DNA of 64,000 nucleotides from Calditrichaceae bacterium (GCA_013360445.1 JABWBP010000026.1:6389-70388); one strand, 5' to 3'. Shown: positions 1 to 64,000, counted from the first letter of the stretch. Numbers and translations: made by a program. The notes: generated by a model from the letters alone, not told the origin.

Positions 1-3000
1 CGGCAGCCATCCGTCCGAAGAGGCGGCAGGGTAGTTGGCCTGGGTATAGAGCCAGTCCAGCGCCCGCAGCAACGCCCGGTTCTGCCAGTTCCATGAATCA
101 TAGCCGGCGCGGTAGAGGATCAGCGCCGCGGCCGCGGCGCCTTGCAAGCCATCGTAAACTTCCCCTTCCTGCGGCGGCGGCCAGGTAAACGCCCCGGATT
201 TTCTCTGGTCTTCCGGAAGAACCCCGTCAATCGAATATCCCTGTTTAACCGCCCCCGCCGGATTAATTCCTACCGGCTCGGTCGAATCGGCCTGCCAGGA
301 AAAATCGGAATAAGAGAAACCGCTGTAAGCGCTGCGGTCCCCCAGCCAGCCCTTGAACACCAGGGCGGTGCGGCCCAGTTCTTCGGCGGCGCCTAAGTAG
401 CGGGCAATGGCGGCGCGGCTGGCGGCGCAGAAGGCGCCGGTATTGGTCGCTTTTTTCTCCTGAGCGGAGCGCAGCGTTTCGCCGCTGAGATCCTGGCTCA
501 GCAAGCCGCGCAGCCAGTTCCGGAAGAGGCTGTCCTGCGCCGCGGGAAGCCCCACCAAATCCGCGGCGATCACGTAGCCGATTGCTCCCCTTCCCACGGA
601 CAGGCCGGTGCCTCCGGCTTCGCTGCCGATGGCCGCCATGCAGGCATCGATAACCTCGGTGCGGTAGGCGGGAATGCCGGTTTTGGCATAGACCAGCGCC
701 TTGGCCATGGCGCGCACGTCCGCGTCGCTGGATCTGTCGGCCAGGTTGGGCGTGCCCAGGGGTTGATCCGCCCTCGTTTTCAGGTTCAGCCAGGCCGCGC
801 CGGAATCGGGAAGAGCGGCGATTTCATCCCCGCTGATCCAGATGCCGGAAGCAAACCGCGGGGTTGGTACTTCGTTGAAAATCGCCGTTACCGTGATGTC
901 GGAGTCCAGCACCACGCTGTCCGGGCGGGCGAAGCCGCTCAGCCCTCCACTCCAGCCCACAAAAACGTAGCCGGGCGCAGCTTCCGGAATCAGTTTGATG
1001 AGGGTTCCATTGCGATACTGGCCGCCGGGAGGGTCTAAGTACACGCTGCCCGCCCCGGCAATGTTTACGGTTAGATTGAATTGAGGGCCGTGCGTCCAAT
1101 CCGTCCAGCCGGCGTTTTTGCCCGGCCGGGCGCCCAGGGGGGCGGGGAAGCTGGTTTGATAGAAATAATTCACCAGGTGGGGCAGCCACTGGTCATCATT
1201 GCTGGCAGGGTAATTCTGTCCATCATTGAAGATCGTATTGTGTAGCCACTCCAAAGCGCGGCGCAGCGCCTGGTCTTGCCAGTTCCAGGCGTCGTAACCC
1301 TGGCGGTGCAGGAGATAGGCCAGGGCTACCGCTCCCTGCAACCCCTCCCAGGCATAGTTGGTCTTGCAGGGCGGCCAGGTGAAGGGGCCGCAGCGGTTCT
1401 GATCGTCGGGCAGCACCCCGTCGATAGAATGGCCGTTCTGCATCGCTCCCGGGGGATTGATGCCCACGGGGTTGGCCGGGTCCGCGTGCCAGGAGAAATC
1501 GCTGGAGTAAACGAAATCCTTGTAAGCGTTCCGGTCTCCTAACCAGGCTTTAAAGATCAGCGCCGTGCGGGCCAGCTCGTCGCGGTCTCCCAGGTAGAGG
1601 GCCACGGCGGCGCGGCTGGCGCCGCAATGGGTTCCCCAGTTGTTGGGGCGTAATTCTTGCGTCGATTGCAGGGTATAATTTTCTAATTGTAAGGTCAGAA
1701 GACCACGAAGCCATTCCCGGAAGATGCCGTCCTCCACCTCGGGAAGGCCTACCATATCGGCTGCGATCACGTAAGCCATCAATTCCCGTCCCAGGGCCAG
1801 GGTACGCCCGCCCTGTTCGGTGCCGATAACGTCCATGCAGGCGTTGATAACCTCTTCACGATAAACTTCCTCCCCCGTACGCGCATATACCAGCGCTTTG
1901 GCCATTATCCGCACGTTCGCGGAATCATCCTGGTTGGAGAGATTGGGATGGCCGGCCGGTTTGTCGGCGTTAGCTTTCAGGTTCTGCCAGGCAGCTCCGG
2001 ACGCGGGAAGTCTTAGAGCCTCATCGCTGCTGAGCCAGATGCCGGAATCATACAAAGGGGCCGGGTCTTCGATAAAAATGGCTGTAACAACGCGATCGGA
2101 ATCGATCATAAGGCTATCCGGTTTGGCGTACCCCTTCAGAGCGCCGTCCCAGCCGGCGAATATCCAACCCGGATCGGCCGCCGGGGTAAGGGAAACGGTA
2201 GCGCCGCTGTGATAAAGGCCTCCCGGGGGATCAAGAATTACCGTTCCCTCCCCCACAATATTCACGGTTAAAGTCAAACGGGGAGCATGGGTCCAATCTG
2301 TCCAGCCGATGTTTTTTGCGGGGTTGGCCGGAATATCGGTTGGGAAACCGGCCTGGTAATAATAATTGATAAGATGGGGCAGGCACTCGTCATCGCCGTC
2401 GGCATAATAATTTGCTTCATCATACAACCAGTCAAACGCCCGCCGCAGGGCTTGATCCTGCCAGTCCCACACCTCATACCCGGCGCGGTGCAGGATTACC
2501 GCATGAGCCAGCGCCCCCTGCAAGGCTTCGTACACATTGCTGACAGTAGTCGGCGGCCAGGTAAAGGGGCCATCGTCACGCTGGTCATCCGGCAATACGC
2601 CATCAATCGAATGGCCGTCTTTGAGCGCTCCCAGGGGATTGACGCCCACGGGATTGGCGGGGTCGGCCTGCCAGGAGAGGTCGCTTCCGTAAACAAAATT
2701 AGCGTAAGCATTGCGATCTCCTAAGTATCCTTTGAATATCAGGGCGGAGCGGGCCAGCTCTACTTCGTCTCCCAGGTAGCGGGCAATGGCCGCCCGGCTG
2801 GCGCCGCAATGGGTTCCGCGGTTGTTGGGGTCGATTTCGTGAATGGATTGGAGCGTTCCGCCGCTGAGGCTTTTGGTGAGCATCTGGCGCAGCCAGTCCC
2901 GGAAGAGCGAATCCTGCGGGGAAGGAAGCCCCACCAGGTCCGCGGCGATGATGTAGCCGATCAACCCCCGGGCCACGGTCGCCGGGGAGCCCCCGTTTTC

Positions 3001-3573
3001 CGTGCCGATGGCGGCCATGCAGGCCGCGATCACCTCGCTGCGGTAAGATTCGACGCCGCTGCGGGCATATACCAGCCCTTTGGCCATCACTCGCACGTCC
3101 ACCTGGTTATTGCGATTCGCCAGATCAGGGACGCCGGTGGGCAGGTCTGCTTCCGCTTTCAGGCTAAGCCAGGCGGGTCCGTTCATGGGAAGTTCGCCGA
3201 GTTCCGCCGGGCTGATCCAAATTCCCTGGGGATGGAGCGGGGCGGGAATCTCCGTAAAAATCGCCGTTACGGCCACGTTGGCGTTAATGGTCAGGTTACG
3301 GGGATTGGCGTAACCGCTTAGCCCGCCCTGCCAGCCGGCGAAGACATGGCCGCTATCCGCTGCCGCGGTGAGAGTTACCACGGTTCCGCCCGGGTAGGAG
3401 CCGCCGGGAGGGTCCAGGGTTACGCTGCCCTGGCCCACTATGTTGACGGTGAGGGTGTACTGAGCGGCCAGGGGAGAAACGGCCCCCGCTAACCATATAC
3501 CGGCAAAAAGAAAGACCATCCGGCGGAGTGGAAAGAAATATATATGGAAATTCGATCTCTCGAATCTGTTCAT
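1..3573 (-). CDS. Secreted multi-module protein (C-terminus beyond left window edge): 3 x [InlB-B-repeat-like Ig domain + all-alpha alginate-lyase-like domain]
   Basis: Absent from the ORF track because there is no stop inside the window. My reverse-strand translation from ATG 3573 is open to base 1. An alternative ATG at 3519 gives the signal peptide MVFLFAGIWLAGAVSPLAAQ. Modules begin YTLTVNIVGQGSVTLDPPGG (~3455), LTLTVNIVGEGTVILDPPGG (~2275) and FNLTVNIAGAGSVYLDPPGG (~1075). Each is followed by ~330 aa with conserved NN(R/W)GTHCGASRAA(I/V)A.YLGD (ATNTGAFCAASRAAIARYLG in module 3) and DG(V)LPDDQR..GPFTWPP blocks. The lyase-like assignment is by motif resemblance only. Confidence 0.6.
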   Translation of the reverse strand, partial: MNRFERSNFHIYFFPLRRMVFLFAGIWLAGAVSPLAAQYTLTVNIVGQGSVTLDPPGGSYPGGTVVTLTAAADSGHVFAGWQGGLSGYANPRNLTINANVAVTAIFTEIPAPLHPQGIWISPAELGELPMNGPAWLSLKAEADLPTGVPDLANRNNQVDVRVMAKGLVYARSGVESYRSEVIAACMAAIGTENGGSPATVARGLIGYIIAADLVGLPSPQDSLFRDWLRQMLTKSLSGGTLQSIHEIDPNNRGTHCGASRAAIARYLGDEVELARSALIFKGYLGDRNAYANFVYGSDLSWQADPANPVGVNPLGALKDGHSIDGVLPDDQRDDGPFTWPPTTVSNVYEALQGALAHAVILHRAGYEVWDWQDQALRRAFDWLYDEANYYADGDDECLPHLINYYYQAGFPTDIPANPAKNIGWTDWTHAPRLTLTVNIVGEGTVILDPPGGLYHSGATVSLTPAADPGWIFAGWDGALKGYAKPDSLMIDSDRVVTAIFIEDPAPLYDSGIWLSSDEALRLPASGAAWQNLKANADKPAGHPNLSNQDDSANVRIMAKALVYARTGEEVYREEVINACMDVIGTEQGGRTLALGRELMAYVIAADMVGLPEVEDGIFREWLRGLLTLQLENYTLQSTQELRPNNWGTHCGASRAAVALYLGDRDELARTALIFKAWLGDRNAYKDFVYSSDFSWHADPANPVGINPPGAMQNGHSIDGVLPDDQNRCGPFTWPPCKTNYAWEGLQGAVALAYLLHRQGYDAWNWQDQALRRALEWLHNTIFNDGQNYPASNDDQWLPHLVNYFYQTSFPAPLGARPGKNAGWTDWTHGPQFNLTVNIAGAGSVYLDPPGGQYRNGTLIKLIPEAAPGYVFVGWSGGLSGFARPDSVVLDSDITVTAIFNEVPTPRFASGIWISGDEIAALPDSGAAWLNLKTRADQPLGTPNLADRSSDADVRAMAKALVYAKTGIPAYRTEVIDACMAAIGSEAGGTGLSVGRGAIGYVIAADLVGLPAAQDSLFRNWLRGLLSQDLSGETLRSAQEKKATNTGAFCAASRAAIARYLGAAEELGRTALVFKGWLGDRSAYSGFSYSDFSWQADSTEPVGINPAGAVKQGYSIDGVLPEDQRKSGAFTWPPPQEGEVYDGLQGAAAAALILYRAGYDSWNWQNRALLRALDWLYTQANYPAASSDGWLP

Positions 3574-3870
3574 GGCCATTATCCTCGAGAATATTGATGA
3601 ATTCGGTGAAAATTACCGGAAGAGAGGAATGAAAAATTTCAAAGTTCTCTAAGTGAAATTCGCTGCAGCGCACCAACACGGTTGCCGTAACAGCCAACCG
3701 GCCGGACGTAACCAAAGGCCAGGGTAAAACATCGCAAACTGCCCGCTAAAATAAAGGAAAGCAGCGTCAGGCTGCGTGATGAGAGGCACAGATGTTCGGA
3801 CGCCGGATGCAGGATAGCCTGTACTGCTCCGTTATCTGGCATCCGTTATCGGTATTACCTCAAACGGAAT

Positions 3871-4875
3871 TTATGGCCGGGAGCGAAAAAGTACCGCTTC
3901 CATCAACTGTTCGTGCTCGATGGGCACCGCTCCCACTTCCTCGCATACCACCCCGGCGGCGTAATTGGCCAGGGTGACCGCTTCCTTCATGGTGGCGCCG
4001 GCGGCCAGGGCAAAGCTCACCGTGGCGATCACCGTGTCTCCCGCCCCGGAGACGTCGGCGACCTCCCGGGCCCGGGTACCCTCGAACGCCGCCGGTTTGT
4101 TCTTGCGGAACAGCGCCATGCCCCGGGAACCGAGGGTAATCAGCACCGCCCCGGCGTTGAGCCGGTCCAGCAGCATATTCCCGGCCCGCTCGATGCTCTC
4201 GTCGGAGTCCAGGCGCATGGCCAGGGCCTCTTCGGTCTCTTTTTTATTGGGTTTGAAGAGGGCGACATTGCGGAATTCGAAGAAATTGTCAAATTTGGGA
4301 TCTACGGTAACGATTTTCTGGCGGCGGTTCGCCAGGTCGATGATGTTCCGCACCAGTTCCGGCACCAGCACCCCTTTGTTGTAATCTTCCAGGATGATCG
4401 CGTCGATGTCGCTGATCATCCCTTCGATGAACCGGAAAATCCGGCTCTGCACGGAAGCGTCGATGGGAAGGATTTTTTCCCGGTCCACCCGGGCAATGTG
4501 CTGGTTGTTGCCGATAATCCGGGTCTTGAGAGTGGTGGGGCGGGAGGGATCCGCAATCAACCCGTCCGGAACGAGGTTCTTCTGGGATAACCTTTGGCGA
4601 AATATCTCCCCCCAGGAGTCTTCGCCGACCGTGCCCACCAAAACCGGCTCTCCGCGAAGCCCGATAACATTATTGGCCACGTTGGCCGCCCCGCCGAAGC
4701 GCACTTCTTCGTCCTGGTCTTCGATGTTGATGATCGGTACCGGGGCTTCCGGGGAAATCCGGCTGACGTTCCCCCACAAGTAGCGGTCGAGCATCAAATC
4801 GCCGACGATCAAAATTCGTTTTCCTACCCCCCCGCGCATGATCTCCCGCAGGCGATCCGGGTGAATTTCGACCAT
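3871..4875 (-). CDS. hldA: D-glycero-beta-D-manno-heptose-7-phosphate kinase (RfaE domain I / HldA, PfkB family)
   Basis: 334 aa. N-terminal KRILIVGDLMLDRYLWG...ISPEAPVP and C-terminal DVSGAGDT ribokinase-family motif, typical of heptose kinases. Confidence 0.75.
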   Translation of the reverse strand: MVEIHPDRLREIMRGGVGKRILIVGDLMLDRYLWGNVSRISPEAPVPIINIEDQDEEVRFGGAANVANNVIGLRGEPVLVGTVGEDSWGEIFRQRLSQKNLVPDGLIADPSRPTTLKTRIIGNNQHIARVDREKILPIDASVQSRIFRFIEGMISDIDAIILEDYNKGVLVPELVRNIIDLANRRQKIVTVDPKFDNFFEFRNVALFKPNKKETEEALAMRLDSDESIERAGNMLLDRLNAGAVLITLGSRGMALFRKNKPAAFEGTRAREVADVSGAGDTVIATVSFALAAGATMKEAVTLANYAAGVVCEEVGAVPIEHEQLMEAVLFRSRP

Positions 4876-4877
4876 GC

Positions 4878-5189
4878 CTATTTCCTCCGCGGGGCTTTAT
4901 TTACCCGGGCGCCGGAATCGAACAGGCGCTCTAACAGCGCTAAAAGCGGCTCTTTGAAGAGGCTGGCCAGCAATAAAATAACCAGCAGGGGAAAGGCGGT
5001 AAAATAGATGAATTTGATATACCCGTCCACCCAGCTGTTTTCCACCAGGAAGGGCAGCACCACGGCAATCAGGATAAAGCAGGCAAAGATATAATATTCT
5101 GCTACCCGAACGATGCGTTTGTAATATGCTTCGACCATTGAAACCGGCCTTTCATCTTTTTCTTTTTCTACACTCACGTTACGATCCAT
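4878..5189 (-). CDS. Small membrane protein, function unknown
   Basis: 103 aa with two hydrophobic helices (YYIFACFILIAVVLPFLV, FIYFTAFPLLVILLLASLF). Its stop lies 2 nt before the hldA start, suggesting co-translation. Confidence 0.5.
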   Translation of the reverse strand: MDRNVSVEKEKDERPVSMVEAYYKRIVRVAEYYIFACFILIAVVLPFLVENSWVDGYIKFIYFTAFPLLVILLLASLFKEPLLALLERLFDSGARVNKAPRRK

Positions 5190-5255
5190 GGTTTACGAGG
5201 TTGAATTCTGATGATATTCCCCCCCGGCAATCATCTACAAGCTGATTTCAGGCAT

Positions 5256-5421
5256 CCAATTTTCATTTTTCAATCTTCAATTTTCAGGTAGTCCCCTTGT
5301 TGAATGTTGCTGCGGTCTAGTCTGTTTATTTCAACCGCAGAGAGCGCGGAGAGCGCGGAGTTACGCCGGGGGGAAATGTATTTTCCATAGAGGGGGACTA
5401 CCAATTTTCAATTTTCAATCA
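5256..5421. repeat. Intergenic element: direct 'caattttca' stutter flanks around nested inverted repeats
   Basis: Flanks are ccaattttcatttttcaatcttcaattttcagg (5256-5288) and ccaattttcaattttcaatc (5401-5420). Inverted repeat ggtagtcccc (5287-5296) / ggggactacc (5393-5402). Inner stem ctgcggt/accgcag, plus tandem agagcgcgg x2. Confidence 0.7.
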
Positions 5422-7149
5422 ATACCCCACCGGAACCCCGGTTCCCCGGGGATCGCAGCAAATCTCCCACTGATTGCCGGAGCGCCAGATCGCCTGCACG
5501 TCCCCCAGGCGTTGCGTTTCGATGAAATCGAATCCCCGCGACTGCAATTCCTCTAAAATTTCGGGAGAAAATTCCCCTGTTTCATATTTGATAGAATCCG
5601 GCAGCCACTGCTGGTGGAAGCGCCCCGCGCCCATAGCTTCCGCAAGGGTCATGCGGTAATCGATTTTGTTCAGAACCACTTGCAGCACCGCGGTGATGAT
5701 CGTTGAACCGCCCGGCGACCCCAGGATGCCCGCTACCCGGCCATCTTTTTCCACAATCGTGGGGGTCATGGAACTGAGCATCCGTTTGCCGGGTTCCACG
5801 GCGTTAGCCCACCCCTGCACCAGGCCGAAGAGGTTGGGTGCGCCGGGTTTTCCGGCAAAATCATCCATCTCGTTGTTCAGCAAAATGCCGGTTCCCCCGG
5901 CAACCAGGTAACTCCCGAAATTGCCGTTCAGGGTGTAGGTCATGGCTGCGGCGTTGCCGGCGGCGTCGAGCACGGAAATATGGGTGGTTTCCGGCGCTTC
6001 CCTGGCGGGCGCCAGGGCCCGGGCGTATTCCGGCATTTGCTGCGCGGGGTAGGGGCGGGAGAGAGAAACCGAGCGGGCTATCTGCGCGGCGGTATCCGGG
6101 GAAGCAAACATTTGGAACGGAATATCCACGAAGGCGGGGTCGCCCAAATAGACGTTGCGGCGGGCGTACCACTGTTTTTCGACCTCGGAGAGGTAGGCGA
6201 TATAATCGGCGCGGTTGTGGGCGTGGGTGTTGGGCAGGTCTATTTGCTGGAGAGTGCCCAGGATTCCTTGCAACATCAATCCCCCGGAAGAGGGCGGGGC
6301 CATGGAGTAGAGCAGGTGATCGCGATAGGCGATTCGCACCGGCGGGCGCTCGATGGCGGTATATTCGAGAAAATCCGATTTGCTGAAAATTCCCCCGTGG
6401 CGCTGCGACGCGGCGATGATTTTATCGGCGATTTCCCCCTGGTAAAACGGGGCGTCGCCTTCCGCGGCGATTCGCTCCAGGGTGGCCGCCAAATCTTCCT
6501 GCCGCAGAACGGTTCCCGGCTCCGGGGCCCTGCCGCCGGGGAAGAAAATCCGGTAAGATTCGGGGAAGCGCTTAAAATTTGCCTCGTGTTCTTTTAGAAG
6601 ATTGCTCAGGCTCTCGCTGACCGGGAATCCATCCCGGGCCAGGCGGATGGCCGGTTGCAGCAAATCCTTCCAGGGCATGGAAGCGAATTTTTGGTGGGCG
6701 AGGTAAAGCCCGCGCACCGTTCCGGGTATCCCCGCGGCCAGCGCCCCGATGAGGCTTTTTTCGGGATCGAGGCTGCCGTCGGGCTGCCAGAACATCTCGG
6801 GAGTCGCCGCGGCGGGGGCGGTTTCCCGGAAATCCAGCGAGGTCACCTTGCCGTCGTGGGAGCGGTAGAGCAAAAATCCGCCCCCGCCGAGATTGCCCGC
6901 GCGCGGGTAAGTAACGGCCATGGCAAACCCCACCGCCACCAGCGCGTCGATGGCGTTGCCGCCCTGTTCGAGCACTTCCAGCCCCGCGGCCGCGGCGTGC
7001 GGCTCCGCGCAGGCGATTCCCGCGGAATCCACCACGATGGAGTGGGGAGCATTATTCCCCGCCGGCGGCGGCTGGCATCCAGTCCACCAGAAGGAGATCA
7101 GGAAGAGGCTCATAACGATCGTGTATTTGAAATGGGCAATGCGGGGCAC
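5419..7149 (-). CDS. ggt: Gamma-glutamyltranspeptidase (lipoprotein precursor)
   Basis: 576 aa. Lipobox FWWTGC, autoprocessing Thr context APETTHISVLD, and GSPGGSTIITAVLQV block. Confidence 0.9.
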   Translation of the reverse strand: MPRIAHFKYTIVMSLFLISFWWTGCQPPPAGNNAPHSIVVDSAGIACAEPHAAAAGLEVLEQGGNAIDALVAVGFAMAVTYPRAGNLGGGGFLLYRSHDGKVTSLDFRETAPAAATPEMFWQPDGSLDPEKSLIGALAAGIPGTVRGLYLAHQKFASMPWKDLLQPAIRLARDGFPVSESLSNLLKEHEANFKRFPESYRIFFPGGRAPEPGTVLRQEDLAATLERIAAEGDAPFYQGEIADKIIAASQRHGGIFSKSDFLEYTAIERPPVRIAYRDHLLYSMAPPSSGGLMLQGILGTLQQIDLPNTHAHNRADYIAYLSEVEKQWYARRNVYLGDPAFVDIPFQMFASPDTAAQIARSVSLSRPYPAQQMPEYARALAPAREAPETTHISVLDAAGNAAAMTYTLNGNFGSYLVAGGTGILLNNEMDDFAGKPGAPNLFGLVQGWANAVEPGKRMLSSMTPTIVEKDGRVAGILGSPGGSTIITAVLQVVLNKIDYRMTLAEAMGAGRFHQQWLPDSIKYETGEFSPEILEELQSRGFDFIETQRLGDVQAIWRSGNQWEICCDPRGTGVPVGY

Positions 7150-7161
7150 GGCAACCTCAGA

Positions 7162-7680
7162 TTATGGGGCCTGGAGAATGTCCAGCAGGTCTTCCACGAA
7201 ATTCTCTTTCATGGGAAATTCGATCATCCGGCCGATTTCCTCCCCGTTCCGGAATAGGATGAAGGTGGGAACCAACTCAATTCCATAGGGCTTTGCGGTA
7301 TGGCCGGGATCGTCTTTTTTGCGATCCACCCCGATCAATTTTACAGTAATGCGCTGGTTCTGGGCGGCGTTCAGGGTTTTCATGAATATTGGCAGGGCTT
7401 CCCGGGAATCCCCGCACCAGCTTCCGAAATAACAGAGCACCTCCAGCGGCTCGTTAATCTGCCTGACCCGCTCCACCAGCGCCGGGTTGGCTTCGCTGCG
7501 TCGGTCTTCTTCTTTCCATGCCGGAAAATGGCGCAAAATTTCCCGGTATTCAACCTCTCCCAGGATCAGTTGCTCTCCCCCCACCTGCCGCAAGATGGCT
7601 ACGGACTGGTTTTGATGAGCGCATCCTGCGGCCAGGAGCAGCATTATCAGAACCATTGCGTGCTTTTTCACAGTTTCCAT
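7162..7680 (-). CDS. Thioredoxin-fold lipoprotein
   Basis: 172 aa. Lipobox LLAAGC. YFGSWCGDSREALP is a CxxS variant of the WCxxC motif. Lies 12 nt upstream of ggt on the same strand. Confidence 0.6.
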   Translation of the reverse strand: METVKKHAMVLIMLLLAAGCAHQNQSVAILRQVGGEQLILGEVEYREILRHFPAWKEEDRRSEANPALVERVRQINEPLEVLCYFGSWCGDSREALPIFMKTLNAAQNQRITVKLIGVDRKKDDPGHTAKPYGIELVPTFILFRNGEEIGRMIEFPMKENFVEDLLDILQAP

Positions 7681-7700
7681 CTCCTTAAAAAAGGCGGCGA

Positions 7701-8621
7701 TTAATTCAGGGGGCCTGGGGTTGAGATGTTCAGCCGGGTGGAGTCGCTGCCCGGGGAACGGTTTTCGATTTTAGCCGGGCGCAGTTCTTTCCGGGTAATT
7801 CCCTCCCGGGTAATGGTGAGAAGGGCGATGGTATTGGATTGGCCGGGAACGCCGAGATTTCTGCCATTTAGCCAGATTTCGACGCCGTCGGCTTTGCCCA
7901 ACAGCAATTCTACTCCCCGGGCGGCGCGGAGAGAGTGCCGGATTCCGGGTTGCAGGATATAGTCCGTGGTATCGGTCTCATCGCGCACCTCTCGAATCCA
8001 GGTGCGCACCAGGGCGCGCAGTTCTAACGCCAGCGGCTCGCCGGCCGGGGCGGCCGGGCTTGCGGAGTCCGGCAGGGTTTGCGCCGTGGTGTCCGTTGCC
8101 GCCATGTTGCGGGTGGTATCGACCAGTTCGGTAATGGGGATTTCCCTCACTTCCATATTTTGATTGTATTTCTCGAACACGTACTGTTGGTAGGTAAAGT
8201 AACCGGCTCCCACCAGGGTCGCCAATGCCAGGCTGATCCAGAAAATTTTGTGGATTCGATCCAGGTTCAATCCTTCGATGTAAGAACGGGTTTTAGGCGG
8301 AAGCTCCCGGGGAATAGAGGGGCGCGGTACCTTTCGCCGGGAGATTTTCGGCTCTTCCGGAAGGGTTTTGAGCGGTTCCGGTTGCTTGAAACGCCCGGAC
8401 ATTAAATCAAAGTCTCGCAGCACTTCTTCGACGTCCAGTCCAATCTCCTGGGCGTAGCGCCGCAGGTAGATGCGCTCGTAACCGGGGGGAAGTTTTTCTA
8501 TCCGTCCTTCTTCAATCGCCCTTAGATATTCCAGCGAAAGCCGGCTCTTGCGCTGGATGTCTTCCAGGGAGATTCTTTTTTCCAACCGTTTTTGCTTCAG
8601 GTTCTCGAAAAATTCTTTCAA
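7701..8621 (-). CDS. RodZ-like cytoskeleton-associated protein (HTH + TM + DUF4115-like C-terminus)
   Basis: 306 aa. XRE-type HTH (ISLEDIQRKSRLSLEYLRAIEEG), a single TM helix (IFWISLALATLVGAGYFTY), and a C-terminal beta domain (LELRALVRTWIREV...GVEIWLNGRNLG). Confidence 0.6.
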   Translation of the reverse strand: MKEFFENLKQKRLEKRISLEDIQRKSRLSLEYLRAIEEGRIEKLPPGYERIYLRRYAQEIGLDVEEVLRDFDLMSGRFKQPEPLKTLPEEPKISRRKVPRPSIPRELPPKTRSYIEGLNLDRIHKIFWISLALATLVGAGYFTYQQYVFEKYNQNMEVREIPITELVDTTRNMAATDTTAQTLPDSASPAAPAGEPLALELRALVRTWIREVRDETDTTDYILQPGIRHSLRAARGVELLLGKADGVEIWLNGRNLGVPGQSNTIALLTITREGITRKELRPAKIENRSPGSDSTRLNISTPGPLN

Positions 8622-8636
8622 GGTTTTAAAATCCTT

Positions 8637-10337
8637 TTACTTGATATCCTTCAGGCGCATTTGCAGCTCTTTTCGCCCGTTCCAGTAGTTTTCTTCCAAA
8701 ACGTAAGCGCAGTCGATAACGCGGTTGTTTTTGAGCACCTCTTCAGCCTGGTCTGCAAAATTGAACCCGATGGCGGTCATGGTTACCCCGTTTTGTTCCA
8801 GGTTCAATTTGAGATGATTGCTGCCCACAATGGAGGGTTCCCCAACCACCTTCAGTTTGCGCGATACAAATACCGGGCGAAGGTTGAGGGGGCCGAAGGG
8901 ACCCATGAGTTTGAGGAGGCGCATCAGGCGTTCATCGAAATCGTTCAGGTGCACTTCGCAGTCGATTTTCATGGTGGGAACGAGGTCCTCCGGGGTAATT
9001 TGCGCCCGGGCGACCTCTTTGAACATCTCGATGAACGAGGGAATATTTTCTTCCCGGATGGTCAACCCCGCGGCGTATTTATGCCCTCCAAAGGTAATCA
9101 GGTGCTGCGAGCACTGTTTGATGGCTTCGTACACGTTGAAATTGGCGATACTGCGGGCGGAACCTTTCCCGATGCCGTCCACCACCGAGATCATAATGGT
9201 AGGGCGGTAGAAACGCTCCACGATGCGGGAGGCCGCAATCCCGATCACCCCGGGGTGCCAGTCGCGTTTGTAGAGCACGAAAGCGTAATCGTTTGCGGCA
9301 TCGAACTGGCTTTCGATAATCTCCAAAGCCTCTTTGAAAGTGGTTTCATCCACGTCCCGGCGGACTTTGTTCTCTTTTTCCAACTCTTTGGCGAGGGTGC
9401 GCGCCTGTTGCAAACTCTGGGAGGTGAAAAGCTGCACGGCCCGCCGGGCGTCTCCCATCCGCCCCACGGCGTTGATGCGCGGGGCCAGTACAAAAACCAC
9501 CAGTCCCACGGTGATCTCTTTGCGGTCGATGCCGGAGCTTTCCAACAGGGCTTTGATGCCAAAACGGGGGTTGGAATTGATGCGGTCGAGGCCGTGGCGC
9601 ACCAGGATGCGGTTTTCATCGATGAGGGGAACAATATCGGCGCAACTGCCGATGGCGACGATATCCAAATACTCGTCTAACTCCGCTTCCACCAGTCCCA
9701 GCCGCCGGTAAAGCGCCTGCATCAGCTTAAAGCCAACCCCCACGCCGGCCAACTCCTTGAAAGGGTAGGGACAATCGGGGCGTTTGGGGTCTAAAATCGC
9801 TGCGGCCGGGGGCAATTCGTCGCCCGGTTCGTGGTGGTCGCACACCAGTACGTCAACGCCTAACTCGCGGGCAAAGCGGATTTCATCCACCGCGGTAACG
9901 CCGCAATCGATGGCAAGGATCAGGGTAACACCCTTTTCGGCGTGTTCCTGAATTGCCTGGCGGGAAAGGCCGTAGCCCTCGGTAATGCGGTCAGGGATGT
10001 AGTAAGTAACCCGGGAACCGACCATACGCGATAGAATGAGATAAAGCAAGGAGCATCCGCTTACCCCATCCACGTCGTAGTCGCCATAAACCAGAATTTT
10101 TTCGCCCTTCTCCAGGGCCTGATGCAGGCGATCCACCGCCTTATCCATGTCTTTCATCAGGAAGGGATCGTGCAATTCTTCCACTTCGGGGCGAAAATAA
10201 GTTCGGGCCTTGTCGAAACAGTCTATGCCTCGCTGCAGAAGGATACGAGACAATATCCTGGGAATCCCTAATTCTTTGGCTAGATGATCGACCGCGTTCT
10301 CATCACTTTCATGATCAATCACCCATTTGAATTTCAT
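8637..10337 (-). CDS. recJ: Single-stranded-DNA-specific exonuclease RecJ
   Basis: 566 aa. DHH motif (VLVCDHHEPG), DHHA1 motif (FGGHKYAAG), and DYDVDGVSG. Confidence 0.9.
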   Translation of the reverse strand: MKFKWVIDHESDENAVDHLAKELGIPRILSRILLQRGIDCFDKARTYFRPEVEELHDPFLMKDMDKAVDRLHQALEKGEKILVYGDYDVDGVSGCSLLYLILSRMVGSRVTYYIPDRITEGYGLSRQAIQEHAEKGVTLILAIDCGVTAVDEIRFARELGVDVLVCDHHEPGDELPPAAAILDPKRPDCPYPFKELAGVGVGFKLMQALYRRLGLVEAELDEYLDIVAIGSCADIVPLIDENRILVRHGLDRINSNPRFGIKALLESSGIDRKEITVGLVVFVLAPRINAVGRMGDARRAVQLFTSQSLQQARTLAKELEKENKVRRDVDETTFKEALEIIESQFDAANDYAFVLYKRDWHPGVIGIAASRIVERFYRPTIMISVVDGIGKGSARSIANFNVYEAIKQCSQHLITFGGHKYAAGLTIREENIPSFIEMFKEVARAQITPEDLVPTMKIDCEVHLNDFDERLMRLLKLMGPFGPLNLRPVFVSRKLKVVGEPSIVGSNHLKLNLEQNGVTMTAIGFNFADQAEEVLKNNRVIDCAYVLEENYWNGRKELQMRLKDIK

Positions 10338-10564
10338 TCATACACCACCTATGTTCTTTTTTGTTCTTTATTTGTATTAGTTTTGCTGTCAGGCAATAGT
10401 TGCTTTTTGATTGAGTGCAAAGCTTCAGCTTTGCACTCAACACGTGCAATTCCCCCTTACCCGGGATTGCACCCCGCCAAGTAATGTAACCTGCTGCGTA
10501 CCCCCCCTCGAATGCCCCGGATGTTAACAGATTGTCCGAGGGATCGCAAGACATTTTTCCCTAC

Positions 10565-11515
10565 TCAGGCGCGGTTCAATATCTCTCCGATTTTCCAAAC
10601 CGCCAACTTGACCGCCGGCGTTCGGTACGGTTGAAAGGTCGTATCCAACTTCACCAGCCAGCGATGGTTCTCGTGGCGGGAGACGGTTATATAGAAACTT
10701 TGCTTGTAATGGCCATCTTTGGTAATCATCCGCAGCAAATACCCCCTTCCATCGGAAGAACTAAAGGCCGCTTTAACCACAAAGAATGTTTCAGCCTCAA
10801 TATACTCCTCTCCGATCAATTTTTCAATCGAATCTATGTGAATTTCTTTTTCGATAAAAGCGTGGGGCATAGCGGAATCCTCCAGAAGTCGATGAATCGA
10901 AGCGTTTTGAACTTTTCGGGCGACCAGCCGATAGATACTGCGGCCCATCTCGCGCCATTTGCGCTCATACCGGGTTGTCACCGTGCGAACAGGGTCAGTC
11001 TCAAGGCAGGACGTCTCAAAGAAAGGGGAATCCTGGAAGAGCGCCCGAGCATGTGCCGCATACCACTGTTGATCGGTCACCAGCTCATATTGACCGCCAT
11101 TTTCCAGCACCACGCCCAAAATATGAACGAAATTCCCGCTTAGCAGCCGCCGGTCTCTGTGACGCCCTTTGGGCCAGGGATCGGGGAAATTCATTAAAAC
11201 ATTGCGCAGGGAGTTGTCGGGAAAGAATTCTCTGAGGGCGAACTCGGCTTCTTCGCGGATTCCCCGGGTATTTACAATCTTATGCTGATGAAGGTTTTTT
11301 TGCAGCTTCATCATGGATTCCATGGATAGTTCGATGCCGATAAAATTCCAACCGGGGTGTTGAAGCGACCAGTCTATCAGAAAATCTCCGTTACCAAAGC
11401 CGATTTCCACGGCCAGGGGAGCAGCCCGGCCAAACATCGTCTCCCAGGCGATGGGATAGGGTTCAATCTCGCCCGGAACGATTAAATAATCCATGTAAAA
11501 TTGCTTCATTTGCAT
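10565..11515 (-). CDS. trmB: tRNA (guanine46-N7)-methyltransferase TrmB with ~100-aa C-terminal extension
   Basis: 316 aa. SAM pocket EIGFGNGDFL and the hallmark NFPDPWPKGRHRDRR. Confidence 0.8.
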   Translation of the reverse strand: MQMKQFYMDYLIVPGEIEPYPIAWETMFGRAAPLAVEIGFGNGDFLIDWSLQHPGWNFIGIELSMESMMKLQKNLHQHKIVNTRGIREEAEFALREFFPDNSLRNVLMNFPDPWPKGRHRDRRLLSGNFVHILGVVLENGGQYELVTDQQWYAAHARALFQDSPFFETSCLETDPVRTVTTRYERKWREMGRSIYRLVARKVQNASIHRLLEDSAMPHAFIEKEIHIDSIEKLIGEEYIEAETFFVVKAAFSSSDGRGYLLRMITKDGHYKQSFYITVSRHENHRWLVKLDTTFQPYRTPAVKLAVWKIGEILNRA

Positions 11516-11588
11516 GGGCGAAAAATAAAAGATTTCATGGTTTGGTGCAAGTGGGGAGTAAAAACTCGAAAATTCCCAAAAAAAACCC

Positions 11589-11617
11589 TTGACAAATTCT
11601 CTCTCGTCGGCTATATT
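11589..11617 (+). promoter_or_regulatory. Consensus sigma70-type promoter with no downstream ORF
   Basis: TTGACA (11589-11594), exactly 17 nt of spacer, then TATATT (11612-11617). Preceded by an A-rich tract (cccaaaaaaaaccc). Points away from trmB, between two minus-strand genes. Confidence 0.5.
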
Positions 11618-11623
11618 GTGTTC

Positions 11624-11690
11624 GACCTTCCAAGGTCAAAACCTCCCTCCCAACTCCGCAGGGGACGCTCGTCGTCCCCTGTTTTATTTT
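11624..11690 (+). ncRNA. Candidate ~67-nt sRNA (5' hairpin, CCUCC-rich single-stranded tract, intrinsic terminator)
   Basis: The predicted TSS is ~7 nt after the -10 box. Contains gaccttccaaggtc hairpin, aaaacctccctcccaactcc (anti-Shine-Dalgarno-like), then terminator. No ORF. End coordinates are approximate. Confidence 0.4.
11659..11690 (+). terminator. Rho-independent terminator, plus-strand specific
   Basis: caggggacg / cgtcccctg form a 9-bp stem with loop ctcgt, followed by ttttatttt. The minus-strand reading has no U-run after the stem. Confidence 0.6.
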
Positions 11691-11752
11691 CAGGCGTTTT
11701 CACTTTTCCCTCTCCATTATTTCTTAAACAATTCCCCTTTTGCATAAATGGC

Positions 11753-12292
11753 CTATCTGAGCAACTGTTGCAACAGCACTTCCCCCTGTCTCCAGGGGCC
11801 AAATCCGGCGGCAGTGTCGATATGCCCGCCGCGGCCGATATTGATAAGCCGGCCTCCCCATTGGCGGGAAAAAAATGCCGCTCGCTCCGGCTGGATATAA
11901 GGATCATCGTTGCTGGCAACAACGATGCAGGGGAAATGGAAGGGGTTGAGCGGAATTGGACCGAATCCCCGCAGAGCCGGGAGGGCATCCGGCCGCTCCA
12001 CATCAGCCGGGGCAACCAGCAGAGCCGCGTAAACCGGTCGCTGGTAGCGGCTTACCCAATGCGCAATGGTAATGCAGCCCAGGCTGTGGCCGACCAGAAC
12101 AATCGGGCCGGTAATTGCCGAAAGATTCCCGTCGAGGGTATCGACCCACTCCTGCAGATCGGGATGATTCCAATCCCGTTGTTCTACCCGGTAGTATTCC
12201 GGGTGCTTCTCCTGCCACAAGCTTTGCCAGTGTTTGGGCCCGGAACCGGTGTAGCCAGGAACCAGCAGCACCTTCTTTGTTTCCTCGACCAT
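11753..12292 (-). CDS. YdeN/RBBP9-family alpha/beta serine hydrolase
   Basis: 179 aa. VLLVPGYTGSG...HW and the GHSLG nucleophile elbow. Size is typical of PF06821-type hydrolases. Confidence 0.7.
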   Translation of the reverse strand: MVEETKKVLLVPGYTGSGPKHWQSLWQEKHPEYYRVEQRDWNHPDLQEWVDTLDGNLSAITGPIVLVGHSLGCITIAHWVSRYQRPVYAALLVAPADVERPDALPALRGFGPIPLNPFHFPCIVVASNDDPYIQPERAAFFSRQWGGRLINIGRGGHIDTAAGFGPWRQGEVLLQQLLR

Positions 12293-12655
12293 TTCTTCTC
12301 CGCGCTTCTCATTGTCTCAAAAAAGATCAAACCAGGATTAATGTAGCGATAATTCGATTCTGATAGCAAAGGTTTTGAATTCACTTTTCCTCATCAGCGT
12401 AGTTGTGCAAGTGAATGATCATTGCATATTTTTCTCAACGAGCCGGAGGGATAAGTTTGCGGCTGTGCAATAAAAATCCATTTTTTTAAAGCCAATAAAC
12501 TTGATTTTTAAAGAATCAAGGAGGAGGAGAGAACTGAAAATAATGCAAATAGTTTGCAAAAAAATTAGAACGTTTGCGCCATCAAGGAAGAGCGCCCCGG
12601 AGTGCCTTTGATTGGAGTGCCGCGAAGCAACTCCTTGGGAGCGTTGTGATTGCCA

Positions 12656-13030
12656 TCAGTAAGTTCCCAGCCAGGCAACCAGGGAAATGAGGAGAAATAT
12701 CACCCAGGAGAGATGCCGGCCCCGGGAGCCGATCAAGGAAAGCAATCCGCTTAGCAAAAAAATGTTGGAAATAATGCGCGCCACAATGAAAGCGGTCTGG
12801 TCAAGGGAGCGGAGCGATAAAATTATCAGAATCGCTGCCGCGTTCCACCAGGCAATGGTGGTAAGGTGCCAGGCAATACGGGCGGTGCGGTTGACATAAA
12901 CCGCGTCCCCGAAGTGATGCAGCGGTTCTCGCTTAAGCAGGCGAACCAGAAAAAAACGCTCCCCCATGACCGAATGCAACAAGCCCATGAAAAACGCCAA
13001 CGCCGCTGCGACAAGAAAATAGACATTCAT
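12656..13030 (-). CDS. Integral membrane protein (4 predicted TM), unknown function
   Basis: 124 aa, hydrophobic throughout. Its start overlaps the stop of the upstream lipase gene by 4 bp (ATGA). Confidence 0.5.
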   Translation of the reverse strand: MNVYFLVAAALAFFMGLLHSVMGERFFLVRLLKREPLHHFGDAVYVNRTARIAWHLTTIAWWNAAAILIILSLRSLDQTAFIVARIISNIFLLSGLLSLIGSRGRHLSWVIFLLISLVAWLGTY

Positions 13031-14076
13031 ACCTTAACCTTCATATTGTGGACATCCCGGGCAATTTTCAAGTAAACATTTTTAATGATCTCTTCGTGGT
13101 GGTTCTTTTCCCGCAATGCCTTCATATTCCACCAGCCAGCCTTGTGTATTTCGTTCAAATTCCACCATCCGATCTGGTCCATATGGTCTGCTGCGAAGGG
13201 GAATTCATACTGGGCGATTTTTTTAGAAGCGCCGTTGCCCAACAGTTTTTTCGTCCATTTCTGGGATTTGACCGAGACCAATCCATCATTAGGGCCTTCA
13301 CGCTCGTTCAGAATTTGCCAGGAAATTTGAAAGGGCAGGAAGGTAGATTCATGTCTTTGCGAACTGTAGTAAGTCTGGTAAATGACCTCGTTGCCGGCCT
13401 CCAGCGGCTCGGCGAAAACATTAAACTCCTTACAGACGGCGGTTGTTACGCTCTTGATGCCTTCCAGGTTGATAATTTTTCGAAATACCCCGATCACTTT
13501 ATCAATTCCCTGCTCCAGGGCTGCGTCTGCCACGCTGGTGCCCCAGTGGGGAGTTCCGATGGTGCTCAGCGTCGCCACTTTATTGGCCATGTTTTCATTG
13601 ACGATCATGTGGCGGGCGTCCAGCCCCCCCATGCTGTGGGCAATAATATGCACCTTTTTATGGCCGGTTTTCTTTAATATTTTTTCAATTTCCCGGCGCA
13701 GGTCCCTTGCCCGGGTGGCTACGTCGGCAGCAAAACTGACGCTGGAATGATACACCTCGAACCCATGCTTTTTGAGATAGCTGGCGATCCCCTTAAAATA
13801 ATGAAAGCGGTCTGATACCAGGCTAAAGTCATAAAGTGAGAGGTTTAAGGTTTTAAAGATAGAGTCGATTAGATAATCCGGCCGGGCCATGCCATGTGCT
13901 AGCACAATCGGCAGCTTAACTTTTGGTTTTGGAGGCTTCGGCTTAAAATTTTTCAGGATTACTTTAGAGGGATCAAAAGGCTCAAAAAGTTCCTGCAAAT
14001 CCCGCTCATCCAGATCAATGGATAATCCGCTGCGCCTTTTCTTCTTCTCCATCACGTTTACCCGAGCTTTCATCAA
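13027..14076 (-). CDS. Alpha/beta-hydrolase lipase/esterase
   Basis: 349 aa. VLAHGMARPDY oxyanion region and the IIAHSMGG nucleophile elbow. Confidence 0.65.
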   Translation of the reverse strand: MMKARVNVMEKKKRRSGLSIDLDERDLQELFEPFDPSKVILKNFKPKPPKPKVKLPIVLAHGMARPDYLIDSIFKTLNLSLYDFSLVSDRFHYFKGIASYLKKHGFEVYHSSVSFAADVATRARDLRREIEKILKKTGHKKVHIIAHSMGGLDARHMIVNENMANKVATLSTIGTPHWGTSVADAALEQGIDKVIGVFRKIINLEGIKSVTTAVCKEFNVFAEPLEAGNEVIYQTYYSSQRHESTFLPFQISWQILNEREGPNDGLVSVKSQKWTKKLLGNGASKKIAQYEFPFAADHMDQIGWWNLNEIHKAGWWNMKALREKNHHEEIIKNVYLKIARDVHNMKVKV

Positions 14077-14203
14077 ATTTTCCGATCATAGTTTACTTTA
14101 TCGCCGCAAAGTTGTCAAGATGCAATCCCTGAAATAGTGAAGAAAAAATCTATCTATCCATGCAGGCAATTTCTGCAAATTAGATTAGCAGGTTGATTAG
14201 AGG

Positions 14204-14232
14204 TTGATCCGACAGGATCTCCACACTATATT
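14204..14232 (+). promoter_or_regulatory. Likely promoter of tRNA-Leu
   Basis: TTGATC (14204-14209), 17 nt spacer, TATATT (14227-14232). Lies ~25 nt upstream of the tRNA 5' end. Confidence 0.5.
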
Positions 14233-14257
14233 TGTGCAGCTTTCAGCAGTGTAAAAT

Positions 14258-14339
14258 ACGCGGGTGGCGGAACTGGCAGACGCGCCAGACTTAGGATCTG
14301 GTGCCGCAAGGCGTGGGAGTTCGAGTCTCCCCCCGCGTA
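14258..14339 (+). tRNA. tRNA-Leu (anticodon UAG), class II with long variable arm, CCA not encoded
   Basis: Hand-folded. Acceptor ACGCGGG/CCCGCGT (A1:U72) and discriminator A. D arm GCG-GAACTGGCAGA-CGC. Anticodon stem CCAGA/TCTGG with loop CTTAGGA. Variable arm TGCCGCAAGGCGT. T arm GGGAG-TTCGAGT-CTCCC. Confidence 0.85.
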
Positions 14340-14379
14340 CTAAATAATAAAATCAATAGTTAGCCCCGTTCGTTACCTC

Positions 14380-14409
14380 GATTCGACCCCGGCTCACCGG
14401 GGTCGAATC
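14380..14409. terminator. 13-bp perfect hairpin between tRNA-Leu and the convergent propeller gene
   Basis: gattcgaccccgg-ctca-ccggggtcgaatc. There is no clear U-run on either strand, so terminator function is inferred from position only. Confidence 0.4.
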
Positions 14410-14447
14410 TCCCAGGACTCTAACCTGCTGCCGTTTTCTCTTTCCGC

Positions 14448-16667
14448 TTACCGTACCAGCGCCATCCGACGGCTTTCTACCCGGCTGCCCACCTGCACCC
14501 GGTAGATATATACCCCGGAGCTTACCTCCTGCCCCCACTGGTTGCGGCCATCCCATACCACGGCCTGCTCCCCGGCCGGCTGCCGTTCATCCACCAGCAC
14601 GCGCATCACCTGGCCGAGCAAGTTATAAATCTCGATCTTGACCCGCTCCCCCTTCCGCAGTTCATAGCGAATGGTGGTGGAGGGATTGAAGGGGTTGGGG
14701 AAATTCTGATGCAACCGGAAGGATTCCGGCCGGCCGTTCCGCTCCTCTTCTAATCCGGCTTGCGGAATGGCAGAGACCACCTCCGGCTCGGGAGTGAAGT
14801 GCGCAACTCCTTCGACAGTACCCAGCCAGAGGCTTCCCTCCTCTTCCAACAATAAAAGGGAGCGGAACATGTTGTGCGGCAGCCCGGAGTTGAAGGCGTT
14901 GTAAACTTTCCAATTCAGCTCGTCGAATTTCACCAGCCCGCCGTAAAACGTGCCGATCCACTTATCGCCATCCCCGGCCACCACAATGTTGTGAATCGCG
15001 TCCGAGGGAAGCCCGGAATTGGCGGCATTAAAAATTCTCCAGGACCCCTCTTCTAAACGGGCCAGTCCCTTCCAGGTGCCGATCCATTTAATGTCTCTTT
15101 CGAAGGCGATGGCATAGACCACGTTGCTGGGCAGGGCGGAGTTGGCAGTATTGTACACCGTCCAGGAGTTGCCGTCATATTTTGCCAGGCCGTGCCCGTG
15201 CGTACCCACCCATACCTCGCTGCCGTTTATGGCAATCACGTTGATGTAATTGCTGGGAAGCCCGGAATTCAACATATTATACACCCTCCAGGATTGGCCG
15301 TCGAACAGCGCCAGACCCCCGCCGTAGGTGGCAATCCACATATTATCCTCTGAATCTATGGCAATGCCGGAAACATCGTTGTGGGGCAGGCCGGAGTTGC
15401 CGGTATTGTAAACGGTCCAGTGGAGGCCGTCGAAACGAACCAGCCCGCCCTCGCCGGAAGTCATCCAGCCGGCGCCCATCCAGATGTGGTTGTTTTTATC
15501 GATGGCCAGGGCGGAGAGCTTGTCCGAGGGCAGGCCGGAATTATCTTTGCGATAAAAGCGCCACTGCGCGCCGTCGTACTGCGCCAATCCCCCGCCAAAA
15601 AAGGCGAGCCAGGTGGATCCGCCGGCGTCCCTGGCCGCGGAAATCGCGTAGTAAGGCGGAAAATTGGCCGCGGAGGCGTTATACACCGTGAAATTCTGCC
15701 CGTGCATTTTTGCTAATCCTGCAGTGGTGCCGATCCACACCAGCCCGTTATTGCCCGGGCGAACGGAACGGATGGCATTGGAAGGAAGGGGAGAATTAGC
15801 GCCGGTAAAAATCGACCAGGAATTATTCACAAATTTCGCCAGCCCTGACGGGGTGCCGATCCATTTAGCGCCGTCTTCCGCCACGGCCAGGCAGGTAACG
15901 GCATTGGAAGGGAGGGGAGAATTTTCAGTATGGTAAACCCTCCAGCCCTGCGCATCGAGCACCGCCAGGCCGCGGGACGTGGCGACCCATTTATGATCCC
16001 CCTCGACGGCGATGGCATTGATCCAGTTGGCGGGCAGGCCGGAATTGTCGGTGTTGTAAACGATCCAGGAATCGCCGTCAAAACGGGCCAGGCCCTGGTC
16101 GTAAGTGCCGATCCAGACGACATTGCCGTCGATGGCCAGGGAGGTAATCGAACTGCCCGGCAGGTCGGAATTGGAGGCGTCGTAAATGGTCCAGGAGCTG
16201 CCGTCGAATTTGGCCACTCCCGCCCCGGCGGTGCCGATCCATATATTATGGTTGTAATCGCTCGCTAAAACGGTGATGAAGTTCGAGGGCAGGGGTGAAT
16301 TGGCAGTATTAATGAGGGTCCATTTCACGCCGTCGTATTTCGCGATTCCCTGGTTGGCGGTTCCGAACCACACCGCCCCTTCCGGGTCCCTGGCGACGGA
16401 AGTGACCGCATCGGAAGGCAACCCGGAATTGTAGGAATTATAATTCGCCCAGGCGTATCCTTTATATCGCGCCGCCCCGCCGCCGTAGGTCGCGATCCAC
16501 ATTTCGTCGTCGCGGTCCAGCATAATATAGTTGATATAATTATGAGGCAGGCCGGTAAATTCGGCGTCGTACACCGTCCAACCGGGATATTGCGCGATTG
16601 CCGCGGTAATGAAGAAAAACCACATTGCCAGCGGGTAAATCAGACTATTTATATTGATGTTTTTCAT
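14448..16667 (-). CDS. Secreted double beta-propeller protein (Reg_prop-type repeats) with T9SS C-terminal sorting domain
   Basis: 739 aa. Signal peptide. About 14 repeats of ~47 aa (W[IV]GT..GLA.[FY]DG..W.VYN..NS.LPSN.[IV]). C-terminus LHQNFPNPFNPSTTIRYEL...IEIYNLLGQ...VWDGRN..GQEVSSGVYIYRV matches the T9SS type-A CTD pattern. Confidence 0.8.
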   Translation of the reverse strand: MKNININSLIYPLAMWFFFITAAIAQYPGWTVYDAEFTGLPHNYINYIMLDRDDEMWIATYGGGAARYKGYAWANYNSYNSGLPSDAVTSVARDPEGAVWFGTANQGIAKYDGVKWTLINTANSPLPSNFITVLASDYNHNIWIGTAGAGVAKFDGSSWTIYDASNSDLPGSSITSLAIDGNVVWIGTYDQGLARFDGDSWIVYNTDNSGLPANWINAIAVEGDHKWVATSRGLAVLDAQGWRVYHTENSPLPSNAVTCLAVAEDGAKWIGTPSGLAKFVNNSWSIFTGANSPLPSNAIRSVRPGNNGLVWIGTTAGLAKMHGQNFTVYNASAANFPPYYAISAARDAGGSTWLAFFGGGLAQYDGAQWRFYRKDNSGLPSDKLSALAIDKNNHIWMGAGWMTSGEGGLVRFDGLHWTVYNTGNSGLPHNDVSGIAIDSEDNMWIATYGGGLALFDGQSWRVYNMLNSGLPSNYINVIAINGSEVWVGTHGHGLAKYDGNSWTVYNTANSALPSNVVYAIAFERDIKWIGTWKGLARLEEGSWRIFNAANSGLPSDAIHNIVVAGDGDKWIGTFYGGLVKFDELNWKVYNAFNSGLPHNMFRSLLLLEEEGSLWLGTVEGVAHFTPEPEVVSAIPQAGLEEERNGRPESFRLHQNFPNPFNPSTTIRYELRKGERVKIEIYNLLGQVMRVLVDERQPAGEQAVVWDGRNQWGQEVSSGVYIYRVQVGSRVESRRMALVR

Positions 16668-16936
16668 TTTGCGTCTCCTTTGGTTTAGTTTTTAGCATTT
16701 TTTCATGCGCAGCCAAAGATCGCAAAATGAGAGGGGCGAAATCTTCCACCCCGGTAGCGAAGATTTGCACCGGCGTCTCGTACAGACAGGGGGCCGCCGG
16801 GGGTTGCGGAGAAGTTCCGGGGCAAAATCAGGGAAATTTGACCCGGTGTTGCAAGATTTTGAAAAAATGTTGTATTTGAATGATGCCGACTTACCTCTTT
16901 GGGGTTTATAACCATTTACGTATAACAACTCCCCGC

Positions 16937-16965
16937 TTGACATGAGTGCTCCTTTCCCATAATTT
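16937..16965 (+). promoter_or_regulatory. Possible promoter of the Omp85-family gene
   Basis: TTGACA (16937-16942), 17 nt spacer, TAATTT (16960-16965). Implies a ~160-nt leader. Confidence 0.35.
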
Positions 16966-17125
16966 TAGCTGCCATTTTTTCGATTGCCGTATCTCCCCGG
17001 GGGGTTCTTCATGCGGAGATTATTTTTTGCAATAAAGGCTACGATGATAGTGAGGCGCTTTGAATTTGTCCGCGATACAAACAAGCGTTTGGGAATTTAC
17101 CCTTTCAGGAAAGGCCACGTTTTTT

Positions 17126-18415
17126 ATGCGCCGTTTTTGTTTTCTCTTCTCTCTCTTTTTATCCGGCCTGGCCGCCCCCCTTTATAGCCAGGAGCCGGCG
17201 GGATTCCCGATCCGCATCGAAAGAGTGATGGTGGTGGGCAATGAAAAAACCCGCGAGGAAGTGATCCTGCGGGAAATTCCCTTCCGTTTTCCCGACACCC
17301 TCAGCATGGAGGATTTGAACTCCATCCAGAACCGGATTACCAATTTATTTCTATTCAACCGGGTGGAATTGGCTATCATCGGGGAACCGGAACACGCCAT
17401 CCTGTTGATCCAGGTAACCGAATTCTGGTATATTTACCCCCTGCCGCTGCTGTTCATCAATGAACGGGACTGGGATAAGATCAGCTACGGTTTCCAGCTT
17501 TCCCACCGCAATTTTCGGGGCATGAACGAGCAGTTGACCGTGGGGGGATGGTTCGGCTATAACCCGGCGTTCTTTCTGCGCTATTACAATCCCTGGGTGG
17601 GGCGGCAATCCCGCTTCATGGTGGGACTCAATTTTTTTGGCAGAAAAGTAGGCAACAAATTTTATGATTTCGATGAAAGACACTTAGGGGGAACAATTAG
17701 CTTTGGCAAGCGCTTATCCTTGCATCGCTATCTCCAGGCCAGTGTGGAAGTAAAGCGAATCCAATTGCCGGAAGAGTTCAAAGAGTATTCCTTCTCCGGC
17801 AGCGGAACGGATTTGGTTCCCAAAATCATCCTGGAATACCGCCACGACCGCCGCGACCTGTTCGAATACCCCAGGAAGGGATTCCTGGTGAGTTGGAACG
17901 TCGCTCGCGCCGGCTTCAACCAACACCAGCCGAGTTTCTGGCGCTTTTCTTTTGACCACCGGGCGTATATAAAACCTTTCCAGCGGGTCAGCCTGGGCGC
18001 GCGTAATTTCCTGATGCTCAACTATGGGGAATTGCCGATCTACGACCGGGTGTTCATCGGCTACGGGGAGCGGATTCGCGGCTATTTCGACCGGGTGTTC
18101 ACCGCTCAAAACTTGATGACCTATAATTTTGAAACCCGCATCAGCATCCTGCCGGTTCGCTATCTCTCCTGGAATGAGGCTCCTCTCTTCGGGATGTTCT
18201 TTCAGCAGCTAAAATACGGCTTGAGCATGGGCATTTTTATGGACAGCGGGGTGGTGTGGAACCGCCGCGAAGAGCTGGCCCTCAACAATCACTTTACCGG
18301 CTACGGGGCGGGGCTGCACTTTCACCTGCCTTACATACACGTGCTGCGCCTCGACCACGCCTGGAATGACCGGGGACAGGGGGAATGGATTATTGAGGTA
18401 GGGGTGGTTTTTTGA
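17126..18415 (+). CDS. Omp85/BamA-family outer-membrane protein (POTRA + beta-barrel)
   Basis: The track ORF starts at 17060. I prefer ATG 17126, which gives the signal peptide MRRFCFLFSLFLSGLAAPLYSQ. POTRA-like IERVMVVGNEKTREEVILREIPF. The barrel ends ...EWIIEVGVVF with a terminal aromatic residue. Confidence 0.65.
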   Translation: MRRFCFLFSLFLSGLAAPLYSQEPAGFPIRIERVMVVGNEKTREEVILREIPFRFPDTLSMEDLNSIQNRITNLFLFNRVELAIIGEPEHAILLIQVTEFWYIYPLPLLFINERDWDKISYGFQLSHRNFRGMNEQLTVGGWFGYNPAFFLRYYNPWVGRQSRFMVGLNFFGRKVGNKFYDFDERHLGGTISFGKRLSLHRYLQASVEVKRIQLPEEFKEYSFSGSGTDLVPKIILEYRHDRRDLFEYPRKGFLVSWNVARAGFNQHQPSFWRFSFDHRAYIKPFQRVSLGARNFLMLNYGELPIYDRVFIGYGERIRGYFDRVFTAQNLMTYNFETRISILPVRYLSWNEAPLFGMFFQQLKYGLSMGIFMDSGVVWNRREELALNNHFTGYGAGLHFHLPYIHVLRLDHAWNDRGQGEWIIEVGVVF

Positions 18416-18420
18416 TTTCG

Positions 18421-18470
18421 GGTTGCCGATTGACGATTAACGATTAGTAATTGAGAATTGGCGATTGGGG
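18421..18470. repeat. Stutter repeat ('gattg/aattg' words) directly after the stop codon
   Basis: ggttgccgattgacgattaacgattagtaattgagaattggcgattgggg. Shares the 12-mer aattgagaattg with 19721-19732. Confidence 0.7.
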
Positions 18471-18563
18471 CAGGTTTTTTTCTGGCAGAATGATGGATTG
18501 GCAGAATAATTTTTCTATCATTCTGCCGGATAATTACTTTGCCAAAGCAGAGAAAATGGCCGC

Positions 18564-19277
18564 ATGGAATTCTTTTATTGCGTCGATTTGTCGGATGTTT
18601 CCGAAGTTGTTCAACTTTCCGGGGAGGAAAGCCACCACCTGCGGCGGGTGTTTCGCAAGCGCCGCGGCGACCTGATCGCCCTTAGCAACGGAAAAGGCCT
18701 TCTGGCCGAGGCAGTGATTGAAAAAGATTCCGCCCAAAAGATCTCCTGCCGAATCCGCAATCTCCGCAAAATTCTCCCGCCCCCGGAGCGGCGGATTCAC
18801 CTCGCCCTCTCCCTTATCCGCCCCAACCGGATGGACTGGGCGGTGGAAAAATTGGCCGAATTGGGGGCCGGCTCCATTCAGCCGCTGCTGTGCCGTTTTA
18901 GCAGCATAAAGACCTTCAAAGCTGAACACCTGCGCAAAATTGCCGTCAGCGCCATGAAGCAGAGCGAGCAAGCCTATCTGCCGGAGCTGCTCTCCCCACT
19001 CAGCTTCGAAAAATTCCTCCGGCAGCTTCCGCCCCCGGAAAGCCGGCTGCGGTTGATCGCCCACCGCGCGGAGGAGGCCGTTTCTTTCAAGGAAATTGCC
19101 GTGAAGCCGGGGCAGGAAATCCTGATCGCCGTTGGCCCGGAGGGCGGTTTTTCAGAAGAAGAGGTAACGCAGGCTCGGGAAAGCGGGTTTCGACCCCTTA
19201 AATTGGCCGGCCAGATTCTGCGCGCCGAAACCGCCGCGGTGGTCGCCGTTGCGCAGGCAAAATTACATTTGCTGTAG
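18564..19277 (+). CDS. rsmE: 16S rRNA (uracil1498-N3)-methyltransferase RsmE
   Basis: 237 aa. N-terminal GEESHHLRRVFRKRRGD and the SPOUT motif IAVGPEGGFSEEE. Confidence 0.85.
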   Translation: MEFFYCVDLSDVSEVVQLSGEESHHLRRVFRKRRGDLIALSNGKGLLAEAVIEKDSAQKISCRIRNLRKILPPPERRIHLALSLIRPNRMDWAVEKLAELGAGSIQPLLCRFSSIKTFKAEHLRKIAVSAMKQSEQAYLPELLSPLSFEKFLRQLPPPESRLRLIAHRAEEAVSFKEIAVKPGQEILIAVGPEGGFSEEEVTQARESGFRPLKLAGQILRAETAAVVAVAQAKLHLL

Positions 19278-19351
19278 GCAAAAAACCGCCGAAAGATTAT
19301 ATTCGAGGCGGCAGAAAACAAGAACCGGAAACCCGTAATCAGGTACCAGTT

Positions 19352-19696
19352 ATGCCCGACTGTATTTTCTGCAAAATCGTGCGCGGCGAGATCCCCTCTC
19401 GCAAGGTCTATGAGGATGATGAGGTTCTGGCTTTTCACGATCTTTCCCCCCAGGCCCCGGTTCACGTGCTGTTGATTCCCAAACTGCACGTTGCCAGGAT
19501 CGCGGACCTGGAGGACCATCACGAACCGCTGTTAGGCCGGCTGATAATCGCTGCCAATAAGGTGGCCGGGCAGTTGAATATCAAAGAATCCGGATTCCGC
19601 CTGGTGATCAACAACGGTGAAAACGCGAACCAGACCGTCTTCCACCTGCATCTGCACCTGTTGGGCGGGCGGCGGTTTACCTGGCCGCCGGGATGA
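19352..19696 (+). CDS. HIT-family nucleotide hydrolase (HinT-like)
   Basis: 114 aa. CIFCKIVRGEIP and the histidine triad HLHLHLLGG. Confidence 0.85.
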   Translation: MPDCIFCKIVRGEIPSRKVYEDDEVLAFHDLSPQAPVHVLLIPKLHVARIADLEDHHEPLLGRLIIAANKVAGQLNIKESGFRLVINNGENANQTVFHLHLHLLGGRRFTWPPG

Positions 19697-19709
19697 AATT
19701 TCCATTAAA

Positions 19710-19748
19710 TGGCAATTACCAATTGAGAATTGCCAATTGGCAATTAAA
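19710..19748. repeat. Stutter repeat ('caattg/gcaatt' words) after the HIT gene stop
   Basis: tggcaattaccaattgagaattgccaattggcaattaa. Shares aattgagaattg with 18447-18458 and aattaccaattg with 41422-41433. Confidence 0.7.
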
Positions 19749-19779
19749 GAGGCTATCATTCGTGCAGGCTTTTCCATCT

Positions 19780-20181
19780 ATGAAAGAGTTGATCGTTATC
19801 GGCGACCGGGTGCTGGTGAAACAGGACGAAGCCGAAGAGAAGACCGAAGTCGGCCTGTACCTGCCCCAAACCGTAAAAGACCGGGATGAAGTGCTGCGCG
19901 GCCATATCATCAAAACCGGGCCGGGCATTCCCCTGGCGGACCCCTCCGCCCCGGGCGATGAGCCCTGGAGCGCCTCCCCCGGCCCGGCTCCCCGCCACTT
20001 GCCGATGGAAGCCCGGGAGGGCGACTACGCCCTGTTCCTGCGCAAAGCCGCAGTGGAGATCAAGTACGAGGGGGAAAAATTTTTCATCGTTCCCCAGAGC
20101 GCCATTTTGCTGCTCATCCGGGAGACGGGGGAATCCTCCCCCGGCCCCGGCAAATCATCCCTGGACCTGAATTTCGAATAG
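19780..20181 (+). CDS. GroES/Cpn10-family protein with internal insertion and C-terminal tail
   Basis: The track ORF starts at 19693 inside the stutter repeat. ATG 19780 gives MKELIVIGDRVLVKQDEAEEKTEVGLYLPQTVKD...GHIIKTGPG...EGDYALF...FFIVPQSAILLLI, which is colinear with GroES. A ~25-aa Pro-rich insert lies between GPG and EGD. Confidence 0.6.
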   Translation: MKELIVIGDRVLVKQDEAEEKTEVGLYLPQTVKDRDEVLRGHIIKTGPGIPLADPSAPGDEPWSASPGPAPRHLPMEAREGDYALFLRKAAVEIKYEGEKFFIVPQSAILLLIRETGESSPGPGKSSLDLNFE

Positions 20182-20265
20182 GAGCTGATCACACTTGTTG
20201 CGAAATATTAATTTTGAGCCGGCTTGTTCAAAAATCGGCCATGAATCCAATCCCGGAAGGACGGG

Positions 20266-20329
20266 AAACACGAATAGAAACAAACGATTTCTGAAAAACC
20301 CATTCGTGAAAATTCGTGTGCATTCGTGG
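20266..20329. repeat. Stutter repeat: cacgaat ... (c)attcgtg x3
   Basis: cacgaat at 20266-20272, then cattcgtgaaaattcgtgtgcattcgtgg at 20301-20329. Overlaps the possible 5' end of the next gene. Confidence 0.6.
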
Positions 20330-21748
20330 CTTTTTTCTTGTTTTGCAACAACCCCATTGTTCCTGCTTCTCCAACTCATATCCATCCTTTTACTCATGAA
20401 TCCGGATTCGCTGATGGCTCAACCTGATCAACCCGACCGCCAGGAGCGCTACCTGCAAACCGCAACTGCCTTTGTGGAGAAAGCGCTGACAGAACAAAAA
20501 GGCTATCGCTGGCTGGGAGAGCTTTGCGAAATCGGCCCGCGGCTGAGCGGTTCCGAAAACTCCCTGAAAGCGATTCACTGGGCGAAGGCCAAAATGGAGG
20601 CGCTGGGCTTCGACCGGGTCATTTTACAGCCGGTAATGGTGCCCCGCTGGGTGCGCGGCAAAGTGGAGGAAGCCCGCGTCATCGAATCGGCGCGCGTCAA
20701 AGGCAGAAAACTCGCCGTTACCGCGCTGGGCGGCAGCATCGCCACGCCGCGGGAGGGGATTAGCGCGGAAGTGGTGGAAGTAAAGGATTTTGCGGAGCTG
20801 GCCGCCTTAGGCGAGAAAGCGCGCGGCAAGATCGTGTTTTTCAACCGCCCCTTTGCGCAGCAGCTCACCAATACCTTTGCCGGGTACGGAAAAACCGTGG
20901 ATCAGCGGGTATATGGCGCGGTGGAGGCCGCCCAGGCCGGGGGCGTGGCGGCGCTGGTGCGCTCGGTGACCACGCGCTATGACAACGTGCCCCACACCGG
21001 CAGCGTGAACTACCGGGAAGGGGTTACGCAGATACCCGCGGCCGCCATCGGGCAAATCGACGCCGATTTCCTTAGCGCCGCGCTGAAGCAAGACCCCCAC
21101 CTGAAAGTGCGCCTCAAACTTTCCTGCCAGACCCTGCCGGACGCTCAATCCTACAACGTCATCGGCGACCTGCTCGGCTCGGAATTCCCGAAAGAGTACA
21201 TCGTGCTGGCCGGGCATTTTGATAGCTGGGACAAAGGCTGCGGGGCGCATGACGATGGGGCCGGCTGCCTTCAGGCGCTGGAAGCGCTGGATTTGTTCAA
21301 ACGGCTGGATTTGCGCCCCAGGCGCACTCTTCGCTGCGTGTTTTATATCAATGAAGAAAACGGCATCCGCGGGGCGCTGAAATACGCCCGGGAGGCCGAC
21401 AGCCTGGGTCTCAAACACCTCGCCGCCATCGAATCCGACCGCGGCGCCTTTGCGCCCCGGGGATTCAGCGTGGAGGGAGATTCCGCGGTGATCGCGCGGA
21501 TGAACGCCTGGCTGCCCTACCTGCAGAAAGCAGATATCGAATGGGTGAGGCCGGGCGGCAGCGGGGTGGATGTCTCCCAGATCAAAAACGCCAAAGCCCT
21601 GATCGGCTACGTGCCCGACAGCCAGCGATATTTCGATTTTCATCACTCCGACAACGACGTTTACGAAGCGGTAAATCCCCGGGAAATGCAGATGGGGGCG
21701 GCGGCCATGGCCATATTGGCGTATCTGCTGAGTGAAGAAGGGTTATAA
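20306..21748 (+). CDS. M28-family metallo-aminopeptidase (secreted)
   Basis: Zn-ligand block GHFDSWDKGCGAHDDGAG. The start is uncertain. GTG 20306 gives a signal-like MKIRVHSWLFSCFATTPLFLLLQLISILLL. Alternatives are ATG 20396 and the track start 20195. Confidence 0.75.
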   Translation: MKIRVHSWLFSCFATTPLFLLLQLISILLLMNPDSLMAQPDQPDRQERYLQTATAFVEKALTEQKGYRWLGELCEIGPRLSGSENSLKAIHWAKAKMEALGFDRVILQPVMVPRWVRGKVEEARVIESARVKGRKLAVTALGGSIATPREGISAEVVEVKDFAELAALGEKARGKIVFFNRPFAQQLTNTFAGYGKTVDQRVYGAVEAAQAGGVAALVRSVTTRYDNVPHTGSVNYREGVTQIPAAAIGQIDADFLSAALKQDPHLKVRLKLSCQTLPDAQSYNVIGDLLGSEFPKEYIVLAGHFDSWDKGCGAHDDGAGCLQALEALDLFKRLDLRPRRTLRCVFYINEENGIRGALKYAREADSLGLKHLAAIESDRGAFAPRGFSVEGDSAVIARMNAWLPYLQKADIEWVRPGGSGVDVSQIKNAKALIGYVPDSQRYFDFHHSDNDVYEAVNPREMQMGAAAMAILAYLLSEEGL

Positions 21749-21768
21749 ATTGGCAATTGATAATTAAC
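21748..21768. repeat. Short 'aattg' stutter after the M28 gene stop
   Basis: aattggcaattgataattaac. Same word family as 18421-18470 and 19710-19748. Confidence 0.55.
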
Positions 21769-21852
21769 CATCATCCTGTTTCCCCATTTGCGCCGGGGAG
21801 TTTTTTGGGTTAATATCAACTCCAGACGATTTCAACATGGCGGAGGTAAAAA

Positions 21853-22104
21853 ATGACGAAAAAATTGGCAGAATTATTTGAACAAATGACCGCGGAAGAA
21901 CAAGCAGAGATAGAAACATTTGCTCTTTTTTTGATTACCCGGCGAAAATTACACCGGCAAAAACTTCTTACCGATGATATTTCAATACAAGAATTAATGC
22001 ATTTAGTGGAGAGCGCCGGAAGTTTTGACTGGCTGGCCTCGGAAGCAGAAGATGTTTATTCTTTGAAGGATGGAGATGCAGTGAAATGGCCGAAAAAGTC
22101 ATAA
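21853..22104 (+). CDS. Putative antitoxin (DUF2281-like) of the MazF pair
   Basis: 83 aa, acidic. Overlaps the toxin gene by 19 bp. EIETFALFLITRR resembles DUF2281 antitoxins (tentative). Confidence 0.5.
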   Translation: MTKKLAELFEQMTAEEQAEIETFALFLITRRKLHRQKLLTDDISIQELMHLVESAGSFDWLASEAEDVYSLKDGDAVKWPKKS

Positions 22105-22448
22105 CTCGTGGCAGTATAGTGCTGGTTAGTTATCCATTTACCGACTTAAGCGGCTCTAAAGTGCGGCCGGCAGTGTTGCTGACACCGAAATTTTTGTTGA
22201 ATAAAATTGATGACATACTTTGTCTGTTTATCTCTTCCATCATACCCGCTGATTTGCTCCCCACTGATTTTATATTAGATGTCGATCATCCGGCATTTTC
22301 AGATACCGGCCTAAAATACCGATCGGTATTCAGATCCCAAAAGCTGGCGCTCCTCGATAAATCGTTGGTAGCACGAATACTGGGAAAATTGAATGATGAA
22401 TTGATGGAAGAAATCAACCAGCGACTACGCATCGCAATTGGGCTTTAA
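22086..22448 (+). CDS. PemK/MazF-family toxin (endoribonuclease)
   Basis: 120 aa. RGSIVLVSYPFTDLSGSKVRPAVLLT is the characteristic MazF/PemK N-terminal signature. Confidence 0.75.
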   Translation: MAEKVITRGSIVLVSYPFTDLSGSKVRPAVLLTPKFLLNKIDDILCLFISSIIPADLLPTDFILDVDHPAFSDTGLKYRSVFRSQKLALLDKSLVARILGKLNDELMEEINQRLRIAIGL

Positions 22449-22538
22449 TTTTAATCATCCCTGTTTGCAGCCCTGGCTTTGGGGGCAATCTTAACTCCTC
22501 TTCAAACAGCGGAAACGGCCAGGCAAACCGGAGAAATC

Positions 22539-24785
22539 ATGCACCAACCCCCCGTCACCTTGACCCTCGCGCTCCAGCACGGTTTGAGCGAGGAAGAGTT
22601 CGAGCGCATTCAAAAAATCCTCGGCAGAACCCCCAATTTTACCGAATTGGGCATTTTTTCGGTCATGTGGAGCGAGCACTGCTCCTATAAAAATTCCATC
22701 GCCGAATTGAAGAAACTGCCCCGCTCCGGCGGGCGCCTGCTGGTGAGCGCCGGGGAGGAGAACGCCGGGCTGGTGGACATCGGCGGCGGTCTGGCGGTCT
22801 GCTTCAAAATCGAGAGCCACAACCACCCCTCCGCGGTGGAGCCGTACCAGGGCGCGGCTACCGGGGTAGGCGGGATCATGCGCGATATTTTCACCATGGG
22901 CGCCCGGCCCATCGCGGCGCTCAACTCCCTGCGCTTCGGCCGGCTGGAAAACGCCCGCAACCGCTATCTCTTCGACGGGGTGGTGCGCGGAATCGCCGAT
23001 TACGGCAACTGCTTAGGCGTTCCCACCGTCGCCGGAGAGGTTTATTTCGAAGACTGCTACGACGGCAATCCCTTAGTCAACGCCATGACCGTGGGCATCG
23101 TGGCGCAACGGCAAACCGCCTCGGCCATTGCCAAAGGGGATGGCAATCCGGTCTTCATTATCGGCTCCCGCACCGGGCGGGACGGCATTCACGGGGCGAC
23201 TTTCGCCTCCGAAGAACTCTCCGAAGATTCCGAAGCCAAACGCCCCAACGTGCAGGTGGGCGACCCCTTCGCGGAAAAACTGCTCTTGGAAGCGACCTTA
23301 GAGATGATTCAGGCGGGAATTTTGGTGGGCATTCAGGATATGGGCGCGGCGGGCATCACCTGCTCCACTACGGAGATGAGCGCCAAAGGCGGCAGCGGAA
23401 TGATCATCGACCTCGACAAAGTGCCGGTGCGGGAAGAGGGGATGAGCGCTTACGAAATCATGCTCTCCGAATCCCAGGAGCGCATGTTGGCGGTGGTAAA
23501 AAAGGGGTGCGAAGCGGAGGCCCGGGCAATTTGCGACAAGTGGGACCTGCTCTGCGCGGAAATTGGCCGGGTCATCGCTGAACCGCTCTTGAAAGTGTTC
23601 TACCGGGGCGAGCAGGTCGCCGAAATCCCGCCTCACGAATGCGTATTGGGCGGCGGCGCGCCGGTGTACCATCGCGAATACCGTAAACCCGCTTATATCG
23701 ACGAAGCGCAGCGCTTCGATTTTTCCACGTTGCCCGCGGTGGAAAATCTGCAAACTGCCTTTCTGAAAGTGTTTTCTTCCCCCAACGTCGTCTCCAAACA
23801 CTGGGTTTACGAGCAGTACGACACCCAGGTGCAGGCCAACACCACCCTGCTGCCCGGCGGAGACGCCGCGGTGGTGCGCATCCTCACCCCCGATGGCAAG
23901 GATACCAACAAAGCGATTGCCGCCAAAACCGATTGCAACGGGCGCTACGTGTACCTGAATCCCCGGCGCGGGGCGCAAATCGCCGTAGTGGAATCCGCCC
24001 GCAACGTGGTTGCGACCGGCGCTCAGCCCCTGGCCGTCACCAACTGCCTGAATTTCGGCAATCCCTACAAGCCGGAGATGTTCTACCTCTTCCGGGAAGC
24101 GGTGGCGGGCATGGGGGAGGCCTGCCGGGCGCTGGAAACCCCGGTTACCGGCGGGAACGTCAGTTTTTACAATGAAAGCCCGGAAAATGCGGTTTATCCC
24201 ACTCCCACCATCGGAATGGTGGGGCTGGTAGAAGACCTCGCCCACCTTACCCCGGCGTATTTCCGGCAGGAAGGCGATTTGATTTATCTGGTCGGTGAGA
24301 CGAAGGCGGAAATCGGCGGAAGTGAATTTCTCAAAGAATATTACGGCTTAGTAACCGGCGACATTCCCTCGCTGGATTTGGAGTTGGAAAAGAAAACCCA
24401 GCAGGCCCTGCTGGCCGCCATTCGCCGGGGCTGGATTCGCTCCGCGCACGACGTTTCCGACGGCGGCCTGGCTGCGGCGCTGGCGGAGTGCTGCATCATC
24501 AACCGGGAAAAACCCTCAGGCGCGACGGTGAAGGTGGATTTTGGAGCGATGCGCCCGGAATGGTTTTTGTTCAGCGAGAGCCAGTCGCGCTTTATCGTTT
24601 CCGTTTCAGCGGAGCACCGCAAGGGATTGGAAACATTTTTCAAATCTCAGCTACTGCCGTTAACCTACCTGGGGGCAGTGGGTGGAAAGCGACTGAAGAT
24701 CAACGAGGTGCTTGATCTTCCCCTTGAGAAGTTGAGCGAGATTTATTTTGAGACGATGGGAAGAATGATGGAGACGGAAGCTTAA
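22539..24785 (+). CDS. purL: Phosphoribosylformylglycinamidine synthase subunit PurL
   Basis: ATG 22539 preceded by ggaga (track start 22479). Motifs [14 protein letters not shown] and [21 protein letters not shown]. About 748 aa. Confidence 0.9.
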
Positions 24786-24794
24786 CGTTCGTGC

Positions 24795-25178
24795 TCAGGC
24801 AAGAGTTATCAGCCCGTTGGAAAAATCAATCGTTAGCGTCCGGCCTTGCAAAAAGTCTAAACCTAAGGCTCCGTCAACGCCTGCACTGGCTGGCAGCGTA
24901 TGGCACAGGACGGGAAAACCTTTCTTTTCCTGTCCCAAAGCCGTGATCTTTTGTAAGGTAACGCGTGGCACGAACTCAACGCCGCTGCCGGTAGTGACCT
25001 GGAAACGTTCCTCCTCCAGCGCCGGATCATAACCGATTGATACCAGCATTCCCACGTTAATCAAAGTGCTCGTCGCACCCGTGTCGAGCGCCAGTTGCAA
25101 AACAGCATTTCCAGAAGGCCCTTCCAGTTCTGCGCGCACGGTGATAAGTCCATACTGGGGATCGAACGGAAAGCTCAT
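24795..25178 (-). CDS. Retropepsin-like (clan AA) single-domain aspartic protease
   Basis: 127 aa. Active-site LALDTGATSTLIN (DTGA). The C-terminal GLDFL...LTIDF is typical of bacterial retropepsin-like proteins. Confidence 0.7.
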   Translation of the reverse strand: MSFPFDPQYGLITVRAELEGPSGNAVLQLALDTGATSTLINVGMLVSIGYDPALEEERFQVTTGSGVEFVPRVTLQKITALGQEKKGFPVLCHTLPASAGVDGALGLDFLQGRTLTIDFSNGLITLA

Positions 25179-25402
25179 AAGACAATAGCAGTACCTTCGG
25201 GAATCGTGCCGGTATAGAGCATGGCAAAACGTTTAGATCGTAACTTTACCGCTTCACGATATACCTCGTCGCGATCCTTGCTGTGAAAGCGGACTTTTCC
25301 ACCTCTTACTTCCAGTAACTCATCCGTTTGCGGCTCTTCGACTAACACCCATTCCGAATCGTACAGCGCTTTAATTTCTGCAATGGTCAATACTTCATCC
25401 AT
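25175..25402 (-). CDS. Small protein partner of the retropepsin (DUF5678-like, tentative)
   Basis: 75 aa. Its stop overlaps the protease start by 4 bp (ATGA at 25175-25178). It has its own RBS (aaggagaaaa) and a possible promoter, TTGCCC-17-TATATT on the minus strand. Confidence 0.5.
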   Translation of the reverse strand: MDEVLTIAEIKALYDSEWVLVEEPQTDELLEVRGGKVRFHSKDRDEVYREAVKLRSKRFAMLYTGTIPEGTAIVL

Positions 25403-25487
25403 GCCCGATTTTCTCCTTAATTGGAATCAAAACCCTGTATATACCTTCGTTTGATAAAATATATTGATATTTCCCGATACGGGCAAT

Positions 25488-28400
25488 TCATTTTTCCCCT
25501 CCCCCGGATTTTTGCAGCGAAAACATCCCCAAAAATTTGGCCATGGCCGGGATCAGGGCGGCGATGGTGGTCAGCACGGTAATGGTGGTATTGATCAAAT
25601 CGCGCTGGGTAGTGAACAGAAAGCCCACCCCCACGATCAACGCCAGCAGCAGGGGGCCTTTCACGGAATTCCAGCCCCCGGGGGTTCCTTCTTCGGCAAG
25701 GTCTTCCGGGCGGTAGGCGGCGGCGATAAAGCGCCGGAAACTTTCATTCATCAGCCGGATGAAGGGCTTCTGCACGATCAACCGCTTGCGCAGCAGTTGC
25801 TGCACCACCGGCGCGTTGCTGGAATTTACCATCCCGTCTTCCGCTAAATGGATCAGCGCCAGCCGTTCCGGCCCATTGCAGGCGTCCCACAGAATTTTGT
25901 AGAACGAGTAGGCGCGCACCGCCACTTCGTGAATCAGTTGATCCGCGGTGAGCCGGCTGCAATCGAGTTGCTGCACGATTTCGCGGCCGATTTTTTGTAA
26001 ACGCGAATTGGCCCCGCACTCCTGCTCGAATGCTTCCACCAACCGGTTCCGCGCCTTTCGCTCGGATTTCACCCGGGTGTTTTCCCTCCCCGCCCAGACT
26101 TTTTCCCGGAAAATGGCCGCGGTGGCGGCAAATTCGCTCGCATCCCCGCGGTCCTCCAGGTAAACCTGGTCGAAATGGCTGAGCAGCCGCGCCCAGCGGG
26201 AAATATCTTCCCGGGTTATGGATTCTGTTTTCTCCCCCGCATTCGCGGGCGGGCCGGCAATCTCTGAATCCAGGTAAGGAAGGGGATCCAGCGCGGAAAG
26301 GATTACCACGGTGCGGCGCTCCCGGTGCACCAGGCGCTCCAGCAGGGCCAGGATTTCCCGGTTGGGAAGGTCCGGATCGAAACGGGTCTCGAAGTGATCC
26401 AACACCAGGGGAATCGCGCGATCTTCGGGTAAACGCAGATCCGCTAAAGCGCCCCCTGCGGGGGAAGCGGTTTCGGCCAGGTCGATCAAATGGAAATCAT
26501 CGCGCTCCTTTTTCCGGGCTTCTAACAGCTCGCTTTTACCGGATACCGGGGGAGCCAGCACCAACAGATTCCGCCGGAAATTCAGGTTTCGCAACTCCCG
26601 CAGGGCGGGGTTGCCGGGGCGGTAAAATTCAAGAAAAACGATACGCTGCGCCACGAAGCGAAACACCAGGTACTGGACGGCTATGATGGCCGCCAGACCC
26701 ATCCACCATAAAATATCCCAATAGAAACCGGCGCCCGGCAGGGCGGTAGCGATGGCCAGGCGCTTCCGGGGAGCGCTTTCATAGGTTAATTTTAAGAAAT
26801 CGCCCTCCCGCAGGGGCACCATGGCAGTTTTCCAGGAACCGTCTTCGGAGGAATCGGGAATCAATCCGCGAATCTGGGCGGAGGTCAAATTGTACGGAGG
26901 CCGGAGAAAAGCGAGCACCTGTTTCAGGGTCAGGTTTACCAGAAAGGGGGAGGCCTCCTCCGGAGCCAGCAGTGAATCTGCGGTTACGATGCGGGAAGAA
27001 AAGAAAAATTTGAAATAGCGCCCTAACGAGTCCGCCAGTGCCTGGCGCTCCTGTTGAATGGGGGCGCGCAGCGCCGGATCGACCTTCAGGCTTTGAATTT
27101 CGGCGCGCGCCCGGGCGTCGCCGGCGAGCATTTTTTTCGCCATATCGAACTGCTCGTGCTTGATAAATAGTTCCACCTCATAGTCGGAGGCGATCTTGAA
27201 AAAGGCGATGGAGGGCAGTATGGCAACGATGATTACCAGCAAAGTCGCCATTACGATGAACCAGGTTCGGTATCCGAAGAGCTGGGTTTGCTTAAATCGC
27301 CGGGAAACCTCCGGCAGCGAAAGGAACAGCGCCATTCCTGCCAGCCCCCCGCACTGTACCAGGGTGCGCCAAAAAGAGGCGTGCAATAACGAAAATACCA
27401 TCAAGAGGATCAGAATTGCCCCTAACACGGAGTATCCTAAAATCCGTTGCCATTCCGGGAGATTCCCGGCCGCTCCCGGTTGGCGGCCATGGGATTTGGA
27501 GGAGGCTATTTCAAATTTCATGTCCCGCAGTTTCAAATAACTGAGCACCAGCACGAAATAGGGCAGCAATACCGCGGTGTAGAGGTTTTCTAAGGGGCGG
27601 GAGATGAATATCCAGATCAAAAAGAGCGCGATGAGAAAGAGAAACGCAATAGCCATCTGGCGATAGAAGCCGCTCAGGGCCGGTTCCGGCCACAGCCACT
27701 CCGCGCGGTAGCCGGGGCTGAAGATGCGCACAGCGCCCAAAATCAGCAAAAAGAGCGCGGCGTAGGCGATAAACAGCATCAGGGTAATGGTGATGATCTC
27801 CAGGTTGCCGGTACGGATGAAAACCATGTCGCAAAAGGTGACCAGGGTCCAATCCAGCTCTCTTGCGCCGGCCGCCCCGGCGGCGCTAAACGGGCGAATG
27901 TAAACCCGTTGATCCTTGCCGGCGTATTTCACCGTCTCCCACTTGGCGGTATGCCCGAACAGCGCGGAAACCAGCCCCTTGTTATTTTCGCACTCTTCGA
28001 TAAAGTTCTCCCGCAGGTTGCGCCGCTCATCGGAATGGAACAGCACCTTGCCGCTGCGGTCGATGACGCAGAATCCAAACCCGGCCGGAACCACCGGGCG
28101 GAGCAGGGACAACTGGCGGATGATCATGCTGGCCACGGTGATGGAATCGCGGGCGGCAGGCTCTTTTCCCGGGGCAGCCACGGCGGTCCATTTTCGCGCC
28201 GGAAAGGGCTTGGAAAGAATGACTTCATTTTTCCCGGTCGTCCAGGAATAGATCGATTCCACCCAAAAACCCTCTTTTTTGCCGTTTACCATTTTGAAGT
28301 AGGGGCGATCCCGCACGTTGATGTGCGAGGTAGTTTGATCCCCGGTGCTCCATTTGACGATCTGTTCGCCCCGGGAATCGATCCACACCGCCAGGTTAAA

Positions 28401-29741
28401 AAAAGGATAGCGCAGCGAAGCATTTGCGGCCGCGACACTCCCGCGCTCCCGGGGCGCTTCCCAGATATCCGTGGCGGAGAGTTTGTTTCTGAGAATTCCG
28501 CGATAAGCAAGGTCAAAAATGGCGTTGAGGGTATCCAACTGGGCAATGCCGCGCTCCAATTCCGCCCGGAAATTGGCGGAAACCTCGGCGGAGAAGTCCC
28601 GAAGCTGGCGATCCAGTTCCTGCTTATAATTCCGGTAAAACCGCCAGTCCAGCACGGAGACGGTTAACAGCGCCGCCCCGACCACCACGGATAACGCTAA
28701 AAAAAGCACGTCGGAGGTGCGCAAGCGGTCTTGGGGGCCTATTTTCCAGATTTTTAACAGCGGCCAGCTAATCGCGGTAAGGAGCGCCAGCAGTAAAAAA
28801 ATGATGATGAAATTATAGGAGATTGCGTGCGTTTCGGCGCGGAAGCGCTCGTTTGCGACCAGCGCGCACAGGCTCCATTCCACGTATTCGGGAGCATTGG
28901 AAGCGTTCTCCCCCGGGGGATTCTGCAAAAAAAGCTGCAAGGGTTGGATGAACAATTTGTAGTGGGTTCCTCCGAAGCTTGCCGCGGCGGTGTTGCTGGT
29001 GTGAATCAGGTCGGTCAATTTATAGGATTTGCCCCGGGGATCGCTGAGCGTTTCCAGATCCGTGGCCGATATTTCTTTGCCCCCCTTCTGGAAAATTACC
29101 TCTCCGCTGGAACGGGTTACCAATACGTCATCGAATATTTCCCGGCTCAGAATCGGCTGGAACAGCTCATCCAGGTTGCTGCGGGCGCGAATGGTAATGC
29201 GAACCTCCCCGCCGTTATTCTCGAAAACTCCCTGGTAGTCGTAATGAATCCAGTTCTGTTTCCCCTCTAAAAGAATGTGATGGGTAATGCGGTAATGGCC
29301 GGTTTGCTGGTGAATCCAGGAATAGTCCTCCCCGGAATGCTCCCCCGCCGGTGAAGAAGAATCTTTTCCCCCGGCGGGAATGGCAGCGGTTGCCGAAATT
29401 GGCTGCGGTGAGCGGAGAGCCGCGCTGTGCAACAACTCCACCGCCGGGGCAAGTTTCAGCTTGGAACGAATAATTGCGTTCACGCTGTCGGAGAAATTGG
29501 CCGCGTTATAGTTATTCCGCGCGGCGTGGCCGGCGGCATTGTGCAGAACCGTGATGTGGTTCTCGATTTTAGATTTTATCTGGTCGCCCAGGTCCTTGAG
29601 CACGCGCAGGTTGCGCCGGGTATGTTCAACCTCCTGGGAGGGAACATAGAAGACAAAATAAACCGCCACCGGGACGGCCAGGAGCAACAGCGGAAAATAT
29701 GAAAACTTAAGGCGGCGAACCGCGGCAAATGGCTTGATCAT
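25488..29741 (-). CDS. 1417-aa polytopic membrane protein: two extracytoplasmic domains (the second Cache-like) + cytoplasmic STAND-like P-loop NTPase
   Basis: About 12 hydrophobic helices. Extracytoplasmic blocks at aa ~34-315 and ~378-700; the latter has the Cache-like VRDRPYFKMV...SWTTGKNEVILSKPF. Walker A is LVLAPPVSGKSELL and a Walker B candidate is IPLVLDHFE, followed by TVVILSALDP. A helical/winged-helix-like tail (ERLALIHLAEDG) and two final TM helices follow. Confidence 0.7.
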   Translation of the reverse strand: MIKPFAAVRRLKFSYFPLLLLAVPVAVYFVFYVPSQEVEHTRRNLRVLKDLGDQIKSKIENHITVLHNAAGHAARNNYNAANFSDSVNAIIRSKLKLAPAVELLHSAALRSPQPISATAAIPAGGKDSSSPAGEHSGEDYSWIHQQTGHYRITHHILLEGKQNWIHYDYQGVFENNGGEVRITIRARSNLDELFQPILSREIFDDVLVTRSSGEVIFQKGGKEISATDLETLSDPRGKSYKLTDLIHTSNTAAASFGGTHYKLFIQPLQLFLQNPPGENASNAPEYVEWSLCALVANERFRAETHAISYNFIIIFLLLALLTAISWPLLKIWKIGPQDRLRTSDVLFLALSVVVGAALLTVSVLDWRFYRNYKQELDRQLRDFSAEVSANFRAELERGIAQLDTLNAIFDLAYRGILRNKLSATDIWEAPRERGSVAAANASLRYPFFNLAVWIDSRGEQIVKWSTGDQTTSHINVRDRPYFKMVNGKKEGFWVESIYSWTTGKNEVILSKPFPARKWTAVAAPGKEPAARDSITVASMIIRQLSLLRPVVPAGFGFCVIDRSGKVLFHSDERRNLRENFIEECENNKGLVSALFGHTAKWETVKYAGKDQRVYIRPFSAAGAAGARELDWTLVTFCDMVFIRTGNLEIITITLMLFIAYAALFLLILGAVRIFSPGYRAEWLWPEPALSGFYRQMAIAFLFLIALFLIWIFISRPLENLYTAVLLPYFVLVLSYLKLRDMKFEIASSKSHGRQPGAAGNLPEWQRILGYSVLGAILILLMVFSLLHASFWRTLVQCGGLAGMALFLSLPEVSRRFKQTQLFGYRTWFIVMATLLVIIVAILPSIAFFKIASDYEVELFIKHEQFDMAKKMLAGDARARAEIQSLKVDPALRAPIQQERQALADSLGRYFKFFFSSRIVTADSLLAPEEASPFLVNLTLKQVLAFLRPPYNLTSAQIRGLIPDSSEDGSWKTAMVPLREGDFLKLTYESAPRKRLAIATALPGAGFYWDILWWMGLAAIIAVQYLVFRFVAQRIVFLEFYRPGNPALRELRNLNFRRNLLVLAPPVSGKSELLEARKKERDDFHLIDLAETASPAGGALADLRLPEDRAIPLVLDHFETRFDPDLPNREILALLERLVHRERRTVVILSALDPLPYLDSEIAGPPANAGEKTESITREDISRWARLLSHFDQVYLEDRGDASEFAATAAIFREKVWAGRENTRVKSERKARNRLVEAFEQECGANSRLQKIGREIVQQLDCSRLTADQLIHEVAVRAYSFYKILWDACNGPERLALIHLAEDGMVNSSNAPVVQQLLRKRLIVQKPFIRLMNESFRRFIAAAYRPEDLAEEGTPGGWNSVKGPLLLALIVGVGFLFTTQRDLINTTITVLTTIAALIPAMAKFLGMFSLQKSGGGEK

Positions 29742-29870
29742 GAACCTGCCTCGTGGTAGCTGAATTTCATTTGACAGGAGAATTTAGAGAAACTCACGAG
29801 GGATTGCAATGGTTATCCTCGGGTATGCGTTCCCGGCGGGAGCAATTTGGAGACGGAAAAATTAACTTGC

Positions 29871-29899
29871 TTGACAATTTCTGCTTCAGCGCCTAACTT
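29871..29899 (+). promoter_or_regulatory. Possible promoter of the metal-uptake locus, overlapped by an inverted repeat
   Basis: TTGACA (29871-29876), 17 nt spacer, TAACTT (29894-29899). ACTTTT (29896-29901) - N12 - AAAAGT (29914-29919) overlaps the -10 box and TSS. Confidence 0.35.
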
Positions 29900-29938
29900 T
29901 TTCGACCTTTTTGAAAAGTAGCATCGGGGACCGGTTTT

Positions 29939-30271
29939 ATGGGAATGCAAAAAATCAAGCAATGCCTGCTGGTTGCAATCTTCGTTTTCTCGGCGATCGG
30001 GCAGGGCGTTTTCCATTCCCACGGCTTTTTCAGCATCGCCGGCGCGGCTCATCATTCCCCGCAAGCGGCGGAGCAGACACCCGCCCCGCTGAAAGCGCCG
30101 GTATGTTTCGCCTGCCTGGCGGAGCGAAATCCTTCCCATGTCCCGGTTATTCCTTATCTGGCGGAATGCCAGCCTCTGCAACTGTTCTGCAATCCCCTGC
30201 CGGCGGCTCCGGATATTTCTTCCCCGCTGTTTTTACGGTCTCCCCGTTCTCCCCCCGCACTTCCGGCTTAG
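29939..30271 (+). CDS. Small secreted His/Cys-rich protein (DUF2946-like?, tentative)
   Basis: 110 aa. Signal-like MQKIKQCLLVAIFVFSAIGQG, then HSHGFF..AAHHSP, CFAC, and further Cys residues. GC3-rich codon usage resembles the neighbouring genes. Sits first in the Znu-like cluster. Confidence 0.4.
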   Translation: MGMQKIKQCLLVAIFVFSAIGQGVFHSHGFFSIAGAAHHSPQAAEQTPAPLKAPVCFACLAERNPSHVPVIPYLAECQPLQLFCNPLPAAPDISSPLFLRSPRSPPALPA

Positions 30272-30491
30272 CTGCCAGGAAGCGATTTCTCGATAATCTT
30301 GCCAATTCAGGGATGGCGGATCTTCGCACCGCACCCCCCGGTTTTGACCCGCTTTTCTGCATATTCCTTCCTGGCGTTCGATTTCACCGAAAATTTCCGT
30401 GGAATTACGGGACTGCGCTGCCCCGGCGGCATGTTTTTCCCACCCGGGCAGTTCCTTACCAAACTCTATTGAAAAATGCGGGAGAATAACC

Positions 30492-31748
30492 TTGAAAATC
30501 TTACCCTTTCTCTTCTTGTTTGTTTTGATCCCCGGCTTGATTTCCCTTTCTGCCCAAACCGCCCTGCCGGATACCGCCTCCCGGGAATCTGCCCCTGCCC
30601 CGGCCGCGGAGAACCTCGGCGATGCGGCGCTGGAGGCGGAGCTGGCGGAGCAGTTGGGCGCGGAGGCAGATACAACCGCCGCAAAACCGCAAAGCTCTCC
30701 GGCGCTTCAGGGCAGCCAGGCTCGCCCGGGCGGGCTGCTCAATCCCCAGATCAGCGCCATCGGCAGCTTTGTGGCCGCCGGCACCGAAAAAGAAGCGGTG
30801 GTAAAACCGCTGAACCTGGGGCTTTCCGAGGCGGAATTCTCCTTCCAGGCGTACGTGGACCCTTACAGCAGGGCGGATTTCTATTTCGCCTTCGGCAGCG
30901 AAACCGAGGACCCTTTCCTGGGGCCGGATTCGGAAGCCGCCGCCAGTGGAGAATTTGAGGCAGAGTTGGAAGAGGCGTACCTGACCATCCTTTCGCTGCC
31001 GTTCGGTTTGCAAATCAAAGCCGGCAAATTCCGCAGCAATTTCGGGAGAATCAACCCGGTGCATCCCCACGCCCTGGATTATATCGACTACCCGCGCATG
31101 TATGTCAACTACCTGGGCGGGGAGGGCCTTTCCGACAAGGGGGCGGCCCTGAACTGGCTGATCCCCAATCCGCTCGATTTTTACCAGGAATTGAGCCTCG
31201 AGGTCACCTCCGCGGCGCTGGATGGTCCCTCGTTCCAGGGGGGCAGCAAACATTTGCTCTACCTGGGGCATTTGAAGAATTTTTTCGATCTGAACGATAA
31301 CACCACCCTGGAACTGGGACTGAGCGGCATTTACGGCCCCAACAATGCCGAAGGCGACAAAACCGCCATCGGCGCGGCGGATTTGACCCTGATCTGGAAA
31401 CCGCTGCGCTACAACCGCTATCGCAGCTTTGCCTGGACCACCGAGGCGCTGTTCAGCAACCGGAAAATGCCCGGGGAAGAGGTAAACAGCTATGCGTTAT
31501 ACAGTTTTATGCGCTACCAGATCGGGCGGCGCTGGTTTATCGGCGCTCGCTACGATTATTCGGAATTCCCGGAGCACAACTGCCGTAACGAGAAGGCTTA
31601 CTCCGCCATGCTGAATTTTTACGCCACGGAGTTTCAGAAAATCGAGCTGCAATTTCAGCACGGCGTTCCCGCGGAATTCGACAGTTTCAACCGGGTGCTG
31701 CTGCGGGCGGTGTTCGTGATTGGGGCGCACGGGGCGCATAAGTATTAG
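30492..31748 (+). CDS. Putative outer-membrane beta-barrel (porin-like) protein of the metal-uptake locus
   Basis: The track ORF starts at 30399. TTG 30492 follows a ggaga RBS and gives the signal peptide LKILPFLFLFVLIPGLISLSAQ. Alternating amphipathic strands and a C-terminal aromatic residue (…GAHKY). Family not recognised. Confidence 0.5.
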   Translation: MKILPFLFLFVLIPGLISLSAQTALPDTASRESAPAPAAENLGDAALEAELAEQLGAEADTTAAKPQSSPALQGSQARPGGLLNPQISAIGSFVAAGTEKEAVVKPLNLGLSEAEFSFQAYVDPYSRADFYFAFGSETEDPFLGPDSEAAASGEFEAELEEAYLTILSLPFGLQIKAGKFRSNFGRINPVHPHALDYIDYPRMYVNYLGGEGLSDKGAALNWLIPNPLDFYQELSLEVTSAALDGPSFQGGSKHLLYLGHLKNFFDLNDNTTLELGLSGIYGPNNAEGDKTAIGAADLTLIWKPLRYNRYRSFAWTTEALFSNRKMPGEEVNSYALYSFMRYQIGRRWFIGARYDYSEFPEHNCRNEKAYSAMLNFYATEFQKIELQFQHGVPAEFDSFNRVLLRAVFVIGAHGAHKY

Positions 31749-31795
31749 CAAGGATGAAGGAAAAAGGGAAAAGGAAAAAGAGAAAAGGATAGAGT

Positions 31796-32752
31796 ATGCG
31801 ATTGAAAATGAATTTTTCGCGGATAACGGTTATTTTCTTTCTGGTAACCAGTGTTTTGGCTTCGTTGACGGGTTTGAAGGCCGGGGACAGGCTGCGCATC
31901 GTCACTACCACGCCGGACCTGGCCAGCATTGCCAATGAGATCGGCGGGGAGCGAGTGGAAACGTTTGCCATTGCCAAAGGCTACCAGGACCCCCATTTCG
32001 TGGACGCCAAGCCCAGTTACATCATTGAATTGCAGAAGGCGGATATGTTCATCCAGATGGGGCTGGATCTGGAAATCGGCTGGGCGCCGCCGCTGTTGGA
32101 CGGCGCTCGCAACCCGGATATTCTGCCGGGCGGAAAGGGCTACCTGGACGCCTCCGCGGGGGTTCCCCTGCTGCAAGTTCCCACCGGCGATCCGGCAACC
32201 CTTCGCGCCCAGGGGGACATTCATATCTACGGGAACCCCCACTACTGGCTGGACCCCCTGCGCGGTAAAATCATCGCTCGAAATATTTTTGGCGGGTTGG
32301 CGCGGCTTCAACCGGAAAACCGGGCGGAATTCCAAAAAAATCTCGATCTTTTCGATCAAAAGCTTGATCAAGAGATGGCGAAATGGGAAAAACAGATGCA
32401 GCCTTACCGGGGAACCAAGATCGTGGCCTTCCACAATAGCTGGCCCTACTTCGAGGAGCGTTTCGGGCTTCAGATTGTGGGATTCATCGAGCCGAAGCCG
32501 GGCATCCCCCCCACCCCGAAGCACCTGGTGGAGGTCATCAAAACCATGCAGGAGCAGGGTGTTAAAATCATTATCATTTCCCCCTACTACAGCCAAAAAT
32601 CTTCCGAGCTGGTGGCCTCCAAAACCGGGGCGAAAGTACTGGAGTTGGCTACCTCCGTGGAGGCTTTCCCGGGAATCAACGATTATTTCGCTTTATTCGA
32701 TTACAACCTCGGGAAAATGCTGCAAGCGTTTCAGGAAAGTGGAAATAATTAA
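31796..32752 (+). CDS. Metal (Zn/Mn) ABC transporter substrate-binding protein, ZnuA/TroA family
   Basis: 318 aa. Signal peptide, KGYQDPHFVDAKPS, GDIHIYGNPHYWLDP and FHNSWPYF blocks. Confidence 0.85.
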   Translation: MRLKMNFSRITVIFFLVTSVLASLTGLKAGDRLRIVTTTPDLASIANEIGGERVETFAIAKGYQDPHFVDAKPSYIIELQKADMFIQMGLDLEIGWAPPLLDGARNPDILPGGKGYLDASAGVPLLQVPTGDPATLRAQGDIHIYGNPHYWLDPLRGKIIARNIFGGLARLQPENRAEFQKNLDLFDQKLDQEMAKWEKQMQPYRGTKIVAFHNSWPYFEERFGLQIVGFIEPKPGIPPTPKHLVEVIKTMQEQGVKIIIISPYYSQKSSELVASKTGAKVLELATSVEAFPGINDYFALFDYNLGKMLQAFQESGNN

Positions 32753-32794
32753 GCGTATCAGAATTCCAAAGTTGTCTTTCTACTTTGTCATTCT

Positions 32795-33056
32795 CCCGGA
32801 TAGCCGCATTCCCGTTAACCTTAGGTATTTTTAACCGCAAAGACCCCGGCCATCCGGGGCAAAGAAAACAGTGCTGATTTTTGTGAAGATCAGGAGGAAT
32901 TTCAGGCGAAATACTTAGGTTAACGCGAATGCGGATAGCCGGGATCTCATTTGCGCTTCGCGTGTCATTGATAGTCATTACCAGCTCAAAAGGGGCTCCT
33001 CAGGAGCGGCATCATTCGTTCCCTGCCGCAATGAATGACCATCAATGACAGCGAAG
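32795..33056. repeat. Two adjacent large imperfect palindromes (MITE-like) between znuA-like and znuB-like genes
   Basis: Palindrome 1 has arms cccggatagccgcattcccgttaaccttaggtat (32795-32828) and atacttaggttaacgcgaatgcggatagccggg (32911-32943), with an inner hairpin ccccgg-ccat-ccgggg. Palindrome 2 pairs gcttcgcgtgtcattgatagtcatt (~32955-32979) with aatgaccatcaatgacagcgaagc (~33031-33054). Confidence 0.75.
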
Positions 33057-33108
33057 CATAATGACGGCAAAACCAAATGACTTTTTGTTTCAACAGGAGA
33101 GTTGTTCA

Positions 33109-33942
33109 ATGTTCGAGATGTTCGGATTATCGTTTATCGTCAACGCCCTCATCGCCTGCCTGATCATGGGGTTTTTGTTAGGCTATTTTGGTATTCACGT
33201 GGTGGGAAGAGGCATCGTCTTCGTGGATTTGGCGCTGGGGCAGATTTCTTCCCTGGGAGTGGCCCTGGCCGAATTTCTCCACTACGGAGATGACTGGCTG
33301 CCGATCATTTTTACCCTGTTGGGCGCGGTGCTGCTCTCGTTCATCCACACCCGCGACCCGCGCATCAAATTAGAAGCGATCATCGGGATTATTTACGTGG
33401 CGGCTTCCGCGGTAACGGTGCTGATCATTTCCAAAAGCGCGCACGGCGACGCGGATATCCAGGAAGTGCTGTTCGGCGCGCTGCTGACTGTTTCCACCGC
33501 CGAGCTGGTAAAATTGGGCGTCGTTTTCGGCGTTCTGGCGCTGCTGCACGTGCTCTTTCGAAACCAGGTGTATCGCATTACCGAACGGATGCAAGCCGGG
33601 GAGATGGCTAAACCGGAGTGGAAAGACCAGACCTGGAACTTCTTTTTTTATCTCTCCATCGGGTTGGCGATTGTGTTTGCAGTGCGCATCGGCGGGGTGC
33701 TGCCGGTATTTGCCTACCTGGTGGTGCCGGCGGTCAGCGCCCTGATGGTTTCCCGGCGGCGCTGGATGATTATTCTCGTCGCCATGTTCAACGCCGGGGT
33801 TGCCAGCCTGGCCGGGCTGTGGTTTTCCTACACGTTCGATTTTCCCGCAGGCCCCGCGATCGTGGCTATGTTCGGAATTATTTTCCTCGGGGCAGTTATG
33901 TATCGGCTGTTTTGGCCGAAAATGGTTAAATCGGTGCGATAG
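33109..33942 (+). CDS. Metal ABC transporter permease, ZnuB/TroCD (ABC-3) family
   Basis: ATG 33109 after an aggaga RBS (track start 33061 lies inside the palindrome). Polytopic, about 8 TM, typical ABC-3 length. Confidence 0.85.
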   Translation: MFEMFGLSFIVNALIACLIMGFLLGYFGIHVVGRGIVFVDLALGQISSLGVALAEFLHYGDDWLPIIFTLLGAVLLSFIHTRDPRIKLEAIIGIIYVAASAVTVLIISKSAHGDADIQEVLFGALLTVSTAELVKLGVVFGVLALLHVLFRNQVYRITERMQAGEMAKPEWKDQTWNFFFYLSIGLAIVFAVRIGGVLPVFAYLVVPAVSALMVSRRRWMIILVAMFNAGVASLAGLWFSYTFDFPAGPAIVAMFGIIFLGAVMYRLFWPKMVKSVR

Positions 33943-33982
33943 TGTTAGGGTGTTAAAGTGTTCGAGTGCTCAAGTGTTTGAG
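33942..33982. repeat. Stutter repeat ('gtgtt/agtg' words) after the stop codon
   Basis: gtgttagggtgttaaagtgttcgagtgctcaagtgtttgag. Confidence 0.6.
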
Positions 33983-34171
33983 TAACTCAGCCATTTTAGG
34001 GCTTTCGCCCTTTTTATTGTACCACTGAACGCTAATGTGTTTCAATAACTCTGTGCGCTCAGTTGGGTACATTATTTTTTTCTGGCTCCCTCCCCGAAGG
34101 GGTTCCTTCGGAAAACACAAAAACACCGGAACACCATCGCACTGAAATAAATCGAAAGGAAAGCCGCTTCA

Positions 34172-34744
34172 ATGTCCAAGTCCATCTGTGTGTTTAGCGC
34201 CTCCAGCAACGCTATTGATATAAACTATTTCAAATTTGCCCGCAAACTGGGAGAGGAAATCGCCCGGCGGAAATATACCCTCATTTTCGGGGGCGGCGAG
34301 GTGGGGTTGATGGGGGCGGTGGCTGCGGGAGTGCGCAAAAATGGCGGCGCCATCGTGGGGGTGATTCCCAAAGCCCTGAACCAGCCCGGCATCGCTTACC
34401 GCGACGCCGACCACCTCATCGAGACCCGGGACCTGCGCCAGCGCAAGGCGATCATGGAATCCCGCGCGGATGCCTTTTTCGCCCTGCCGGGCGGTTTCGG
34501 CACCTTAGAAGAGAGCTTAGAAATCATTACCCTGAAGCAGCTTCGCCTGCTCGACAAACCCTTCGTATTTTTGAACGTGAACAACTTTTACGAGCCGTTG
34601 ATCGCCTTATTCGAGTATCTCTACCAGGAGAGATTTGCCAAACAGCACTTCCGGCAGTTGTATTTCTTTGCCAAAACCATTGAAGAAGCATTCGAATACT
34701 TAGACAATTACCAGCCGGTGGAATTGGAAGCGAAGTGGTTTTGA
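34172..34744 (+). CDS. LOG-family nucleotide phosphoribohydrolase (TIGR00730-type)
   Basis: 190 aa. GGGEVGLMG and PGGFGTLEE motifs. Confidence 0.85.
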   Translation: MSKSICVFSASSNAIDINYFKFARKLGEEIARRKYTLIFGGGEVGLMGAVAAGVRKNGGAIVGVIPKALNQPGIAYRDADHLIETRDLRQRKAIMESRADAFFALPGGFGTLEESLEIITLKQLRLLDKPFVFLNVNNFYEPLIALFEYLYQERFAKQHFRQLYFFAKTIEEAFEYLDNYQPVELEAKWF

Positions 34745-34873
34745 GGCTCTTCCGGTTATTTAACCTCCCGGAGATTCGGAACCCCCGGGAGGTTGATCGC
34801 TTAAATCTTTGCCGGTAAACAATTCCTTCCCCATATCCATTCCCATTTAAATCGCCGCCGTGGATAAAACCGG

Positions 34874-35091
34874 GTGCAGCACAAATTGCACAAGAAGCTA
34901 AATTTCAGAATGAATAGCCCTGCGCTTCAGCGCGGGGAAATAAAAATTGGAGTAAAACTTTTGGGGGCTTCAGCCCCGAGTATTCCCAAAACGCGGGGCT
35001 GAAGCCCCGGAAAAGGTTCTGAGAGTACTTTGATCTCCCCGCGCTGAAGCGCGGGGCTACTCATTTCAAATTTGTGCAATTTGTGCTGCGC
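34874..35091. repeat. ~218-bp three-level nested palindrome (MITE-like)
   Basis: Outer arms: gcagcacaaattgcacaa (34876-34893) vs ttgtgcaatttgtgctgc (35072-35089). Middle arms: aatgaatagccctgcgcttcagcgcgggga vs tccccgcgctgaagcgcggggctactcatt. Inner arms: gggggcttcagccccg (34963-34978) vs cggggctgaagccccg (34993-35008). Each inner and middle arm is itself a GC hairpin with a ttca/tgaa loop. Confidence 0.8.
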
Positions 35092-35203
35092 CCGATAAAA
35101 CCTCCCGGAACTTCACAATCTCCCGCAGGTTTGGTATATCTTTCCGTTATTGGATTTGCAGGCATTCATGTTTATTATGCCACCAAAAAAACGGGGAAGG
35201 AAT

Positions 35204-36274
35204 ATGGCGTTGAAAATGAAAGGAATGAAATGGGTGCTGGTTCTTCTGCTGCTCGTGGCGGCTCTGGCGCTCCCGAAGCTGCTGGTCTCCGGTAAAAATC
35301 CATCCGGCAGACCGGCCGGCGGCAGCCAGCAAAACCTGTTAGCGGTGCAGGTACGGGTGGTTCAGCCGAAATTATTGCAAAATAGCATTCGCACCACCGG
35401 AACTTTACTGGCCAACGAAGAAGTGGAATTGCGCAGCGAAGCGACCGGCAAAGTCACCGGCATTTTCTTCAAAGAAGGCAGCCGGGTGAGCAAGGGCGAT
35501 TTGCTGGTCAAGATCAACAACGCGGATTTGCAGGCGCAATTGCAAAAGCTGCAATTTCAGAAAGAGTTGGCGGAGGAGCGGGAGTTCCGCCAGCGCAAGC
35601 AGTTGGAAACCGACCTGACCAGCCAGGAGCAGTACGACATTGCCCTGAACGCTCTCAACGGCGTAAAAGCGGATATCGAAGTGGTGGAAGCGCAGATCGC
35701 CAAAACCGAAATCCGCGCCCCCTTTGACGGGCAGATCGGCTTGAAATACATCAGTGAAGGCAGCTATCTTTCCCCCGCGGTCAAAGTCGCCAACCTTCTC
35801 AATATCCATCCCATCAAAATCGAATTTTCCATCCCGGAAAAGTACGCCACGGAGGTGCAGCCCGGGGATAAAATTTCCTTTACTATCCAGGGGTCGAGCA
35901 ACACCTACGAAGGCGAAATTTACGCCATCGAGCCGAAAATCGACCCCCTCACCCGTACCTTGCTGGTGCGGGCGTTATCCCCAAATCCCCGGCGAACCCT
36001 TTATCCCGGGGCGTTCGCAGACGTGCAGTTGATCAGCGAGCAGATTCCCAACGCCTTGCTGATCCCTACCGAGGCGGTGATACCGGAGCTGAACGCCAAA
36101 AAAGTGTTTCTCTACAAAAACGGCAAAGCTACCTCTATGGCTGTAGAAACCGGCACACGTACCCCGGAAGAAATTCAAGTTACCAGCGGAATAGCCGCCG
36201 GGGATACCGTGATTACCAGCGGAACATTACAACTGCGGCAGGGCATGCCGGTGAAAATTTCGGAACTAAGATAA
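35204..36274 (+). CDS. RND efflux periplasmic adaptor (MFP/HlyD family)
   Basis: ATG 35204 gives MALKMKGMKWVLVLLLLVAALAL. Coiled-coil segment, IRAPFDGQIG block, C-terminal barrel. Confidence 0.8.
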   Translation: MALKMKGMKWVLVLLLLVAALALPKLLVSGKNPSGRPAGGSQQNLLAVQVRVVQPKLLQNSIRTTGTLLANEEVELRSEATGKVTGIFFKEGSRVSKGDLLVKINNADLQAQLQKLQFQKELAEEREFRQRKQLETDLTSQEQYDIALNALNGVKADIEVVEAQIAKTEIRAPFDGQIGLKYISEGSYLSPAVKVANLLNIHPIKIEFSIPEKYATEVQPGDKISFTIQGSSNTYEGEIYAIEPKIDPLTRTLLVRALSPNPRRTLYPGAFADVQLISEQIPNALLIPTEAVIPELNAKKVFLYKNGKATSMAVETGTRTPEEIQVTSGIAAGDTVITSGTLQLRQGMPVKISELR

Positions 36275-36286
36275 TAAGGAATCATT

Positions 36287-39200
36287 ATGAGTTTATCCTC
36301 CATCAGTATAAAACGCCCGGTTCTGGCCATTGTGATGTCCCTGGCGATCGTGATCTTCGGGGTCATTGGGTTCGTATTTCTGGGAGTGCGGGAATATCCC
36401 AACGTGGACCCGCCGGTGGTTACGGTCAGCGCGAATTATACCGGCGCCAATGCCGACGTGATCGAATCCCAGATCACCCAGCCCTTAGAGGAGAGCATCA
36501 GCGGGGCCTCGGGGATTCGCACCCTCTCCTCGGTCAGCCGGGAAGGCCGCGCCACTATTACCGTGGAATTCGATCTGGATATCGACATGGAGGCGGCAAC
36601 CAATGACGTGCGCGACCGGGTATCCCGGGCAGTGCAAAACCTGCCTCCCGACGCCGACGCCCCGGTGGTAATGAAAGCGGACGCAGACGCGGTGCCGATC
36701 ATCTTCCTGAACGTCAAAAGCGACCGGCGCAATTTGCTGGAATTGACCGACATCGCCGAGAATACCTTCAAAGAACGGGTGCAGACCATTCCGGGGGTTA
36801 GCGAAGTGCGCATTTGGGGCGCCAAACGCTACGCCATGCGCTTGTGGCTGGACCCCGCCCGCCTGGCTGCTTACCAGCTAACTCCTTTGGACGTGCGCAA
36901 CGCCCTGGTGCGGGAAAACGTGGAGCTGCCTTCCGGTCGGGTGGAAGGACAGACCACCGAACTGACCATCCGTACCATGGGACGGTTAGAAACCGTAGAA
37001 GATTTCAACAACCTGATCATCAGGGAAGCCGGGGAAAATATTATCCGCCTGCGCGACGTCGGTTACGCGGAATTAGGGGCGGAAAATTATCGCTCCATTC
37101 TCAAGCGCGACGGCGTCCCCATGGTGGGCGTGGTGCTGCTTCCCCAGCCGGGCGCAAATTATATCTCCATTATCGATGAATTTTACCGCCGCGTGGAATT
37201 GATCAAAAAAGATCTACCGGAAGACATCAGCCTGGGAGTCGGTTTCGATACCTCCGAATATATTCGCGATTCTATCTCCGAAGTGGGCCAAACCATCGCA
37301 ATAGCGTTTATCCTGGTGCTGCTGATCATTTTCCTGTTCCTGCGCGATTGGCGCACCACCCTAATTCCCGTGATCGCTATCCCCATCTCCTTGATCGGCT
37401 CTTTTTTCATCATGTACATTGCGGATTTTTCCATTAATGTGCTCACGCTGTTAGGCATCGTGCTGGCAATCGGAATGGTGGTGGACGACGCCATCGTGAT
37501 GTTAGAAAATATTTACGCCAAGGTGGAACAGGGCCTGCCCCCTATTTTGGCGGGCGTGAAAGGGGCGCGGGAGGTTTTTTTCGCCATTATCGCCACCACG
37601 GTGGCCCTGGCGGCGGTGTTCATGCCGGTAATCTTTCTGCAAGGGTTGACCGGGAGACTGTTCCGGGAATTCGGCATCGTAATCGCCGGGGCAGTGATCA
37701 TCTCCTCCTTCGTCTCCCTCACCCTCACCCCCATGTTGAGCACCCGCATTCTGAAAAAGAACGCCCGCCACAACCGTTTTTACGAAATGACCGAACCGTT
37801 TTTCAAGAGCATGATCGGGGGGTATCGCAATCTCCTGAACGCTTTTCTCCGGCGCCGCTGGGTATCCATCATCATTACCCTGGCGGCGGTGGGAATGATC
37901 CTCTTTTTCGGATTAGCGCTCCCGGGGGAGTTGGCGCCCTTAGAAGACCGCAGCGGGATGCGCGTCAGCGCTACCGCCCCGGAAGGCGCTACTTACGAGT
38001 ATATGGATCGCTTCATGGATGAATTGGTGCGGCTGGCGCAGCAGGAAATCCCGGAAACCGAGGCAATCATTTCCGTGACCTCCCCGGGATTTGGAGCTGC
38101 CAGTTCGGTCAATACCGGTTTCTTGCGAATCATGCTGGTGGATTCCGATCAGCGGGAACGCTCTCAGCAAGAAATTGCCGATGATTTTTCCGAGCGAGTG
38201 CGGCAATTGAGCGGGGCGCGGGTGTTTGTAGCCCAGGAGCAATCCATCGGCAGAACCCGCGGCAGCCTGCCGGTGCAGTACGTGTTGGAGGCGCCCAATT
38301 TCGAGAAATTACGGGAAGTTCTGCCGAAATTTGTGGAGGAGGCCCAAAAAGACCCCACCTTTCAATTCGTGGATACCAACCTCAAATTCAACAAACCGGA
38401 GTTGCGGATTCAAATCGACCGGGAGCGGGCGCGCGTCCTGGGGGTTTCGGTGCTGGATATCGCCCAGACCCTGCAATTGGCGCTTAGCGAGCAACGCTTC
38501 GATTTCTTTATTATGAACGGCAAACAGTACCAGGTAATCGGCCAGTTGATCCGGGAAGAGCGAAACCGTCCGGAAGCGTTGAAGTCGATTTACGTTAAAA
38601 ATAACCGCGGCGAGTTGATCCAGTTGGATAACCTGGTCACCTTTAGCGAAGAGAGCGCCCCGCCGCAACTGTTCCGCTTCAACCGCTTCGTTTCCGCAAC
38701 CGTTTCCGCGGGGCTGGCGCGGGGCAAGACCATCGGCGAGGGCATTGCCGCCATGGACGCCATCGCCGAGCGGGTGTTGGATGAATCCTTCCGCACCGAC
38801 CTGGACGGTCCCTCCAAGGATTACGTGGAGAGCTCTTCCAACCTGGTGTTTGCCTTCATCCTGGCGCTGGTGTTCATCTATCTGGTACTGGCGGCGCAGT
38901 TCGAGAGCTTCCGCGACCCTTTCATCATCATGTTCAGCGTGCCGCTGGCGCTGGCGGGGGCGTTGTTCGCGCTGTGGTATTTCAACCAGACCATCAACAT
39001 TTTCAGCCAGATCGGGCAGATCATGCTCATCGGTTTGATCACCAAAAACGGGATTCTAATGGTGGAATTTGCCAACCAGCGCAAGGCTGCAGGGTTGTCC
39101 ATCATGGAAGCGATTCAGGACGCCGCGGTGGCCCGCTTCCGTCCCATCCTGATGACCAGTATCTCCACCATCTTAGGAATTTTGCCGATTGCCCTGGCGT

Positions 39201-39379
39201 TAGGCGCCGGCTCGGAAAGCCGCATTCCCATGGGGATTGCGGTAGTCTGCGGTATGATCGGCGGAACGGCGCTGACCCTGTTCGTGGTGCCGGCGATTTA
39301 TTCCTACCTCTCCTCCGAAAAAATCAAGCACGTAGAGGTGGAAAAAGAAATCGCGGAGTACGAAGCGGAAATGCGGTAG
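36287..39379 (+). CDS. RND efflux permease (AcrB/HAE1-like)
   Basis: 1030 aa. 12-TM architecture with two large periplasmic loops. N-terminal SIKRPVLAIVMSLAIVIFG and VVDDAIVMLENI block. Confidence 0.9.
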   Translation: MSLSSISIKRPVLAIVMSLAIVIFGVIGFVFLGVREYPNVDPPVVTVSANYTGANADVIESQITQPLEESISGASGIRTLSSVSREGRATITVEFDLDIDMEAATNDVRDRVSRAVQNLPPDADAPVVMKADADAVPIIFLNVKSDRRNLLELTDIAENTFKERVQTIPGVSEVRIWGAKRYAMRLWLDPARLAAYQLTPLDVRNALVRENVELPSGRVEGQTTELTIRTMGRLETVEDFNNLIIREAGENIIRLRDVGYAELGAENYRSILKRDGVPMVGVVLLPQPGANYISIIDEFYRRVELIKKDLPEDISLGVGFDTSEYIRDSISEVGQTIAIAFILVLLIIFLFLRDWRTTLIPVIAIPISLIGSFFIMYIADFSINVLTLLGIVLAIGMVVDDAIVMLENIYAKVEQGLPPILAGVKGAREVFFAIIATTVALAAVFMPVIFLQGLTGRLFREFGIVIAGAVIISSFVSLTLTPMLSTRILKKNARHNRFYEMTEPFFKSMIGGYRNLLNAFLRRRWVSIIITLAAVGMILFFGLALPGELAPLEDRSGMRVSATAPEGATYEYMDRFMDELVRLAQQEIPETEAIISVTSPGFGAASSVNTGFLRIMLVDSDQRERSQQEIADDFSERVRQLSGARVFVAQEQSIGRTRGSLPVQYVLEAPNFEKLREVLPKFVEEAQKDPTFQFVDTNLKFNKPELRIQIDRERARVLGVSVLDIAQTLQLALSEQRFDFFIMNGKQYQVIGQLIREERNRPEALKSIYVKNNRGELIQLDNLVTFSEESAPPQLFRFNRFVSATVSAGLARGKTIGEGIAAMDAIAERVLDESFRTDLDGPSKDYVESSSNLVFAFILALVFIYLVLAAQFESFRDPFIIMFSVPLALAGALFALWYFNQTINIFSQIGQIMLIGLITKNGILMVEFANQRKAAGLSIMEAIQDAAVARFRPILMTSISTILGILPIALALGAGSESRIPMGIAVVCGMIGGTALTLFVVPAIYSYLSSEKIKHVEVEKEIAEYEAEMR

Positions 39380-39394
39380 GCCGGAATCCTTCAA

Positions 39395-39455
39395 TGAAAC
39401 GTAATGCGTAACCGATGGCTTTTGGCGCATCCTTCCTCACGTTTCACGCATCACG
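39395..39455. repeat. Dispersed repeat copy A (tgaaacgtaatgcgta ... acgcatcacg)
   Basis: The 16-mer tgaaacgtaatgcgta (39395-39410) and the 10-mer acgcatcacg (39446-39455) recur at 56091-56106 and 56128-56137. Confidence 0.75.
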
Positions 39456-39506
39456 GTTCACTTTTCCCTTTTTATTTGTTACTTTTTACTTTTTAAGGAG
39501 GCCGTT

Positions 39507-40280
39507 ATGAAAAAACTTACTACCTACACTTTCGAAGACGCGGATTTGAGAAGTTACTTACAGGAAGAATTCCTGGTCATCCACATCAAACAAAACGCCT
39601 TTGAAATTGTCACCGATCTTTCCGAGAGCAGCCATCTGTTCGATCTGTTGGAGTTGGCAGATGGGGATGAAAAAGTCAAGGGAGTATTTATTCATAATTC
39701 CCCCGGCATTTTCGGAGAAGAAGAGTATGAAATTTTTTTAAGAAAAGTGTTTGGTCTCAAGCCCGATGACCCTTTTAGCAAAATAGCGGCCTACGACAAG
39801 CAGGGGGTTCGCAAGCGCCAGATCAACGTCTTGAACCATTTTATCACCAGCGCCCTGGCTACATCTAAGTTGATCGTGCTGGGATTGCAGGGCTGCGTGG
39901 TCACACCCTTTTTCGGGGCCGGCCTGGCTGCGGATTTACGCTTTGCCTCTCCGGACATGGGTTATTGTTTAGCCCACGTAAAATATGGCCTTCCCCCTAC
40001 CGGCGCGCTGCCCTATTTTTTGCCCCGCTTCCTCGGTCTTAACCATGCCAAAGACTTATTATTCCGGGGCGGGAAAATTCCCGCGCAACAGGCGCTGGAG
40101 CTACGGTTGATCAACCAGATCATCCCCGGGGAGAATTTCGTGCAGGAATGCCTGGGAATACTCCAGGGAATGAAGCACGCCGACGCCAAATTTATCCGCA
40201 TTACCAAACAGTTGACCAATACCTACGCCCGGGAGTTGGAAAACTACCTGGATTTTGAATCCCGGATTCTGTTCTTTTAG
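39507..40280 (+). CDS. Enoyl-CoA hydratase/isomerase (crotonase) superfamily protein
   Basis: 257 aa. Crotonase-fold pattern: GVFIHNSPGIF, GLQGCVVTPFFGAGLAADLRFA, and LLFRGGKIPAQQALELRLINQIIP. Confidence 0.7.
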   Translation: MKKLTTYTFEDADLRSYLQEEFLVIHIKQNAFEIVTDLSESSHLFDLLELADGDEKVKGVFIHNSPGIFGEEEYEIFLRKVFGLKPDDPFSKIAAYDKQGVRKRQINVLNHFITSALATSKLIVLGLQGCVVTPFFGAGLAADLRFASPDMGYCLAHVKYGLPPTGALPYFLPRFLGLNHAKDLLFRGGKIPAQQALELRLINQIIPGENFVQECLGILQGMKHADAKFIRITKQLTNTYARELENYLDFESRILFF

Positions 40281-40517
40281 GAACTCTTCAGGTAGCTTCA
40301 ATGCCGGGAGATGAGATGCGAGACACCCGGAAACTACCTTTTCCCTTGCTTAACTTGGGCAATTTTTAGATATTGCGCCCTCTTTGAAGCAGGGGCAGAC
40401 TTGCCCTGAGCTTGTCGAAGGGCGGCAGGAGCAGCTTGCAGTTCTTCCTGCCGATCCCCAAGGAAGCTTTGCTTATCGGCTACGGCTATTGAACGGAGAA
40501 TTTTGAGAGGCGCCAGT

Positions 40518-41378
40518 ATGAGATTCGGGTTCATCCTTCTAACCAGTATTCTGATTTTGTCCGGCTGCAGCCTGCAAAAATTCGCCCTGAAAACCACCAG
40601 CGGATTGTTCTCCTACGGCATCGAGGCGCTCTACTCGGAGCCGGATTTGCCCATCGCAGAGACCGCCATCGCCTCCAACCTGAAGCTGTTAGATGGCTTT
40701 CACCTCGCCGACCCCAAAAACAAAGATCTGTTAGAAATGCTCGCGCAGGGATACGCCAGTTACAGTCTCGCTTTTTTGGAAGAAACCCAGCCGGAACGCG
40801 CCAGCCTGTTCTACCTGCGCGCCCGGGACTACGGCTTCAAACGCCTGCAACAAACTAAAGCGTTCAAAAACGGCATTCCCGAAAAAGAAGCGGATTTCGC
40901 CAGGCGCCTCCCGGAGATCAAAAAATCGGAAGTGCCGGCGTTGTTTTGGACCGCTTTTGCCTGGGCCGGCTGGGTGAACCTGAACCGCGACAAACCGCAG
41001 GCGGTGTTCGACCTCAACCTGGTGAAGGCAATGATGAACCGGGTGCTGGAATTAGATGAAACTTTCTTTTTCGGCGCGGCGCATTTGTTCTGGGGCAGCA
41101 TTTACGGTTCCCTTCCTCCTTTGTTGGGCGGCAGCCCGGAGAAAGCGAAGGAGCATTTCGACCGCGCTATAGAAATTTCCGAAGACAAATTCCTGGTCGC
41201 GCAGGTTTATTATGCCCGCTACTACGCCGCCGCCACCCTGAATGAGGAGTTATTTGACCGGACATTACTCACCGTGGAAAACGCCCCGCAGGATATTCTG
41301 CCGGGTTACGAATTGATGACCTCCGTCGCCAAGCGCCAGGCAAGGGATTTACAGGCGAAAAAAGAGGAGATGTTTTGA
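40518..41378 (+). CDS. TatT-like TPR lipoprotein (TRAP-transporter-associated T component)
   Basis: ATG 40518 gives a lipobox, MRFGFILLTSILILSGC. All-helical TPR-like. SNLKLLDGFHLADPKNKDLLEMLAQGYASYSLAF resembles the TatT family. Lies directly upstream of TRAP genes. Confidence 0.6.
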   Translation: MRFGFILLTSILILSGCSLQKFALKTTSGLFSYGIEALYSEPDLPIAETAIASNLKLLDGFHLADPKNKDLLEMLAQGYASYSLAFLEETQPERASLFYLRARDYGFKRLQQTKAFKNGIPEKEADFARRLPEIKKSEVPALFWTAFAWAGWVNLNRDKPQAVFDLNLVKAMMNRVLELDETFFFGAAHLFWGSIYGSLPPLLGGSPEKAKEHFDRAIEISEDKFLVAQVYYARYYAAATLNEELFDRTLLTVENAPQDILPGYELMTSVAKRQARDLQAKKEEMF

Positions 41379-41385
41379 AAAAAAG

Positions 41386-41640
41386 TAGGCAGTAGGCAAA
41401 TAGACAGTAGGCAATAGAGAAAATTACCAATTGCGTTACTGCCTACTGCTTACTCAATGTCATTTAGTTAAGCCGTCATGGTTGTCATTCCCGCGAAAGC
41501 GGGAATCTATGACCCCTTAAATCTCTGGATTTCCGCTTTCGCGGAAATGACATTTTGTGTGCGATTCTTCTTAACTAAACGACATTAACGGCTTACTGCC
41601 TACTGCATATTGCATATTGCATACTGCCTGCTGTTCACTA
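41386..41640. repeat. ~255-bp nested palindromic element (MITE-like) between tatT-like and dctP-like genes
   Basis: Word flanks gtaggcagtaggca.../...ttactgcctactgc, with the 14-mer ttactgcctactgc direct at 41436-41449 and 41592-41605. Inverted repeat aatgtcatttagttaag (41456-41472) / cttaactaaacgacatt (41570-41586). Inner mirrored hairpins gtcattcccgcgaaagcgggaat and atttccgctttcgcggaaatgac. Confidence 0.8.
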
Positions 41641-41659
41641 AATCACAGGAGAAAGCATT

Positions 41660-42652
41660 TTGAAGTTCACCCGATTGTTTATCGTTTTCACACTTTTACT
41701 GGGTATTAGCGAAGCCCAGACCATCAAATTCGCCACCGTGGCGCCGGAAGGCTCTACCTACCTGAAGGTCCTTCGCGAATACACCGATGAAGTCACCAAA
41801 CTGACCGGCGAAAAAGTCAAGTTCAAAATTTATCCCAGCCAGATCCAGGGGGATGAGAAGGACGTGCTGCGCAAAATTCGCCTCGGGCAGTTGCACAGCG
41901 CCGGGTTTACCGGGGTGGGGTTAGGCGAGATTATGCCGGAAGTGCGGGTGCTGGAGTTGCCGATGCTTTTCCATACCTACGAAGAGGTGGATCACATCGC
42001 CGCGCAGTTCTATGATGAGTTTGAAAGAAAATTCGAACAGAACGGGTTCATCATCCTCGGCTGGGCGGACGTGGGATTCGCCTACGTTTATGCCCAGAGG
42101 CCAATTCTCACCCTCGCCGACCTCAAGGGCGCCAAAATGTGGATGTGGGAAGGCGACCCGTTGGCGGAGGCAACCTTCAAAGCCCTGGGGGTGAGCGCCA
42201 TTCCCCTCTCTTTAACTGATGTATTGACCTCGCTCCAAACCGGGTTGATTGAAACGGTTTACGTTCACCCGCTGGGTTGCGTGGCCCTGCAATGGTACAC
42301 CCGGGTAAAGACCATGATGGACGTGCCCCTGGCCAACGTTTCCGGGGCGGTGCTGATCTCCAAAAATATGTTTGACAAGTTAGAGCCGGCGCACCAGACC
42401 ATCCTGCGGGAAAAAGGCCGCGAATACATGGCCAAATTGGTGCGGCTGGGGCGGGAAGACAACCAGGCTTCCATCGAATTGATGAAAAAGAACGGGATGG
42501 AAGTGGTCAAAGTGCCGGAGAAGAATCTTCAGGAGTTTTATAACGCCTGCAAAACCGCTCACCAGAACCTGGTCGGGAAGCTCTACAGCCAGGAGTTGCT
42601 GAATAAAGTGAACGCCTCGTTGGAGCAGTTCCGGGCGGAAAAAAGTCATTAA
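41660..42652 (+). CDS. TRAP transporter substrate-binding protein (DctP type), TTG start
   Basis: 330 aa. Signal peptide. IKFATVAPEGSTYLKVLREY and IYPSQIQGDEKDVLRKIRLGQLHSAGFTG are typical of the DctP family. Confidence 0.85.
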   Translation: MKFTRLFIVFTLLLGISEAQTIKFATVAPEGSTYLKVLREYTDEVTKLTGEKVKFKIYPSQIQGDEKDVLRKIRLGQLHSAGFTGVGLGEIMPEVRVLELPMLFHTYEEVDHIAAQFYDEFERKFEQNGFIILGWADVGFAYVYAQRPILTLADLKGAKMWMWEGDPLAEATFKALGVSAIPLSLTDVLTSLQTGLIETVYVHPLGCVALQWYTRVKTMMDVPLANVSGAVLISKNMFDKLEPAHQTILREKGREYMAKLVRLGREDNQASIELMKKNGMEVVKVPEKNLQEFYNACKTAHQNLVGKLYSQELLNKVNASLEQFRAEKSH

Positions 42653-42700
42653 TGGTCATTGGCGGTCATTAATGGTCATAGTGGCCATTGCTGGCAATTA
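42645..42700. repeat. Stutter repeat ('ggtcatt(aa)' words) spanning the dctP stop
   Basis: gtcattaatggtcattggcggtcattaatggtcatagtggccattgctggcaatta. Confidence 0.65.
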
Positions 42701-42888
42701 AGTGATGGCTTCGCCGGAGCAGTACCGGAGGGGAAAGGCGTAAAAGTGATGGGGGTTGGTAGTCCCTGCTCAGTGGTCTGTTGCGGGTTGTTTTTTCACC
42801 AGGCTACGGACAACTGACAGCAAACGACGAACAAAAATTCTTCAATCGGCCGCTAAAACCATTCATTCTTCAACTTTGCACTTACTCC

Positions 42889-43377
42889 ATGCAAAAACTT
42901 CTAAAATCCATCGACAAATCTCTTAGCTTAGTAGAGAACTCCTTCATCGTCGCCATCGTTACCGTGATGGTGCTGCTTTCCTTCCTGCAATTAGTGCTGC
43001 GCAACTTTTTCGATTACGGGATTCTCTGGGGAGATACTTTTCTGCGCCATTTAGTGCTGTGGGTGGGCTTCATCGGCGCTTCCCTGGCCACCCGCGACGA
43101 GAAACACATCAACATCGACCTGTTAGGGCGGATTACCCCGAAGAAATACTTCTCCTACATGCGCATTGTCATCGACCTCGTTACCATGATCGTATGTATC
43201 GCCCTGGCGCGGGCCGGCTATGTCTTCTTGAAATACGAAATCGAGGCGAATACCATCCTGTTCAACGACGTACCGGCATGGTATTTCCAACTGATCATCC
43301 CCATTGGCTTTGCGCTGATCGGTTTCCGGTTTCTGTTGAAAATTTTGGAACGAATGATAACCCTGAATAAAGCATAA
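42889..43377 (+). CDS. TRAP transporter small permease (DctQ type)
   Basis: ATG 42889 (track start 42781). About 162 aa, 4 TM. Position between the P and M components. Confidence 0.75.
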   Translation: MQKLLKSIDKSLSLVENSFIVAIVTVMVLLSFLQLVLRNFFDYGILWGDTFLRHLVLWVGFIGASLATRDEKHINIDLLGRITPKKYFSYMRIVIDLVTMIVCIALARAGYVFLKYEIEANTILFNDVPAWYFQLIIPIGFALIGFRFLLKILERMITLNKA

Positions 43378-43382
43378 CCCCC

Positions 43383-44666
43383 ATGACCACCCTCATCATC
43401 GCTCTCATTCTCGCCCTGCTGGCGCTCTACGGAACTCCCCTGTTCGCCATCATCAGCGCCATTGCCCTGTTAGCTTTTTATTTTGCCGGCATCGATACCT
43501 CGGTGGTCATCGTGGAGCTTTACCGCCTGGCCAGCCAGCCGGTGCTGTTAGCGATTCCCCTGTTCACCTTTGCGGGGTATTTGCTGGCGGAAAGCAAGGC
43601 GCCCAGCCGGCTGGTTAATTTCTCCCGGGCGCTCTTCGGCTGGATTCCGGGTGGATTGTCAATCGTCGCACTGCTGACCTGCGCGATTTTCACCGCCCTC
43701 ACCGGCGCTTCCGGGGTGACCATCATCGCCCTGGGGGGGCTGCTCTATCCCATCCTGATGCAGGAAAAATATCCGGAAAATTTCAACCTCGGCCTCCTCA
43801 CCTCTTCCGGGAACTTAGGGATGCTCTTTCCTCCCAGTTTGCCGATCATCGTCTATGGCCTCATCAGTGAAGTGAGCGTCGATAAGCTGTTCATCGCCGG
43901 TTTTGTTCCCGGTTTGTTGATGATCGTGCTTCTTTCTATCTACAGCGTTTATAAAGTGAAGGGAATGACCCTCTCGACCACCCCGTTCGATTTACGGAAG
44001 GCCCTGGTTGCCACCAAAGAGGCAGCCTGGGAGCTGCCCCTGCCCCTGATCATTATAGTAGGGATTTACGGAGGATTTTTCACCCCCACGGAGGCCGCGG
44101 CGGTTACGGCCTTTTACGTGCTGATCGTAGAAGTGTTCATTTACCGCGACATCAAGATCAAAACCGGTCTGCCCCGGGTGATGCGCGAGAGCATGGTACT
44201 GGTGGGCGGCATCCTGGTGATCCTGGCGGCGGCCCTGGGTATGGCCAATTATATGATCGACGCCGAGATCCCCATGGCCATTCTGGATTTTATGAAGAAC
44301 TTCATTTCCAGCAAAATCCTGTTTCTCATCACCCTGAACATTTTCCTGTTAGTGGTGGGCTGCCTGTTAGATGTTTTCTCCGCCATCTTAGTAGTGGTTC
44401 CCCTGATCATTCCCATTGCGCAGAATTTCGGGGTCGATCCGGTGCATTTGGGGATCATTTTCCTCGCCAATTTAGGCATCGGCTACACCACCCCGCCGGT
44501 GGGAATGAATCTGTTCATCGCCAGCTTCCGTTTCGAGAAGCCGGTAATTCAGTTGTACGTGGCCTCGCTTCCCTTCCTGGCCATTATGTTGATTGCCCTG
44601 GTTTTGATTACCTACATCCCCGATTTAAGCCTGTGGCTGGTGGATTTATTGAGCCATAATCCATGA
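43383..44666 (+). CDS. TRAP transporter large permease (DctM type)
   Basis: 427 aa, about 12 TM. LFTFAGYLLAESKAPSRLV and GYTTPPVGMNLF blocks are typical of DctM. Confidence 0.9.
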   Translation: MTTLIIALILALLALYGTPLFAIISAIALLAFYFAGIDTSVVIVELYRLASQPVLLAIPLFTFAGYLLAESKAPSRLVNFSRALFGWIPGGLSIVALLTCAIFTALTGASGVTIIALGGLLYPILMQEKYPENFNLGLLTSSGNLGMLFPPSLPIIVYGLISEVSVDKLFIAGFVPGLLMIVLLSIYSVYKVKGMTLSTTPFDLRKALVATKEAAWELPLPLIIIVGIYGGFFTPTEAAAVTAFYVLIVEVFIYRDIKIKTGLPRVMRESMVLVGGILVILAAALGMANYMIDAEIPMAILDFMKNFISSKILFLITLNIFLLVVGCLLDVFSAILVVVPLIIPIAQNFGVDPVHLGIIFLANLGIGYTTPPVGMNLFIASFRFEKPVIQLYVASLPFLAIMLIALVLITYIPDLSLWLVDLLSHNP

Positions 44667-44895
44667 AAATTGGTAACTATTCAGGCATTTTGCCACAGAG
44701 TTCACAGAGCACACAGAGACATGGAAAAATTTGTTGAACAAACCCGTTATGTAGAAAAAAATGTTCCATATACCGAGATAATGGTTTCAAATGCTCTCCA
44801 CGAAGTAGTGGATACCCAAAATTCTTCCTCTGTGGCCTCTGTGAACTTCGCATGGTGAGTTTATCGAACCATGTGGCTGAATAGTAACGAAAATT
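44667..44895. repeat. ~230-bp palindromic element (MITE-like) with 'cacagag' word arms
   Basis: Termini aaaattggtaactattcagg (44667-44686) vs gctgaatagtaacgaaaatt (44876-44895). Arms ccacagagttcacagagcacacagagac (44692-44720) vs cctctgtggcctctgtgaac (44827-44846). Starts immediately after the dctM stop. Confidence 0.75.
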
Positions 44896-44971
44896 GTATC
44901 AAATAAAGTTTGAAATCGACGCGACACCCGCTTAAATTTTCTTCCGATCTAAAAATCCAGGATAGCTAATC

Positions 44972-45190
44972 ATGGAAAATACTTTTACAGCCATCATTAA
45001 AAAGATAAACGGCGGGTACGTCGGTTATGCCGCAGAATTGCCGGGAGCAAATACCCAGGGGGAAACCGTTGAAGAGACCCTTGAAAATTTAAAAGAAGCA
45101 ATTGTTCTGGTATTGCAAGCGAATCGAGAGATTACCGAGGCGACGATGGGGGGCGAAGTCATTCGGGAAACCATCAAAGTCAGCGCCTGA
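44972..45190 (+). CDS. hicB: HicB-family antitoxin
   Basis: 72 aa. FTAIIKKINGGYVGYAAELPGANTQGETVEETLENLKEAI is the HicB RNase-H-like fold signature. Its stop overlaps the hicA start. Confidence 0.75.
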   Translation: MENTFTAIIKKINGGYVGYAAELPGANTQGETVEETLENLKEAIVLVLQANREITEATMGGEVIRETIKVSA

Positions 45191-45378
45191 TGAAACGAAA
45201 AGCGCTGCTCAAGCATTTAGAAAAGCATGGCTGCCGTCTTTATCGCGAGGGCGCTAAACACACTTTATACTGGAATCCTGCCAACAACAAAGTCACTACC
45301 ATCCCCCGGCATTCGGAACTCTTCGACTTTTTAGCGGTGAAGATTTGCAAAGACCTGGATGTTCCACCACCCAAGTAA
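45190..45378 (+). CDS. hicA: HicA-family toxin (mRNA interferase)
   Basis: 62 aa. LLKHLEKHGCRLYREGAKHTLYWNP...TIPRHSE matches the HicA pattern. Confidence 0.8.
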   Translation: MKRKALLKHLEKHGCRLYREGAKHTLYWNPANNKVTTIPRHSELFDFLAVKICKDLDVPPPK

Positions 45379-45395
45379 AGCCCTGGATAAACCCC

Positions 45396-45881
45396 ATGCA
45401 CTTCAGCATTCGAGAAGCCACCCGCGAGGACGTCCCCGCCCTGTTGAAATTAATCAAAGACCTGGCGGTTTATGAACGACTGCTCGACCAGGTCGTCGCC
45501 AGCGAAGACCTGCTTGCCCGCGCCGGTTTCGGCGAAGAGCGTTTCTTCCGGGCGCTTTTAGCCGAAGACGCGGAGAAGCAGGCCATCGGTTTCGCGCTCT
45601 ATTTCTTCACCTTTTCCACCTTCCTTGCCCGACCCACGCTCTACCTGGAAGACCTCTTCGTATTGCCGGAACTGCGCGGGCGCGGCGTGGGCAAAGCGCT
45701 GCTGCGCGAATTGGCCAAAATTGCCCTGGCAAAGGGATGCGGGCGCATGGAGTGGGCGGTGCTGAATTGGAATCAACCGGCGATTGATTTTTATCGCTCC
45801 TTAGGCGCGCTTCCCCAGGAGGAATGGACCACTTTCCGGCTGACCGGCGAAGCCCTCGAACGCTTGAGCAAGGCGGATTGA
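45396..45881 (+). CDS. GNAT-family N-acetyltransferase (diamine/SSAT-like)
   Basis: ATG 45396 (track start 45345). FSIREATREDVPALLKLIKDLAVYE. Acetyl-CoA motif LRGRGVGKALL. Confidence 0.8.
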   Translation: MHFSIREATREDVPALLKLIKDLAVYERLLDQVVASEDLLARAGFGEERFFRALLAEDAEKQAIGFALYFFTFSTFLARPTLYLEDLFVLPELRGRGVGKALLRELAKIALAKGCGRMEWAVLNWNQPAIDFYRSLGALPQEEWTTFRLTGEALERLSKAD

Positions 45882-45883
45882 CG

Positions 45884-46888
45884 ATGGACCGGGCATTGGA
45901 CGCGCTGCGAGAACCGCTCAGCCGTTTTTTTGACACCCCCAATTTTATCATCGCCCCCCTTCCCGGTGGGGCGTCTTCGCGAAGGTATTTCAAGATTATT
46001 TTCCCCGAGGGCGCCTCCTACTTTCCCGCCCCGGCAATTCTCCTCACCACCATTCCCCGCGATGAAGCGGCGATTTTAGACGACTACGTAAACGTCGCTT
46101 ACTATCTCAAAAGAAGCGGCGTTCCCATTCCGGCGCTCTATGAGATCAACCGCGCCGAGGGGTGGGTATTTTCAGAGTACCTCGAGATTCCCACCCTGGA
46201 AGAACATCTCCGCCGCTCGCCGCGTGAAATCGGGAAAATTTTGCCGGAGGCGCTGCGATTCCTTTTGGAAATGCAACAAAAGTGCGTCTTCGAAGCGCAT
46301 TGCCCGGCCTTTCAGCGCCGCTTCGATTATCAAAAATATATGTTCGAGTTCGATTTCCACGTGCGGGAGCAATTACTGGATTTTTATTATCAGCACGACT
46401 ATGATTCTGCGTTTCTGCAAGATTTTGCCCGCCACATCAGTACAACGCTGGACATTGATCTGCCAATTTTCGTGCACCGGGATTTCCAAAGCAGCAACCT
46501 CTTTTACGATTCCGCTGCGCCGGCAAACCGTTTCAAGATCATTGATTTTCAAGACGCCCGGCGCGGCAGCCCGGTATATGACCCGGTCTCCTGCCTGTGG
46601 GATTCCTACCTTCCGGTCCGTGAGGAGTTGCGCCGGGAGTTGCTGAAAGTATATTTTGAGCAGTTGCCGCAGTTGAGGATTTCCTGGGAGTGGGAATATT
46701 ATGAAAAAATCGTGGATTACACTGTCATCCAGCGCAAGCTGCACGACGCCGGGGCGTTTGCCTACAATTTTCGGCGCTTCGGGAGCAAGAAATACGTCGG
46801 TTTTATTGAGACGGCGATAGAAATGGCGTTAAAGAAAATGAGGAAATACCGGGAATTTGCTCACGCCTGCAAGATTTTCGAGCGGTAG
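45884..46888 (+). CDS. APH-fold kinase, AmgK-like (possible anomeric sugar kinase)
   Basis: ATG 45884, 2 nt after the GNAT stop. Catalytic VHRDFQSSNLFY and IIDFQDARRGSPVYD. The AmgK assignment is tentative. Confidence 0.6.
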   Translation: MDRALDALREPLSRFFDTPNFIIAPLPGGASSRRYFKIIFPEGASYFPAPAILLTTIPRDEAAILDDYVNVAYYLKRSGVPIPALYEINRAEGWVFSEYLEIPTLEEHLRRSPREIGKILPEALRFLLEMQQKCVFEAHCPAFQRRFDYQKYMFEFDFHVREQLLDFYYQHDYDSAFLQDFARHISTTLDIDLPIFVHRDFQSSNLFYDSAAPANRFKIIDFQDARRGSPVYDPVSCLWDSYLPVREELRRELLKVYFEQLPQLRISWEWEYYEKIVDYTVIQRKLHDAGAFAYNFRRFGSKKYVGFIETAIEMALKKMRKYREFAHACKIFER

Positions 46889-46934
46889 AATTCAAATCTA
46901 CCGGCCGGAATCCAAATTGTGGAGGAGTGAAAAA

Positions 46935-49712
46935 ATGCAATCCGATTCTATCGTAAAACGGATTCAAAGGAAGATGCTTAGCTGTGATTTGAATTCTGGG
47001 CGGCATATCTGGCAAATAATGGCGCTCTGCTGGATCATCATAGTGACAACCCAGGTTTTTTCCCAGGATTCCACTTCTGCGCAGGATGAACTCACCCAAA
47101 AAATCATCAATTTGCACCAGCGCGCGGAAGAAGGATCGGGAGCGGACCTGGGGCAAAGTTTGAGGTTTTATCAGGAAGCATTAGCCCTGGCCCGGGAAAC
47201 CGGCAACAACCTGGCCGCAGCCGTTACTGCAAATTTCCTGGGAACCATGCTGGAAGATGCCGGCGAGAACCAACAAGCGCTCTATTTTTATGAACAGGGA
47301 CTCAAAATCTTAAGCGCCAGCCTGGAAGACAGCACCCAACGCTTCATATCCGATGCCTTGAATAAATTGAGAGAGAAAGAAAAAGAGTATTTCAGTTTGA
47401 AGCGGGAACCGCTCGGAACGGACGTTTACCGGGGCGTGATCGAGGATTTAAGGGCCTTTTTCGGCCAGCCAGCTTCCCTGGCAGAACGCCAGGCCGCCGT
47501 TTATCTGTTCATGAATGCCGGCAATATCTATCTCCAACAATACCAATTTGAGCCGGCCGACCTGGATTATCAAGCTGCCGAATCGCTTGCGCGGCAGTTC
47601 CCTTCCGATCTGCAAAACCGCAAAGTGATCACCAACCTTGCCTGGAGCGCCATCAAAAACAATGCCCTTAGCCGGGCGGACAGTCTATTAAAGATTGCCC
47701 TTTCTTCCTTACCGGAAACTCAAATGGTGGAAATGCGCCGGGCCTGTCTGGCGCAGGGAATTGTTCTAAGGGATCAGGATGATTTCTCCCGGGCAATCCA
47801 TCAGATCGACCGGGCGGTCTCTTTATATAAAACTGCCCAGGATACCCTGGGGCTTCCGCAGGCGCTAAGCCATTTGGCGATTGCCCACTTAGAAGCCGGG
47901 AATAACCATACCGCCCTGCCGCTCTTCCGGGAGGCGTTGGAGCTTAGCAAACATTTGAAGGATCCCCAAAGCGCCTGGCAGGCTAACGCCGGTATGGGAG
48001 AATGCTACCACCGCCTGGGTGATAATGAAAAATCGTTGAAGTATTACCGGGAATATTACCGCGTGATTCAAACCATCCGGCAAAGTTTTTATACCGACCA
48101 GGGCAAAGTCAGCTTTCTGGAAAACCAGGTTCCCCATTTGAAATCCTACGCCGCTGTCCTGCTCCGGGTCTATGGCCGCAAGGGGAATTACCGGCCGCTG
48201 CGGGGAATCCTGGAAGATATCCGCGGCGGCGCCCTGGAAACTTTGCATCTCTATCGCCAGGCGGCTGCGCGGCGGCCGGCGGGCGCGTTACCCCTGGATT
48301 ACCTCACGAATCCCCGGGAGTGGCGCGGGCTAAGGGATATGGAGATAGCGCTTCCGGATTCGAGCGGAGATTTACGGGAATTAAAAAGCGCCGGGGGAGT
48401 TATAGTGCTCCCTGAGAATGCCGTCCAGCGGGCTGCCAATGTTCCCAGCGCGCCGGTTCGCTCTCAAACTGCTGCGCCGATTTCCCCGCCCAAAGTAACC
48501 TTCCTGGAGTACTTTATTTTGTCTGATAGCGTGGTGGCCCTGCTGAAAACCCCGCAGGATTCGCTGTATGGCGTTACCCTTGGAGTTAAAAAGGATTCCC
48601 TGGCAGAACTCACCCGGGCCTTTGCAAGCGAGATGGGAGTTGCCGAACCCCGCAGTTTTGCAATCAATCGGAATAGCCTGCCGGCCTGGAGGGAGGATGT
48701 TTCTCCGGATGCTAATGCGGAGAAACTTGCAAAGCTCTCGAAAAAACTATACCGCTGCCTGGTTGAGCCGGTATTGCCATTTTTGCCCCCGGCGGGATCG
48801 GAAATCGTGCTGATACCGGACAATTTTTTATGGGGAATGCCCTTTGCCGCGCTGCAAAATGAAGAGGGAATTTACTTCTGCGACCGGTTTCTGTTGAGTT
48901 ACGCCCCGGCAGAAGGTCTGTACCGACTGCTGGCCGGCCGCCAACGACAGTTTGACCCTCAAACCGCCCGGGCCTGGATCATCGGCGATCCGCGTATGCC
49001 GGATTCCCTGCGGGCTTGCAAGCAAACCATGCGTTGGGCCGCCCTGCCGGGGGCAAGGGCGGAAGCGGAAGCAATCGGGAGATTATTTGCAGCGGACCGC
49101 GCAAAGGTGTTTTATGGGAATACAGCCGATCGCCTGCGCCTGGAAGCCTGGCATCCGGGTTTCGATATTCTGCATTTTGCCACTCATGGTTTCGCCTGCC
49201 CCGAAGACCCTCTCAGCTCTTTTATCATTTTGAGCGAGCTGCGGGATGGCGAAATAACCCCTGATGAGCCGGGAAAACAGATCATTGTTGCCCGGGACCC
49301 CCGCTTCCCGGTAAAAGTTTTGTTTTCGCCGGATGCCGCCCGCGACACTCGCCACCAGTTTCCCCGGGCCTTTCCCGGGGTTTTGGAGGCCCGCACGGTG
49401 ATTCAAACCTTTGATCTGAATGCCGACCTGGTCACCCTGAGCGCCTGCCAGACCGGCCTGGGAAAATTCCTGGGCCAGGGGCCGATCGGGTTTACCCGCG
49501 CCTTTCTGGCCGCCGGGGCGCGCTCCCTGCTGGTCAGCCTTTGGAACGTGAACGACCAGGCCACCCGGGAGTGGATGGTCGCTTTTTACACCGCTTACCT
49601 GGAGCATGGCAATAAGGCGCGGGCTTTGCAGCAAGCCATGCAGCAGACCCGGGTAAAATATCCGGAACCTAAGAACTGGGCAGCTTTTACCCTGGTCGGT
49701 TTGGCGGAATAA
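46935..49712 (+). CDS. Signal-anchored TPR-CHAT protease (caspase-fold His/Cys dyad)
   Basis: ATG 46935 after a ggaggag RBS. N-terminal hydrophobic IWQIMALCWIIIVTTQVFSQ. Multiple TPR-like repeats. CHAT dyad contexts ILHFATHGF and LVTLSACQTG. Confidence 0.8.
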   Translation: MQSDSIVKRIQRKMLSCDLNSGRHIWQIMALCWIIIVTTQVFSQDSTSAQDELTQKIINLHQRAEEGSGADLGQSLRFYQEALALARETGNNLAAAVTANFLGTMLEDAGENQQALYFYEQGLKILSASLEDSTQRFISDALNKLREKEKEYFSLKREPLGTDVYRGVIEDLRAFFGQPASLAERQAAVYLFMNAGNIYLQQYQFEPADLDYQAAESLARQFPSDLQNRKVITNLAWSAIKNNALSRADSLLKIALSSLPETQMVEMRRACLAQGIVLRDQDDFSRAIHQIDRAVSLYKTAQDTLGLPQALSHLAIAHLEAGNNHTALPLFREALELSKHLKDPQSAWQANAGMGECYHRLGDNEKSLKYYREYYRVIQTIRQSFYTDQGKVSFLENQVPHLKSYAAVLLRVYGRKGNYRPLRGILEDIRGGALETLHLYRQAAARRPAGALPLDYLTNPREWRGLRDMEIALPDSSGDLRELKSAGGVIVLPENAVQRAANVPSAPVRSQTAAPISPPKVTFLEYFILSDSVVALLKTPQDSLYGVTLGVKKDSLAELTRAFASEMGVAEPRSFAINRNSLPAWREDVSPDANAEKLAKLSKKLYRCLVEPVLPFLPPAGSEIVLIPDNFLWGMPFAALQNEEGIYFCDRFLLSYAPAEGLYRLLAGRQRQFDPQTARAWIIGDPRMPDSLRACKQTMRWAALPGARAEAEAIGRLFAADRAKVFYGNTADRLRLEAWHPGFDILHFATHGFACPEDPLSSFIILSELRDGEITPDEPGKQIIVARDPRFPVKVLFSPDAARDTRHQFPRAFPGVLEARTVIQTFDLNADLVTLSACQTGLGKFLGQGPIGFTRAFLAAGARSLLVSLWNVNDQATREWMVAFYTAYLEHGNKARALQQAMQQTRVKYPEPKNWAAFTLVGLAE

Positions 49713-49808
49713 CCGCATTTGACAAAAACCATTTTGTGTTTTTCGTGTGTTTAGTGGGCAAATCAAAAACGCAAAACTAATGACTATAGGTGAGTTACAC
49801 TTGCTCAC

Positions 49809-50177
49809 TCAGGCTTGGCATAGTTTCATTTTCAAAATTTCGGCGACAAATTCTTTGATGTATTCGTCCACATCTTCGGCAATGCTCATAAAGATATCCA
49901 AAACTTCTTGCAGATCGATGGATTCCAGCCGGCGGAGCACCGGCGAGGCGTTATAGAAGCGGTTCTCATCATCTATCCCGGCGTACCACAGGGAATTGCT
50001 GCTCTTCCATTCCACCACCTTCTCTTCCCATTTCCTGTCGAAATAGAATTGAAATCGCACAATGGCGCGGCTGTCGCGCTGTTCCCAGATATAAAGCTCC
50101 GAATCGCAGTTCTCGCTGGCAAACCAGCGGAACCGCAACGCCGGGTCATCCTGTCGCACGGTGGTGATTTCATACAT
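49809..50177 (-). CDS. Hypothetical cytoplasmic protein
   Basis: 122 aa with no recognisable motif. Convergent with the CHAT gene and divergent from the DUF4160 gene. Confidence 0.4.
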   Translation of the reverse strand: MYEITTVRQDDPALRFRWFASENCDSELYIWEQRDSRAIVRFQFYFDRKWEEKVVEWKSSNSLWYAGIDDENRFYNASPVLRRLESIDLQEVLDIFMSIAEDVDEYIKEFVAEILKMKLCQA

Positions 50178-50481
50178 GGCCGAACTCCCTGTTGGCGCGC
50201 CGCCTTGATGATTGAAGAATGAAGATTGATGATTGCTATTCCCGGTGTTGCATTAAAAGAAAACGTCAGGGGAATTGCCGGAAAGAATCAATTGTCAATG
50301 AGAAATCGCGAATGCTAAATTCTTCAACTAAACAGAGGGATTATAATCAGGGGCGAGGGCAGCTCTCAATGAGGGGCGTCACATTGGATATTGTGAAAGT
50401 GATTCGTATCTCCATAATATATGACAATTGCTTGTCCTGTCACCTGACCTTTCTCGAAGGGATGGCTTCGGGAAAGGTCAG

Positions 50482-50509
50482 TTGAAATTACAGACAATTG
50501 CTTTATAAT
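50482..50509 (+). promoter_or_regulatory. Promoter of the DUF4160/DUF2442 pair with operator-like repeat
   Basis: TTGAAA (50482-50487), 16 nt spacer, TATAAT (50504-50509). The 11-mer gacaattgctt occurs in the spacer (50493-50503) and 70 bp upstream (50423-50433, within the palindrome GACAAttgcTTGTC). Confidence 0.45.
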
Positions 50510-50546
50510 AGACAAGACAGTATATTGGGGCAAAATAAAAAGTGGA

Positions 50547-50792
50547 GTGATTTTGAGCCCGAGGGTATTTTTTGAAGGCCCTTACTGGCTTTACTTCTAC
50601 GCTTCAGACCACAAGGAACCGGTTCATGTGCATGTGAGTAGGGATGATAAAGAAGTAAAAATATGGCTGGAGACGTTCGAAGTCGCATTCAATCGTAAGT
50701 TCAGCCAGAAAGAAATCCGGGATATTATTAGGATCATAGAAAGACGCAGACAAGAAATTGAGGATAAATGGAATGACTTCTTTATTAAATGA
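50547..50792 (+). CDS. DUF4160-family protein
   Basis: 81 aa with a GTG start. FFEGPYWLYFYASDHKEPVHVHV matches the DUF4160 signature (...F..DH.PPH.H.). Confidence 0.65.
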   Translation: MILSPRVFFEGPYWLYFYASDHKEPVHVHVSRDDKEVKIWLETFEVAFNRKFSQKEIRDIIRIIERRRQEIEDKWNDFFIK

Positions 50793-51102
50793 ATTGGAAA
50801 AATCACTAACGGCTAAGATCGAAGATGTGGGAGTTGATAGTGATTTCGTAACGTTCAGGCTAAATGACGGGCGAGTGATCTCTTTTCCGGTTAGCTGGTC
50901 GCCAAGATTGCTGCACGGCACCATAGAAGAGAGAAATCACTGGGAGTTAATCGGCGGCGGCTTCGGGGTTCACTGGCCGAATCTGGATGAAGATATCAGC
51001 CTGGCGGGGGTTCTTTTAGGATTGCAGTCTGGCGAAAGTAAAAAATCTTTTCAACGCTGGCTTCAACAACGCAAGGATACGGTGGATTCCCTTGCCGGGT
51101 AA
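50773..51102 (+). CDS. DUF2442-family protein
   Basis: Overlaps the DUF4160 gene. VTFRLNDGRVISFPVSWSPRL...WELIGGGFGVHWPNLDEDISLAGVL is typical of DUF2442. The start is either 50758 or 50773. Confidence 0.65.
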   Translation: MTSLLNELEKSLTAKIEDVGVDSDFVTFRLNDGRVISFPVSWSPRLLHGTIEERNHWELIGGGFGVHWPNLDEDISLAGVLLGLQSGESKKSFQRWLQQRKDTVDSLAG

Positions 51103-51153
51103 CGATTTCCCTTACCACCTCAAATACGCTGTACAGTAGCTACTCAAATAGTC

Positions 51154-53034
51154 TCACAGCTTCCGCAGCTTGCGGCGAATTTCCCGCAGGGTCTGCTGGG
51201 CAATCGCGTCGTTAGGGCTTAAATCCACTAACTGCTGGTAGTACTCCTCTGCCTGGCCGAAACGCCCCAGGCTCAAATAAATTTTTCCCACCGTTGCCAG
51301 GGCGTCTTTATCCTGGGGATCATTTTTCAGTTTCTCGATAGCTTGGTTGAGCACCGTCTGCACCACGTCGATGTAGCGGTACGGTTCGCCTAACTTCGGA
51401 TTCGCGGCAAAGTAATCCGGCTCGATCTTGACCACGATCTTGAATTCCTCCAGAGCCGGCTCGTATTTGCCCTGGCTGTCGTAAAGCTTGCCCAATCGCA
51501 TGTGCGCCTGGGACAAATCCGGTTTTTGGGAGATCGCCTTCTTGTAAAAGTATTCCGCGCTATCGGGCTGGGACAAATTTTCATAAGTTAAGGCCAGATT
51601 GTAGCTGGCCTCATAGAAGCGCTCATCGTACTGCAAAGCGGTGCGGTAGGCGCCGATCATGGTGCGGTAAATTTCCTGGGGGTCCTGGATACGGGACTTT
51701 TCGCGCAGGTCTTCTAACCCCTGTAGAGGGGTGCTCAACGGAACGGAGGTGGGGCCGTTGGAGCCCTGGGGAACATATTGCACTTCTAAAAGAGACCAGA
51801 AAGCGTCCACAATTTCCGCCAGCGCCCCACGGCGATAAATAGCGTTTCCTAAGTTGAAGTGCGCGGTGGCAAAGGTGGGTCTCAGCTTGATCACTTTGCG
51901 GAACTCGATGATCGCTTCTTCAAACAAATTCAGCGCGTAATAGGCTTCTCCTAAGGCGTTGTGCGCCTGGTAATAGTCCGGATCCAGGTCGGTCGCCTTG
52001 CTCAGCGAGGTGATGGCCGCCTTGAACCATCCCCGCTTCATCTCCGCCAGCCCTTTCTGATAGTGAGCGGGGGCGTAGTTAGGATTTAGCTCAATGGACT
52101 TTTCCAGGGATTGAATGCCCTTTTTCAAGGAATCGATGCGGGTATAGAGAATTCCCAGGTAGTAATGGCTGCGGTCATGTTCCGGGTTCAATTCCAGTGT
52201 TTTACGGAATTCCTCTAAAGATTTAGGGTATTCTTTATCCAGGTAATAGATAACTCCGCGGCCATAGTAGGCTTTGTAAAAAGTGCGATTTTTTTCGATA
52301 ACGCTGTTGAATTGCTGAAGCGCCTTCTCATAGGAGCGGTGCTCGTAATACAAATTGCCCAGGTTGTATTGCGCTTCCCAGAATTCCGGGTCTTCCTGCA
52401 ACGCCTGGTGGAAGTACCCCGCAATGACTTCCAGGGGAGAATCGTGCTCGATTTCCAAAAACGCTTTGCAATAAGATTCAAAGGCGGAGATAGAGTGGGT
52501 CGGTTTTTTGCGTAAAATAGCCTCTTCCGCCGGGGAGAGGGTGATTTGCATGATCTCGAATCCTTTTCGGACAGCTTTTTCTAAAAAGGCAAACACTTCC
52601 TCCGGGGCGCCGCTATAGGACTCTTCTAAGATGGAGGCGCCGGTATAAGTGCTGACCATCCGCACCCCCATCGCTAATTGAGCGTTCTCTACCCGGTAAT
52701 TTCCCAGGATCAGAACTTCGATCCCGGTTGCTTTTCCGATGGAGAACGCTTTACGGGGATCAATCCCGCCGGAGAGATCGATCTCGGACTGGCTTAAAAT
52801 AGTTTTCAGGGTCTGTTTTTCGTAAACCGTTAGAGAACTGATTTCGGCAAGTTTGGTGTAGAGGATCTGGTCGATACCGTACCCCATCCAATCATAACGG
52901 GAAGCGCCCTCATTGCGGAAGCGCAGGATCCCGATAGTTCGGTCGGACTGGCAAATCCCTGCGGAGGTTAGAAAAATCCCGGCCAATAGGGCAACAAAAG
53001 TTGCAAGACGGACATTTCTCATTACTTTTCCCAA
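51154..53034 (-). CDS. Secreted TPR-repeat protein with N-terminal CsgG/LpoB-like alpha/beta domain (tentative)
   Basis: 626 aa. Signal peptide. N-terminal IGILRFRNEGASRYDWMGYGI...GIEVLILGNY. At least 10 TPR units (e.g. AYYGRGVIYYLDKEYPKSLEEFRKTLELNPEH). Confidence 0.75.
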   Translation of the reverse strand: MGKVMRNVRLATFVALLAGIFLTSAGICQSDRTIGILRFRNEGASRYDWMGYGIDQILYTKLAEISSLTVYEKQTLKTILSQSEIDLSGGIDPRKAFSIGKATGIEVLILGNYRVENAQLAMGVRMVSTYTGASILEESYSGAPEEVFAFLEKAVRKGFEIMQITLSPAEEAILRKKPTHSISAFESYCKAFLEIEHDSPLEVIAGYFHQALQEDPEFWEAQYNLGNLYYEHRSYEKALQQFNSVIEKNRTFYKAYYGRGVIYYLDKEYPKSLEEFRKTLELNPEHDRSHYYLGILYTRIDSLKKGIQSLEKSIELNPNYAPAHYQKGLAEMKRGWFKAAITSLSKATDLDPDYYQAHNALGEAYYALNLFEEAIIEFRKVIKLRPTFATAHFNLGNAIYRRGALAEIVDAFWSLLEVQYVPQGSNGPTSVPLSTPLQGLEDLREKSRIQDPQEIYRTMIGAYRTALQYDERFYEASYNLALTYENLSQPDSAEYFYKKAISQKPDLSQAHMRLGKLYDSQGKYEPALEEFKIVVKIEPDYFAANPKLGEPYRYIDVVQTVLNQAIEKLKNDPQDKDALATVGKIYLSLGRFGQAEEYYQQLVDLSPNDAIAQQTLREIRRKLRKL

Positions 53035-53494
53035 AGTATTACTAAAACATCATCGGTTCTATCAAATTTCTTCGCCGCATCCATGCAATCTATTTTCGTC
53101 CTGAGAAAGACTTAACTTGATACACAAATTGAAAATAAAACATAAGCAGACCTGAAAGGTTTTCCAATATTTTTGTCATATAATTTTGGCAAATCCCCGA
53201 TTTCCTCCCGCCCCGTTCTCCCGGCGACTGCGAAAATGTAAGGGTTGCCGGGAAATGCAAAAACTTTACAGGTCACTATTTTGGATTTGAGTTTCTCAAA
53301 ATTCAGGCTTGAGGGCATGAAACAGGGCGTTTCACAGCGCCTGCCTGCAGCATAAAGCGGCTTTTGAACATGCAGAAAAATAATTTTCCATAGCATACCG
53401 CAGGGAAGGTCTTTATTTTTAAACCCTTTTTCAAAATTCGGGAATTATAAGCGAATTCTAACCGATAAACCTAACCAATCAAAAGGAGTGCGTA

Positions 53495-54748
53495 ATGATG
53501 TATCACGTCAAGGATTTGAACCTCGCTAAGGAAGGGAAAAGGCGCATCGAATGGGCCGACAACGATATGCCGGTTTTAACAGAAATCCGCAACCGCTTTG
53601 AAAAAGAAAAGCCCCTGGCGGGTAAAAAAATGGCCGCCTGCCTGCACATTACCGCGGAAACCGCCAACCTGGCCCGCACCCTGAAAGCGGGCGGCGCAGA
53701 CCTGGTACTGTGCGCTTCCAATCCCCTCAGCACCCAGGACGACGTGGCGGCCGCGCTGTGGGAACACTACGGCATCGGCATTTTTGCCATCAAAGGGGAA
53801 GATAATAAAACCTATTATGAACACATCCACGCCTGCCTGAAGCACGACCCGGTGATCACCATGGACGACGGCGCCGACCTGGTTTCGGTGCTGCATAAGG
53901 AATACCCGGAAAAGTGCAAGCAGATTTACGCTTCTATGGAAGAGACCACCACCGGGGTCATCCGCCTGCGCGCCATGCACAAAGACGGCGCTTTGAAATT
54001 GCCGGTGTTTGCGGTAAACGACGCCCAGACCAAGCACCTGTTCGACAACCGCTACGGCACCGGGCAATCCACGGTGGACGGGATCATCCGCGCGACGGAT
54101 ATTCTGTTAGCCGGGAAAACCGTGGTAGTGGCCGGTTACGGCTGGTGCGGCCGCGGGGTCGCCACCCGCATGAAGGGACAGGGCGCGAACGTAATCATCA
54201 CCGAGGTCAATCCCATCCGGGCGTTAGAAGCGGCCATGGATGGTTTTTGGGTGCTGCCCATGGAGAAAGCCGCGCCCATGGGGGACCTGTTCGTGACCCT
54301 TACCGGGAATATCAGCGTGCTGCGCAAGGAGCACTTCCAGGCCATGAAAGACGGCGCCATGGTGGCCAATTCCGGGCATTTTAACGTGGAAATCGATATT
54401 CCCACCCTGGAAAAACTGGCGGTGGAGATACGCCGGGGGGTGCGCCAGTTCGTGGACGAATATCGCCTGAAGGGCGGCAAACGCATCTTTTTGTTAGGCG
54501 AAGGCCGCCTCATCAACCTGGCCGCGGCGGAAGGCCACCCCGCCAGCGTGATGGATATGAGCTTTGCCACCCAGGCGCTGGTCACCGAATATGCCCTGAA
54601 ACGCAAATTGGAAGCGAACGTCTATGAAGTGCCCCGGGAGATCGAAGATTACATCTCGGTTCTGAAACTGAAAACCATGGGGATCGAAATCGACGCCCTT
54701 ACCGCAGAACAGGTTAAATATCTCGATTCCTGGGAAATGGGCACGTGA
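53495..54748 (+). CDS. ahcY: Adenosylhomocysteinase (short form)
   Basis: 417 aa. VKDLNLAKEGKRRIEWADNDMPVL, the NAD-binding VVVAGYGWCGRG, and SGHFNVEID. Confidence 0.9.
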   Translation: MMYHVKDLNLAKEGKRRIEWADNDMPVLTEIRNRFEKEKPLAGKKMAACLHITAETANLARTLKAGGADLVLCASNPLSTQDDVAAALWEHYGIGIFAIKGEDNKTYYEHIHACLKHDPVITMDDGADLVSVLHKEYPEKCKQIYASMEETTTGVIRLRAMHKDGALKLPVFAVNDAQTKHLFDNRYGTGQSTVDGIIRATDILLAGKTVVVAGYGWCGRGVATRMKGQGANVIITEVNPIRALEAAMDGFWVLPMEKAAPMGDLFVTLTGNISVLRKEHFQAMKDGAMVANSGHFNVEIDIPTLEKLAVEIRRGVRQFVDEYRLKGGKRIFLLGEGRLINLAAAEGHPASVMDMSFATQALVTEYALKRKLEANVYEVPREIEDYISVLKLKTMGIEIDALTAEQVKYLDSWEMGT

Positions 54749-54772
54749 GATGTATGGCGCGGAGCGCATAGA

Positions 54773-54832
54773 GCATAGCGCATGGAGCATAGCGTAGAAC
54801 GAATGTCCCACTCTAAGCTCCATGCGCTATGC
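54773..54832. terminator. 16-bp perfect hairpin inside a 'gcgcata' stutter, between convergent ahcY and the PQQ-repeat gene
   Basis: gcatagcgcatggagc (54773-54788) pairs with gctccatgcgctatgc (54817-54832) across a 28-nt loop. No U-run, so terminator function is inferred from position. Confidence 0.45.
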
Positions 54833-54844
54833 GCTTCGCGTCTC

Positions 54845-55948
54845 TTATTCCAGCGCATAGACATACCCGTCTTTGCTTCCGAAATAGATCACACCTTTAT
54901 GGATCGCGGGGGAGGAAAAAATGCGCCCGGCGGTAGAAAATCGCCATTTTTCGTCGCCGATGAGCGCGTCCAGGGCGTAGAGGTTGCCGTTGGCCGCCCC
55001 GAAGTACACCATCCCCCCGGCCACCGCCGGCGATGAGTTCACCTGCTCGTTGAGGATAAATCGCCATTTCTCCGCGCCGGTGAGGGCGTCCAGGGCGTAG
55101 AAGTTGCCGTCCTTGCTGCCAAAAAACACCATATTTTGATATACCGCCGGGGAAGATGCGACCTGGTCCCCGGTCTGGAACTTCCAGATCTCCCGGCCGG
55201 TTTTAGCGTCGAGAGCGTAGAAAAAACCGTCCAGGCTGCCGAAAAATACCAGGTTCTGATATACCGCCGGGGAAGAGCTGACCCAGTTGGCGGTCTTGAA
55301 ACGCCATTTTTCCGCCCCGTTGGATTGGTTTATCGCGTAAAGATGCCCGTCCCAACTGCCCACGTACACTATGTTATTCGAGATTGCCGGGGAAGAACTG
55401 ATCCCCTCCCCGGTTTTGAAACGCCATTTTTTCTCCCCGCTCTGGCTGTCCAGGGCGTAGAGGAAACCGTCCATGCTCCCGAAATAGAGCGCTCCCCCGG
55501 CAACGGCCGCGGAGGAAGAGATGCCTCCTTCGGTTTGGAAGCGCCAATTTTCACCCCCGGTTTGCAGGTCCAGGGCGTAGAAATTCCCGTCCTCGCTGCC
55601 AATATATACCGTGTTGCCGGCAACCGCCGCCGACGCGCTGATCTCTCCGGCGGTTTTAAACGCCCACTTCTTCTCCCCGCTCAGCAGGTCCAGGGCGTAA
55701 AAATTCCGGTCCAGGCTGCCCACGAACAGCGTTCTGCCGTCGGTTACCGGGGTAGCGCGCACCCATTCCCCGGTCTGGAAGCGCCATTTCAGCCTAACCG
55801 AATCCGCTGCCGCCCAGCCCTTGTATACGCCGGTGTTTTCCGAGTTGCCGCGAAAGACCGCCCCTCCTCGGGACCCGGCTCCGCATCCGGCCAACAGAAA
55901 AATGGCCGCACCCAGCATCATGAGGCGCATGAAGAAAATATCGCTCAT
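54845..55948 (-). CDS. PQQ-like beta-propeller lipoprotein (BamB-like fold)
   Basis: ATG 55948 after a ggagagg RBS. Lipobox AIFLLAGC. Eight repeats of ~40 aa (...V(Y/F)(F/I/V)GS.DG.(F/L)YALD..(T/S)G.(E/K)KW(R/A)F.T). Confidence 0.75.
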   Translation of the reverse strand: MSDIFFMRLMMLGAAIFLLAGCGAGSRGGAVFRGNSENTGVYKGWAAADSVRLKWRFQTGEWVRATPVTDGRTLFVGSLDRNFYALDLLSGEKKWAFKTAGEISASAAVAGNTVYIGSEDGNFYALDLQTGGENWRFQTEGGISSSAAVAGGALYFGSMDGFLYALDSQSGEKKWRFKTGEGISSSPAISNNIVYVGSWDGHLYAINQSNGAEKWRFKTANWVSSSPAVYQNLVFFGSLDGFFYALDAKTGREIWKFQTGDQVASSPAVYQNMVFFGSKDGNFYALDALTGAEKWRFILNEQVNSSPAVAGGMVYFGAANGNLYALDALIGDEKWRFSTAGRIFSSPAIHKGVIYFGSKDGYVYALE

Positions 55949-56090
55949 AGAATTTCCTCTCCACCATTTCAGAATAATGCTTTTTCCCCTGCTTTCCCTT
56001 TTCATGCTGAAAATCATCGGCAGAAATAAACAAAAAGTTGCCGGGGGAGGCAAAATTATTTTTTCAACCGTCCCCCGCAAACGGGAAGCG

Positions 56091-56151
56091 TGAAACGTAA
56101 TGCGTATTCCGTATTTCGTATTCCGTTACGCATCACGCATTACGAAATACG
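56091..56151. repeat. Dispersed repeat copy B (tgaaacgtaatgcgta ... acgcatcacg) with 11-bp perfect hairpin
   Basis: 16-mer at 56091-56106 and 10-mer at 56128-56137, identical to the copy at 39395-39455. cgtatttcgta (56110-56120) pairs with tacgaaatacg (56141-56151). Confidence 0.75.
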
Positions 56152-56245
56152 CAATCCCCCCTCCCAACAATTCTTCCAAAAACTTCCATTTCCCGGGAAA
56201 GTTTATTATCTTCCACTCGACTAACTCAACAGAGGAGCAACGATA

Positions 56246-58939
<2,694 letters not shown>

Positions 58940-59086
58940 CGGCTCAGAGGCTGTTTGAAAATTCAATTTCGCATTTCTTTAGCTTTAGACCGTTGTAAAG
59001 GATTTTTCAAACACGCTGTCAGCCCGGGGGGAGTTTTAATTCAAGGATGGCTTAGTACATTGATTGCATCAGCGAATTACCAGGAA

Positions 59087-59836
59087 ATGATCGAGCAGGT
59101 TGTTGCCCTCCTCAAAACGAGCCGCAGCATCCTGTTCATCACCGGGGCGGGGATTTCCGCGGAATCCGGCCTGCCTACCTACCGGGGCATCGGGGGGCTT
59201 TACGAGGGCAAGCTCACCCGGCATGATATTCCCATCGAAACCGCGCTCTCCGGCTCCATGATGCGGCAAAACCCGGAATTGTGCTGGTCTTACATTTCGG
59301 AGATCGAAAAGGCCTGCCGGGGCGCAACATTCAATCGCGCCCACCAGATTATCGCCGAATTCGAGCGCCGTTTCGAGCGCGTCTGGGTGCTCACCCAGAA
59401 CGTGGATGGATTTCATCGCGAGGCCGGTTCTAAGAATCTGGTGGATATTCACGGGGATATTCACACGATTTATTGCACCGCCTGCGCTTATACCATTCCC
59501 CATGCGGATTACCCAGGGCTGTCCATCCCCCCTCACTGCCCCGCCTGCCGCCAGATTATGCGCCCGGACGTGGTGCTGTTCGGCGAATACCTGAAACCGG
59601 AGAAGATCGCCCGGCTCCAGGAGGAAACGCGCAAAGGGTTCGACCTCATCTTCAGCATTGGCACTACCAGCGTATTTCCGTACATTTCCCGGCCGGTGAT
59701 CGAAGCCTCGCTGCAGAAAATTCCCACCGTGGAGATCAACCCCTCCCCTACCGAAATAACCCGCTACATCTCATACAAATTCACCCACGGTGCGGTGAAA
59801 GTGCTCTCGGATATTTGGGAGCGGATTGGAAAATAA
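59087..59836 (+). CDS. cobB: NAD-dependent protein deacylase (sirtuin, CobB-like)
   Basis: ATG 59087 (track start 58955). FITGAGISAESGLPTYRG, catalytic LVDIHGD, and Zn ribbon CTAC...CPAC. Confidence 0.8.
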   Translation: MIEQVVALLKTSRSILFITGAGISAESGLPTYRGIGGLYEGKLTRHDIPIETALSGSMMRQNPELCWSYISEIEKACRGATFNRAHQIIAEFERRFERVWVLTQNVDGFHREAGSKNLVDIHGDIHTIYCTACAYTIPHADYPGLSIPPHCPACRQIMRPDVVLFGEYLKPEKIARLQEETRKGFDLIFSIGTTSVFPYISRPVIEASLQKIPTVEINPSPTEITRYISYKFTHGAVKVLSDIWERIGK

Positions 59837-59857
59837 TTGAGCAGGCGGCAGGCAGTC

Positions 59858-60040
59858 AATGTCGTTTAGTTAAGGGTATCGAGACTAAAATTCACTATTC
59901 TGAGTTCACCATTCACAATTCACAGTTGCTCGTATTTCGCAAGTTATCACAGCGGCTCGATAATTGTGAATAGTGAATAGTGAATGCACAACTTTGGAGA
60001 TTCCTGCATTCGTCACGAAGTGACAAATGCAGGAGTCTCC
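59858..60040. repeat. Composite intergenic element: third copy of aatgtcgtttagttaag, 'attcac/gtgaat' stutter palindrome, and a 21-bp-stem hairpin
   Basis: aatgtcgtttagttaag (59858-59874) is the exact reverse complement of 41570-41586 and has 1 mismatch to 41456-41472. attcactattc...cattcacaattcac vs aattgtgaatagtgaatagtgaatg. ggagattcctgcattcgtcac-gaa-gtgacaaatgcaggagtctcc (59996-60040). Confidence 0.75.
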
Positions 60041-60090
60041 TTGCAAAAAAGTTGAATTTTAACCCGTCTGAAGTATAAAACTTCCCAATA

Positions 60091-60119
60091 AAAAAGGCGC
60101 TCTGCTTCGAGCGCCTTTT
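60091..60119. terminator. Bidirectional intrinsic terminator (cobB-like / speH convergent pair)
   Basis: aaaaa-ggcgctc-tgcttc-gagcgcc-tttt. A-run and T-run flank a 7-bp GC stem. Confidence 0.6.
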
Positions 60120-60147
60120 CAAATTCGGGAAATTTCGGAAGTGGGAG

Positions 60148-60549
60148 TTAACCGGCTTCCCCCACCATCATCGGCTTGTGTTGCAGCACCCGGTCATGAA
60201 GATTCAACTCCCCGCGGTTCAATTGAATAGTGGTCACTTTGCCGGCTTTTAGATATTCCTGCAATGCCCGGGTGGCTACCGCGGGATCCACCGTCTCTCC
60301 GCAGGTGAATACATCCACCGCGGCGTAGCCGTACTCCGGCCAGGTGTGAATCGCTAAGTGAGATTCGGCAATCACCACCACCCCGCTGACCCCATGGGGA
60401 TTGAAGGTGTGAAAAGTAGAACTCACAATGGTTGCGCCGCAGTCAATGGCGGCGCGTTTCATGTAAATTTCGATCAGTTGCGCATCGTTTAAAATTTCGG
60501 GTTGGCAATCGAAAAATTCCGCCAGGACGTGTCTTCCCAATGCTTTCAT
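60148..60549 (-). CDS. speH: S-adenosylmethionine decarboxylase proenzyme (class 1, SpeH-type)
   Basis: 133 aa. Self-processing site [14 protein letters not shown] and DVFTCG. Confidence 0.9.
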
Positions 60550-60568
60550 ACCGGCTTTCCTCCTCGAC

Positions 60569-61102
60569 TTAATAATGAACCAGTAAAATTTCCGCGGATC
60601 TTCGCGTCAAATTTTTGATCACCATCCGGTTATCAAAAAACAGGTAAAAACACCCCCCGCGATTGAGGATGCGGGTTTCCTTTTCTACCGTCAGCTCCAC
60701 CCTGCCCTTCACCACAAACCCGAAGCCCTCGTCTTCTTCATAATTCCGCTGGTACACCGCCAGGGGCGCCAGGGTCAACAAGACCGGCTCCATCTCTAAA
60801 TATTTCAATTTCGGGATCAGGCTTTCGATCTTGTACTCTTTCTCGGAAATCTCCTCGGAGCGGTCTTTTTTGGTATAAATATTCCGCTCGATCTCCCCTA
60901 AGTCGCTGAAAAAAGTGGCCAGGTCGATTCCCAGCACGTCTAACACCTGCTTCAGGGTGGTTACGGAGGGCACGGTCTTATCCCGCTCCAACTGGGAGAT
61001 GAATCCCTTGGTTAGCTCCGCATTTTCCGCCAACCCTTCGATGGTCAACCCCCGCAGTTTTCGCAACCGCCTGATTTTCTGCCCGATCTGCATACCTGCC
61101 AC
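60569..61102 (-). CDS. XRE-family HTH + cupin transcriptional regulator (PuuR-like architecture)
   Basis: 177 aa. [37 protein letters not shown], then a C-terminal beta-barrel (cupin-like). Lies 19 nt upstream of speH on the same strand. Confidence 0.75.
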
Positions 61103-61151
61103 GATTATCCCGTGTTTAATATTTTAAACAAATCCTTTAAAAAAGCGAGCG

Positions 61152-61180
61152 AATATAGCGGCGAGGGGATAAACTATCAA
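61152..61180 (-). promoter_or_regulatory. Likely promoter of the regulator-speH operon
   Basis: On the minus strand, TTGATA (61180-61175), 17 nt spacer, TATATT (61157-61152). About 50 nt upstream of the start codon. Confidence 0.45.
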
Positions 61181-61295
61181 GAAAAAATATTTTTTATTAA
61201 AATTTTTGTTTAATATAGTGAACAACGAAATCCCGCTTTTTCAGGTAAGGTATTCCACTCCAATACCATGAAAGAACCGGCAGGCGGGCTAAAAC

Positions 61296-61333
61296 AAAAA
61301 AGCAGGAACGCCTGCCGGCATTCCTGCTTTTTT
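61296..61333. terminator. Intrinsic terminator after yceI (works in both orientations)
   Basis: aaaaa-agcaggaa-cgcctgccggca-ttcctgct-ttttt. On the minus strand it is followed by tttttgtttt. Confidence 0.6.
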
Positions 61334-61361
61334 GCGAAAATAAGCGGTTCTGAAACGACAA

Positions 61362-61955
61362 TTACTTGGCGGCAATAAATTGAGCCTGAATTTCGATATC
61401 CACGTCGTTGCCGGCCACCAGCCCGCCGGTGTCCAGAACTTTGTTCCACTTTACCCCGAATTCCTGGCGATTGATGGTCAATTTTGCCTCGACGCCCACC
61501 CGGTTATTGCCCCAGGAATCTGTGACGGGGCCTTTAACGATGAAGGGCAGGGCTATCTGTTTGGTTACGCCGCGGATGGTTAAATCCCCATGGGCGATGT
61601 AACCCGTGTCGGTCTTTTCAACCTTCTTACTGACAAAAAGCACTTCGGGGTGATTCTCGGCGTCGAAGAAATCGCCGCTGCGCAGGTGATTGTCGCGCTT
61701 CGGCTCGTTGGTGTCGATACTGGGGACGTGGATGCGCGCGGTCACGGAAGAATTCGCGGCGTTTGCCAGATCCAGCGTCAGGTCGATTTCATATTCGTTG
61801 AATTTTCCGTACACGGTCGTAATCACCATGTGGTCAACCGCAAAGCCGACGTTGCTGTGGCTTTTGTCCACATTGTATTTTACAGGCTGGCTAAAGCCCG
61901 CGTTGAGCAATAGAACCGCTACGAGAAACAGAACGGGAACTAAGTACTTCTGCAT
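61362..61955 (-). CDS. YceI-family periplasmic polyisoprenoid-binding protein
   Basis: 197 aa. Signal peptide. YNVDKSHSNVGFAVDHMVITTVYGKF and GDLTIRGVTK blocks. Confidence 0.85.
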   Translation of the reverse strand: MQKYLVPVLFLVAVLLLNAGFSQPVKYNVDKSHSNVGFAVDHMVITTVYGKFNEYEIDLTLDLANAANSSVTARIHVPSIDTNEPKRDNHLRSGDFFDAENHPEVLFVSKKVEKTDTGYIAHGDLTIRGVTKQIALPFIVKGPVTDSWGNNRVGVEAKLTINRQEFGVKWNKVLDTGGLVAGNDVDIEIQAQFIAAK

Positions 61956-62149
61956 GATACGTCCTCCTATCAGGTTATGGAGATTATAGATCGAGACCTT
62001 TAGGCGATTACAGGCTCCTCAACCTTTTCGCCGGTCTCATTTGAAGAAGATATTTACCCTTTTTCTTCGTGAGTTCTGTAACCACCGTTACACCACTCCG
62101 GTTCCAAAGGGCGCAAAATATCATGCAGAAAAATATCGAATGCAAGCGC

Positions 62150-62539
62150 TTAATATTGATGGTTGCGGAAAATTTGCATCGCCAGATCCGGCTGGTCCAC
62201 CTCCAGGATCACGATCCCCTGTTTCTGGGTTTCTAACATGGAGCCGTACATATATTCGATGTTGATGCCGGCGTTGCCCAATTTTTGGGTCAGCTCCATC
62301 AACGCGCCGCGGCGATTGGGCATGGTTTCTCGCAGGGCTTCCCGCAGCTCGGCCTGGTAGCCGTTATCATGCAGCGTTTTCACCGCCCCCTCGGGATCGG
62401 AGACATACATCCGGGCAAAATCGATGAACATGGCGATAGCGAAAACCGCAATGTTCTTCTTTTTCAGCGCCCGCGCCATTTCCCCCGCCGCACCCGCTCG
62501 GTTCTCCAACACCACGTACACTTCGGCAATTTTTTCCAT
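62150..62539 (-). CDS. ACT-domain protein (tandem ACT-like halves)
   Basis: 129 aa. VYVVLENRAGAAGEMARAL and RRGALMELTQKLGNAGINIEY, each fitting the ACT beta-alpha-beta pattern. Confidence 0.6.
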   Translation of the reverse strand: MEKIAEVYVVLENRAGAAGEMARALKKKNIAVFAIAMFIDFARMYVSDPEGAVKTLHDNGYQAELREALRETMPNRRGALMELTQKLGNAGINIEYMYGSMLETQKQGIVILEVDQPDLAMQIFRNHQY

Positions 62540-62627
62540 CTGGTCTCCTGATATATGTAAACAATAATTTTAAAGAACCGGGTGCAAGGAAACAGTTTGG
62601 GGATCGGGTTCCCGGTTCTTGAAAAAC

Positions 62628-64000
62628 TTACTCATCCACAGTTATCATTACCGGAGATCCCTCCTGGCACTTTCCGATCAGGGTCGCCGCGCTCACTCCG
62701 CCCTGGCGCAAGGCTTGCAGTAATTCCGCGGCTTCATCGCCAGCCACGGAGACGAGCAGCCCGCCGGAGGTTTGGGCGTCGCAAAGCAGAATTTTGTCGG
62801 TATGCGAGAGCGTCTCACTCCAACGGACGTGGGGAGAAACGAAATCCAGGTTGTTGAGCGTGCCGCCCGGCGCCACCCCGGCCGCGGCCAATTCCCGCGC
62901 TCCCGCGATCAAGGGTATTGCGGAAGTCTGAATAACCGCGCTGACCCCGCTGCCCCGGGCCATTTCCAGCAAGTGCCCTAACAATCCGAAGCCGGTTACG
63001 TCCGTGCAGGCGTGAACCGTGAAGCGGGATAGAATCTCCGCAGCCGCGCGGTTCAGCTCGCTCATGGTTCGAATAGCCGCGCGGGCGGTTTCCGCCTCCG
63101 CCAGCCCCCTTTTCATGGCCGTGGCGATGATGCCGCTGCCGAGCGGCTTGGTGAGAATGAGCGCGTCGCCGGGTTCGGCCGCGGCGTTGGTCCAAATTCG
63201 CCGGGGATCGACGATCCCGCTCACCGCCAGCCCAAATTTCGGCTCGCTGTCGTCAATGGTATGCCCGCCGATGATGCTGATACCCGCTTCCGCGGCCTTG
63301 TCCTGCGCCCCCTGAAGGATTTGGCGCAGAACTTCCATGGGCAGGCGGTTGGAAGGGAACCCGACGATGTTCAACGCGAACAGCGGCCTGGCGCCCATGG
63401 CGTAAATATCGCTGAGGGAGTTGGCCGCGGCAATCGCCCCGAACTGGCCGGGGTCGTCTACGATGGGGGTGAAGAAATCCACCGTCTGCACGATGGCGGT
63501 TTGCTCGCCGAGGCGGTACACCGCAGCGTCGTCGGAAGTGGCGGTTCCCACCAGCACGTTAGGATCGGTGGAAGCCGGCAACTGCTGCAAAATTTTTTCC
63601 AGCGCCTGGGGGCGGAGCTTGCAGGCGCAGCCCAGCCCGTGGGTAAAATGGGTCAGCTTGACGCCCTCCGCAGGCGGAAGCGGCGGCAGAGTTTCCGAAG
63701 AAGGCTGCAAACGCCGCACCGCAGCAATCACAATCTCCGCCGCGCGGTCGATTTCCTCCGCGCTGCTCATTTTGCCGGTGGAGAAGCGCACGGTTCCCAT
63801 GGCGTAGGGCAGCGCCACCTTCATGGCCGCGAGGGTGGCGGAGAGGTCCACGGAATCGCTGTGGCAGGCCGCGCCGGCGGAGGCGGCTAACCCCTCCAAT
63901 TCCGCCAGCAGGGTGTTGGCCTCGATATTGGGAAAACTGAGGCTGAGGGTGTTGGGGAGGCGCTTTTCCGGGTGGCCGTTCAGCTTGATTTGGGGCAAAT
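62628..64000 (-). CDS. selD: NifS-like (cysteine desulfurase/selenocysteine lyase) - SelD selenophosphate synthetase fusion, N-terminus beyond right window edge
   Basis: The frame remains open to base 64000. aa 1-~95 of the visible part are the C-terminal end of a class-V aminotransferase with the active-site loop ASAGAACHSD. The SelD part follows: THGLGCACKLRPQALEKIL (Cys-type catalytic motif, cf. E. coli HGAGCGCK) and the AIR-synthase-like body. Confidence 0.8.
   Translation of the reverse strand, partial: LPQIKLNGHPEKRLPNTLSLSFPNIEANTLLAELEGLAASAGAACHSDSVDLSATLAAMKVALPYAMGTVRFSTGKMSSAEEIDRAAEIVIAAVRRLQPSSETLPPLPPAEGVKLTHFTHGLGCACKLRPQALEKILQQLPASTDPNVLVGTATSDDAAVYRLGEQTAIVQTVDFFTPIVDDPGQFGAIAAANSLSDIYAMGARPLFALNIVGFPSNRLPMEVLRQILQGAQDKAAEAGISIIGGHTIDDSEPKFGLAVSGIVDPRRIWTNAAAEPGDALILTKPLGSGIIATAMKRGLAEAETARAAIRTMSELNRAAAEILSRFTVHACTDVTGFGLLGHLLEMARGSGVSAVIQTSAIPLIAGARELAAAGVAPGGTLNNLDFVSPHVRWSETLSHTDKILLCDAQTSGGLLVSVAGDEAAELLQALRQGGVSAATLIGKCQEGSPVMITVDE

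Follow-up and report, generated by a model that had tools for sequence, protein, structure and literature searches.

The stretch of DNA analysed here, called the window, is 64,000 nucleotides long. It contains a large gene on the minus strand, lying between purL and a metal-uptake locus, upstream of and co-oriented with a retropepsin-like cassette, as a sequence-only reading of the window had described. The features at the locus are as follows.

22479–24785, plus strand: purL
24795–25178, minus strand: retropepsin-like gene, co-oriented with the putative receptor gene
25175–25402, minus strand: 75-aa partner of the retropepsin-like gene
25488–29741, minus strand: putative receptor gene, a complete ORF of 1417 aa plus stop codon (translation; full-length homologues)
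31796–32752: ZnuA
33061–33942: ABC-3

The ORF is single and unbroken. It starts with ATG, with GAGG ahead of this codon, and its N-terminus matches those of the homologues in the alignment. Homologues from many phyla are conserved over their full length at 25–92% identity, so a chance ORF is excluded. The uninterrupted ORF of the sequence-only reading is thus confirmed and assigned to the minus strand, and each motif that it quoted was located in the translation. VRDRPYFK...SWTTGKNEVILSKPF spans aa 477–514, in the second extracytoplasmic block, the Walker A motif APPVSGKS is at aa 1063–1070 (nt 26532–26555), the Walker B-like LVLDHFE at aa 1112–1118 (nt 26388–26408) and VVILSALDP, in beta4, at aa 1145–1153.

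The suggestion that the gene sits in an accessory-looking gap is not upheld: the composition of the locus is native to the lineage and synteny is kept in close relatives. The retropepsin pair, whose co-conservation had been left as a question, is missing at the locus of a 92%-identical orthologue, and at another homologue locus (L002) Septu is found in its place. The pair is variable cargo; in the window the slot adjoining the large gene holds a PDC-M08B-like gene. Across 39 loci no partner gene is conserved, and the neighbours are mostly housekeeping genes that differ between loci, which fits a self-contained receptor.

Membrane topology and extracytoplasmic blocks

A hydropathy scan of the protein finds 11 clear transmembrane (TM) helices and a weaker one, TM8, in agreement with the earlier count of about 12 hydrophobic helices. 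The topology is based on hydropathy and charge bias in 99 relatives: all 12 TM positions are hydrophobic across these relatives, and the loops predicted to be cytoplasmic, and no others, carry a K+R excess, of +1.3 to +2.5 across the family. The predicted topology has three extracytoplasmic blocks (ECD1, ECD2 and a third) and a single cytoplasmic module (aa 1038–1359) between TM10 and a C-terminal TM hairpin. From the N-terminus, all on the minus strand, the features are:

29643–29699, minus strand: TM1, aa 15–33, N-terminus cytoplasmic (hydropathy 2.16; family N-terminal K+R bias +2.2)
28812–29642, minus strand: ECD1, aa 34–310, a long helix, then two beta-rich PAS/Cache-like lobes (AF2 secondary structure; hhalign to ECD2)
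28653–28811, minus strand: TM2–TM3 hairpin, aa 311–363, with a conserved cytoplasmic turn, P327, K330 and R339 (hydropathy, family conservation, charge bias)
27822–28652, minus strand: ECD2, aa 364–640, predicted dCache_1 sensor domain (sub-threshold PF02743 match; Foldseek)
27204–27809, minus strand: six-helix bundle TM4–TM9, aa 645–846 (hydropathy, AF2 model, conservation, charge bias)
26733–27203, minus strand: third predicted extracytoplasmic block, aa 847–1003, a long helical hairpin extending TM9 and a small beta-sheet (AF2, topology parity, charge bias)
26631–26732, minus strand: TM10, aa ~1004–1037, outside to inside, with an Arg-rich cytoplasmic end (hydropathy; family median 2.46)
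26142–26630, minus strand: predicted P-loop alpha/beta domain, aa 1038–1200, with Walker A, Walker B-like and beta4 (AF2 model, Foldseek, motif co-retention)
25875–26141, minus strand: predicted helical (lid-like) domain, aa 1201–1289, with conserved E1241-C1242, Y1281 and W1285 (AF2 model, family conservation)
25707–25874, minus strand: winged-helix-like segment, aa 1290–1345, ERLALIHLAEDG...LLRKRLIV...RLMNESFRRFI (conservation; helix-helix-wing-helix pattern in the model)
25521–25664, minus strand: TM11–TM12 C-terminal hairpin, aa 1360–1407, with conserved T1378-Q1379 (hydropathy, conservation, charge bias; AF2 confidence is low there)

The two large extracytoplasmic blocks of the sequence-only reading both stand, and the loop at aa 847–1003, placed outside the cell by topology, adds a third. 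The six-helix bundle before this loop was also correctly seen; the loop is 157 aa long, rather than about 190. A WLWP motif (W684, P685) is conserved in the cytoplasmic loop between TM4 and TM5. TM7 and TM8 are missing in about one third of relatives; they are lost as a pair, so topological parity is kept.

ECD2 had been described as Cache-like and appears to be a full dCache_1 domain. The window protein and five homologues give a consistent but sub-threshold PF02743 signal: ECD2 of the window protein scores 27.4 bits (E 3e-6) with partial coverage, and a homologue (P0009) scores 40.1 bits over profile positions 6–239 of 240, both below the gathering cutoff of 45. In Foldseek the ECD2 model matches the ligand-binding domains of McpH, TlpA, Mlp24, DctB and KinD (E 1e-7 to 1e-5), with target-normalised TM-scores of 0.5–0.7 over about 270–300 columns against solved dCache domains. 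There were 70 PDB matches at E≤1e-3, and the best 50 of the 70 are almost all Cache/PAS-type sensor ligand-binding domains. By AF2, Foldseek and topology, ECD2 has a double PAS-like fold after a long N-terminal helix and lies outside the membrane, flanked by TM3 and TM4. ECD1 is homologous to ECD2, as judged by profile comparison (aa 188–269 against aa 541–619, hhalign probability 93%, E 3.6e-7), and is likewise predicted to be Cache/PAS-like. The third block matches no recognisable family and has no similarity to ECD1 or ECD2 by hhalign.

The cytoplasmic module and its variation in the family

The P-loop alpha/beta domain had been proposed to be cytoplasmic and flanked by TM helices, and both topology and model agree. 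The module was modelled once with AF2, at medium confidence, from a 17-sequence alignment (pLDDT 69). The pLDDT is about 75–87 over the P-loop and helical domains and lower, at 56–78, in the winged-helix region, where confidence is low. The secondary-structure order in the model fits the helical/winged-helix-like tail suggested earlier. The strand order is beta1/P-loop/alpha1, beta2, beta3 (Walker B), beta4 and beta5, followed by helices.

Foldseek matches to the module are weak (E 5e-4 to 3e-2) and have large rmsd. ClpX is the best at 5e-4, followed by Hda, ORC/Cdc6 and RuvB. The 50 matches listed are mainly AAA+ proteins, also including RFC and Sir3, and the PilT and VirB11 secretion ATPases are present. 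A DnaC-like protein gives a target-normalised TM-score of 0.49. The module has no match in Pfam, NCBIfam, PADLOC or PDB sequences, no Pfam AAA family was found at E≤0.1 in 30 members, and the family profile matched nothing among PDB sequences. An hhalign comparison with the AAA+ domain of a sigma-54 activator gave E 0.096 over the P-loop stretch only. A conserved arginine finger or sensor-2 Arg was sought in 99 members, and no Arg is conserved at ≥85% in aa 1038–1289. The Walker A of the window protein reads AxxxxGKS; the Walker B, LVLD(1115)HFE, is atypical, with its second acidic residue at +3. We have moderate confidence in the P-loop fold, and the module is predicted to consist of divergent AAA+-like P-loop, helical and winged-helix-like domains. 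The label 'STAND-like' is not supported: the Foldseek matches are weak, generic ones to the AAA+/initiator clade, no STAND protein is among the 50 listed, the NACHT, NB-ARC and AAA_16 profiles gave no match in the Pfam search, and a near-invariant Asn replaces the nucleotide-contacting His of STAND proteins.

An exhaustive profile search found 3651 clusters at 50% identity (E≤1e-3), mostly of 1250–1490 aa and with the same layout, in Nitrospirota, Planctomycetota (Brocadia), Acidobacteriota, Verrucomicrobiota, Calditrichota, KSB1 and Bacteroidota. As had been suspected, no family described so far matches the protein from end to end.

Nitrifiers and anammox bacteria, groups of importance in the environment and in wastewater treatment, commonly carry members of the family.

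Conservation peaks in the winged-helix-like RLMNESFRRF segment, whose Asn (N1332) is present in 98 of 99 diverse members, and in the TM hairpins, not in the P-loop. GK[ST] is retained in only 28 of the 99, Walker A is wholly lost in 55, and few regions are less conserved than the P-loop domain. The core function of the family is therefore something other than nucleotide switching. Where Walker A is retained the Walker B Asp is usually kept (26/28, against 32/71 of the others, p=8e-6), and retention also tracks D1152 (p=1e-3). This co-retention points to a nucleotide site that is coherent in those members that keep it, among them the window protein, which has all three. The 'oligomerising NTPase switch' proposed earlier thus fails as a family-wide mechanism and is plausible in the window's clade.

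Possible function

The receptor architecture is genuine and undescribed. We put at about even the chance that the protein works on its own as a transmembrane receptor, with tandem Cache sensors, a 12-helix core and a divergent AAA+-like module, and belongs to a large family that is uncharacterised. No output domain or partner was identified, so we infer the signalling role from the architecture alone. The output, oligomerisation, switching by nucleotide and control by a ligand are inferences too. A ligand on the Cache domains would shift the flanking TM helices. The shift would be relayed to the conserved turn on the cytoplasmic side, and to the winged-helix segment and the hairpin at the C-terminus, and the cytoplasmic module would change its conformation or self-associate differently as a result. 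In the window's clade the nucleotide site is intact (Walker A Lys, Walker B Asp, D1152), and there the module probably switches with nucleotide, as NOD/AAA+ signalling ATPases do. In most other members, where the P-loop has decayed, this scaffold would need no nucleotide to act. The output is no enzyme domain; most likely it is a protein–protein or intramembrane conformational one.

Regulation of transcription from the membrane is unlikely. The winged helix would bind DNA, as in ToxR and CadC, or the degenerate AAA+-like domain would bind a sigma-54 enhancer-binding protein and control it. This fits the Arg/Lys-rich winged-helix-like segment being the best conserved part, and sigma-54 activators adjoin the gene in 6 of the 39 loci, in at least three phyla; some are 'bare', without a regulatory domain, and lie 4 bp upstream (L011, L024) or adjacent (L005). 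However, a recognition surface so uniform from phylum to phylum, with no target shared among the neighbours, argues against operator-specific DNA binding, the segment is about 15 residues from the TM hairpin, and the 64-kb window has no sigma-54 activator gene. In the Nitrospiraceae loci the family gene has a sigma-54-type promoter ahead of it, so an adjacent activator may simply drive its expression. We also consider it quite unlikely that the protein is a transporter or gated channel, in which the 12 TM helices would form the permeation path, gated by the Cache domains and energised or gated from inside by the P-loop domain. No transporter family was matched in Pfam or NCBIfam or is among the Foldseek matches listed for the module, an ABC signature is lacking, about one third of members do without TM7 and TM8, and the P-loop is lost in most. 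These points stand against the conserved prolines and polar residues inside the TM helices (P327, P727, P843, T1378, Q1379), the intact P-loop of the window protein and the adjoining Zn-uptake locus, which is kept as a neighbour only in close relatives.

The protein is very unlikely to be a membrane-embedded NLR/STAND-type conflict or defence protein, whose NOD-like module would oligomerise on a trigger so that the TM helices damage the membrane (abortive infection). The domain order (NBD, helical, winged-helix) would suit this, as would the patchy spread over phyla and the adjoining slot with its variable defence cargo. In addition, MNE is found at the position corresponding, by inspection and not by structural superposition, to the MHD of STAND proteins, the winged-helix motif of NB-ARC (PMC10586772). 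However, the window protein matches no model in PADLOC-DB, no STAND protein is among the 50 Foldseek matches listed, the Pfam search gave no NACHT, NB-ARC or AAA_16 match, and decay of the P-loop in most members also speaks against it. What periplasmic Cache domains detect is small molecules outside the cell rather than phage components. Within its lineage the gene keeps its synteny and its composition is native; it is absent from viral contigs, and has mostly housekeeping neighbours that vary by locus.

A bolder form of the receptor reading is possible but doubtful, namely that the family is a new, 'transmembrane NLR-like' receptor class, in which tandem Cache domains sense small molecules outside the cell and a NOD/AAA+-like module clamped to the membrane gives the direct read-out. 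As output, the winged-helix and TM-hairpin unit would then self-assemble or change conformation under control of the ligand, and dependence on nucleotide would have disappeared repeatedly in evolution. If the signalling output is true, the family would be a new branch of bacterial signal transduction, and its active and pseudo-ATPase versions would form a natural series for how switches lose nucleotide dependence. Its Cache sensors are coupled to a module that domain libraries do not recognise, and which looks like a decaying AAA+/NOD switch.

Comparison with known systems

KAP NTPases also have a P-loop NTPase tied to TM helices on the predicted cytoplasmic face. In KAP proteins the TM helices are inserted inside the NTPase domain, whereas here they flank aa 1038–1359; there is also no PF07693 match, and KAP is ruled out.

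In the model the module weakly resembles ClpX and AAA+ proteins of the initiator/clamp-loader type (DnaA/Hda, DnaC, ORC/Cdc6, RFC), with a helical lid after the P-loop alpha/beta core. The window protein has, as they do, a Walker A motif, an Asp in Walker B and a polar residue closing beta4. The module differs in its Walker B (hhhhDHFE rather than hhhhDE) and in being membrane-clamped at both ends; the family has no sequence-level similarity to AAA+ or conserved arginine finger, and its P-loop is decayed in most members.

STAND/NOD proteins (NB-ARC, NACHT, MalT, Avs) share the modelled order of NBD, helical and winged-helix domains, a top-conserved motif in the winged-helix domain and the absence of an arginine finger. 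The NACHT Walker B pattern is DGxDE, which the window protein resembles in its acidic residue three positions past the Walker B Asp. Besides the change of His to Asn, the family differs in lacking a sensor-1 Arg and a C-terminal repeat sensor, and sensing would be extracellular, via the Cache domains.

No extracellular sensor is commoner in prokaryotes than the Cache domain, which is known to have as its outputs kinases, chemoreceptor signalling domains, cyclases, phosphodiesterases and phosphatases. The amino-acid-binding motif of dCache domains is R-x-W-Y, the counterpart of which in ECD2 we take, by eye, to be R-P-Y-F. The window protein is like the dCache_1 receptors (the chemoreceptors PctA, Mlp24, TlpA and McpH and the histidine kinases DctB and KinD), which give the best structural matches, in having a periplasmic double-Cache sensor between TM helices. 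It differs from them in having no MCP, HisKA/HATPase, GGDEF, cyclase or HAMP output; instead it has two Cache-type domains in series, each with its own TM pair, and beyond these come a further nine TM helices and the P-loop module.

The putative receptor gene and the slot beside purL

The best-supported account of the 1417-residue protein encoded in the window is that of a self-contained transmembrane receptor, with predicted sensors outside and a P-loop module inside. Tandem Cache sensors outside would couple via a helix bundle to an AAA+/NOD-like module that is clamped to the membrane on the inner side. Translation gives a single 1417-codon ORF on the minus strand (25488-29741), and the plus-strand translation of this interval contains many stop codons. 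The start ATG at 29741 has GAGG just before it, and the N-terminus can be aligned to homologues from the first residues. Each motif quoted in the sequence-only reading was found, and the surroundings are as it had described them.

Features of the receptor gene and its surroundings; the motifs, the winged-helix-like segment and the Cache block are from translation of exact coordinates
20195-21748, M28 peptidase gene
22479-24785, plus strand, purL
24795-25178, minus strand, 127-aa retropepsin-like ORF (PF13975 and PF13650), downstream of the receptor gene and co-oriented
25175-25402, minus strand, 75-aa ORF, downstream of the receptor gene and co-oriented, overlapping the retropepsin-like ORF
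25707-25874, minus strand, winged-helix-like segment
26388-26408, minus strand, LVLDHFE
26532-26555, minus strand, APPVSGKS
27822-28652, minus strand, Cache block
31796-32752, ZnuA
33061-33942, ABC-3
34172-34744, LOG-family gene (Pfam Lysine_decarbox, PF03641)
35150-36274, HlyD-like gene

Recent horizontal transfer of the receptor locus is rejected, because its GC content matches that of the flanks (0.52-0.60 throughout) and synteny is preserved with L001, the locus of a 92%-identical orthologue. Divergently oriented to the receptor gene and preceding the ZnuA/ABC-3 zinc-uptake genes is a 449-aa ORF (30399-31748, plus strand) whose N-terminus resembles a signal peptide. It has no Pfam match, occupies the same position in L001 and may encode an outer-membrane part of the metal-uptake locus.

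The link proposed earlier between the receptor and the retropepsin-like cassette is lost when other loci are compared. In L001 the pair is absent and the receptor gene directly abuts purL (L001 10505-10581). In L002, the family-gene locus of another close relative, it is replaced by a complete Septu pair, PtuA/PtuB (12485-14537, E 4.5e-131 and 7.9e-86). The retropepsin pair is therefore rejected as a functional partner. The retropepsin-like protein of the window matches the PADLOC candidate PDC-M08B at 4.9e-12. The differing content in the window, L001 and L002 indicates that the space between receptor gene and purL holds variable, defence-type cargo. This slot (window 24795-25402, minus strand) has the look of a small hotspot where defence genes insert, and the genes it carries are not partners of the receptor. 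Clustering of all ORFs of 39 loci revealed no gene that accompanies the family outside close relatives.

Predicted extracytoplasmic blocks and membrane topology

The sole Pfam match in the outside blocks is dCache_1, found at aa 371-512 of the second block (ECD2) with a sub-threshold score (27 bits, cutoff 45). The same domain is matched in five homologues, and in one of them, P0009, the match extends over almost the entire profile (40 bits). The AlphaFold2 model built for aa 1-700 from a 16-sequence alignment (pLDDT 72, pTM 0.62) has 70 matches in the PDB at E<=1e-3 using Foldseek, and the best 50 of these are nearly all Cache/PAS-type sensor ligand-binding domains. McpH is the top match at 1e-7, followed by TlpA, Mlp24/37, DctB, KinD and PctA; the target TM-scores lie between 0.5 and 0.7. 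The Cache assignment of the sequence-only reading is upheld by the dCache_1 signal together with these structural matches. Profile-profile comparison within the 99-member alignment matches aa 188-269 of the first block (ECD1) to aa 541-619 of ECD2 with a probability of 93% and E 3.6e-7, so that ECD1, too, is PAS/Cache-like. The third outside block (aa 847-1003) shows no similarity to ECD1 or ECD2 in the profile-profile comparison and is rejected as a third Cache domain. AlphaFold2 models it as a 60-residue helix that extends TM9, followed by a helix running back and a small sheet.

A 19-residue hydropathy scan of the window protein places clear transmembrane helices at aa 15-33, 311-329, 345-363, 649-667, 696-714, 720-738, 767-785, 828-846, ~1008-1030, 1360-1380 and 1385-1405, and a weaker one at aa ~790-808. 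In an alignment of 99 family members with a mutual identity of <=50%, each of the 12 segments is hydrophobic, with median 17-residue hydropathies of 1.7-2.7. TM7 and TM8 (aa 764-812 of the window protein) are jointly missing in about one third of members. Their loss as a pair keeps parity, so the 10-TM and 12-TM versions have the same predicted orientation. Across the 99 members the N-terminus, the TM2-3, TM4-5, TM6-7 and TM8-9 loops and the C-terminus carry a net charge of +1.3 to +2.5, and around aa 364-640 and 847-1003 the flanks have a neutral or negative charge. The exception to this pattern is the N-terminal flank of ECD1 (+2.0). By the usual rules, charge and hydropathy together predict an N-in protein with outside blocks at aa 34-310, 364-640 and 847-1003, and with the P-loop module (aa 1038-1359) inside.

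Family distribution and conservation of the putative nucleotide site

Searching for homologues with a word index turned up 18 clusters, or 2 when the C-terminal profile was the query. An exhaustive profile search that used the C-terminal module brought up 3651 clusters (formed at 50% identity) at E<=1e-3, and at E<=1e-30 there are still 1708, so the apparent rarity is an artefact of word-indexed searching. By itself the indexed search would have badly misjudged the rarity of so divergent a family. Most clusters are 1250-1490 aa long with the module at the C-terminus. Short members (320-900 aa) were considered as stand-alone C-terminal modules and rejected, since most begin mid-domain and look like contig fragments.

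In genome and metagenome scans, members are found in Calditrichaceae, the lineage to which the 92%-identical orthologue (L001) assigns the window, and in KSB1, Brocadia, Nitrospira and Nitrospiraceae, Acidobacteriota and Thermoanaerobaculia, Verrucomicrobiota and Bacteroidia. The locus scan was run with alignment A2, alignment A1 being too divergent. Viral contigs contain no relative, and a phage origin is rejected. In some loci two adjacent ORFs together make up the family gene (L016 9716-13294, L017 and L034 9258-12805, L038 3116-6162), with sizes such as 255 + 927 aa, 335 + 752 aa and 523 + 498 aa. Frameshifts, assembly errors or pseudogenes could be behind these.

Conservation by region, bits per column
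Winged-helix-like segment, 2.20
TM2-3, 1.77
TM11-12, 1.76
dCache (ECD2), 1.51
P-loop domain, 1.16

GK[ST] is kept in 28 of the 99 members and only K[ST] in a further 16; the motif is lost in 55. The general NTPase switch proposed from the window sequence is not borne out by a family in which most members lack Walker A. The Walker B Asp is present in 26/28 members with Walker A versus 32/71 others (Fisher p=8e-6, uncorrected for phylogeny), and D1152 is also coupled to Walker A retention (p=1e-3, likewise uncorrected). Other positions are retained whatever the P-loop status, namely E/D1118 (96/99), S/T1149 (90/99) and N1332 (98/99). The simplest reading is that the family ancestor bound nucleotide and that the site in the window's clade is still coherent; the module there probably still cycles nucleotide. 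On the same reading, the function common to the family lies in a scaffold of winged helix, hairpin and conserved cytoplasmic turn, not in hydrolysis.

Output of the module and comparison with known systems

Sigma-54 activators (enhancer-binding proteins) adjoin the family gene in 6/39 loci, a minority signal.

Sigma-54 activators adjoining the family gene
L011 9023-9955, 'bare' activator, 4 bp upstream of the family gene
L024 9032-9955, 'bare' activator, 4 bp upstream of the family gene
L005 12743-13804, 'bare' activator
L013 6010-8745, activator
L014 113-1846, activator
L030 5964-7955, activator

In the 'bare' activators the AAA+ domain begins at residue 28-43, without a regulatory domain. 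In three loci of Nitrospiraceae lineage (L014, L030 and L033) the family gene is preceded, at a distance of 63-92 bp, by a sigma-54-type element, TGGTACGAGAATTGCG, and L038 has the variant TGGTACAAGAATCGCA 94 bp upstream. Such an element occurs in 9/35 loci versus 2.8% of random 400-bp windows, several of these loci being related and not independent. The 64-kb window contains no sigma-54 activator, and no sigma-54-type element lies upstream of its receptor gene.

We put the chance that the module has a conformational or assembly output at about even. The activators and the strongly conserved winged-helix-like segment are what would speak for transcription regulation, through the winged helix or through sigma-54 activators; with no activator gene in the window, this output is unlikely. 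A protein with so many membrane segments might also be a transporter or channel, which we judge slightly less probable again. Defence-type genes lie next to the receptor gene in the window and in L002, and a role of the receptor protein as a defence effector is the least probable of these readings. A self-contained receptor is the account we prefer.

The cytoplasmic module has no Pfam, NCBIfam or PADLOC match in searches with the whole protein, and Pfam gave nothing significant on 30 separate C-terminal modules. Searches of all PDB sequences with phmmer and two family profiles were also without significant matches (best, a de novo designed P-loop protein, E 0.14). Using hhalign, the match to the AAA+ domains of the neighbouring sigma-54 activators covers the P-loop only and is not significant (E 0.096). 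For aa 640-1417 the AlphaFold2 model (17 sequences, pLDDT 69, pTM 0.53) is fairly confident in the P-loop domain and the helical domain (75-87 by block) and poor in the last 70 residues. The modelled order is beta1 (LLVL), P-loop, alpha1, beta2 (HLID), beta3 (LVLD, Walker B), an alpha helix, beta4 (VVILS), another alpha helix, beta5, about six helices, a helix-helix-wing-helix segment and the TM hairpin. Within the helical domain, a Glu-Cys pair (window 26017-26022, aa 1241-1242) is kept in at least 85% of the 99 diverse members, and its Cys is the sole conserved cysteine of the whole protein in this alignment.

The single PDB match of this model at E<=1e-3 in Foldseek is ClpX (5e-4). The other matches among the best 50 are mainly AAA+ proteins, including Hda, ORC/Cdc6, RuvB, RFC/Ctf18, dynein, Skd3, Sir3, ATAD1, NSF and p97, with a DnaC-like initiator at a target TM-score of 0.49; PilT and VirB11, both secretion ATPases, are also present. 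From the model we read the module as a putative divergent ASCE/AAA+-like P-loop domain with a helical lid.

The receptor architecture appears to be undescribed, as the sequence-only reading had proposed. Pfam, NCBIfam and PADLOC have no model for it, literature searches for Cache domains combined with a P-loop/STAND module yielded nothing relevant, and the only source name is 'cache domain-containing protein'. The P-loop part of the 'STAND-like' NTPase assignment is retained. The STAND label is not: no STAND protein is among the best 50 Foldseek matches in the PDB, and the position of the MHD His is Asn in 98/99 family members. The MHD motif belongs to the NB-ARC winged-helix domain (PMC10586772). 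The module resembles STAND proteins in its three-domain order and in having no conserved Arg finger in the 99-member alignment, and its best conserved motif, R-L-M-N-E-S-F-R-R-F, resembles the MHD motif by eye. 'STAND-like' is a lead, not a result, and the parts of the receptor architecture are of known kinds.
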